This document shows, one piece after another, positions 1 through 53,746 of a stretch of DNA of 53,746 nt (the first letter of the stretch is position 1; each line of letters opens with the position of its first letter). The notes under the pieces are model-generated. The model ran no database searches and had not been told where the DNA came from. It saw only the letters and a list, made by a program, of their open reading frames with translations. Location of the stretch: the NCBI GenBank assembly GCA_963575745.1, contig CAUYUJ010000289.1, positions 62,001 through 115,746 on the forward strand, written 5' to 3'. The position numbers and the translations under genes are program-made. This DNA is from Prorocentrum cordatum. Lineage: Eukaryota.

Positions 1-289
1 GGCCACCCGCGGCGTCCCACCCGGAGTCTCCGCGCCGGGGTCGCAGCCGCGCCGGCACGACGCGAGCCCATCGCAGAGGTCGCGTGGGCACGGCGTGCGC
101 ACTCACGGGGGGGGGTGGCGGAGACCCCTCCTCCTCCTCCTCCCCCTCCTCCTCCTCGTCCTCCTCCCCCTTCTCCTCCTCCTCCTCCTCCTCCTACTCC
201 TCCTCCTCCTCCTCGAAGACCTCCTCCTCTTCGAAGTCCTCCCTCCCCTCCTCCTCCTGCCTTCCCGCTCGGGTTGCGGGTTGCGGGGT

Positions 290-25356
<25,067 letters not shown>

Positions 25357-25709
25357 GTAATTTACTGCTGCGGGCGGTGGTGGTGTATAGAAATTGGCCT
25401 CGCATTCCAGGTGGGGTCCGAGGACCGTGGCGCATCGCCGACGCACCGGCGATGCGGCTCGATGTGGAGCCCGATTTCCTCCACGCTGGCGTCGCCGATG
25501 CACCGCCGACGTCGCCGATGCATCGCCGATGCATCGGCGATGCACCGCCGATTCATCGGCGATGCGGCGCGGTCCTCCGACCCCATCTGTTCCGACCCCA
25601 CCTGGGGGCCTCTAGTCATTCGGCACGCCCCGACAGCCCTGGAGAGCCCGCACGGGTCCTTGGACCAGGTGGGCACGTGGCCGTAAGCCCGAGGCACAGC
25701 GGAGGCTGC

Positions 25710-28700
25710 CGGTGTTCACACGTTTTGATCTCTTGGTGGCGGGCATGAAGTGCATCCGTTGGATCCGCCATCAATCTTTGAGATCAAATTCAGTGTGGAT
25801 GAAGACATTCTTAAAATCATGCCCAAAAATCTTGTGACATTTAAGAAGGAAACGAAAAAAATAACGATCGATGCGTGCTTCAGCGCGATGAGCCATCGAT
25901 TGAGAGTCATTTTTTATTCTTTGTCCTGTTTTTCAAGAAAAGATTGCTGGACTATGAGAACAGTTAGTAGAACATAAAAATAAAAAAAAGAACATTCGAT
26001 TGATGATCTACGAACTGATGTTCATCATCAATCAAGTTCGTTTTATTTTTTCTGTTCAAGCTTTTTCCCATTTTGTTTCCTGTGAACTTTCCTTGACAGG
26101 GAAAGAAAGAGAGAGAGAGAGAGAGAGAACGGCCAACGCCTGATGGCGGAAATGAAATCTCTTGGCCGCTCATCTTCTCTCTCCGTCGTTCACAGGAAAA
26201 GAACAAACATCCATGAATGTCGTCCATCTGCTGCAGATGAATCGTGTTTTTTGGTTATATATTATATATATTTTATGATTGTTATTGTTATTGTTATTGT
26301 TATTATTAGTTTATCTTTAAGAACTATTATTATCACTGCCCCAGCAGTTGCAAATGATTGGTCATCTGCAGCTGGAGGAAGTAAGGTTCATGAGAGGATT
26401 TCTTTTCATTCGTTTTCAATGTATGATTCTGTATTAGGTCTTAACTCCTTTACGGTCATCTCTTAAAGAAAAGGGAAGCGTTTGCTGGTGGCAAGGCCTT
26501 GAGGCCCAAGCGAAGCTAACCAACAAACGATTGTTTCCCTTTCAAGAGATGTTCGAGCAAAGGAATAACATTTTTACATAAGTTATGGAAGAATAACCAT
26601 GCCGCCTTTCTTATTCAAAAGACAGTTTGATAGAAGTTAAAAAGAGAAGTACGAGCAAGCTGATGAAGAGCACATTTCCCTTTCATGTTCTTTTTTTTGT
26701 TTTTTTTTCACTTGCTCTCATCTTCTTTTCTTTTACATTTACATATTATTATTGAAAATCAAAGAGATGGAACGATAAACTTACAACACAAAATATAATA
26801 ACCAAGAAAGGACATGCTTATGTTTGATTCAATTTTCCTCTTCTCTCTTTCATCCTTATGATCATTTTGTCTTCTCCAAAGTAAAATGATTGAAAACTTA
26901 TTTCTTTTAGAATGTTACCATTCGAGACGTTTTCGTTCTATTTTTTTTTTGTTTTTCGGTTTATTGTATCATTATGAAAACCGGACAAGGAATTCACACC
27001 ATTTGCTTTTTTGTTTTCATTTAGTGTCCTCCTGTTGTACGAGCTGTTGGCAAGGTTCTTTGGGACCCAGCTTCAGGCTGACCAACAGCTCAAACAAATA
27101 ATTTTGCAAACCCGCACAAATGATGTCACCGAGGGTCTTCTCTCTTATGAGGAGCCTATCTGCGGACAGTCGAAGATGGTTGACTTTGCCATTGCAGGCT
27201 CTTATTAAATAGAGAATGGGACCTTCGGTCGATCCTTTGCATATTGCTGGCGTAGTGTGCTGGCCTTAGGCCTTAAGCACGCCAACGCAAGGGACCATAT
27301 GGTATCTTCATTTACACAAAAGAGGAAATAACTGGTGGAAATGAAAACCAGGACTTTAGGGCCCAAGGCTGATGCCATCTCCTGGCCATTATGAACAAAA
27401 GGAAGAAAGAACACTGATAGATTTCCGGAATAAATCTTTCAAACTCATTTTTATTTTTCTTTCTTTCTGATTTGGCCACGGGCCGTCTTTAGGATTTCAT
27501 TTTTTAATGAAAAATTATCTGCTGACCAGTCTCAAGGAAAGAAAGCGAATAAAGGCCAGCAGATAGTGAAAAGAAGAGCTCCTTACGGATCTCAACTCCT
27601 TTGCAGAATTCGTTCTCCGATGCGGCCAGGGCATCAATCAAGATAATGCATTTCAAGGCGAATGGTGGTCATGCGGTCCAAATTCTCTCTTCTTTGATCG
27701 GGGCTCACGATTTTTTTTTCTTGTTTTTAGAAAGTGAGCCCCCAAAGAAAGAGAGAAAATACATCATGATGAAACATGAAATGGAAGGTCTCCTCCAATC
27801 TCGACTCCACCATTTTTTTTTATTATTTTTTTTTGAACAAGAAAGTTTAACTGGGAACCGAGGGGGATCTTACTTCTTATATTTATGATGTCCTTCCTTT
27901 GGGTCCGTCTTCATTCCTGCTGTTCCTTCTTCTTTTTAAAGAAGAAGGCAGGGCTGAAAGACAAGACCAAATTAATAAAAACAGCATCGTTTTCTTATAC
28001 ATAAAGAAGTTACATGTTTATTGCCTCCTTGCTACTTTCTGGAATGAATTCTCACTTTTCTTTATTGTATGTCGTAAGAACTCTTCAAGCGATTGAAGAG
28101 GGATTTCTATCTTTATTAGAAGTTATTTCTTTCTTGCATCGATGAGACACTAGTTCAATCGCTAGTAAAAAAGGAGTGTTAATAATCATGTGGGCTGCAA
28201 ACTTACCTTCTCGTTTCCTTTCATTGATTGGTAGCTTCGGTCCTTCATGACCCATCTTCATATGACCATCATTGAACAAAAAGGAAACTACGATCGTGGG
28301 GAAGATTGGGCTCCCCACCGGATTATTAATCAAGAGGCCTCCGGTGGCGTTAACTTCTCATCTTTCCGAATAAAGGAAATGATTGCAAACGAGACTGCTG
28401 CAGCATATTGCGATCTTTTCTTCGGGTCCTTTTTTTTGCCAAAGAAAATTGTAATGCCAGCGGCCATCGGTCGCTAGTTTCTTTTTCCTACTATTTCATC
28501 TGGTGGCTTACATCGACACGATTGGTACGAGGCCGAGTCAGCAGAAGAGAAGATGAATATGTGCCACCAATCAATTGTTGTGGGCAGACATAGCTTCGTG
28601 GATGACCGCAATACAGAACAATACTTGTATTAAGCGGTCATCAGTAACGAAGCTGTTTTCCTTCGTCTTTCTATTCGGGGGCCGTGAATGGTTGACCGCC

Positions 28701-28778
28701 GAGAACAAAGACGAGTATGGGCACGGAATTAGGACTAACCGCTGAACTATGTTTCTTTTGTTATTGTTGGCGGTTAAC
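25710..28778 (+). other. AT-rich hairpin-array island, segment 1 (candidate mitochondrial-DNA insertion or structured ncRNA locus)
   Basis: Abrupt drop in GC; no credible ORF; consecutive imperfect inverted repeats with loops cgtgc-TTCA-gcgcg (25879), gaac-TGAT-gttc (26016), cgcc-TGAT-ggcg (26141), ggcc-TTGA-ggcc (26499), gacc-TTCG-gtc (~27223), ggc-TGAT-gcc (~27370). Confidence 0.75.
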
Positions 28779-30387
28779 TTTTTCCCAACCCTCCTGCGTT
28801 GGGTTCTCGTTTTGAATAGAGCACTGCTCGCGCCTTCCTTCCCGCCCCCCCCCCGTCCCTCTCTTCCCCCCTGCCTTCGCTCGTCGCCGCGTGCCGCCTG
28901 GGGGGCTGCGATCTGTGAAACTGACGCCACTTTCGAGGCCTGCTGGGGGGCCCAGCACAGTGGGTACACACGGCGGACTCAAATGAGACCTCGCCATCCC
29001 TGGGGGGCTGCGATCTGTGAAACTGTCGCCACTTTCGAGGCCTGCTGGGGGGCCCAGCACAGTGGCACACGGCGGACTCAAATTAGACCTCGCCATCCCT
29101 GGGGGGCTGCGATCTGTGAAACTGTCGCCACTTTCGAGGCCTGCTGGGGGGCCCAGCACAGTGGGTACCCACGGCGGACTCAAATGGGACCTCGCCATCC
29201 CTGGGGGGCTGCGATCTGTGAAACTGTCGCCACTTTCGAGGCCTGCTGGGGGGCCCAGCACAGTGGGTACCCACGGCGGACTCAAATTAGACCTCGCCAT
29301 CCCTGGGGGGCTGCGATCTGTGAAACTGTCGCCACTTTCGAGGCCTGCTGGGGGGGCTAACACAGTGGGTACACACGGCGGGCCCGAATGGGACCTCGCC
29401 ATCCTTGGGGGGCTGCGATCTGTGAAACTGTCGCCACTTTCGAGGCTTGCTGGGAGGCCCAGCGCAATGGGTACCCACGGCGGATTCAAATGGGGCCTCG
29501 CCATCTCTGGGGGGCTGCGATCTGTGAAACTATCGCCACTTTCGAGGCCTGCTGGGGGGCCCAGCACAGTGGGTACACACGGCGGACTCAAATGAGACCT
29601 CGCCATCCCTGGGGGGCTGCGATCTGTGAAACTGTCGCCATTTTCGAGGCCTGCTGGGGGACCCAACACAGTGGGTACTCACCGCAGATTCAAATTAGAC
29701 CTCGCCATCCCTGGGGGGCTGCGATCTGTGAAACTGTCGCCATTTTCGGGGCTTGCTGAGGGGCCCAACGCGGTGGGTACCCACCGCAGGCTCAAATTAG
29801 ACATCGCCATCCCTGGGGGGCTGCGATCTGTGAAACTGTCGCCGCTTTCGAGGCCTGCTGGGGGGCCCAGCGCAGTGGATACCCACCGCACACTCAAATT
29901 AGACCTCGCCACCCCTGGGGGGCTGCGATCTGTGAAACTGTCGCCGCTTTCGAGGGTTGCTGAGGGGCACAGCACAGTGGGTATTCACCGCGGATCCAAA
30001 CGGGACCTCGCCGTCCTTGGGGGGCTGCGATCTGCGAAACTGTCGCCACTTTCGAGGGTTGCTGAGGGGCGCAGCACAGTGGGTACCCACCGCAGACTCA
30101 AACTAGACGCCGCTTTCGTCCTTGTTCTCCTCCTGCAGTCACCTTCCCTCTGCTGCAGCCGTGCTGATGGTTCGGCATCCCGCACGTTTTTCTCTTGGTC
30201 TGTGTTCCCGATTCCCCATGTCTTCTTCGAGCCTGTAGCTGTCGCCCCTCGTTCTTGTATGGTTCTCCTGCGCATCATGCCATAGGCGCGTGTCCCAAGT
30301 AGCTTACACATCAAGTTGATTGTCCATGCAAGGTTCGGCTAACTCCTCGTTTCCATTGGCACAAATGGGTTAGGTACAGGGTAATTT
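28779..30387 (+). mobile_element. Non-autonomous Helentron/DINE-like element with central 102-bp tandem array and captured unique fragment
   Basis: Starts TTTTT-CCCAACCCTCCTGCGTTGGG-TTCTCGTTTTGAATAGAG (5' stem-loop), then a pyrimidine tract, the tandem array and unique 30107-30360; ends GGGTTAGGTACAGGGTAA-TTT. Termini are shared with 32767-37114. Confidence 0.55.
28895..30105. repeat. Tandem satellite, ~102-bp unit, ~12 copies (variant A)
   Basis: Repeating cctcgccatccctggggggctgcgatctgtgaaactgtcgccactttcgaggcctgctggggggcccagcacagtgggtacccacggcggactcaaat. Confidence 0.95.
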
Positions 30388-30924
30388 CCTTCCCCGCGCG
30401 CGTTTCATTCTCTTGCGTTAACAAGAAAGAGGTGGAAAGAAAACAAGACAATGTTGGAACACGCTTGGGGCAGAAGTGTGGGCGTATGTTGTGCACATGA
30501 AAGAAGAGCTCCGCATGAGCTTCAAGCTCGAGCTTTTCTGGCGCTGCAAGTAAGATGCCCACGGGAAGGCATCGTATTATTGTCTCTTCTTGAGGAAAGT
30601 CCATTCTCTTTCATAGTAGTTTTTTTTTGTTTGTGTAAATGACAGTTTACTATAAAGAAAGGCGGTGGTAACATTTTCTAGAAGAGGCAGAACATGACAT
30701 GCATTTCCAAGGTTCATTTTGATGGATCAAACATAAAAGGAATTCGTGGCTCCTCAGCATGTTTTTTTTGTTTCTCCTGCAGCGGGGCTAATTCCTGTTT
30801 ATGTTTTGACCTTGAAGGAACCGTTTTCTTCTTATGACCTTCGTTTCGGTCTCTTTTCTTGAGAGAACGCGGCAGAGCAGAGAAAATAGGGGGCGACGGG
30901 CCCGTGAGAAGAACGCAAAGCCAT

Positions 30925-31018
<94 letters not shown>

Positions 31019-32056
31019 CAAGGGCTTCCATTTTTGCTAGATGGAAGCAAGCTTAAACTAAAACAAAAGTGGGAGTTCGTAAAGATGTACAATAAAGAAT
31101 AATAGTGATGACACGTTAATCTTAAACAAGCACTTGTTTCCATGATTTTTTTCAGTAGAATGGATCTTCGGTTCATTATATATATAGATATCTTTTAACA
31201 CATCCCCAAACCCATAACCTAAGATAGTACATGTTATTGATGGGCGATCGAAGAGACAGTAATAAACGATCGTCCACCACCTTTTTTTGTATGTTATTCT
31301 AGTTTGTAAAAATGAAAAAAAGGAAATTGCTGGAACAGGAAGAATCAAGCCTCGCGACCCACTGATTGATGGCCAGCCGTGGGCTTCAACCTGCGGTTGA
31401 CCATCAATCAGTCGTGAGGCTATTTTCTTTACAACGAATGAAAACGCGTTTTTAATCTTCACAGGGGGCCATCCGTCTCTTAGTCTTTCTCAGGGGAACA
31501 TTGAGACGGAAGTGGTGCATTCTAGAAGTTGTGAACTAAGTGTGTTTTTTATACAAACATTTTCTTTTCCAATTATTGAGCTTATATATTGAGCAGCAAT
31601 TGCAAATTTAGAAATGCAAGGAAAGAGCTGTTTAGCATGCCTAATTGATGTAGAAATTGTTCATTTTAAGTTTATTTGTCAGCACTATCAATCTTAATTA
31701 AGTAGAAATGAATTTCATGAACGGGTTAATTTCCGATATTTCTGTCTCCAATCTAAAAATGGAACTCCTGGGGCACGCGCGTGAAAGAAGGGGGAAACAA
31801 GGTGCGCCCAAAGGGTGAAGAGAAACGGCTGATGCCGGGAGAAGGAAAGGAAACCAATTTCAAACTCATCTTCGAGCACCTTATTGCGGTCAAGGGCGTG
31901 AGGCCCCAACATCAGTTGCTGACCGCAAGTGCTCGTAAAGCATGGGTTTGTTGATTTCGTTTTCTACCAGCCGCCACTAATGACCAAAACATAACAAACG
32001 TTTGTTGATGGCGAGCTGATGCTCAATCTTTCAGGACCATGCCATCAATTGATAAC

Positions 32057-32115
<59 letters not shown>

Positions 32116-32766
32116 CTTCCGCAGGCGGTTGATGCTCCATCGTGAGAGAGCTTACTTGTCAGCCTTAAGCTGGCGCTCTCTCATCATCGATGGAAGTTTC
32201 CTTTCATGAGGGCGTTCGCTTCGATCTCTTCTGTGGCATTCAAGAAAGAGAAAGAATACGCGCCGCAGTTCAGAGGCGAAGCGCGCCTTCATAATGAAAG
32301 GGACGAAATCAACCCTTCTCCCGATCACGAAAGACATATAGAACGAGCCGTATTAACTGCCTCAGCCGTTGCTCGTTCTTTTCTTTCACTTGGTCGGGAA
32401 AGGGGGGATTGATTTGATGGCGCGCCAGTCTCTGTCCTTATGGCCAATAATAATTTCTTCCACTTTTTAACTATATGGTCATGCGAATGAAAAGGGCGAG
32501 TGACGTGCCATCCTATGTTATTTCTCTTCTTTGGTCCGGTCTTTGGGCAGGCTTCATCTTTTCTTCAATGTTGGTCATCTTAAGATGAGCGCGTTGAAAT
32601 AAGGAACGAGAATGAAGACCTGCCCTGCATACGGACCAGGGGAAGGACAATAACAACAAACTCGTCCTCGGCTCTCATCTCACTTTCTCTTTTATTAATA
32701 ATTGGTTAAATCTGGAGCTGGTGTTCAACAGCTTATTACAGAGAAAATAGAGCCGAAGGGCAATGA
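30385..32766 (+). other. AT-rich hairpin-array island, segment 2
   Basis: Same architecture: stems at ~31348-31421 (aagcctcgcgac..ctgattgatgg/ccatcaatcag..gtcgtgaggct), gagc-TGAT-gctc (~32017), ~32201-32300, ~32307-32416, tcatc-TTAA-gatga (~32580). Confidence 0.75.
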
Positions 32767-32859
32767 TTTTTCCCAACCCTCCTTGGTTGGGGATTCGTTT
32801 TGAATAGAGGGGTGTGGTCGCGTCCTCCTTCTCCCGCCTCCCGCCTCCGTCTTGTCTCC

Positions 32860-33921
32860 TCTCGCCATCCCTGGGGGGCTGCGATTTGTGAAACTGTCGC
32901 CACTTTCGAGGGCTGCTGGGGAGGCCAGCAGAGAGGGTACTCACCGCGGATCCAAACGGGACCTCGCCGCCCCTGGGGGGTTGCGATCTGCGAAACTGTC
33001 GCCACTTTCGAGGGCTGCTGGGGAGGCCAGCAGAGAGGGTACTCACCGCGGATCCAAACGGGACCTCGCCGTCCCTGGGGGGCTGCGATCTGTGACGCTG
33101 TCGCCACTTTCGAGGGCTGCTGGGGAGGCCAGCAGAGATGGTACCACCGCGGATCCAAACGGGACCTCGCCGTCCCTGGGGGGCTGCGATCTGTGAAACT
33201 GTCGCCACTTTCGAGGGCTGCTGGGGAGGCCAGCAGAGAGGGTACTCACCGCGGATCCAAACGGGACCTCGCCGTCCCTGGGGGGCTGCGATCTGTGAAA
33301 CTGTCGCCACTTTCGAGGGCTGCTGGGGGGCCAGCAGAGAGGGCACTCACCGCGGATCCAAACGGGACCTCGCCGTCCTTGGGGGGCTGCGATCTGCGAA
33401 ACTGTCGCCACTTTCGAGGGCTGCTGGGGGGCCAGCAGAGGGGTGTCGCCGTCCCTGGGGGCTGCGATCTGTGGGAAGGCTCACTTCGCCACTTTCGAGG
33501 GCTGCTGGGGAGGCCAGCAGAGAGGGCACTCACCGCGGATCCAAACGGGACCTCGCCGTCCCTGGGGGGCTGCGATCTGTGAAACTGTCGCCACTTTCGA
33601 GGGCTGCTGGGGAGGCAAGCAGAGAGGGTACTCACCGCGGATCCAAACGGGACCTCGCCGTCCCTGGGGGGCTGCGATTTGCGAAACTGTCGCCACTTTC
33701 GAGGGCTGCTGGGGAGGCCAGCAGAGAGGGTACTCACCGCGGATCCAAACAGGACCTGGCCATCCTTGGGGGGCTGCGATATGCGAAACCGTCGCCACTT
33801 TCGAGGGCTGCTGGGGAGGCCAGCAGAGAGGGCACTCACCGCGGATCCAAACGGGACCTCGCCGTCCCTGGGGGGCTGCGATTTGCGAAACTGTCGCCAC
33901 TTTCGAGGGCTGCTGGTGGGT
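32860..33921. repeat. Tandem satellite, ~102-bp unit, ~10 copies (variant B)
   Basis: Same core (gggctgcgatctgtgaaactgtcgccactttcgagg) with variable part gaggccagcagagagggtactcaccgcggatccaaacggg; units start near 32863, 32965 and 33067. Confidence 0.95.
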
Positions 33922-33935
33922 CCTGCGGAGTGAGG

Positions 33936-35470
33936 TTTTTTTCACTGTGTGCGAACGCCAAGCAAAACTCTGCAAGCAGGTTCAAACTTCGCGGCATGAA
34001 AAATGAGGCTAACTGCATAAGTCTGCCTAGCCAGCGTGCGCCTGCAGGGCCGATACGATCGGCAGGAGCCTTGTAGCCTCTACCGGGACCAACCGCGACG
34101 CTGCACTCAAAACGGGTGCCACTAGCCACGGCTCTTCCCGCAGCTGTCTAATTACCTCACCTCCGTCGGAAAAGCGGCTGAGCAACCTGAGGTCAGAGAC
34201 CGAGAGCGCCTTCGCACCCTCGTCAAAACTCGAGCCGGAAAAATGCTGCCCAGAAAAAGCCGAAACTTCCACCTCACCCGAAAGAGCGCTCATAGCCATC
34301 TGATCGGAGGGCGCCTCAACCGAAGGAGGCAGCCCCAAACCAGCGTCAACGGACACTCCTGGGCAAGCCTCGGAAAGAGGCTCAGCCAAAATGGCCGCTG
34401 AAAGGCGAACCTCATCAGACGGAGGCTCAGCCAAAAAGGAATCCACAAGAGTAGGGCGAGCCTCAACAGTTGGAGGCTCAGCCAAACCAGCACTTGAGGA
34501 GACCACTGAGGGAGATATTGCAGAAGCGGCTTCAACGACAGACGAGCGAGCCTCATCAGAGGGAGGCTCAGCCAAGAATGCTTTTGAAACCACATCTTCA
34601 TGCACAGCAGCGGCTTCAGCGACAGACGAGCGAGCCTCATCAGAGGGAGGCTCAGCCAAGAATGCGTTTGAACCCACATCATATTTCTCCCTCTTCTTGT
34701 GTTTTCTTTTACGGCGCACGCGCTCGCCGATAAAGAAATTCAAGGCCTTGGCGTCCTCCTCGGCGGGATGCGGGGAATGCGGACTGGTGGAGGCGGCGGC
34801 GGCAGCACCTGCACCACAGAGCTGGTCGGTGCAGCACTTGCTGGCGGGGGTGCTGGCGGCCACTCCTTCAAGCCCGCCTTGGCCTCCTCCGAGCGGACAT
34901 CCTTGTTCTTCTTCTTGTGCTTGCGCTTCCGAGGGCGCTTGGCCTCTGCCACCGCTGGAGCCGGAGGCGGCGTCGGGATCTTCAGGCAAGCCCTCGGAGC
35001 GTCCTGAGACTCCGGAGGAAGCGAGAATACCTCCTTCGCTACCGGCGGTGTCGGGGACCTCGTACTGGCACCGTCGCACTTCTCCTTCAAAGCCGGGGCC
35101 ACAGGCGGAGCCGACGCCTCCTTCTGGTTGACCTGCAAACGGTCCCATCTCCTCAGGCGTTTTATTGGCTGCACCTCCTCCTCCTCCGGCTTCAGCGGCA
35201 GGGAATCCTGCCCCGGAATCTGCATGCCCTTGCTGAACTCCATGTCCACCACATCGACCAGGCTCCAAATCCCTGGCGGCGGTAACGGGGGGGGCAGCCG
35301 TAGACAGAGCCTCCTGCGAAAACGACGATCTCGAGCTCATCGTTGGAAACTCCGAAGCACTGAGTGAAAGCACTAATACGGTCTCCTAGTGAGGTGCCCA
35401 GCAAATCAACCGGCACAAAAAAGCGCATGGACGGGGCCTTGAGCCGGGGTGGCTTGAGCCAGGCTACGGA
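33936..35470 (-). pseudogene. Processed retrocopy of a spliced-leader trans-spliced mRNA (intronless, frameshifted; product with RKRKHKK basic motifs and LAEPP repeats)
   Basis: Minus strand begins TCCGTAGCCTGGCTCAAG CCACCCCGGCTCAAG GCCCCGTCC ATG (ATG at 35428), ends in A7 (T run 33936-33942), and is flanked by direct repeat CCTGCGGAGTGAGG at 33922-33935 and 35471-35484. The coding sequence appears to pass through three frames and stops at 34027. Confidence 0.85.
35438..35470 (-). other. Dinoflagellate spliced leader (DinoSL) remnant plus tandem relict SL
   Basis: 35470-35453 TCCGTAGCC----TGGCTCAAG versus canonical DCCGTAGCCATTTTGGCTCAAG (ATTT deleted); 35452-35438 CCACCCCGGCTCAAG versus canonical 15-nt relict CCATTTTGGCTCAAG. 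Confidence 0.85.
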
Positions 35471-36990
35471 CCTGCGGAGTGAGGCGCCGCGCGGACCTGA
35501 GCGGGACCTCGCCGTCCATGGGGGGCTGCGATCTGCGAAACTGTCGCCACTTTCGAGGGCTGCTGGTGGGTCCTGCGGGGTGAGGCACCGCGCGGGCCTG
35601 AGCGGGACCTCGCCGTCCCTGGGGCTGCGATCTGCGAAGCTGTCGCCACTTTCGAGGGCTGCTGGTGGGTCCTGCGGAGTGAGGCGCCGCGCGGACCTGA
35701 GCGGGACCTCGCCGTCCCTGGGGGGCTGCGATCCGCGAGACTGTCGCCACTTTCGAGGGCTGCTGGTGGGTCCTGCGGAGTGAGGCGCCGCGCGGAACTG
35801 AGCGGGACGTCGCCGTCCCTGGGGGGCTGCGATCTGTGAAACTGTCGCCAGTTTCGAGGGCTGCTGGTGGGTCTTGCGGAGTGAGGCACCGCGCGGACCT
35901 GAGCCCGACCTCGCCGTGCCTGGGGGGCTGCGATCTGCGAACCTGTCGCCACTTTCGAGGGCTGCTGGTGGGTCCTGCGGAGTGAGGCACCGCGCGGGCC
36001 TGAGCGGGACCTCGCCGTCCCTGGGGGCTGCGATCTGCGAAACTGTCGCCACTTTCGAGGGCTGCTGGTGGGTCCTGCGGAGTGAGGCACCGCGCGGACC
36101 TGAGCGGGACCTCGCCGTCCCTGGGGGGCTGCGATCTGCGAAACTGTCGCCTTTTTCGAGGGCTGCTGATGGGTCCTGCGGAATGAGGCGCCGCGCGGAC
36201 CTGAGCGGGTCCTCGCCGTCCCTGGGGGGATGCGATCTGCGAAACTGTCGCCACTTTCGAGGGCGGCTGGTGGGTCCTGCGGAGTGAGGCACCGCGCGGA
36301 CCTGAGCGGGACCTCGCCGTCCCTGGTGGGGCTGCGATCTGAGCGAAACTGTCGCCACTTTCAGGGCTGCTGGTGGGTCCTGCGGAGTGAGGCACCGCGC
36401 GGACCTGAGCGGGACCTCGCCGTGCCTGGGGGGCTGCGATCTGCGAAACTGTCGCCACTTTCGAGGGCTGCTGGTGGGTCCTGCGGAGTGAGGCACCGCG
36501 CGGACCTGAGCGGGACCTCGCCGTCCCAGGGGGCTGCGATCTGCGAAGCTGTCGCCACTTTCGAGGGCTGCTGGTGGGTCCTGCGGAGTGAGGCACCGCG
36601 CGGCCTGAGCGGACCTCGCCGTCCCTGCGATCTGCGAAGTGTGCGCCACTTTCGAGGCTGCTGAAACTCGTCCCTGGGGGGTTGCGATCTGCGAAACTGT
36701 CGCCACTTTCGAGGGCTGCTGGTGGGTCCTGCGAAGTGAGGCACCGCGCGGACCTGAGCGGGACCTCGCCGTCCCTGGGGGGTTGCGATCTGCGAAACTG
36801 TCGCCACTTTCGAGGGCTGCTGGTGGGTCCTGTGGGGTTAGGCACCGCGCGGATCTGAGCGGGAACTCGCCGTCCCTGGGGGGCTGCGATCTGCGAAACT
36901 GTCGCCACTTTCGAGGGCTGCTGGTGGGTCCAGCGGGGCGAGGCACCACGCAGATCTGAGCGGGACATCGCAATCCTTGGGGGGCTGCGA
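35471..36990. repeat. Tandem satellite, ~101-102-bp unit, ~15 copies (variant C)
   Basis: Same core with variable part tgggtcctgcggagtgaggcaccgcgcggacctgagcggg. Confidence 0.95.
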
Positions 36991-37110
36991 GCCTCACGAA
37001 TGCCGCTCGCAGAAGTACATGCGCCCATGTCACGTCATCATCTCCGTATAACGAGTCCCAATCTACTCATGCCCCGCATTGCGCAGGGGTTGGGTACGTC
37101 GCCAGGGTAA

Positions 37111-38700
37111 TTTTCTTTCTAGTGAAGCGCGAGCTCTTTCTTAGGATCGGTGGTGATGACGAACCCAAGCTCTCGCCTGTTATGGGCTCGTCCACCGATC
37201 CAAGGATATGAGCTCACAACTTCCAAGACAGGATCGGCTGATAAACAGCCATTATTATGCCAGCGATCCAAACGAGAACAAGTGATCGATGGAATGATGA
37301 CTGTCCGCCAATCGAAGGAAAAAAGGGTTTTCTTAAGAACCTAAAGATAACACATGAAAAAGATGATGAACGGCTGTTAAAACCTTCCCCTTTCTTTTTC
37401 ATTACAATCTGCTGTCAATTACATTCTCCCTCATAATCAAGTAAAGCTTTTTCATTTAAGTTTTAATGCGAGGGGGGATTTTGAAGTTGACCGCAGAGAA
37501 TGGAAACACAACTGGACCAGCAGCTTACAGACGGCTATTGTTCCTTTTCTTAGTGTGGTCACACATAATAAATTAAAGTGCGAGTGGCCACCGAGAAATA
37601 ATAGCCGTCAGTTGATAGCTGAATATGATCCACCCTTGGTCCTTTCTTTCCGTCATACAAAGAGAAAAAAACGAACAGCAGTGCGAATGAAAGAGTTGAT
37701 GATGCACAACTGTGCTTAAGCACGCATCAACCTTTTCATTCTCTTTCTTTTACGTGTTCTCTTAATAAAGGAAAGAAAGAAAGGGACCACGGAGAAGACT
37801 GCAGGACCTTCAATCAATCCTGGCGTTATCAAAGAAAATGTGCGTGCTTCAGCACCAATCAAAGCTTGCATTTTCTTTAGCACCAGAGATTGTTGAGTCC
37901 TGAAGGTCTTCTTTCATTTCTTTACAAAAAAGTTCATCTTTGAGTCCTTTCCATTTTCTCTCTTGTGCGCTCTTGAGATCCAGCCAGTCATTAAACAGAC
38001 ACAATATTGGATTTGAGCTCACAGAAGAAAGAAATTCATGAAAGGACCAAAGGGGCTCTCCCTAAGAAGTGAATGATTATCGGACCGAAGAACATGTCTC
38101 ATTTATTCCCTTATGTAATCTCATGCTTTCTCTTGAGAGAACATATGAATGAAATGAGATTAATATATATATATATATACACATATTAGTTCCAGAAGGC
38201 CCGCCAGTCGTTAACGGTTAACCGCTTCGCTCTTCCTTTCTTGTGGTGGGTTCATAACAGCTGCTGCTGACCCGCCATCACAACGAAGGAAAGAAGAGCC
38301 AAAGCGTGGTAACGTTAACCGTTAACAGCCTGCTGCTTACTACGGAGGTCTTGTGAACTCATTTTCTTCTCTTCATTGATCTGCTGTCTTCGATGGCATC
38401 ATTCATTAAGCTGAGGCTTAAGCCATCGAATTATGACAGCAGGTCGTAGAGAAGAAAGTGATTTCAAATGCTGAGCCAAAGAGCTCTAGTTTGATGGTCA
38501 ATCGAAGATTGAAGCTGAAGCTCATGCCATCAAACGAGAGAGAGAGAGCTCTTCTCCAAGGCCAGCATTTTTGAATCACTTCCTCATTTTAGTTGAAGGA
38601 AACAATCTCTGGCACAGGAGTTTCTGTCTTTTCATAATAAACTCAGAACTAATTCCTTGAAGAAAAGTATAAGCATTTTTTGTTCAAGAAAAAAACAGAA
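37111..38700 (+). other. AT-rich hairpin-array island, segment 3
   Basis: Same architecture: ggatcggtgg/ccaccgatcc (~37144-37201), gacggctatt/aatagccgtc (~37529-37609), gtgc-TTAA-gcac (~37716), gtgc-TTCA-gcac (~37848), tctc-TTGA-gaga (~38133), gttaacggttaac/gttaaccgttaac (~38210-38326), aagc-TGAG-gctt (~38413), agc-TGAA-gct (~38516). Confidence 0.75.
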
Positions 38701-39068
38701 GGATTCCTTAACCCCCACCCTGACTCGCGATGAGTGAATTGTCCGTGTTCGGTTCTTTCCAGGCTTTCGCCCGCGAGGTTTGGGCCCGAGGTCGTTTTCA
38801 CTAAACCACGTTTTTCTAAAGGGGGTTCTGTCCATCCCCGAGAATCCAGGCCAGCGGCCTTGAAAAGCGGCGTCTTGTGCCGACTTACAGGCCAGAGAGC
38901 AGGTCTCCTCTTCCCGTCCTGCGTGTCGGCACTCTGCTGCGTGCTGCGGCTTGGTGGCCCTCGTCCGAGGTGTGGGCATGCCCTCCCCGCCCACGGCTGC
39001 CGCGCCTCCCCGGCCCGCCTCCCGGGCGGGGGTGGGGACGAAGCCCGCGCGCGCGCTCGGGCGCCCAG

Positions 39069-39204
39069 GACGGGCGCGGACACGCCACATTGGCGGCGAG
39101 GGCCTTCCGCGCGGGGGAGCAGATCTTCTGCGAGCCGCCCCTGGTGCTGGTCGCCGGCACGGCGGGGTCGAGGTTCGAGGATCGGGGCCCCCAGATCTCC
39201 GACG
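39069..39204 (+). CDS. Exon of SET-domain (SMYD/Set5-like) lysine methyltransferase, N-terminal SET segment
   Basis: cccag| acceptor at 39067-39068, then DGRGHATLAARAFRAGEQIFCEPPLVLV, matching the SET-N motif GRG...A.R.(I/F)..GE.I..E.PL; donor approximate (G|GC at 39204 or gtgagt at 39207). Confidence 0.7.
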
Positions 39205-40534
39205 GCGTGAGTGTTCATTCCCCACGTTTGTCCTCGATTAGGGGGCCTCATGCGAACCCTGCCCCTACCCCCCACGTTTTCTGAGGGGGAGGGGTAGGGT
39301 TCGCATGTGGCCCCCTATCGATTTTGGCCCGTGGAGCCCCTTCCTGGCCAAACAGCCATGGATCCGGGATCCGGGACAAAAGACTGCCCCTCAAGGGACG
39401 AAAACATATCGTCGGGCGTCTGGGTTTGGGCGTAGTCATCTGGCCCGGGGCGTCCAGGGTATTTCCAGAGGCTCTAGGCCTCCTAGATGGGGTCCGAGTA
39501 GATGGGGTCGGAGGATCGCGCCGCATCGCCCGTGAATCGGCGATGCGGCTCGATGTGGAGCCCGATTTTTCCCACGCTGGCGTCGCGGATGCGTCGCCGA
39601 CGTCGCCGATGCATCGCCGATGCATCGCCGATGCATCGCCGATGCGGCGCGATCCGTCGACCCCACCCAGTCGGATGCCATCTGGGAGGCCTCTATTTTC
39701 AGAGGCCCCCGACCAGAGTTTTTTGCTTTGTTTGCGCGTCTCGCCCGCTCATCCCCGATCTTTCAGGAGTATGGGGAAATATGGGAAAATATGGGGAATC
39801 TTTTTATTAGTGTGTATTTATTTAATCGCTTCGCTCATGCCGCCGGCCCTGGAGCCCTCTTTAGGGCCTCTTGGGGGCCTCTTGGGGACCTCTTGGGAGT
39901 CTCTTGGGGCTCCTTGGCGGCGTTTTGGAGGCCCCCAGGGCCTCTTGGGGGGCTCTTGGGGGTAGTCGATTGCGGCTCCCCCCTCGGAGGCCACGATCCT
40001 CGTGAGGGGTGTCGAAAAATACCCTCCCCTGGAGTGGTCTGGTGGCTTCTCCCGGGCTTCTCTCGGGACCTTGCCGGGGTACTTTTCGTCCGGGGGCCCC
40101 CAGGGGCCGCTCCGCGCGCGCGAACTAGAAATATTGTTAACAAGTTACCGGAGATCTTAGCACGCCTCTGGCCCGTTGGGCCGGCGAATTTGTGTGTCCT
40201 GGGGCTCCTTTAATCTTGTCCCGAGTGCCCAGCCTTCCCTATATAGAAATGCGGTTTTGCGATCGGGGACCTGTCGCCGAGCTATATCGGCGAGGCGTCG
40301 TCGCGATGGCAGGCAGGGCGTGTGCCTCCTGAGGCGTCTCACCCCTTCGGCCTCCCTCCTTTCGAGGAAGCAGAAGAGCGCCACGAACGTAACTTTTCGG
40401 CGCTCCGCGCGGATTTCCTGGATCCGCTCCGGGGCCCCCCTGGCGGCGCCTCCGGCGCCGCCCCCCTGGTGCGCTCCGCAACATGGGGAGGGGGGTCCAG
40501 CGCGTATGCAAGAAATCCGCGCGGACCGTCGAAC

Positions 40535-40679
<145 letters not shown>

Positions 40680-41527
40680 TTGTTCTTCCTCTAATGTCAG
40701 CAGGGTGGCATCATTCAACATCGAGAGCGTGCAGCATCGAAAGTCCAAGGCTTCCAGCGTCTGGCAAGAGTCAGGACGGCTTGCTTCTCCGATTTGTTAT
40801 TGAGGCTTGTTTCGAGCCCTGGGGCCTGCCGAACATTGCCCACGGCGCGAAAATCATGCGGCCGAAATGGTCGAGTGCACTTAAGCATCGAACGAGTTTT
40901 GGAAGTATATTTGAGGCTGCTTGGAGGCAGATCGATCCTCTCTTAGGACTTGTTTGGGGATCTTGGGGGCCTTCTTGGGGCAGTCTTGGACGCCACGTCC
41001 ATCGGCCCCCGGAAGACACCGAACTCGAGGCGCACACCGGCATCAAACGGCTCCAGAAGTGCCCCAAACACTGAAACAGGTCGCAAGAAGGGTCTCGACA
41101 GGGCTCCAACGGGGCGTCAAGAGCACCCCAAAAGAGCTTCAAAGGGTCCGAAGAGGAATCCCAATCCTCGAATCCCAACCCTCGAATCCAATGTGTTCTC
41201 TCGCTCCGCTGATGCACTTCGGCGCACCGTGACACAGATGCTCAGCCCGCCTGGGACTTGCCTAACCCAGGGGTGAGCTCGGTGGCTTAACCTGCTCGAG
41301 CCAAACCCCTCGAATCCGAGGCTCCGCCCAACATGGGTTTTCATCCGTGGTCTGTCCTTCTGTCCGCGGCTGGCCAGGGCGACCACCACGCCAAAGTATT
41401 CGTAACCCCCAGTCCACAGACGAGGGGGGAAGTGCTGCGGCACGAGGGCCCACGACCGAGACCACGACGACGACGACGACGCCGACGACGACGAGGATGA
41501 CGACGACGACGACGACGACGACGATGT

Positions 41528-41602
<75 letters not shown>

Positions 41603-42727
41603 CTCGCCCGCTCTCCGCGGGGGTGAGGGATCAGTTTGGAAGGGCTGGCAGCTTAGGCCGCCTACGCCCACAGGGCTGGCGGGACCACTCGCAACGGAGG
41701 GTGGTGCGATACTGCGATGATGACTCTGGAAATGGTTACTTACCCTGATCAGCAGATCCTTCCATAAGACCTAGTGTTCATGTTCGTGCCTGACCTGGTC
41801 GATGGTGGGTTGAGTTCAATGCGCCCAAGGTCTACCCCACCCGCGACCCCGAGTGGCTTGCCGCCTTGCGAGTCGAGCTCCTGCGGCTCAGCGAGGCGTG
41901 CGCGTGGCAGTACTGCGTGGCCTGCATGTGCTTGCTTGCCTCGGAGTTGCCGCCAGGCGCCCCAGAGGGCCTTGCTCCGATGGATGAGGATCCGCAGAAG
42001 GCAGTCTGAATGTAGGAGGACGATTAAGAACTGCCGTGGGGGAGAAACGCCACTCGAATAACAAGCTACCAAAACAGAAGCTTTCGGAGGTCTGCGCGGA
42101 TTTCTTGGATCGGCGTTGGACCCCCCTGGCGGCCCGGCGGCGCCTCTGGCGCCGCCCCCGGAGGGTTCTAGCGCAGATGCAAGAAATTCGTGGGGACTTC
42201 CGAAAGTTTATGTCTGTGTAGTGTTCTCTTCCTCTAGATTGAGAGCTGCCTGCCGAGGGCGTCACGCAGAAGAGCTCGGGGCGATGATTGATACATTGAG
42301 ATCCAGGCCCGCTCTTGACGGTTCCATCCAGAACTTCTCATAGCGGCAACCAACTATTTGTTGGACCGCTCCCCCTGGGGTTGAGTTCTTAGTCGTCATC
42401 CTACAATTGAAACCCATGCCAAGAAAGACCCTGCTTGCCTCCAGGGTGCCCTGGGGTTCTCGGGTTTCGACGGTTCTGCTATGGAAACGCCACGCTCCCA
42501 CACCAAAAATCAATGGGCGTCCTGGGGTCTGAGGGTTAGGTTTCTTGTGGAAGGTTTCTCGTGGGCGAGCTCTTGCTGTACATCACCCGATGGTCCGCGC
42601 AGATTTCTCGGGTCGGCGCTGGACCCCACTGGCGGGGTCTCTGCGCCAGGGGCGCGTGCCTGGCGCCTGCCCCAGAGGTCCGCGCGGACTTCCGAGTGCT
42701 GATGCTCGCGCTGCCGCTCTTGTTTTT

Positions 42728-42885
42728 CAGGAGGGGAAAAAACACACAGACACAATTAATCTTCGATCCCCAGGAAAATATGGAAAAACATGGGAAGTGG
42801 GGGGGAAGACAAAACCCCAGAAAATATGGGAAAATATGGGGAATCATTTTATTTGCGTATTTATTTGTGTGTCACAGGGCCCCTT
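42728..42885 (+). repeat. Dispersed ~155-bp element (copies ~17130-17281, ~22737-22882, ~43397-43555, ~45429-45588, ~48992-49140, partial ~39765-39825)
   Basis: caggaggggaaaaa-cacacagacacaattaatc...gggaaaatatgggaagtgg...tttatttgtgtgtccc.gggccc. Confidence 0.85.
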
Positions 42886-43058
42886 CAGTTTTGTTCTCCC
42901 CGTGTGCGCCGCCATGCCTGGCCATGGCCACCCCGGGCCCTGCGGCAGGGCGGGCGCACGGCAGGTTCGTGTCGCGCGCCGACCGGCGGCGACCCCGCCG
43001 CCGGCGTTCAGAGTTGATCCCCGCTGGGGACCCAGAATCGGTCGGTGTTGACGAACTA

Positions 43059-43208
43059 GGGGGCCACATGCGAACCCTACCCCTACCCCCCACGATTTCT
43101 GAGGGGGAGGGTGGGGTTCACTCCGTTCGGGAGCTCCCGAGCAAAGTGAACCCCACCCTCCCCCTCAGAAATCGTGGGGGGTAGGGGTAGGGTTCGCATG
43201 CGGCCCCC
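43059..43208. mobile_element. Tc1/mariner-type (TA-flanked) palindromic MITE; short copy at 39241-39315
   Basis: TA|gggggccacatgcgaaccctaccccta...taggggtagggttcgcatgcggccccc|TA; both copies flanked by TA. Confidence 0.8.
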
Positions 43209-43576
43209 TACCGACGTTCCGGAAACGGCCGATCCTTCAAATCTGAACGACCCCGCGGTGTCGGGAAGCACCGCCGCGGTCGACACGACACGCGAACATG
43301 CCGTACAGAGCATCCTGGCCTCGGCCAGGAGGGCGTGTGCACCAGGCGAAGGCCCGGGGTGGCCCTGGCCCAGCTGTGGTTGTGGTGCCATGGTTCAGGA
43401 GGGGAAAAAACACACAGACACAATTAATCGTCGATTTACCCAGAAGATATGGGAAAATATGGGAAGTGGGGGGGAAGACAAAAACACCAAAAATATAGGA
43501 AAATATGGGGAATCTTTTTATTTGTGTGTATTTATTTGTGTGTCCCTGGGCCCCTTTAATGGTGCCCTCTGCGCAG

Positions 43577-43629
43577 AGGAGCGGCGCCAGAAGCTCACGG
43601 ACCTGTGCGGCAGAGAGGACGAGGACAGG
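43577..43629 (+). CDS. Probable internal micro-exon of the SET-domain gene (EERRQKLTDLCGREDEDR)
   Basis: gcgcag| acceptor and G|GT donor; lies between the two SET-motif exons on the same strand. Confidence 0.4.
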
Positions 43630-44589
43630 GTGCACTGCGATCCGATCGATGCGACTCGACACCGGCTTCGGCCAGCCCGATGCTTGCACGGGCGCTTCGG
43701 GCGTTGCTTCGTGGGGGGACGATGAGTAGGAGGGTGGACAACATGTGCACCTTCTGCGCCCCAAAGGGGCCCCCTGGAGCCCCAAAGTGGCACGACCTCC
43801 CACATCGCCCCCCCCCCCCCCCCCATACGCCCAAGCGCTGTCGTGCATCCTGACGCGGCCAGGTTCGATTCGACTCCGACTCCGCGCCGATCCGACACGC
43901 AATCTTGGTCCAATCCAACGAGTTTTCCGAGCTCAGACATTCGGCTCCGACGGGTCCAGTCCAATCCGATTCGGTTCCGATGGGTTGTCCGAGCCCAGAC
44001 ATCCGACGACTTGATTTTGTTCAATCCGCGCTCCAGGGATCTCGACCACTTCCCAGGGGGACTGTTTTTTGTCCCAGGTCCGTTTCTCGTTCTGCAGGTA
44101 CCGATAGCGGGCCCGAGGGGCCGAAACCGAGGAGAACCGACGGGAAATTGACAACCATATTTAGTACCCCGCAGTTGTGGATAAGAGTGAGGGGGCGGCG
44201 GGGACGTTGGCAGTCTGCGAGGCTCTGAAGAAGCCCGCCGCAAGCGTTTAATTTTCACAAATTATACAATGAGCCCGCCGCAGGCGCCGATTCTTTTATT
44301 AAAGCAAGGTGGGTGGAGCGCGGGTGGGTCGCGGGTGGGTCGCGGGTGGATCACGGGGATCGCGGGGCGGGTCGCGAGTTGGTCGAGGGCGGGTCGCGGG
44401 GCGGGTCGCAGGGGGATCGCGGGTGGGTCCCGGGGTGGGTCGCGGGTGGGTCGCGGGTGGGTCGCCAGCCGGGTCGCGGATGGGACGACGACAACAACGC
44501 AACGAAACGAAACGAAACGAAATGCAACAACACCAACCACAACACCACCAACAACACCAACAACACCAACGACAACAACAACACCAACA

Positions 44590-52530
<7,941 letters not shown>

Positions 52531-52921
52531 TTCAGACGAGAGAGAGTGCACGCACCGTCCTCGCCGCGGAGCCCCGCCCCCCAGCCACGCACCCAGGGAC
52601 AGTGCATGCCCGCCCGGCCCCCTCGCTCCGATCATGGGCCGTTCGGGCCTCGCGAGGGCGGCGAGGATCTAGGCCCCTAAGATGGGGTCGCAACAGATGG
52701 GGTCGGAGGGTCGCGCCGCATCGCCGATGCATCGACGCTGCGGCTCGATGTGCAGCCCGATCTGCCCCACGTCGACGCCGCCGATGCATCGCCGACGCAT
52801 CGGCGATTCGGTGGCGACGCATCGCCGATGCATCGGCGATGCGGTGGCGATGCGGCGCAGTCCTTCGACCCCATGTAGTCGGACCCCATCCAGGAGGCCT
52901 CTGGTGCTCGGGCCCCGCGAG

Positions 52922-53104
52922 GACGGCGAGGATGGCCCCTCGGACCTCGCCGAGCTCGCCGCCGGCCACCTCCTGGCGCCCGCGGGGCAGGCCGAGGGCC
53001 CCGCAGCTTCCGGCGGGAGCGCCGAGAGGCTGCGCCTCGCGGCGCGGCTGGACGACCTGGCCGCGCGGGTGTCGCGCAACGGCTTCCAGGTCGTGGACCT
53101 GAAG
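52922..53104 (+). CDS. Exon of SET-domain gene ending in ...LAARLDDLAARVSRNGFQVVDLK
   Basis: AG acceptor 52920-52921, 183 nt in frame, AAG|GC donor. The 'R...N(G/A)F' motif precedes the GL(F/Y)...NHSC.PN catalytic motif in SMYD-type SET proteins; that motif is expected downstream of the window. Confidence 0.6.
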
Positions 53105-53746
53105 GCTCCGGGGGCGAGCCCTACAGTGGAGTTGGGCCTGTCCCTCCACAGGAGGAATCTTCAAAAGTAGTATGGGGACCATTTTCTGAGTATTTATTGG
53201 AACATTTGTTTGTATGTTTGAGGACTTTTGGAGTATTCTTAATTTTTCGTCCAAAGTCCCCCTGTAGGGGACACGCCCGACCTACACTTCTGCAGCCAAG
53301 ACGCTGCAGTAAGGACCGCTGCGAGCTCAGGAGGGGTCGCCCCTTCGACCTAGACAGGAAGGGAACTGTTCGTGGCCGGGGCCCGCCGCGGCCAGAGAAG
53401 GCCCCGTTCATTCCTTCTGCTGCGTTCCTGCTGTCAGCACGCTGATTGCAGGCCTCCCAGATGGGGCCAGGGTACTCCAAATGTCGTAATAAAAGGGAGG
53501 GGGTCTGGACCCTCCAAGACGAGCCATTCCAGACCTCCCCCGTGGGAGAACCTTCCAAAACATCGTCCCCAGACCCCCCCAGGCCCTCCAAGATAGCCTG
53601 GAAGAGACCCCCCCCGAAATGAGACCCCCCTCCCTTTCTTACGAAATCTGGAGTAGATTCGGAGGCGACGATGTGGGGCGAATAGCCCAGTGGGGAGCAA
53701 TACATGTATCCAGGGGCGCCGATGTTCTATGTTTTCGAAATGGCTC

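Follow-up and report, generated by a model that had tools for sequence, protein, structure and literature searches.

The window, by which we mean the whole 53.7-kb stretch of DNA that was analyzed, is gene-poor and repeat-rich, and it holds a single large AT-rich island that lies in three segments (Table 1). The GC content of 1-kb windows is 0.35–0.47 at 26–29, 30–33, and 37–39 kb and 0.58–0.69 around them. At 200-nt resolution, the only runs of the window that are below 50% GC and longer than 600 nt are 25701–28800, 30301–32800, and 37101–38800, with means of 0.39–0.41, in agreement with the original prediction of three AT-rich segments within GC-rich DNA; the segments have about 40% GC and their surroundings about 60%. 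Segment 2 also carries long homopolymers, namely T72+A20 at 30927–31018 and T58 at 32058–32115; a search for target-site duplications around these runs gave just an 11-nt match that does not adjoin the run.

Table 1. Coordinates of the AT-rich segments, their inserts, and representative hairpins, counted from the first letter of the window.
Feature	Position	Strand	Remarks
AT-rich segment 1	25710..28778	none	3,069 nt, about 39% GC; densest in hairpins
Insert E1	28779..30387	-	GC-rich repeat; 102-bp satellite x11.9 at 28897-30102
AT-rich segment 2	30388..32766	none	2,379 nt; clearly hairpin-rich only in final 650 nt (32120-32766)
Example hairpin	31340..31429	none	Inner stem GC-richer; -27.7 kcal/mol, z -7.36, 0/200 shuffles equally stable
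Insert E2	32767..37113	-	Both termini as E1; 102/101-bp satellite arrays 32861-33916, 35471-36990
AT-rich segment 3	37114..38700	none	1,587 nt; back-to-back hairpins
Segment 3 hairpin	37634..37792
Segment 3 hairpin	37793..37912
Segment 3 hairpin	37938..38052
Segment 3 hairpin	38097..38159
Segment 3 hairpin	38210..38319
Segment 3 hairpin, example	38354..38466	none	37-bp interrupted stem; apical TTAAGC-TGAG-GCTTAA offset by one-sided bulge; DNA fold -32.8 kcal/mol, z -9.16, 0/200 shuffles equally stable
Segment 3 hairpin	38484..38540

The segments are separated by two diverged copies of one repeat, E1 and E2, which have both termini in common; they are its only copies in the window, and both lie inside the island. 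E1 begins TTTTTCCCAACCCTCC, which in minus-strand reading gives a small hairpin (CCCAAC..GTTGGG) and an A5 run, and it ends ...CAGGGTAATTT. In E2, 1.5 kb of other sequence separates the satellite arrays. The left end of both inserts is the terminus of a high-copy repeat and resembles a retroelement 3' end. In X1, a single low-coverage DNA sequencing run whose depth is not equal to copy number, contigs at 28688–28900 have a summed depth of about 3,000, and the 29 loose ends before 28779 agree poorly (0.37), which points to many different upstream flanks. A metagenome scan with the left terminus returned one 1,053-bp contig (L001), in which unrelated sequence adjoins the terminus and no upstream flank is present. 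One X1 contig links 25588 to 28783 via 39 unrelated letters and was considered as an empty site; because both of its sides are high-copy repeats, it was read as another locus and rejected. The island has thus received two insertions of a high-copy repeat and has long been resident in its present context. With both inserts removed, segments 1 to 3 probably form a single island of ~7.0 kb. The sole basis for joining them is the common termini of the inserts: hairpins across the computationally joined junctions did not exceed those of control joins (the observed value was attained in 26 of 40 and in 31 of 40 controls), and a hairpin that appeared to be restored across an insert junction was rejected, as control joins did equally well.

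We identified no gene in the island. The longest stop-to-stop frame in the AT-rich blocks is 143 aa, consistent with the prediction that no credible ORF is present. None of the 136 block frames of at least 35 aa matched Pfam at cut-off, and for the window as a whole three sets of long or plus-strand frames (20, 93, and 57) gave nothing above cut-off. The island contains no tRNAs, and a search for the dinoflagellate spliced-leader motif gave 0 matches. Rfam likewise returned no match at gathering score, with nine at E<=1, all far below gathering. Segment 1 had no BLAST match among phages, and segment 3 had none among plasmids. At ~39040–39212 there is a SET-like exon with atlas feature scores of 0.93–0.95 to small clusters, of which one carries the name SET; it had no Pfam match, and a protein search found no homologue.

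What dominates the AT-rich DNA is about 30–50 different hairpins of 40–190 nt, with imperfect stems of 20–49 bp. They mostly lie side by side, and some are found within the long loops (91–156 nt) of others. No sequence is common to any two of them, as predicted, and matches among the blocks are solely T-rich low-complexity sequence. The 53.7-kb window has no second copy of any hairpin, and the hairpins have no common terminal motif. The common architecture that had been ascribed to them proved looser. Of the 54 hairpins found at a relaxed threshold, 31 pair a purine arm with a pyrimidine arm, in either orientation. The small apical GC stem is only a mild trend, with stem GC going from 0.36 in the outer to 0.46 in the inner part; [GC]CTTNAG[GC] occurs 8 times versus 1.9 expected.

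Hairpins are far more frequent than chance provides. With a strict inverted-repeat finder (Watson-Crick pairs only, score >=30, span <=200), segments 1, 2, and 3 contain 14, 8, and 10 hairpins, a total of 32 in 7,041 nt, while 50 dinucleotide shuffles per segment gave 2.9, 2.6, and 1.6 (maxima 7, 6, and 5), about 7 in total. All three segments also fold better than their dinucleotide-shuffled controls, with summed Lfold energies at z = -12.3, -7.9, and -7.6 (8 shuffles each), which upholds the structural claim of the original prediction; five GC-rich control stretches scored +2.7, -2.7, -5.1, +0.6, and 0.0. Shuffling within 10-nt bins left the excess in place, for the strict hairpins (4.7, 3.0, and 1.8 in the shuffles) as well as for the folding energy (z = -12.2, -9.0, and -7.7; 8 shuffles each), and neither composition nor local purine/pyrimidine tracts are therefore sufficient as a cause. 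For 14 of 14 hand-picked hairpins, none of 200 shuffles was equally stable as a DNA fold (z -3.5 to -9.2), a sample that is biased because the hairpins were picked. Inverted repeats (30 versus 6.4±2.0) are more enriched than mirror repeats (15 versus 5.3±2.2), and since the latter are enriched too, the symmetry is in part a signal of low complexity. No enrichment was seen for perfect mini-hairpins (stem >=5, loop 3–6), with 53, ~16 of them from the T/A run, versus 37±7 in shuffles.

The excess is uneven, and the description of the segments as tiled almost continuously is only partly accurate. It fits a relaxed threshold, at which 54 hairpins cover 76–79% versus 48–54% in shuffles (in segment 1, 22 hairpins and 79%), but strict hairpins cover 51%, 32%, and 62% of the three segments. 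Within segment 2, the sub-blocks 30385–30920, 31025–32050, and 32120–32766 have z values of -1.6, -1.7, and -6.7, and about 1.6 kb (30385–32050) has little hairpin excess and is not clearly hairpin-rich.

The symmetry does not distinguish between the strands. Plus- and minus-strand folds, each scored against its own shuffles, have equal z values (-7.8/-9.6 and -7.9/-7.7). Stem mismatches comprise 74 G·T and 47 A·C, which fits base composition (expected G·T share 0.543; p = 0.14), with no over-dispersion among hairpins (chi2 16.8, df 21), and the share of transition-type mismatches is 0.38 versus 0.34 in chance hairpins. Taken together, the equality of the strands, the lack of a G·U-over-A·C bias, and the lack of target-site duplications and repeat families argue for a field of symmetry at the level of DNA, as opposed to an RNA cluster or a nest of MITEs. 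Among the options raised at the outset, a DNA-structure locus is thus the best fit, and an undescribed hairpin-RNA locus finds no support, with both strands folding alike and G·T versus A·C fitting composition. No homologous locus was found that would bear out the original suggestion of a conserved structure with a non-conserved sequence.

The explanation we tentatively prefer as the most likely is that this is an old, non-coding, nuclear AT-rich island whose palindromes arose, and are partly renewed, on the spot through copying by fold-back or template switching. On this view the island measured ~7.0 kb, was poor in low-complexity sequence and dominated by different imperfect palindromes (quasi-palindromes), and was later split by the two insertions of the high-copy retroelement-like repeat; its dyad symmetry would belong to the DNA duplex and not to an RNA. 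While such AT-rich, T-tract-rich DNA is replicated or repaired, copying by intra-strand fold-back or by template switching could create palindromes, and the same copying could partly renew them where they stand. Copying of this kind writes the reverse complement of neighboring sequence, so every hairpin would be unique. The hairpins would then have arisen as a by-product, with no function under selection. In other settings, template switching is an established route by which hairpins arise and persist (Löytynoja & Goldman 2017, PMC5453318; Mönttinen & Löytynoja, bioRxiv 10.1101/2021.04.15.439925, PMC8794818). The dinucleotide signature of the island looks nuclear-like and matches the flanks: the TpA odds ratio is 0.55 for the island versus 0.52–0.58 for the flanks, GA/TC is about 1.2 throughout, and dinucleotide distances, which are noisy for these 2–4 kb pieces, are 66–179 between island and flank and 65–184 between flanks. 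A RIP-type AT-rich isochore was rejected, as it requires a TpA excess (TpA/ApT well above 1) through CpA-to-TpA mutation of repeats, and TpA is depleted here (odds ratio 0.55; ApT, 0.88). Two features count against an origin in place, namely that the island has kept about 40% GC in a setting of roughly 60% despite a flank-like mutational regime, and that its sharp edges are equally compatible with insertion.

Those edges and the foreign composition would suit an old transfer into the nucleus of organelle DNA that was hairpin-rich and without genes (NUMT/NUPT) and that later decayed and was hit by nuclear repeats, an origin that we consider unlikely. The bloated non-coding mitochondrial DNA (mtDNA) of dinoflagellates is a possible donor. 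Its non-coding part is described by Jackson 2007 (PMC2151934) as A+T-rich and dense in inverted repeats, with stems that tend to be G+C-richer, and the climb of stem GC toward the apex in the island recalls that account. The mtDNA of Symbiodinium minutum, reported as 326 kb in length and 64.3% AT, with 99% of it non-coding and no highly repetitive sequence (Shoguchi 2015, PMC4558855), makes a gene-free, unique 7-kb piece plausible. Nevertheless, COX1, COB, and COX3 were matched by none of the 136 frames, the blocks lack three universal rRNA motifs, neither a tRNA nor an Rfam match at gathering score was found, the dinoflagellate spliced-leader motif is missing, the dinucleotide odds, TpA included, are indistinguishable from those of the flanks, and the only difference-free X1 match in segment 1 is a 151-nt contig at a depth of 3.8, a depth that is not a copy number. 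X1 high-copy repeats flank the island and interrupt it twice, which places it in nuclear DNA, and for the large NUMT that had been proposed we found no positive evidence. The accumulation in AT-rich DNA of numerous old and diverse palindromic transposons, of MITE or foldback type, is a distinctly unlikely origin. The genome is rich in palindromic repeats, with 9 hairpins versus 3.7 expected in the flank at 20000–24000 and X1 contigs summing to a depth of about 29,000 for the repeat at 25421–25662, and the hairpins within the loops of others are what nested insertions would give. X1 contigs on 25300–28900 cover two repeats and just two small parts of segment 1, and one such contig, at a depth of about 100, matches 27478–27598 with differences. 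But direct repeats flanking 34 hairpins average 2.24 nt versus 2.45 nt at random (p = 0.81), in a test that would miss old or 2-nt duplications; the absence of a common terminal motif and of any duplicated hairpin in the window also speaks against transposons, as does a side-by-side arrangement that prevails over nesting, and the known repeats of the window are GC-rich, unlike the island hairpins.

A function of the hairpins, in RNA or in DNA, has also to be weighed. Side-by-side hairpins of 50–190 nt with long interrupted stems like those of Dicer substrates could represent a transcribed polycistronic cluster of miRNA-, siRNA-, or hpRNA-type precursors, and the weak Rfam matches are solely to miRNA-precursor models. 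Yet even these are far below gathering (MIR8562, for example, has 29.3 bits versus 211), folding has no strand preference, G·U does not exceed A·C beyond composition, we identified no promoter or processing signal, and no homologue shows covariation, so that such a cluster appears very doubtful. We regard as equally improbable a chromosomal structural element that requires AT-rich, cruciform-prone, unique DNA, such as the core of a small regional centromere, an origin of or barrier to replication, or the border between chromatin domains. The dense dyad symmetry fits, as do the position of the island as the only large AT-rich one in 53.7 kb of gene-poor, repeat-rich DNA and the presence inside it of the only two copies of the satellite-bearing retroelement-like repeat in the window. 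However, the island holds 43% of the A5+/T5+ runs of the window, so that a repeat that targets T-runs would enter it twice with a chance of about 0.19, and the double insertion would then not be noteworthy. Nor is there a reversal of GC skew across the island. GC dips are reported at Hi-C domain boundaries in Symbiodinium microadriaticum (PMC8110479), but by that report they are about 6–10 points, not 20. The fullest version of such a role, in which a core like that of a centromere, or a boundary of domains or of replication, keeps its cruciform-prone symmetry by arm-to-arm copying while its sequence drifts and attracts retroelements, seems to us just as remote.

Dense fields of unique hairpins are known in some organelle genomes, and we found no description of a nuclear one in the literature. 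Should the genome contain further islands of this type, they would point to places in which the structure of the DNA, and not its sequence, is generated or kept up, and would offer a natural system for template-switch mutagenesis, replication stalling, and boundary or centromere function in a lineage without mapped elements of this sort. If the functional interpretation is true, large GC-rich protist genomes would have a hitherto undescribed type of element, defined by structure and independent of sequence; if the island is instead an ancient insertion from an organelle or a by-product without selective effect, its interest is that of a curiosity of genome decay.

Several known systems resemble the island in part. 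Human PATRRs and dyad-symmetry-rich centromere cores are AT-rich nuclear DNA able to extrude hairpins or cruciforms, but they are single large palindromes or satellite-based, whereas the island comprises dozens of palindromes, each small and different from the others. MITEs and foldback transposons, abundant elsewhere in the window, are short, non-coding, and near full-length palindromes, as are the units of the island; unlike them, the island hairpins are AT-rich and without families, target-site duplications, or common termini. Dinoflagellate mtDNA, as characterized in PMC2151934 and PMC4558855, is like the island A+T-rich, non-coding, dense in inverted repeats with G+C-richer stems, and largely non-repetitive. 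The inverted repeats given for it in PMC2151934 are short (>6 or >9 nt) and perfect, in contrast to the imperfect 20–49-bp stems here, and the island differs further in lying amid nuclear high-copy repeats, in having no mitochondrial gene or rRNA fragments, and in matching the dinucleotides of its flanks. The quasi-palindromes that PMC5453318 and PMC8794818 attribute to template switching are likewise unique local inverted repeats that arise without transposition or RNA-level selection. As presented there, template-switch mutations are scattered single events, and we found no field of them described, whereas here we infer the mechanism for a 7-kb field that consists almost wholly of hairpins.

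The window is GC-rich nearly everywhere (58-69%) and dips to 35-47% at 26-29, 30-33 and 37-39 kb (1-kb windows). At 200-nt resolution, long runs below 50% GC are limited to 25701-28800, 30301-32800 and 37101-38800, averaging 0.39-0.41. The three AT-rich segments, together the island, make up 14.7% of the window and contain 43% of its A5+/T5+ runs. The expected lack of a credible reading frame was borne out, with a longest stop-to-stop frame of 143 aa and none of 136 frames of at least 35 aa reaching the Pfam cut-off.

The hairpins of the island are real and statistically strong. Folding was scored by adding up Lfold energies (span 150) over local structures that do not overlap (eight shuffles each), and all three segments fold beyond shuffled controls, with z of -12.3, -7.9 and -7.6 for segments 1, 2 and 3 against dinucleotide shuffles. 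Shuffling within 10-nt bins gave -12.2, -9.0 and -7.7; because this preserves purine/pyrimidine tract alternation, the excess comes from genuine complementarity rather than from composition. For comparison, five control stretches of GC-rich DNA scored +2.7, -2.7, -5.1, +0.6 and 0.0. Fixed 150-nt windows folded better than shuffles over the greater part of the AT segments, whereas those in the satellites did not, and the signal is uneven along the island (z = -1.6 at 30385-30920 and -1.7 at 31025-32050). A hairpin finder scoring Watson-Crick pairs alone, run with 50 dinucleotide shuffles per segment, recovered 14, 8 and 10 hairpins at a strict threshold (score at least 30) versus 2.9, 2.6 and 1.6 in shuffles (maxima 7, 6 and 5). 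The near-continuous tiling of the original prediction appears at a relaxed threshold (54 hairpins, 76-79% cover versus 48-54% in shuffles), but strict hairpins occupy only 51%, 32% and 62% of the segments. Fourteen of 14 picked hairpins, a selected and hence biased set, beat 200/200 shuffles when folded as DNA (z -3.5 to -9.2). Inverted repeats (30 versus 6.4±2.0) show roughly double the enrichment of mirror repeats (15 versus 5.3±2.2).

Self-BLAST and a repeat finder returned T-rich low-complexity matches only, which confirms that the hairpins are sequence-unique. The architecture attributed to them applies in part: purine-arm/pyrimidine-arm stems, in both orientations, are found in 31 of the 54 but not in the remainder, and the small apical GC stem is a mild trend, with stem GC rising from 0.36 in the outermost fifth to 0.46 in the innermost. 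Offset apical mini-hairpins were seen in the DNA folds of the picked hairpins. At several apices, G/C pairs close a C-TTNA-G turn (e.g., GTGC-TTAA-GCAC), and [GC]CTTNAG[GC] occurs eight times in the island versus 1.9±1.2 expected, a count that 0/200 shuffles reach.

Both GC-rich gaps between the segments open with TTTTTCCCAACCCTCCT..GTTGGG...TCGTTTTGAATAGAG and close with GGGTTRGGTAC...CAGGGTAATTT. Since both are insertions of the same repeat, we treat the three segments as parts of what was once a single island, about 7.0 kb long. When the segments were joined computationally, junction-crossing hairpins were no better than in control joins (26/40 and 31/40 controls attained the observed value); the one-island reading is therefore based on the shared termini of the inserts. 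In X1, the one public DNA sequencing run found to share words with the locus and examined as contigs only, contigs at the left terminus total a depth of about 3,000, and 29 loose ends before 28779 agree poorly (0.37), reflecting many different upstream flanks. The conserved terminus (roughly 45 nt) also lies at 7-49 of L001, a metagenome contig, with unrelated sequence on either side; beyond it L001 carries different sequence, whereas the window copies carry 101/102-bp satellite arrays. In minus-strand orientation a small hairpin, CCCAAC..GTTGGG, and then A5 make up the terminus, and its sequence appears to resemble a retroelement 3' end. The only two copies in the window each lie within AT-rich DNA, which would be unremarkable provided that the element targets T-runs.

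The original prediction offered a nuclear insertion of mitochondrial DNA (NUMT) or a hairpin-RNA or ssDNA-structure locus, and neither is established or excluded. For its further idea that structure was conserved rather than sequence there is as yet no basis, the analysis having found no homologous locus. A cluster of hairpin RNAs is quite improbable. The two strands fold equally against their own shuffles (-7.8/-9.6 in segment 1, -7.9/-7.7 in segment 3), and stem oppositions in a wobble-blind alignment (G·T 74, A·C 47) do not depart from the composition-expected G·T share of 0.543 (p = 0.14), with no over-dispersion per hairpin (chi2 16.8, df 21). Transition-type oppositions are not commoner than in chance hairpins (0.38 versus 0.34). 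Rfam gave no match at gathering score; its hits at E<=1, to miRNA-precursor models among others, are all weak and generic. A tRNA search found none. Strand-equal folding, unbiased oppositions and the lack of Rfam or tRNA matches make the symmetry a property of the duplex, with no sign that a transcript was under selection. An old organelle insert is unlikely, though less so. Mitochondrial genomes of dinoflagellates can reach great size while being 99% non-coding and non-repetitive (excerpts of PMC4558855), and inverted repeats with relatively G+C-rich stems crowd their non-coding DNA (excerpts of PMC2151934), so an old transfer of such gene-poor DNA would much resemble the island. No test of this origin was positive, however: island frames gave no signal for COX1, COB or COX3, the AT blocks hold no universal rRNA motifs, and dinucleotide odds are like those of the flanks (TpA 0.55 versus 0.52-0.58; GA/TC about 1.2 in both), with island-flank distances of 66-179 within the flank-flank range of 65-184, noisy at 2-4 kb. 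Only one piece of segment 1 has a difference-free X1 match, a contig of 151 nt with depth 3.8, depth not being copy number. A RIP-type origin was ruled out by the TpA depletion.

A graveyard of diverged palindromic transposons is also improbable. One X1 contig (depth about 100) matches the short piece 27478-27598 with differences, but the window contains no further copy of any hairpin, no common terminal motif was found, and direct repeats flanking 34 hairpins average 2.24 nt versus 2.45 at random placements (p = 0.81), so that repeat copies could account for no more than a minority of them.

Across the window, (AGG)n/(CCT)n microsatellites form numerous scattered arrays, 100-800 nt long and in both orientations, and there is a MITE-like GC-rich palindromic repeat with GCATCGCCGATGC-type units. 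On its 25408-25613 copy X1 places about 5,000 contigs with a summed depth of about 29,000; the family is very high-copy, and the genome large and rich in repeats. An unbroken stretch of about 146 T (97% matches) is similar to the T72 and T58 runs of the island; seen from the minus strand, it resembles a very long poly(A) tail such as a retroposed sequence would carry. An exon-like GC-rich frame on the plus strand, 0.3 kb right of the island, ends at GTGAGT and encodes …ARAFRAGEQIFCEPPLVLV…, which we take to resemble the start of a SET-domain protein. Its atlas feature scores were 0.93-0.95 to small clusters, one named SET, and it had no Pfam match and no homologue in a protein search. Outside the AT blocks, 0/170 long or plus-strand frames passed the Pfam cut-off, and the dinoflagellate spliced-leader motif is absent.

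Positions of features in and around the AT-rich island
Feature	Position	Remark
AT-rich segments 1, 2, 3	25710-28778, 30388-32766, 37114-38700	
GC-rich inserts	28779-30387, 32767-37113	minus strand
101/102-bp satellite arrays	28897-30102, 32861-33916, 35471-36990	dominate GC-rich stretches between AT runs
T72+A20 run	30927-31018	within AT-rich DNA
T58 run	32058-32115	within AT-rich DNA
T run, about 146	40536-40681	
C-TTNA-G apices	25878, 26498, 32579, 37715, 37847, 38132, 38417 and others	
(AGG)n/(CCT)n arrays	24642-24825, 126-268, 1858-2461, 4891-5688, 12482-12721, 15595-15773, 16141-16512	
Short tandem array, 101-bp x2.9	24255-24551	unrelated to 102-bp satellite
Short tandem array, 84-bp x2.6	34456-34680	unrelated to 102-bp satellite
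MITE-like repeat	25408-25613	related copies 8126-8303, 39468-39692, 52663-52902
Exon-like frame	~39040-39212	plus strand

Our preferred, if tentative, reading is that the island is long-resident, non-genic, AT-rich nuclear DNA whose dyad symmetries may have arisen where they stand, through fold-back or template-switch copying. Template-switch copying is described as creating and maintaining hairpins (excerpts of PMC5453318 and PMC8794818), and copying in place would account for hairpins that are unique, local, strand-equivalent and without transposon hallmarks; it leaves the persistent AT-richness unexplained. A structural chromosomal element seems a distant candidate; in Symbiodinium microadriaticum, GC content falls at Hi-C boundaries (excerpts of PMC8110479), a loose parallel. 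A limited word-based search of the open-access literature on inverted repeats in dinoflagellate mitochondria, NUMTs in dinoflagellates, Hi-C boundaries and template switching, which is not proof of absence, found no account of nuclear DNA in which dozens of unique quasi-palindromes form a field. The island is a variety of hairpin-rich non-coding DNA, itself a known kind.

What the first reader, a model, noticed from the sequence alone, without database searches (positions are those of the whole stretch)
25875..38525. Shared loop code C-(T[T/G]NN)-G capping otherwise unrelated hairpins
Seen on + strand: c-TTCA-g (25879, ~37848), c-TGAT-g (26016, 26141, ~27370, ~32017), c-TTGA-g (26499, ~38133), c-TTAA-g (~32580, ~37716), c-TGAG-g (~38413), c-TGAA-g (~38516), c-TTCG-g (~27223). 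All have a C-G closing pair and a loop starting with T, in all three segments and in one orientation. Known: C(UUCG)G is an extra-stable RNA tetraloop, and yeast RNase III Rnt1p selects stems by NGNN tetraloops. Inference: the loops could be a recognition signal for a nuclease, recombinase or packaging protein, or the footprint of the mechanism that generates the hairpins.
Basis: partly seen in the sequence, partly recalled or inferred. Interest (0 to 1): 0.75.

Follow-up and report, generated by a model that had tools for sequence, protein, structure and literature searches.

The report
C-G-closed T-first caps on DNA hairpins
In an AT-rich, gene-free stretch of a GC-rich eukaryote-like genome, many unrelated long DNA hairpins carry the same kind of small GC-rich tip with a four-base loop closed by C-G, which looks like a property of the DNA palindromes themselves, not an RNA signal.

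Summary
In the three AT-rich segments, 4-nt loops on perfect stems of at least 4 bp are closed by 5'-C...G-3' 16 times against 6.1 expected. G-C, A-T and T-A closures are near chance. C-[T(T/G)NN]-G occurs 11 times against 1.1 expected (0 of 500 shuffles). Each segment shows it separately, and the rest of the window does not. Ten of the 11 sit at the tip of a longer imperfect hairpin. The consensus is sharper than reported: G-C-[T-K-A-W]-G-C.

"One orientation" does not hold in general. Of 21 strong hairpins, 8 carry the pattern on the + strand and 6 on the - strand. Only the TGAT loop is biased (5 against 1). Stem mismatches show no strand preference (G·T 24, A·C 24), so an RNA reading is not supported.

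Two listed sites are mis-described: 25879 has only 2 Watson-Crick pairs, and 27223 is a triloop.

My best reading, at moderate confidence, is that these are DNA-level palindromes centred on stable micro-hairpins that act as folding or turn-around points. The closest known cap is the DNA-specific CTT(T/C)AG loop of IS200/IS605 hairpins. The closest known landscape is the dense inverted repeats of dinoflagellate mitochondrial DNA. The organism was not identified and no related sequence was found.

The parts
25800..28778 (.). AT-rich hairpin segment A
   Evidence: GC 0.35-0.47 against about 0.6 in the flanks. Tiled by inverted repeats. No Pfam hit on its ORFs.
28779..30390 (+). GC-rich insertion 1: conserved left end, CT-rich leader, 102-bp satellite array, right end GGGTTAGGTACAGGGTAAT
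   Evidence: TRF array 28897-30102. Left end is shared with 32767 and 9542. Right end is shared with 37088-37115. The exact boundaries are my reading of those alignments.
30391..32766 (.). AT-rich hairpin segment B
   Evidence: GC 0.39-0.47. Hairpins. Contains T72/A20 at 30927-31018 and T58 at 32058-32115.
32767..37115 (+). GC-rich insertion 2: same left end, 102-bp array, a 1.5-kb unique GC-rich piece, then a 101-bp array and the right end
   Evidence: TRF arrays 32861-33916 and 35471-36990. Ends aligned. ORF 34027-35385(-) has no homologue.
37116..38720 (.). AT-rich hairpin segment C
   Evidence: GC 0.43-0.47. Densest in caps: 5 C[TKNN]G against 0.22 expected.
26012..26023 (+). cap GAAC-TGAT-GTTC
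   Evidence: 4 WC pairs. At the apex of hairpin 25917-26107.
26137..26148 (+). cap CGCC-TGAT-GGCG
   Evidence: 4 WC pairs. At the apex of hairpin 26115-26183.
26495..26506 (+). cap GGCC-TTGA-GGCC
   Evidence: 4 WC pairs. At the apex of hairpin 26446-26564.
27367..27376 (+). cap GGC-TGAT-GCC
   Evidence: 3 WC pairs. Not inside any hairpin found by my search.
   Evidence: 4 WC pairs. The only one of the 11 caps not at a hairpin apex.
31907..31918 (-). cap CAAC-TGAT-GTTG, read on the minus strand (+ strand: C-ATCA-G)
   Evidence: 4 WC pairs. In the apical region of hairpin 31843-31965. A counter-example to 'one orientation'.
32013..32024 (+). cap GAGC-TGAT-GCTC
   Evidence: 4 WC pairs. At the apex of hairpin 31986-32070, score 38.
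32575..32588 (.). cap TCATC-TTAA-GATGA (perfect palindrome)
   Evidence: 5 WC pairs. At the apex of hairpin 32460-32705.
37712..37723 (.). cap GTGC-TTAA-GCAC (perfect palindrome)
   Evidence: 4 WC pairs. At the apex of hairpin 37634-37792.
37844..37855 (+). cap GTGC-TTCA-GCAC (exact CTT(T/C)AG)
   Evidence: 4 WC pairs. At the apex of hairpin 37793-37912.
38128..38141 (+). cap TTCTC-TTGA-GAGAA
   Evidence: 5 WC pairs. At the apex of hairpin 38097-38159, score 39.
   Evidence: 4 WC pairs. At the apex of hairpin 38210-38319.
38406..38421 (+). cap TTAAGC-TGAG-GCTTAA
   Evidence: 6 WC pairs. At the apex of hairpin 38351-38468.
38513..38522 (+). cap AGC-TGAA-GCT
   Evidence: 3 WC pairs. At the apex of hairpin 38484-38540, score 36.
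   Evidence: Only 2 WC pairs, followed by a T·G.
   Evidence: As a 3-nt loop it has a 4-bp stem. The TTCG register gives 1 WC pair.
25917..26107 (.). long imperfect hairpin, score 62
26115..26183 (.). long imperfect hairpin, score 46
26196..26407 (.). long imperfect hairpin, score 50, with a 121-nt spacer holding a microsatellite
26446..26564 (.). long imperfect hairpin, score 47
26619..26873 (.). long imperfect hairpin, score 69, no C-G cap
27117..27239 (.). long imperfect hairpin, score 41
27683..27757 (.). long imperfect hairpin, score 49, no C-G cap
27898..27971 (.). long imperfect hairpin, score 40, T-TTTA-A centre
28393..28572 (.). long imperfect hairpin, score 43
28592..28654 (.). long imperfect hairpin, score 40, 10-nt loop
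30709..30825 (.). long imperfect hairpin, score 48
31326..31439 (.). long imperfect hairpin, score 50, G-CTTCAA-C apex, TTGATGG...CCATCAA inner stem
31843..31965 (.). long imperfect hairpin, score 51
32307..32410 (.). long imperfect hairpin, score 56
32460..32705 (.). long imperfect hairpin, score 60
37115..37231 (.). long imperfect hairpin, score 51, no cap
37634..37792 (.). long imperfect hairpin, score 62
37793..37912 (.). long imperfect hairpin, score 65, directly abutting the previous one
37938..38052 (.). long imperfect hairpin, score 50, no cap
38210..38319 (.). long imperfect hairpin, score 60
38351..38468 (.). long imperfect hairpin, score 61

Best explanation
The three segments are probably one AT-rich, non-coding domain of about 7.4 kb, split by two GC-rich satellite-bearing insertions. 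It is built almost entirely of long, imperfect, mutually unrelated inverted repeats.

About half of these are centred on a short GC-rich micro-palindrome of consensus G-C-[T-K-A-W]-G-C. As single-stranded DNA, this folds into a mini-hairpin with a 5'-C...G-3' closing pair and a four-base loop (effectively two bases where loop positions 1 and 4 are T and A).

I read the 'loop code' as a DNA-level property of palindrome centres. Micro-hairpins with pyrimidine-5'/purine-3' closure are the ones that fold fastest and hold best. They therefore act as the nucleation or turn-around points at which fold-back (template-switch) copying creates or extends the flanking arms. The caps then decay at roughly the same rate as the arms.

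Shown: the enrichment, the apical position, the GC-rich clamp, and the absence of a strand-specific signature in the stems. Inferred: the fold-back origin and the stability rationale. What the domain does for the cell (nothing, origin, centromere-like, organelle-derived) is not settled.
For: (1) Only one class of small hairpin is in clear excess: 4-nt loops closed by C-G, 16 against 6.1 expected, 0/500 shuffles.

(2) Within the long stems, C-G and G-C pairs are equally common (20.0% and 20.5%). At the apex, 12 of 21 strong hairpins have a C-G-closed tetraloop and 2 of 21 a G-C-closed one.

(3) Ten of the 11 caps lie in apical regions, which make up 35% of the island.

(4) The three pairs behind the closing pair are 64% GC, in a 41% GC island. 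Position -2 is G in 11 of 19, and loop position 3 is A in 13 of 19. Neither was part of the selection rule.

(5) Both strands behave alike. G·T mismatches 24, A·C 24. RNA-parameter folds favour the + strand in 13 of 21, p=0.24. Pattern on + in 8 hairpins and on - in 6.

(6) Long hairpins are far above chance: score at least 40, 22 against 1.6 expected; at least 50, 14 against 0.2. Hairpins with score at least 30 cover 5147 of 7423 nt.

(7) The WC fraction in the arms is 0.872, so a 4-bp cap would survive intact with probability about 0.58. Observed: 12 of 21. This is a rough match only.

(8) Literature. Stable RNA tetraloops and a DNA triloop prefer C-G over G-C closure (PMC5815330, passages read). 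CTT(T/C)AG is a DNA-specific apical motif that needs the C-G pair in that orientation (bioRxiv 10.1101/2024.12.22.630000, passages read). The 5'-pyrimidine/3'-purine 'loop folding' rule for DNA mini-loops is recalled, not checked.
Against: TGAT loops are strand-biased: 5 against 1 (CTGATG 7 against 2 on the two strands). A purely symmetric DNA model does not predict that.

Most caps sit off-centre in a 14-45 nt apical spacer, with an unpaired tail on one side. Simple snap-back synthesis would give no tail.

The Mathews-2004 DNA energy model does not rank these loops as special: TGAT is 98th of 256, and TTAA, TTGA, TTCA and TGAA are 249th-255th as 4-nt loops. It does favour C-G over G-C by about 0.4 kcal/mol in the test stem.

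A GC-rich centre should hinder cruciform extrusion from duplex DNA (recalled).

There is no direct evidence of template switching, and no second locus or genome in which to replicate the pattern.
Confidence: 0.4

Rival explanations
1. The caps are recognition sites for a protein that acts on single-stranded DNA hairpins: an HUH/Y1-type transposase, another structure-specific nuclease, or a recombinase. That protein makes, moves or cuts the hairpins. This would be a eukaryotic counterpart of IS200/IS605 ends or REP/BIME arrays.
For: The cap consensus overlaps the TnpA-recognised DNA motif CTT(T/C)AG. There is an exact match at 37847 and a weak one at 25878, with near matches CTTAAG, CTTGAG and CTGAAG (bioRxiv 10.1101/2024.12.22.630000, passages read). 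TGAT loops are one-sided, 5 against 1. TGATG is the top over-represented word and has a fixed polarity toward the apex: 12 pairs against 1.
Against: No transposase, Rep or nuclease domain was found in 288 ORFs of the window. No conserved tetranucleotide lies at a fixed distance outside the stems. The hairpins share no longer consensus, unlike REP or IS ends. Only 1-2 loops match CTT(T/C)AG exactly.
Confidence: 0.15
2. The domain is organelle-derived DNA, a nuclear copy of hairpin-rich non-coding mitochondrial DNA of the dinoflagellate type. On this reading the caps are inherited from whatever shapes hairpins in that organelle.
For: Dinoflagellate mtDNA non-coding regions are described as densely packed inverted repeats with relatively G+C-rich stems in A+T-rich DNA. 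In Amphidinium carterae, imperfect stems of 50-150 nt carry 10-30 nt loops (PMC2151934, section 8 read). That matches the arm and spacer sizes here. The domain is a compositional island.
Against: No cox1, cob or cox3 fragment or other Pfam hit was found in 87 island ORFs of at least 45 aa. No rRNA-like Rfam match appeared even at E up to 1. The organism is unknown, and the domain is interrupted by nuclear-type satellite elements. This rival concerns origin and does not by itself explain the cap.
Confidence: 0.2
3. The hairpins work as RNA: processing or termination signals, or miRNA/siRNA precursors transcribed from the + strand, with the tetraloop as the nuclease determinant.
For: TGAT is biased to the + strand. 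Sub-threshold Rfam matches to miRNA precursor models appear at 25917-26107, 26115-26183 and 27683-27757. Palindromes interrupt RNA-seq coverage in an algal mitochondrion (PMC4524435, passages read).
Against: G·T equals A·C in the stems, 24 against 24. The + strand RNA folds are not significantly more stable: 13 of 21, p=0.24. All Rfam matches are far below gathering score, three of the four miRNA-precursor rows are on the - strand, and one site matches on both strands. There is no UNCG, GNRA or AGNN loop among the 19 caps. Of 8 box-C-like RTGATGA sites, 0 have a box D with a terminal stem.
Confidence: 0.08
4. G-C-T-K-A-W-G-C and TGATG are duplex-DNA binding words for a chromatin, origin or centromere protein. 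Hairpin potential is secondary.
For: TGATG occurs 25 times against 8.0 expected, and its complement 18 times. GCCATC occurs 10 times against 1.4. The domain is an AT-rich island beside satellite arrays. Short dyad symmetries are reported as enriched at centromeres (PMC5889037, abstract only seen).
Against: Five of 7 + strand CTGATG words in the island have complementary flanks of at least 3 bp, against 0 of 14 elsewhere. So the word is tied to hairpin geometry. The spacing of TGATG...CATCA pairs is variable, 7-80 nt. There are no protein or chromatin data.
Confidence: 0.1
5. Chance plus the reader's eye: the pattern was defined after looking at the data.
For: The definition was post hoc, n is small, and many loop classes could have been picked.
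Against: The pattern-free measure (C-G closure, L=4) was reached by 0/500 and 0/200 shuffles, among 24 closure-by-size classes. All three segments are enriched separately. The rest of the window is at chance.
Confidence: 0.04

Closest known systems
DNA-specific apical loop motif 5'-CTT(T/C)AG-3' of IS200/IS605 (IS608, ISDra2) transposon-end hairpins recognised by TnpA (bioRxiv 10.1101/2024.12.22.630000; abstract, introduction, results and conclusion passages read)
   Same: C-G closing pair in that orientation. T at loop position 1 and A at position 4 forming an extra pair around a 2-nt loop. A feature of single-stranded DNA, not RNA. CTTCAG occurs at 37847, and weakly at 25878.
   Different: Here loop position 2 is G as often as T (10 against 9 of 19) and position 3 is mostly A (13 of 19), so TGAT, TTAA and TTGA dominate. 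There are dozens of unrelated hairpins instead of two element ends. No TnpA gene was found, and the host looks eukaryotic.
Densely packed inverted repeats of dinoflagellate mitochondrial non-coding DNA (PMC2151934, section 8 read; function stated as unknown in PMC4558855, passage read)
   Same: A+T-rich non-coding DNA tiled with imperfect inverted repeats, with relatively G+C-rich stem parts. Arm and loop sizes are like those reported for Amphidinium carterae.
   Different: No mitochondrial gene or rRNA fragment is nearby. The domain is embedded in GC-rich DNA carrying satellites. A shared loop consensus is not mentioned in the passages I read.
Organelle palindromic repeat families with a fixed loop, such as LIMP of Lobosphaera incisa mtDNA (PMC4524435, abstract and passages read)
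   Same: Palindromes with a conserved loop and a fixed polarity of the stem words. DNA-level (cruciform, origin) and RNA-level (processing) roles are both debated for them.
   Different: LIMP stems are repeats of one pentanucleotide and the 7-nt loop is invariant. Here the stems are unrelated and only a degenerate 8-nt centre is shared.
RNA C(UUCG)G / UNCG tetraloops and Rnt1p AGNN tetraloops (recalled; C-G closure preference from PMC5815330, passages read)
   Same: Four-base loop and preference for C-G over G-C closure.
   Different: There is no UNCG, GNRA or AGNN sequence among the 19 caps, and no RNA-type strand signature in the stems.

Membership tests
C(UUCG)G / UNCG extra-stable RNA tetraloops | Loop sequence UNCG closed by C-G | tested here: not met
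0 of 19 caps have the TNCG form.
C(UUCG)G / UNCG extra-stable RNA tetraloops | Acts in RNA, so stems should tolerate G·U on the transcribed strand | tested here: not met
   G·T 24 against A·C 24. The + strand is more stable in 13 of 21, p=0.24.
Rnt1p (yeast RNase III) AGNN tetraloop substrates | Loop A-G-N-N (G at position 2, A at position 1) | tested here: not met
   Position 1 is T in 19 of 19 by selection. Among all 16 C-G loops with stems of at least 4 bp, 2 start with A (ATCA, AACT) and neither has G at position 2. G is at position 2 in 10 of 19.
CTT(T/C)AG DNA apical loop (IS200/IS605 TnpA hairpins) | C-G closing pair in 5'-C...G-3' orientation | tested here: met
   C-G 16 against G-C 4 (stems of at least 4 bp). 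12 against 2 of 21 hairpin apices.
CTT(T/C)AG DNA apical loop (IS200/IS605 TnpA hairpins) | T...A at loop ends, T at loop position 2, T or C at position 3 | tested here: inconclusive
   Among the 19 caps, A is at position 4 in 9, T at position 2 in 9, and C at position 3 in 3 (no T). The exact motif occurs only at 37847 (4-bp stem) and 25878 (2-bp stem).
CTT(T/C)AG DNA apical loop (IS200/IS605 TnpA hairpins) | Associated Y1 (HUH) transposase gene and defined left and right ends | tested here: not met
   No Pfam family passed its cut-off in 61+87+140 ORFs. Only the window could be searched.
Dinoflagellate-type mtDNA inverted-repeat arrays | Dense imperfect inverted repeats in A+T-rich non-coding DNA | tested here: met
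   22 hairpins with score at least 40 against 1.6 expected. 69% of the bases are covered by hairpins with score at least 30.
Dinoflagellate-type mtDNA inverted-repeat arrays | Linked cox1/cob/cox3 or fragmented rRNA genes; organelle location | tested here: not met
   No Pfam hit in the island ORFs and no Rfam match. Location is not testable without the genome.
MITE / foldback transposable elements | Multiple homologous copies with terminal inverted repeats and target-site duplications | tested here: inconclusive
   No hairpin has a second copy in the 53.7-kb window. Genome-wide copy number is not testable. Target-site duplications were not examined systematically.
Box C/D snoRNA cluster | RUGAUGA box C, CUGA box D 40-220 nt downstream, terminal stem of at least 4 bp | tested here: not met
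   8 box-C-like sites, 0 with box D plus terminal stem.
miRNA-like hairpin precursors | Match to a curated family, or a strand-specific stem signature | tested here: not met
   Best Rfam scores are 23-29 bits against gathering scores of 62-211. No strand signature.

The most novel reading that the evidence does not exclude
The domain is a field of single-stranded-DNA hairpins that a hairpin-specific enzyme or a chromosome function reads through their G-C-[T-K-A-W]-G-C caps. That would make it either a eukaryotic analogue of bacterial REP/BIME or IS200/IS605 hairpin systems, or a hairpin-defined centromere or replication-origin core flanked by satellites. The TGAT loops and the TGATG-to-apex polarity would give it direction.
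Probability: 0.12. Interest if true: 0.8.

Novelty: new variant of a known kind. Interest (0 to 1): 0.45.

Why it matters
Hairpin-dense non-coding DNA is known from several organelle genomes, and its function is still described as unknown. Here a nuclear-looking example carries a statistically clear, shared cap on otherwise unrelated hairpins. That cap overlaps a motif recently shown to be a DNA-only structure recognised by a transposase.

If the pattern holds genome-wide, it would provide a simple sequence handle. With it one could ask whether such hairpins form as DNA in vivo, how palindromes are born, and whether a protein reads them. If it does not replicate, it is a local curiosity.

Tried and rejected
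ORGANISM AND RELATIVES
- No whole genome is held for this window.
- Sequencing-run look-up for 25800-28800: none was listed, and no RNA holder was listed.
- Exact-pattern scans with the satellite 34-mer found 0 matches in metagenome, genome and viral contigs.
- A 32-nt dispersed-repeat word found 0 matches in metagenome contigs.
- ORF 34027-35385(-) has no homologue among 8000 scored candidates of 248-791 aa.
- Earlier-findings look-ups returned nothing relevant.

GENES AND RNA FAMILIES
- Pfam found no family above its cut-off in 61 long ORFs, 87 island ORFs and 140 mid-size ORFs.
- No tRNA was found. No Rfam match reached gathering score. At E up to 1 there were only sub-threshold miRNA-like and CrcZ rows.
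- Box C/D snoRNA reading: 0 of 8 candidates.

METHODS THAT FAILED OR MISLED
- A gapless hairpin scan missed the listed hairpins because their apices have bulges.
- A whole-region fold timed out.
- Chunked minimum-free-energy folding was too noisy for counting.
- The repeat finder was swamped by the poly-T/poly-A pair.

STABILITY DATA
- The Mathews-2004 DNA energies do not single out these loops.
- The high-throughput DNA melt paper (PMC12216960) holds the relevant tetraloop measurements. Its per-loop values were not in supplement 1, the only one of its three held supplement PDFs that I searched; the text says the parameter file is in Supplementary Data. So measured stabilities could not be compared.

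OTHER READINGS
- Helitron-type 3' hairpin plus CTRR end: I checked a few caps by eye and saw no consistent end motif. This was not tested systematically.

Full report
SETTING. The window is GC-rich (about 0.58-0.68 per kb) and full of trinucleotide and longer tandem repeats. It has no tRNA and no Rfam match at gathering score. No Pfam family passed its cut-off in 61 long ORFs or 140 mid-size ORFs. It looks like gene-poor eukaryotic nuclear DNA. The organism could not be identified:
- no genome is held;
- three collection scans with a satellite word and one with a dispersed-repeat word found nothing;
- the one long ORF I searched has no homologue.

Between 25.8 and 38.7 kb, three segments drop to 0.35-0.47 GC. 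They are separated by GC-rich blocks that carry 101/102-bp satellite arrays. The blocks have conserved ends. The left-end word is shared by 28779, 32767 and also 9542, where it precedes a different 77-bp satellite outside any AT-rich region. The right-end word is shared by 30366-30390 and 37088-37115. I therefore read the three segments as one AT-rich domain of about 7.4 kb, interrupted by two insertions of a satellite-bearing element. This is an inference from the alignments.

THE HAIRPINS. I wrote a gapped inverted-repeat search (match +3, mismatch -4, gap -5, span up to 260).
- It finds 41 non-overlapping hairpins with score at least 30, covering 5147 of 7423 nt.
- With score at least 40 there are 22, against a mean of 1.6 in ten dinucleotide shuffles. 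With score at least 50 there are 14 against 0.2.
- Setting aside the poly-T/poly-A pair leaves 21 strong hairpins of 63-255 nt.
- Their arms are 87% Watson-Crick paired (825 of 946 aligned positions).
- Their apical spacers are mostly 14-45 nt and somewhat GC-richer than the island.
- Several hairpins abut directly, for example 37634-37792 and 37793-37912.
- Segment interiors share no blastn similarity with each other or with the rest of the window.
- The 87 island ORFs of at least 45 aa give no Pfam family above cut-off.

THE LOOP OBSERVATION. I enumerated every 4-nt loop flanked by a perfect Watson-Crick stem, using no energy model and no prior pattern. I compared the counts with 500 dinucleotide-preserving shuffles.

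With stems of at least 4 bp:
- C-G closure 16 against 6.06 expected (0/500 shuffles reach it).
- G-C 4 against 5.97; A-T 17 against 13.6.
- T-A 20 against 14.0, a class inflated by the poly-T/A and (AT)n tracts.
- C[T(T/G)NN]G 11 against 1.14 (0/500).

With stems of at least 3 bp:
- C-G 42 against 21.9 (0/500); G-C 20 against 22.5.
- C[TKNN]G 19 against 4.13 (0/500).

Across loop sizes 3-8 and the four closures, C-G with L=4 is the only clear excess; G-C with L=5 is 11 against 4.3 (1/200). Each segment is enriched by itself: with stems of at least 4 bp, A has 3 against 0.46, B has 3 against 0.42, and C has 5 against 0.22. The other 40.6 kb of the window is at chance: C-G 80 against 72.9, G-C 67 against 72.8, TKNN 7 against 8.3.

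CORRECTIONS TO THE LIST.
- Eleven of the 13 listed sites hold up with at least 3 WC pairs.
- 25879 has 2 WC pairs followed by a T·G.
- 27223 is a triloop, GACC-TTC-GGTC.

WHERE THE CAPS SIT, AND A SHARPER CONSENSUS. Ten of the 11 caps with stems of at least 4 bp fall in the apical region of a longer hairpin. Those regions make up 35% of the island. In the long stems, C-G (5'-C) and G-C pairs are equally common (20.0% and 20.5%). At the apex, 12 of 21 strong hairpins have a C-G-closed tetraloop and 2 of 21 a G-C-closed one. The three pairs behind the closing pair are 64% GC in a 41% GC island.

Aligning the 19 caps on the loop shows features that were not part of the selection rule:
- G at position -2 in 11 of 19, mirrored by C at +5 in 11 of 19.
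- A at loop position 3 in 13 of 19.
- Loop position 4 is A in 9, T in 7, C in 2 and G in 1.
- No conserved position lies outside the stem.

The consensus is G-C-[T-K-A-W]-G-C.

ORIENTATION. The pattern T-K-M-A is its own reverse complement, so much of the 'code' reads the same on both strands.
- The minus-strand equivalent C[NNMA]G is itself enriched: 5 against 1.08 (1/500) and 9 against 3.98 (7/500).
- Of the 21 strong hairpins, 8 carry the pattern on + and 6 on -.
- The real asymmetry is the TGAT loop: 5 against 1 ATCA. CTGATG occurs 7 times on + and 2 on - inside the segments.
- Five of those 7 have complementary flanks of at least 3 bp, against 0 of 14 + strand CTGATG words elsewhere in the window.

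DNA OR RNA? If the hairpins were selected as RNA from one strand, G·T mismatches should outnumber A·C, and one strand should fold better. In the 21 strong hairpins G·T = 24 and A·C = 24. With RNA parameters the + strand is more stable in 13 of 21 (Wilcoxon p=0.24). Rfam at E up to 1 gives only far-sub-threshold matches to miRNA precursor models; three of those four rows are on the - strand and one site matches on both strands. Of 8 box-C-like RTGATGA words, none has a box D and terminal stem. I conclude that the hairpins are DNA-level palindromes. An RNA role is not excluded but has no support here.

A SHARED WORD. TGATG is the most over-represented 5-mer of the island: 25 against 8.0 expected, with its complement CATCA at 18. 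GCCATC (10 against 1.4), GCTGATG (5 against 0.38) and TTGATGG (6 against 0.79) follow. It has a polarity: TGATG then CATCA within 80 nt occurs 12 times, and the reverse order once. So in at least six hairpins the inner stem reads TTGATGG...CCATCAA toward the apex. The hairpins are therefore not wholly unrelated, and the TGAT loop may be the same word placed at the tip.

EXPLANATION. The most economical reading is that the caps are the centres at which the palindromes fold and from which they were made.
- C-G rather than G-C closure is a known thermodynamic preference of stable tetraloops, and of a DNA triloop (PMC5815330, passages read).
- A recent preprint defines CTT(T/C)AG as a DNA-only apical motif. 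In it, T and A form a Hoogsteen pair around a 2-nt loop, and the C-G pair must have that orientation (bioRxiv 10.1101/2024.12.22.630000, passages read).
- The older rule that 5'-pyrimidine/3'-purine closure allows 2-nt DNA loops is recalled, not checked.
- Stable GC-clamped micro-hairpins in AT-rich DNA would be the favoured sites for a nascent strand to fold back or switch template. That creates inverted repeats centred on them.
- The share of strong hairpins that still have an intact cap (12 of 21) is close to what 87% per-pair identity predicts for a 4-bp stem (0.58). That would fit neutral decay after birth. It is a rough argument.

Against this reading:
- TGAT is strand-biased.
- The caps usually sit beside an unpaired tail within the spacer.
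- The Mathews-2004 DNA model does not rank these loops as special.
- Nothing here shows template switching directly.

I give this reading 0.4.

RIVALS.
- Protein recognition of ssDNA hairpins (0.15). It is supported by the TnpA analogy, the TGAT bias and the TGATG polarity. It is weakened by the lack of any such gene in the window and of any fixed flanking word.
- Organelle origin (0.2). The published description of dinoflagellate mtDNA non-coding regions fits the architecture well: dense inverted repeats, relatively G+C-rich stems, and in Amphidinium carterae stems of 50-150 nt with 10-30 nt loops (PMC2151934, section 8 read). But no mitochondrial gene or rRNA fragment was found. This rival concerns origin, not the cap.
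- RNA signals (0.08).
- Duplex binding words of an origin or centromere (0.1). An AT-rich island with dyad symmetries beside satellites is at least reminiscent of this (PMC5889037, abstract only seen).
- Chance (0.04).

VERDICT. The C-G/T-first cap is real, island-specific and apical, but it is not confined to one orientation, and two listed sites are mis-described. Novelty: a new variant of known hairpin-rich non-coding DNA, with a cap consensus I did not find described in the papers I read. The main limits are the small n, the post hoc definition, the single locus and the unknown organism.

Noticed in passing
28779-28881, 32767-32872, 9542-9644; right ends 30366-30390 and 37088-37115: Satellite arrays (102/101-bp at 28897-30102, 32861-33916, 35471-36990; 77-bp at 9660-10568) are preceded by the same leader, TTTTTCCCAACCCTCCT..GTTGGG..CGTTTTGAATAGAG, plus a CT-rich run. 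Two of them end with GGGTTRGGTAC..CAGGGTAATTT. The end words CCCAACCC and GGGTTRGG are inverted. This looks like a mobile, satellite-carrying element that has inserted twice into the AT-rich domain.
   Followed up: partly
30927-31018, 32058-32115, 40536-40681: Very long homopolymers: T72 followed directly by A20, then T58 and T146 (TRF).
   Followed up: no
islands 25800-28800, 30130-32830, 37000-38720: TGATG is the most over-represented 5-mer (25 against 8.0 expected). It points toward hairpin tips: TGATG...CATCA 12 pairs against 1 in the reverse order. GTTAAC (7 against 1.2) and CGTTAAC (5 against 0.16) are also enriched.
   Followed up: partly
e.g. 26115-26183, 27683-27757, 37634-37792, 38210-38319, 38351-38468: The outer parts of many hairpin arms are homopyrimidine on one arm and homopurine on the other (TTCTCTCTTCTTT / AAAGAAAGAGAGAA types). 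These tracts have triplex (H-DNA) potential. Seen by eye and not quantified.
   Followed up: no
39241-39315 and 43058-43210: A GC-rich foldback repeat (GGGGCC.CATGCGAACCCT.CCCCTACCCCCCACG.TTTCTGAGGGGGAGGG...) occurs twice. The second copy is a near-perfect palindrome of about 150 nt (by eye).
   Followed up: no
42729-42870, 43397-43540, 45430-45570, also 39770-39830: A dispersed repeat beginning CAGGAGGGGAAAAAACACACAGACACAATTAATC, followed by ATATGGGAAAATATGGG-type words. It had no match in metagenome contigs.
   Followed up: partly
25510-25575, 39590-39650, 52782-52850: Short arrays of the palindromic unit CGCCGATGCATCG, which form long GC-rich hairpins just outside the AT-rich domain.
   Followed up: no
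15137-15630: A (TGA)165 microsatellite. It holds 8 of the 14 + strand CTGATG words found outside the islands, none with hairpin flanks.
   Followed up: yes
38970-39210: A possible first exon just downstream of the domain (ATG...FRAGEQIFCEPPLVLV, then GTGAGT). It was not scanned against Pfam; only translated and read by eye.
   Followed up: no

What the first reader, a model, noticed from the sequence alone, without database searches (positions are those of the whole stretch)
25727..38450. Stem mismatches are mostly G.T on the + strand, implying single-strand polarity
Seen in stems read by hand: ttggtggcgg/ccgccatcaa (~25732), cgtgc/gcgcg (25874), agccgtggg/cctgcggtt (~31375, three wobbles), gagggcg/cgccttc (~32208), gatca/tggtc (~32323), ctttggtccg/cggaccaggg (~32529), gtggtcac/gtggccac (~37555), gatctgctgtc/gacagcaggtc (~38378). 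These are G.T on + and would be A.C on -; only a few opposite cases were noted (~26485, ~31373, ~37163). A cruciform in duplex DNA would not favour one strand, so this suggests selection on folding of the + strand as RNA or ssDNA. The same polarity in all three segments supports one original block.
Basis: partly seen in the sequence, partly recalled or inferred. Interest (0 to 1): 0.7.

Follow-up and report, generated by a model that had tools for sequence, protein, structure and literature searches.

The report
Hairpin wobble bias, middle segment only
An AT-rich, gene-free island full of DNA hairpins shows the claimed one-strand G.T wobble excess only in its middle third, which may be read as a folded RNA, while the rest looks like ordinary decaying inverted repeats.

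Summary
The hairpins are real: 30 score at least 10 in the three AT-rich segments, against about 1.7 in shuffles.

A strand-symmetric count does not support one polarity for the whole block.
- Totals are 67 G.T: 41 A.C. The G+T-rich + strand predicts about 58% (p=0.44).
- Stricter scoring gives 20:19 and 15:15.
- Segment A (25.7-28.8 kb) is 20:16. Segment C (37.0-38.7 kb) is 15:19.

Only segment B (30.3-32.8 kb) is biased, at 32:6.
- All 10 of its hairpins fold better as + strand RNA.
- The bias survives dinucleotide shuffles (p=0.0025) and a non-cognate-arm control.
- It also exceeds the substitution spectrum of the adjacent satellites (p=0.0125).
- The free-energy asymmetry, however, is mostly compositional (z=-1.8).

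Best reading: a hairpin-dense non-coding island, split by two related GC-rich insertions, that decays neutrally. B is possibly a + strand multi-hairpin transcript. No homologues or expression data could be obtained, so this stays inferred.

The parts
25727..28778 (.). AT-rich segment A (39% GC), ORF-free, 10 significant hairpins, no strand polarity
   Evidence: G.T:A.C is 20:16. RNA folding energy is better on + for 5 hairpins and on - for 5.
28779..30390 (+). GC-rich interruption 1. It starts with the shared 43-bp motif, carries about 12 copies of a 102-bp satellite (28897-30102), and ends with the shared GGGTTAGGTAC..CAGGGTAATTT motif.
30391..32766 (+). AT-rich segment B (43% GC), ORF-free, the only part with + strand G.T polarity
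   Evidence: G.T:A.C is 32:6. All 10 hairpins are more stable as + RNA, -403.9 against -334.5 kcal/mol. p=0.0025 against shuffles. Non-cognate arms give 16:17. Fisher test against A+C gives p=0.0004.
30563..30806 (+). Two B hairpins (30563-30708 and 30729-30806); G.T:A.C is 8:1 and 2:0
30927..31018 (+). T72 run followed by A20
   Evidence: No target-site duplication was found.
31337..31429 (+).
31843..32070 (+). Two B hairpins (31843-31965 and 31986-32070)
32058..32115 (+). T58 run
32136..32655 (+). Five hairpins abutting with gaps of 0-3 nt: 32136-194, 32198-303, 32306-415, 32416-512 and 32516-655
   Evidence: For 32120-32660 the + RNA folds at -231.5 kcal/mol (z -10.3) and the - RNA at -191.2 (z -7.1). 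The shuffled means differ by only 14.9.
32767..37110 (+). GC-rich interruption 2. It has the same start and end motifs as interruption 1, with 101-102-bp satellite arrays at 32861-33916 and 35471-36990.
37111..38710 (.). AT-rich segment C (42% GC), ORF-free, 10 significant hairpins, no net polarity
   Evidence: G.T:A.C is 15:19. The first four hairpins fold better on -, and of the last six, four fold better on + and two show no preference (within 1 kcal/mol).

Best explanation
The stretch from 25.7 to 38.7 kb is one AT-rich (39-43% GC), gene-free island of about 7.2 kb in a GC-rich, repeat-laden, eukaryote-like sequence. Two related GC-rich, satellite-bearing insertions cut it into three pieces.

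The island is packed with imperfect inverted repeats of 50-190 nt. Most of them behave as DNA-level palindromes of the foldback or MITE-like kind. Their arms drift apart by transitions on either strand. G.T and A.C oppositions are then about equal once the slight G+T richness of the + strand is allowed for.

The middle piece B (30.4-32.8 kb) is the exception. Its 10-11 tiled hairpins carry about five G.T for every A.C. The most economical mechanism is that B is, or recently was, used as a single strand in + sense, most simply as a left-to-right transcript made of consecutive long hairpins. In such a transcript, C-to-U and A-to-G changes survive as G.U pairs, while the mirror changes break pairs and are removed.

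Shown: the hairpins, their excess over chance, the counts per segment and the composition controls. Inferred: transcription, selection on pairing, the insertion history and the transposon-like origin of the other hairpins.
For: - Hairpins are real: 30 observed against about 1.7 expected. z is -10.3 and -7.1 for 32120-32660.
- Hairpins are not special to the island. Another 55 lie elsewhere in the window (54 in the GC-rich flanks, 1 in GC-rich interruption 2). They include a TA-flanked foldback element with a second copy.
- There is no polarity outside B: A 20:16, C 15:19, left flank 96:68 against 90.3 expected, right flank 27:19 against 27.3 expected.
- B is 32:6. Both halves are biased (15:2 and 17:4). 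Seven of the 8 hairpins with any transition mismatch show G.T above A.C, and none shows the reverse.
- All 10 B hairpins are more stable as + RNA.
- B's bias exceeds the dinucleotide-shuffle expectation of 0.61 (p=0.0025) and the non-cognate-arm expectation of 16:17.
- It also exceeds the 34:24 substitution spectrum of the flanking satellites (Fisher p=0.0125).
- The bias persists for mismatches flanked by Watson-Crick pairs: 19:4 and 12:2.
- Polarity signs cluster along the window: 27 runs against 35.9 expected, z=-2.17.
- Shared insertion termini are shown.
Against: - Most of B's free-energy advantage on + is reproduced by shuffled sequence: -92.9 observed against -68.3 +/- 13.7, z=-1.79.
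- With strict stem definitions the counts in B are small: 9:3 and 5:4.
- With three flanking pairs required, B is 3:1.
- B was singled out after three segments were examined, so p-values need about a threefold correction.
- Heterogeneity among all hairpins is only marginal (p about 0.06).
- The T72 and T58 runs inside B would be odd in a transcript. On the minus strand they read as long A tails.
- No Rfam family reaches threshold.
- No homologous locus was found, so covariation is untested.
- A B-specific mutational asymmetry cannot be excluded. Non-stem G+T in B is 0.517 +/- 0.012, which lies between no shift (0.50) and the roughly 0.535 that a purely mutational cause would predict (own arithmetic).
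- The AT-island hairpins show no target-site duplications and no second copies in the window. Their transposon origin is therefore only by analogy.
Confidence: 0.45

Rival explanations
1. There is no single-strand function anywhere. All the hairpins are neutral DNA palindromes. The G.T excess, including that in B, comes from strand composition or a local strand-asymmetric mutation process (replication- or transcription-associated C>T and A>G), plus sampling noise after B was picked from three segments.
For: - The pooled 67:41 matches the compositional expectation.
- Shuffles reproduce about three quarters of B's energy asymmetry.
- The + strand is G-rich over most of the window, with cumulative GC skew rising from 14 to 51 kb.
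- The GC-rich left flank also shows 96:68.
- Satellite variants lean the same way, 34:24.
- Strict counts in B are 5:4 and 9:3.
Against: - B's 32:6 exceeds every compositional null tried: 0.61 by shuffles (p=0.0025) and 16:17 by non-cognate arms.
- It exceeds the neighbouring satellites' spectrum (p=0.0125) and A+C (p=0.0004).
- The non-stem composition of B is nearly symmetric.
- The contexts fit neither CpG deamination (TpG in 7 of 32) nor ADAR-type editing (5' G in 14 of 32).
Confidence: 0.3
2. The whole interrupted block (A, B and C) is one unit selected to fold as a + strand RNA or single-stranded DNA.
For: - The quoted stems exist.
- The three segments share composition, hairpin density and the GATGR...YCATC stem motif.
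- The pooled count against 0.5 gives p=0.016.
Against: - A is 20:16 and C is 15:19.
- In A the + strand advantage is smaller than composition predicts: -20.7 against -45.5 +/- 13.5.
- Five of 10 hairpins in A and four of 10 in C fold better on the minus strand.
- The first four hairpins of C all favour the minus strand.
Confidence: 0.05
3. Segment B acts as single-stranded DNA rather than RNA. Its hairpins would extrude on one strand during replication, rolling-circle copying or transposition, as with strand-specific hairpin sites of other mobile elements.
For: - The polarity evidence is the same as for RNA.
- B is bounded on both sides by mobile-looking GC-rich elements.
- The stems share a short motif that could be a protein-binding site in a folded strand.
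Against: - G.T is only weakly stabilising in DNA.
- No gene for a nicking or recombination enzyme is present. There is no Pfam hit in the 12 longest ORFs and no ORFs lie in the island.
- No terminal repeats or duplications bound B.
Confidence: 0.08
4. The island is a chromosomal landmark such as a centromere core or domain boundary, marked by an AT-rich trough with dyad symmetries. In that case the polarity in B is incidental.
For: - It is the only deep GC trough in 53.7 kb.
- It is unique sequence without genes.
- It is dense in dyad symmetry.
- It is a target of insertions.
- AT-rich 3-5 kb centromere cores are known in GC-rich fungi (PMC7025860, abstract seen).
Against: - Nothing tests this. 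There is no chromosome context, no kinetochore data, and the organism is unknown.
- Hairpin density is only about 1.5-2 times that of the flanks.
- It does not explain a strand bias.
Confidence: 0.1

Closest known systems
Strand signature of structured RNAs (G.U pairs become A.C on the complement; RNAstrand, PMC1892782, passages read)
   Same: B shows the expected asymmetry: more G.T than A.C in stems, and lower folding energy on one strand.
   Different: RNAstrand relies on alignments of homologues, and here there is a single sequence. The paper itself warns that G.U counts are sensitive to errors in the predicted structure. Most of the energy asymmetry here is compositional.
MITE or foldback inverted-repeat elements, and hairpin RNA or miRNA genes born from them (PMC10004981 and PMC9641971, search listing and abstract openings only; PMC3495686, same)
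   Same: The hairpins are 50-190 nt, imperfect and AT-rich. A clear TA-flanked foldback element with two copies lies in the same window. Stability is in the range quoted for plant precursors, about 1 kcal/mol per 100 nt per %GC (my arithmetic; the threshold itself is recalled, not from a call).
   Different: The island's hairpins have no visible target-site duplications and no second copies in the window. No small-RNA data are available. Rfam miRNA models score 23-29 bits against gathering scores of 62-211.
Polycistronic hairpin transcripts such as miRNA clusters and long hpRNA loci (recalled, no call)
   Same: Several long hairpins lie head to tail on one strand, including five abutting in 520 nt.
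   Different: Known clusters have spacers and conserved mature arms. Here there is no evidence of processing, conservation or expression.
AT-rich centromere cores in GC-rich genomes, e.g. Malassezia (PMC7025860, abstract opening)
   Same: A GC trough of a few kb, gene-free and of unique sequence.
   Different: No functional data exist. A strand polarity of stem mismatches is not a known centromere property.
RIP-mutated AT-rich blocks of fungi (recalled indices)
   Same: AT-rich islands in a GC-rich genome. RIP acts on repeats and can be strand-biased.
   Different: The RIP indices are not met. TpA/ApT is 0.61-0.66, where more than 0.89 is needed. (CpA+TpG)/(ApC+GpT) is 1.40-1.48, where less than 1.03 is needed.

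Membership tests
Structured RNA read from the + strand | Folds much better than shuffled sequence | tested here: met
   For 32120-32660, z is -10.3 on +. The minus strand also gives z -7.1, so this alone does not separate RNA from a DNA palindrome.
Structured RNA read from the + strand | G.U in stems exceeds A.C beyond what composition gives | tested here: inconclusive
   Met in B: 32:6, p=0.0025, with non-cognate arms at 16:17. Not met in A (20:16) or C (15:19). The energy-based test for B gives z=-1.79.
Structured RNA read from the + strand | Compensatory changes in homologues | not testable with these tools
   No related locus was found. The metagenome scan returned 1 unrelated contig. The genome scans returned 0 and 1 chance match. 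The viral scan returned 0. No own genome is held.
Structured RNA read from the + strand | The transcript exists | not testable with these tools
   No sequencing run could be listed.
Known RNA family (Rfam 15) | Match at the gathering score | tested here: not met
   0 matches at gathering score over the window. The best sub-threshold scores are 21-29 bits against 62-211.
MITE or foldback transposon (island hairpins) | Terminal inverted repeats | tested here: met
   Every hairpin is by construction an inverted repeat.
MITE or foldback transposon (island hairpins) | Flanking target-site duplication | tested here: not met
   No consistent direct repeats are visible in the 12-nt flanks of the 30 island hairpins, inspected by eye. 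The GC-rich element at 43057-43210 and its copy at 39234-39321 are TA-flanked.
MITE or foldback transposon (island hairpins) | Multiple copies in the genome | tested here: inconclusive
   There is no second copy within the 53.7-kb window. The genome is not available.
RIP-generated AT-rich block | TpA/ApT above 0.89 and (CpA+TpG)/(ApC+GpT) below 1.03 (thresholds recalled) | tested here: not met
   The values are 0.61-0.66 and 1.40-1.48.
Organelle-derived insert (NUMT or NUPT) | Remnants of organelle genes, tRNAs or rRNAs | tested here: not met
   0 tRNAs and 0 Rfam hits. Under table 4, only short or low-complexity frames lie within the AT-rich island (none of the island frames was scanned against Pfam); the long frames listed run through the flanking GC-rich sequence and its 102-bp satellite arrays.

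The most novel reading that the evidence does not exclude
Segment B (about 30.4-32.8 kb) is a + strand gene for a roughly 2.4-kb RNA built almost entirely of 10-11 consecutive long hairpins, five of them abutting without spacers. This would be a polycistronic hairpin-RNA or small-RNA precursor born inside an island of decaying inverted repeats. Its stems would be kept paired by selection that tolerates G.U, and the stems of the whole island share a GATGR...YCATC motif.
Probability: 0.3. Interest if true: 0.5.

Novelty: new member of a known kind. Interest (0 to 1): 0.3.

Why it matters
If B is a real + strand multi-hairpin transcript, it would be a clean single-sequence example of an RNA gene emerging from an island of inverted repeats, in an unidentified GC-rich eukaryote.

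The method matters as well. Hand-picked wobbles overstate strand polarity. A detector that scores G.T and A.C equally, together with composition controls, removes the apparent signal from two thirds of the region.

If B's bias is mutational, the finding is ordinary.

Tried and rejected
- Own genome: none is held.
- Sequencing runs: none was listed, and no RNA holder was listed, so expression is untested.
- Homologue hunt:
  - The satellite 22-mer gave 1 metagenome contig with no BLAST similarity to the window, and 0 in genome and viral contigs.
  - A two-arm pattern from a B hairpin gave 1 chance match in a bacterial MAG with no similarity.
- Rfam: nothing at gathering score. Only generic sub-threshold hairpin hits appeared.
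- tRNAs: none.
- Coding: no Pfam family in the 12 longest frames. There are no meaningful frames in the island, even with TGA=W.
- RIP: indices not met.
- CpG-deamination origin of the wobbles: TpG in only 7 of 32.
- ADAR-type A>G: the 5' neighbour of the G is G in 14 of 32, which is the disfavoured context (the preference is recalled).
- Retroposon reading of the T runs: no target-site duplications.
- Third copy of the insertion start motif at the right end of C: not convincing.
- Whole-segment folding with shuffles timed out twice. Only segment A finished. It was replaced by 250-nt windows.
- The source organism could not be identified.
Full report
**Setting**

The window is 53.7 kb at about 62% GC. 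It is crowded with trinucleotide arrays, satellites and dispersed short repeats.
- It has no tRNA and no Rfam match.
- None of its 12 longest frames has a Pfam family.
- CpG is not depleted: observed/expected is 0.7-1.06.
- It reads like non-coding DNA of a GC-rich eukaryote.
- No whole genome is held for it, and I could not identify the organism.

Three AT-rich, ORF-free segments stand out:
- A, about 25.7-28.8 kb, 39% GC.
- B, about 30.4-32.8 kb, 43% GC.
- C, about 37.1-38.7 kb, 42% GC.

They are not similar to one another. The two GC-rich stretches between them begin with the same 43-bp motif and end with the same GGGTTRGGTAC...CAGGGTAATTT motif. Both carry arrays of one 101-102-bp satellite. 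Two related elements inserted into one AT-rich island is therefore a reasonable reading. It is inferred, since no target-site duplications were seen.

**Are the hairpins real?**

I wrote a hairpin aligner that scores G.T and A.C identically, so detection cannot favour a strand. At score 10 or more it finds 10 hairpins in each of A, B and C. Dinucleotide shuffles give 0.65, 0.70 and 0.35 (alignments).

The 541 nt at 32120-32660 fold into five abutting hairpins. MFE is -231.5 kcal/mol and z is -10.3 on +. On the minus strand MFE is -191.2 and z is -7.1.

Hairpins are not confined to the island. The whole window holds 85 at this threshold, at 2-7 per 2.2 kb against fewer than 1 expected in most bins. 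They include a TA-flanked foldback element at 43057-43210 with a shorter copy at 39234-39321.

**Is the G.T excess real?**

| Method | A | B | C | Total |
|---|---|---|---|---|
| Symmetric aligner, threshold 10 | 20:16 | 32:6 | 15:19 | 67:41 |
| Threshold 9 | 23:21 | 35:9 | 15:20 | 73:50 |
| Threshold 12 | 6:8 | 23:5 | 12:14 | 41:27 |
| Uniform mismatch penalty | 2:6 | 9:3 | 9:10 | 20:19 |
| Ungapped strict stems | 5:7 | 5:4 | 5:4 | 15:15 |
| 1x1/2x2 loops, fold without G.U, + strand | 6:6 | 12:4 | 7:6 | 25:16 |
| Same, minus-strand fold in + terms | 5:7 | 14:2 | 7:7 | 26:16 |

The + strand is slightly G+T-rich. Shuffles of each segment give G.T fractions of 0.577, 0.61 and 0.541 in the same detector. 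The pooled 67:41 is therefore unremarkable (p=0.44 against 0.58).

A and C show no polarity by any method. In A the + strand's energy advantage is smaller than composition predicts: -20.7 against -45.5 +/- 13.5 kcal/mol. 'The same polarity in all three segments' is not supported.

**Segment B**

B is different.
- All 10 hairpins fold better as + RNA, with sums of -403.9 against -334.5 kcal/mol. The split is 5/5 in A, 6/4 in C, 24/17 in the left flank and 5/7 in the right flank.
- 32:6 departs from the shuffle expectation (p=0.0025).
- It departs from A+C (Fisher p=0.0004) and from all other hairpins of the window (p=0.0007).
- Pairing each 5' arm with non-cognate 3' arms of the same segment keeps the purine- and pyrimidine-tract composition. 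It gives 16:17.
- Variants among the 32 satellite copies flanking B lean only 34:24 towards G/T. That is significantly less than B's stems (p=0.0125). A regional mutational asymmetry of the needed strength is therefore not seen next door.
- The bias persists for mismatches flanked by Watson-Crick pairs: 19:4 with one flanking pair and 12:2 with two. It fades to 3:1 with three.
- Both halves of B are biased (15:2 and 17:4).
- Along the window the polarity signs cluster (27 runs against 35.9 expected, z=-2.17). B is the longest run.

Several results weaken the case for B.
- In 250-nt windows, B's + minus - energy difference is -92.9 kcal/mol. Shuffles already give -68.3 +/- 13.7 (z=-1.79). For 32120-32660 the difference is -40.3 against -14.9 in shuffles.
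- Strict stem definitions leave few events.
- B was singled out among three segments.
- Heterogeneity over all hairpins is marginal (p about 0.06), and it is 0.23 without B.
- B contains T72 followed by A20, and T58. These are awkward in a transcript. On the minus strand they look like A tails, although no target-site duplications were found.
- Non-stem G+T in B is 0.517 +/- 0.012. That fits neither 'no mutational push' nor 'full mutational push' decisively.

**What the wobbles look like**

In B, 21 of 32 have the G in the 3' arm. They sit mainly in purine tracts facing pyrimidine tracts.
- The T is followed by G in only 7 of 32, so CpG deamination is not the main source.
- The G is preceded by G in 14 of 32, which is unlike ADAR editing (the preference is recalled).
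- RIP indices are not met.

**Interpretation**

The island is best seen as a hairpin-dense, non-coding AT-rich block whose inverted repeats mostly decay neutrally. The middle piece carries a genuine but modest + strand signature. The simplest cause is transcription of B in + sense with selection, or tolerance, for G.U in the stems. This is the principle used to orient structured RNAs (PMC1892782, passages read).

A B-specific mutational asymmetry is the main rival. Single-stranded DNA use and a chromosomal-landmark role remain possible. None of these can be settled here, because no homologous locus and no sequencing run could be obtained.

**Novelty and score**

Inverted-repeat islands, MITE-like hairpins and hairpin-RNA loci born from them are known kinds (PMC10004981 and PMC9641971, listing and abstract openings only). 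At most this is a new member. Interest is modest at 0.3. The boldest reading not excluded is a 2.4-kb + strand multi-hairpin RNA gene, to which I give about 0.3 probability.

Noticed in passing
window 28779-30390 and 32767-37110: Two GC-rich blocks share a 43-bp start motif and a GGGTTRGGTAC..CAGGGTAATTT end motif, whose CCCAACCC and GGGTTGGG look like short inverted termini. Both carry arrays of one 101-102-bp satellite. They look like two copies of a satellite-bearing mobile element inserted in the same orientation. No target-site duplication was seen.
   Followed up: partly
window 43057-43210 and 39234-39321: A GC-rich foldback element with 71 Watson-Crick pairs and only 4 transition mismatches. 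It is flanked by TA on both sides, and a shorter TA-flanked copy lies 3.8 kb away. It is Stowaway-like (the family name is recalled).
   Followed up: partly
window 25700-38710 (e.g. 31368/31401, 32007/32042, 32416/32507, 38392/38422, 38493/38527): Many island hairpins share an apical stem motif, (T)TGATGR...YCATCA(A). GCCATC occurs 11 times on + against 1.0 expected, and its complement 5 times. All 6 TTGATGG in the window lie in the island. GATGR...YCATC pairs number 7, 4 and 2 against 1.3, 0.5 and 0.8 in shuffles.
   Followed up: partly
window 30927-31018, 32058-32115, 40536-40681: Very long homopolymers on the + strand: T72 followed by A20, T58 and T146. No flanking duplications were found.
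   Followed up: partly
window 32136-32655 and 37634-38073: Hairpins abut with gaps of 0-3 nt. Five lie in a row in B and three in a row in C. This is tighter than independent insertions would give.
   Followed up: partly
window 8126-8303, 25408-25613, 39468-39692, 52663-52902: A dispersed repeat family of about 150-200 bp at 79-88% identity, itself internally palindromic. It flanks the island on both sides.
   Followed up: no
whole window: TpA is strongly depleted everywhere (observed/expected 0.27-0.59), even in the AT-rich island, while CpG is near expectation (0.70-1.06). Cumulative GC skew rises steadily from about 14 to 51 kb.
   Followed up: no
window 3047-3198, 18497-18672, 42060-42225 (favouring +); 2510-2716, 21186-21250 (favouring -): Individual GC-rich hairpins outside the island show strong one-sided wobble counts (5:0, 9:2 and 8:2; 0:5 and 1:4). 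Their energy differences are 11-27 kcal/mol between strands, in both directions.
   Followed up: partly

Follow-up and report, generated by a model that had tools for sequence, protein, structure and literature searches.

The insert that is the subject of this report occupies positions 33936–35470 on the minus strand of the window, by which we mean the whole 53,746-nt (53.7-kb) stretch of Prorocentrum cordatum DNA that was analysed. It is a full-length, A-tailed processed mRNA copy bearing a spliced leader (SL) and lying inside a satellite. The first-pass annotation had proposed such a retrocopy, and the proposal is upheld by the structure of the ends, a relict leader, the absence of terminal inverted repeats (TIR) and long terminal repeats (LTR), and the presence of protein-level paralogs elsewhere. 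The insert, its ends and its flanks are as follows.

33936..35470, minus strand: whole insert, 1535 nt, GC 0.594, processed copy of a polyadenylated mRNA trans-spliced to the SL
33922..33935, no strand: flanking repeat copy 1, CCTGCGGAGTGAGG, adjoining the A-tail
35471..35484, no strand: flanking repeat copy 2, CCTGCGGAGTGAGG, adjoining the leader
33936..33942, minus strand: A7, left over from the poly(A) tail, directly adjoining the repeat
33943..34029, minus strand: 3′ UTR of 84 nt (33943–34026) and the TAG stop of frame 1 (34027–34029)
35438..35452, minus strand: relict leader CCACCCCGGCTCAAG, matching the relict form CCATTTTGGCTCAAG at 11/15 positions
35453..35470, minus strand: DNA-encoded spliced leader TCCGTAGCC/TGGCTCAAG, DinoSL from base 1 without four internal bases (ATTT)
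32861..33921, plus strand: left flank, 10 units of A-type 102-nt satellite; a B-type stub starts within the last unit (anchor 33893)
35485..36990, plus strand: right flank, B-type 101-nt satellite, comprising the remainder of the interrupted unit, 14 more units and 1 truncated unit

When both strands were read, the flanking copies of CCTGCGGAGTGAGG proved identical at 14/14 positions and the terminal A7 was evident as T7 on the plus strand, both as originally described; no T run is present at the equivalent position of intact B satellite units. Neither terminal inverted repeats nor long terminal repeats were found on the insert, whose only repeats are internal ones and the flanking 14/17-mer, and for want of terminal inverted repeats the idea of an introner or DNA transposon was rejected. 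The 53.7-kb window holds no second copy of the insert, and a scan of it for other elements combining a target-site duplication (TSD) with an A run returned none, tandem-repeat artefacts excepted. The composition of the window is consistent with the 59.7% G+C reported for P. cordatum (PMC10666404).

The satellite arrays and the target site

The insert is located exactly at the boundary between the A and B satellites. Flanking copy 1 and the 5 nt preceding it are the sole B-type satellite sequence to the left, a stub of 19–20 nt, and B sequence resumes in register on the right. The joined flanks make a normal B unit, so the empty site can be reconstructed; the right-hand B units themselves display it as ..GTGAGG^CGCCGC.., in agreement with the claim that neighbouring units reveal the empty target. 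The 14-mer gave 14 matches at no more than one mismatch, against 0.07 expected, all confined to right-hand B-type units. The statement that it is present once per satellite unit is correct for these units and fails for the left array, where 0/10 A-type units carry it, the interrupted unit itself excepted.

Because an identical 14-mer occurs in 8/12 of the other B-unit matches, the perfect identity of the two flanking copies says little. The 101-nt tandem period also makes a 14-bp duplication look like an 87-bp target deletion or a duplication of 14+101n, and the duplication is therefore not unambiguous, contrary to what had been claimed. The flank match can be extended to 17 nt with one mismatch, so that the 5′ boundary of the insert is fixed only to within 3 nt, with CC microhomology at this junction. 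All 14 other full B units in the window are uninterrupted at the insertion position. If the placement at the A/B boundary is not a 1-in-26 coincidence, it points to rearrangement at a later time. Folding of a B unit as DNA gave z = 0.59 against shuffles, and a folded target structure was rejected on this basis.

Leaders, coding content and relatives

From 35470 the minus strand reads T-CCGTAGCC-TGGCTCAAG. In comparison with the canonical DinoSL, given as DCCGUAGCCAUUUUGGCUCAAG in PMC5585692 and PMC7245778, it matches from base 1 with 0 substitutions and one 4-nt internal deletion, so the leader is not intact. The claim that the insert begins exactly at nucleotide 1 of the leader thus stands with respect to the match at base 1, qualified by the deletion and by the ambiguity of the 5′ boundary. 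The pattern CCGTAGCC-N0-6-GGCTCAAG matched once in the window and in 0/100 shuffles, while other GGCTCAAG 8-mers in the window were at chance level (5 observed, 3.1 expected) and no other SL-like sites were found there. A search of the window with Rfam at the gathering threshold gave 0 matches, so neither a tRNA nor an SL RNA gene is close by.

A second, AG-truncated relict leader, absent from the first-pass annotation, adjoins the first. This relict, CCACCCCGGCTCAAG, begins exactly after the internal AG of the leader and has CCCC where TTTT is expected; its pattern matched once in the window and in 0/100 shuffles. The relict form CCATTTTGGCTCAAG is printed in PMC12014239 and the AG-acceptor model is set out in PMC3229502; in these two papers, a leader followed by an AG-truncated relict is the structure that the recycling model predicts. 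The position of the relict directly after the first leader indicates that the source mRNA was already derived from a retrogene, and the relict marks an earlier round of retroposition. Were the present copy expressed and re-spliced at the AG of its own leader, a new relict CCTGGCTCAAG would be formed.

The coding features read from the insert are as follows.

35295..35428, minus strand: putative N-terminal coding part, frame 0, from the mRNA's first AUG (35428) onward
35287..35294, minus strand: C8 run, apparent frame change 0 to 2, a real indel or an assembly homopolymer-length error
34803..35273, minus strand: coding part, frame 2 (..GIWSLVDVVDMEFSKG..RKRKHKKKNKD..), GC3 about 0.8, matching P0001
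34846..34850, minus strand: C5 run in the zone of the apparent 2 to 1 frame change, the presumed site of the change
34030..34846, minus strand: coding part, frame 1, with six FLAEPPSDEAR-type repeats and a conserved C-terminal domain
34309–34662, minus strand: the six FLAEPPSDEAR-type repeats, frame 1
34030–34356, minus strand: conserved C-terminal domain, probably helical, frame 1

Initiation at the AUG at 35428 would leave a 5′ UTR of 42 nt. The best-supported frames are 0, then 2, then 1, with changes at C8 and near C5. A 437-aa ORF is open in frame 1; to judge from frame 2, which has the P0001 match and a GC3 of 0.8, the 5′ half of this ORF seems to be a shadow of that frame. Within the FLAEPPSDEAR repeats, variation in frame 1 is synonymous and at third positions (CCC/CCA/CCG/CCT; TCT/TCC/TCG). 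Together with a 93% match to P. cordatum protein in frame 2 and C-terminal in-frame indels in frame 1, this shows that the insert contains real coding content.

The insert encodes a member of a low-copy, uncharacterised gene family. P0001 ('unnamed protein product, partial [Prorocentrum cordatum]') is identical to the frame-2 part at 137/147 residues (93%). The other relatives are fragments, 58–85% identical and compared as protein: P0002 at 77–85%, with the C-terminus aligned at 77% with in-frame indels; P0003 at 78–79%; and P0004 at 58–60%, with the C-terminus aligned at 60%, again with in-frame indels. To the expectation of a parent or paralog with this 5′ end, these relatives give an answer at the protein level only. 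Upstream of GIWSLV the P0001 gene model departs from the insert; the point of departure is a cag|GG site and could mark the edge of an intron in this paralog. A near-length protein search with the 437-aa ORF returned no match, and no relatives were confirmed in prokaryotic genome contigs among the 600 and 475 pattern matches of two scans. Pfam assigned 0 families to the three insert ORFs, and the best score for residues 300–437 in the protein Atlas was 0.84, under the lead threshold. AlphaFold2 on alignment A1 gave a mean pLDDT of 53.5 and modelled only the helical C-terminal 55 residues; at this pLDDT the model is too poor for a fold search.

The ancestral protein seems no longer to be encoded in one frame by this copy. 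The two apparent frame changes at C homopolymers reflect either a pseudogene or assembly homopolymer errors. Short retained introns were dropped by eye as their cause, the candidate intervals being only ~40–55 nt. Frame changes at C homopolymers are typical of read errors, and satellite assembly is error-prone, as would suit an assembly artefact in which the satellite had collapsed, a read that was chimeric or came from a transcript was joined into it, and the 14-mer is the overlap that the assembler used. We regard such an artefact as the least probable of the explanations weighed here: the window contains no N, the B-type stub to the left of the insert is in register with the right, and a cDNA contaminant would not have satellite on both sides.

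Integration of the copy

We favour, with a probability of about 0.78, the interpretation that the insert is a processed retrocopy of an SL-bearing mRNA from an older retrogene, integrated into a B unit most likely by target-primed reverse transcription. Observed directly are the ends of the insert, an empty site that can be reconstructed, the absence of termini of transposon type, and protein-coding relatives elsewhere; we infer which enzyme acted, in what order the nicks were made, and that the overlap is a duplication rather than a deletion. The source would have been a mature nuclear mRNA of Prorocentrum type, trans-spliced at its 5′ end, polyadenylated at its 3′ end and transcribed from the older retrogene, and the likeliest agent would be a non-LTR retroelement acting in trans. 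The plus strand of the window would be nicked at GGAGTGAGG^CGCCGC; the free 3′ end (..GTGAGG-3′, plus strand, in flanking copy 1) would prime cDNA synthesis on the poly(A) tail; synthesis would proceed to the capped first base of the leader, or to within 3 nt of it; and a second nick 14 nt away would give rise to the flanking duplication.

Several observations count against this interpretation. An 87-bp target deletion would account for the 14-bp overlap just as well, the tail has no more than 7 A, and the primer end GTGAGG is unable to pair with poly(A), unlike the situation at L1 sites. Four nucleotides are missing from the leader, and the relict carries CCCC for the expected TTTT; the parent locus is absent from the 53.7-kb window, and the relatives are known as protein fragments only. 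The location exactly at the A/B boundary must also be counted here, as must the result of the search for retroelement machinery, in which neither the 189 window ORFs scanned outside the insert nor the three insert ORFs yielded a reverse transcriptase or endonuclease domain. The 189 comprised 56/87 ORFs of at least 200 aa, the other 31 being nested, low-complexity or satellite frames, and 133/150 ORFs of 100–199 aa, the other 17 being satellite or lying opposite the insert. A length below 200 aa and an entropy of at least 3.55 were the criteria by which the 150 had been selected among 302 ORFs of 100 aa or more. No Pfam family scored above the curated cut-off in the 189 ORFs, and weak matches to SR-25, CXCL17, Metchnikowin, FixQ and MINT_RAM7, all below cut-off, were taken as noise. 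The role originally assigned to a LINE is putative. The description of the locus as a 'clean' snapshot passes over the 4-nt leader deletion and the two apparent frame changes.

Some of the same observations would be explained if an SL-mRNA cDNA had been captured, independently of an endonuclease, at a double-strand break in the satellite, with 87 bp (or 87+101n) lost and the 14-bp repeat being a phase offset between units. The tandem period makes duplication and deletion indistinguishable, the junction is GC-rich without a T run to pair with the tail, CC microhomology is present at the 5′ junction, and the boundary between arrays suggests local rearrangement. We nevertheless consider break capture unlikely, because random loss would put only ~16/101 phase offsets in the 5–20 bp range of staggered nicks, and because the insert is complete at each end (leader base 1 to 3, and A-tail), with neither filler nor truncation.

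Integrases give short fixed duplications. The 14-bp repeat and the tail-to-target junction are atypical of such enzymes, and the insert adjoins neither an LTR nor any other sequence derived from an element. For these reasons a cDNA made by the reverse transcriptase of an LTR retrotransposon, or by another non-LINE enzyme, and integrated by integrase or recombination appears highly improbable. In its favour, no LINE was found among the scanned ORFs of the window, and PMC5585692 treats the retroposition enzyme of dinoflagellates as presumed, direct evidence being lacking, and names Ty1/copia as a candidate.

A bolder extension of target-primed reverse transcription, which we put forward tentatively and think more doubtful than probable, is that the insert represents the first base-resolution footprint of an endonuclease-dependent form of this process in dinoflagellate mRNA recycling, with a 14-nt staggered cut at GC-rich GTGAGG^CGCCGC and no A-tail pairing, and that the insert split the satellite into separately homogenised arrays (A left, B right), of which the 19-nt B-type stub is a fossil. 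If this is true, retroposition would be driven, to judge from the GC-rich footprint without tail pairing, by an element that is not of L1 type and may be satellite-directed.

Some fifth of all dinoflagellate genes are believed to stem from the retroposition of SL-tagged mRNAs. The insert is a single case of this expected phenomenon, mRNA recycling itself being already known, and hints at how mRNA copies get pasted into the genome. Target sites, 'direct repeat' and 'TSD' receive no mention in those passages of the dinoflagellate retrogene literature that were searched for each. A copy in which both junctions are intact offers a concrete template that can be tested, made up of the duplication length, the sequence of the nick site, a full-length cDNA and the absence of tail pairing; it could drive a genome-wide survey and help to assign retrocopies to a retroelement family.

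Comparison with known systems

The model of dinoflagellate mRNA recycling, with retrogenes tagged by relict DinoSL, was reportedly introduced by Slamovits & Keeling 2008. Descriptions of it appear in PMC3229502, PMC5585692, PMC6050394 and PMC12014239. The insert resembles these DinoSL retrogenes in having a DNA-encoded 5′ leader followed by a relict truncated at the leader's internal AG, and in carrying an uncharacterised protein-coding gene in a dinoflagellate host. It differs in that both junctions are resolved to the base (complete leader end, A-tail and flanking repeat), in its position within a satellite and not in front of an annotated gene, and in the imperfections of its leader and relict. 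It also lacks a parent within the window, whereas Symbiodinium retrogenes are, according to PMC5585692, mostly <10 kb from theirs. L1 is mentioned in PMC5585692 and PMC12014239.

The insert is likewise a full-length mRNA copy with an A-tail against the target and a duplication in the 7–20 bp range, apparently without introns or promoter and with a frame that seems decayed. These traits recall the processed pseudogenes made by mammalian L1, which are full-length mRNA copies with a 3′ A-tail at the target and a flanking duplication of 7–20 bp, and carry no introns or promoter. Unlike them, the insert has a trans-spliced leader at its 5′ end, a short tail, and a nick, inferred at GTGAGG^CGCCGC, with no T to pair. 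The T-rich TTTT/AA of L1-type nicks is not seen there, in agreement with the contrast that had been drawn between this GC-rich target and the L1 site. Of the traits of LINE-type insertion, then, the insert displays an A-tail joined to the target, a 14-bp repeat within ~7–20 bp and no LTR or TIR, the 87-bp deletion being an equal formal alternative to the duplication.

Site-specific non-LTR elements of tandem repeats are exemplified by R2 in rDNA and by SLACS/CZAR in spliced-leader genes. In contrast to these, the insert is a copy of a cellular mRNA and not an element, and 0/14 of the other B units in the window have an insertion at the same position. It shares with R2 and SLACS/CZAR insertion at a defined position of a tandem unit, a GC-rich site, and integration without pairing of tail and target.

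Leader sequences and tail of the insert

Reading of both strands bore out the anatomy described for the insert (33936-35470, minus strand) in the first-pass annotation, namely 14-mer flanks, a leader-like start and an A7 end at the same coordinates, and added an older, AG-truncated relict leader that had been overlooked.

33922-33935, plus strand: 14-mer CCTGCGGAGTGAGG, copy 1, by sequence reading
33936-33942, plus strand: T7 (A7 on the minus strand), adjoining copy 1
35452-35438, minus strand: relict leader CCACCCCGGCTCAAG, immediately 3' of the first leader
35471-35484, plus strand: 14-mer CCTGCGGAGTGAGG, copy 2, by sequence reading

From 35470 on the minus strand the insert reads T-CCGTAGCC-TGGCTCAAG, with A7 at its opposite end. 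Compared with the canonical dinoflagellate spliced leader (SL), DCCGUAGCCAUUUUGGCUCAAG in the accessible parts of PMC5585692 and PMC7245778, this start has no substitutions and a single internal deletion of 4 nt. The flanking repeat reaches 17 nt with one mismatch (GGtCCTG.. versus GGaCCTG..); ‘gga’ complements bases 1-3 of the leader (TCC), while the target would supply ACC, a triplet that the degenerate D at position 1 allows as well. Most simply, the 5' junction would be read as a full-length leader with a 2-nt CC microhomology. The claim that the insert begins exactly at leader nucleotide 1 is qualified by a 5' boundary uncertainty of up to 3 nt.

Such end features far exceed chance expectation: the gapped pattern CCGTAGCC-N0-6-GGCTCAAG has one match in the window and none in 100 shuffles, while the 14-mer at ≤1 mismatch has 14 matches in the window (10 exact, all on the plus strand) where 0.07 are expected. 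The relict pattern GGCTCAAG-CCA-N3-5-GGCTCAAG likewise has one match in the window and 0/100 in shuffles.

The relict is identical at 11 of 15 positions to the relict leader form CCATTTTGGCTCAAG given in the available text of PMC12014239. In the model described in the accessible part of PMC3229502, the internal AG of a leader is reused as a trans-splice acceptor, yielding a truncated leader; the start of the relict coincides exactly with that truncation point. The source mRNA had therefore itself been transcribed from a retrogene, which makes the insert a second-generation copy or later. The T tract is changed in both leader copies, being deleted in the leader and CCCC in the relict; post-insertion mutation, reverse-transcriptase slippage and a variant leader gene are all candidates. 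The leader reported for Prorocentrum, in the literature available in part, is the canonical form.

Satellite target and surrounding repeats

A unit-by-unit map of the window distinguished three variants of one ~101-nt satellite.

28923-30102: C-type satellite, 12 units
32896-33892: A-type satellite, 10 units, one aberrant, left of the insert
35485-36990: B-type satellite, the remainder of the interrupted unit, 14 full units and one truncated unit, right of the insert

All three types have a 63-nt core in common and differ in a ~38-nt segment, and the 14-mer is confined to the B-type segment; its supposed occurrence once per satellite unit therefore holds for B-type units, but not for A- and C-type ones. 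The unit anchored at 33893 has an A-like core, then 19-20 nt of B-type sequence (TGGgtCCTGCGGAGTGAGG), then the insert, past which the 14-mer recurs and the B unit resumes in register (cgccgcgcggacctgagc...). If one 14-mer is taken out and the flanks are joined, a normal B unit results, so that the empty site is ..GGAGTGAGG^CGCCGCGC.., in agreement with the proposal that neighbouring units reveal it.

The duplication is nevertheless not ‘unambiguous’, as had been claimed. With an array period of 101 nt, a 14-bp duplication is formally equivalent to an 87-bp (or 87+101n) loss, or to a longer duplication. Furthermore, the exact 14-mer is carried by 8 of 12 other B-unit matches; its perfect identity therefore shows neither origin from the same unit nor youth.

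The insert is located in the very unit where A changes to B, a coincidence of ~1 in 26, judged post hoc: none of the 10 left units is B-type, as against 14/14 full units on the right. The insert may have broken homology, after which the two sides were homogenised separately or A-type units replaced the left side; the 19-nt B-type stub would be shielded, having no homologous partner to its right. The pattern also suggests, as an alternative, a later array rearrangement. If the insert did act as a homogenisation barrier, then on the time scale of satellite turnover the insertion is old, its perfect repeat notwithstanding.

A homologous segment of ~100 nt (~75% identity, ‘..ttcccaaccctcc..ttttgaatagag..’) leads into both arrays, at 28779-28881 and 32767-32872, and for this reason the arrays have the appearance of paralogous blocks; otherwise their AT-rich surroundings are unrelated. 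Trinucleotide microsatellites (CCT/GGA, CGT/GAC, TGA, TTG) are unusually dense across the window, which contains further satellites.

1862-2455, 4212-4404, 5288-5688, 15137-15773, 16157-16782, 41460-41601, 47434-47800, 52163-52397: microsatellite examples
9660-10568: satellite, 77 nt
24255-24551: satellite, 101 nt
45777-46300: satellite, 138 nt
51277-51828: satellite, 21 nt

Coding content of the insert

The insert is 1535 nt long with a GC content of 0.594. Its coding signal is divided among the three minus-strand frames. Frame 0 is opened by the first AUG at 35428 and has no stop until 35194, which could give a 5' UTR of 42 nt and N-terminal coding in this frame. Frame 2 is open over 35336-34742 (GC3 0.7-0.84), and its 167-aa ORF is identical at 137 of 147 residues (E = 2.2e-81) to P0001, a database entry named ‘unnamed protein product, partial [Prorocentrum cordatum]’, the match extending 10 residues upstream of the ORF's Met. 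The name of this entry and the G+C of the window, set beside the 59.7% given for P. cordatum in PMC10666404, indicate that species or a close relative as the host.

Frame 1 has 452 open codons and a 437-aa ORF that starts with the ATG at 35340. Its 3' part clearly codes for protein: the differences among six FLAEPPSDEAR-type repeats are synonymous and lie at third positions, and the last ~110 residues align with two database relatives, P0002 (77%) and P0004 (60%), with in-frame indels. For the 5' half, the best interpretation is that it shadows frame 2, which is rich in GC3. A 64-aa database ORF in the shadow frame, P0003, matches 34957-35148 in frame 1 at 79% identity; its EukProt label names a green alga (Pyramimonas sp.), likely through cross-contamination or a mislabelled dataset.

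The best-supported frame order along the insert would be 0, 2, 1. Each of the two frame changes is located in or close to a run of C (C8, 35294-35287; C5, 34850-34846), and they reflect either a decaying pseudogene, the insert or its parent, or homopolymer-length errors in the assembly.

A Pfam search of the insert ORFs gave no families, and the best protein Atlas score was only 0.84, with no function assigned. The structure model is poor (mean pLDDT 53.5) and shows only a helical C-terminus. Protein database matches comprised one cluster for the 5' half and, for the frame-1 ORF, three meaningful hits and one spurious; a word-based search recovered two of the latter ORF's matches and a near-length search found no relative. 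The gene family looks low-copy.

One copy of the coding repeat (34381-34394, minus strand) reads CCATTTTGGCTGAG, one substitution and one deletion from the relict leader, and the repeat core TTGGCTGAGCC is similar to the leader's TTGGCTCAAG. The likeness may be accidental, or it may come from an ancient leader relic that was incorporated into the coding sequence.

Probable retroposition mechanism and known retrogenes

Most likely, the insert is a processed retrocopy that arose through target-primed reverse transcription, because it combines a complete 5' leader, an A-tail joined directly to the target, a flanking repeat, absence of LTR or TIR termini in a repeat search, and occurrence as a single copy in the window. 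The 14-bp length of the repeat is typical for staggered nicks. The primer would be the plus-strand end ..GTGAGG-3', with cDNA starting TTTTTTTCACTG.... Such an end offers no T for pairing with the tail; the endonuclease would therefore be unlike that of L1 in target, as previously proposed.

The LINE-type mechanism put forward in the first-pass annotation agrees with the end structure, but no reverse transcriptase or endonuclease domain was found in the window ORFs scanned (56/87 long, 133/150 kept shorter). Pfam gave no domains above cut-off in these 189 ORFs, so that the window looks gene-poor; Rfam gave no matches in the window, and two scans of prokaryotic genome contigs found no relative. 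Weak points of the interpretation are the ambiguity that comes with a tandem repeat, the failure to find enzyme and parent, and reliance on the assembly being correct.

Long homopolymers occur in the window as T72 followed directly by A20 (30927-31018), T58 (32058-32115) and T146 (40536-40681). No flanking duplication was found beside these runs, so they do not resemble tails of further retrocopies. A donor-like GTGAGT at ~39209 precedes a 36-nt inverted repeat (39239-39274/39282-39317, 89% complementary), and a second inverted pair has 71-nt arms (39476-39692, 83% complementary). Both resemble the introner elements of P. cordatum described in the available part of PMC10666404.

Most Symbiodinium retrogenes lie <10 kb from their parent (PMC5585692, accessible part), whereas here neither parent nor second copy was found within the 53.7-kb window. 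Retrogenes tagged by the SL are a familiar feature of dinoflagellates and are estimated to make up ~22-25% of genes or transcripts (PMC6050394, PMC5585692, in part). Their target sites go unmentioned in the accessible portions of PMC6050394, PMC5585692, PMC12014239, PMC11453091, PMC3229502 and PMC7245778, as do direct repeats in those of PMC6050394, PMC5585692, PMC12014239 and PMC3229502; ‘TSD’ is absent from the available text of PMC12014239. PMC7789003, as available, mentions target site duplication but not retroposition, and dinoflagellate work joining target-primed reverse transcription with the spliced leader concerns, in its accessible part, intron-flanking repeats. Junction-level evidence for SL retrogenes was not found in these papers, a provisional absence. 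The insert is a genuine, well-preserved case of an already known process, and could be of some mechanistic use in guiding a survey of the whole genome.
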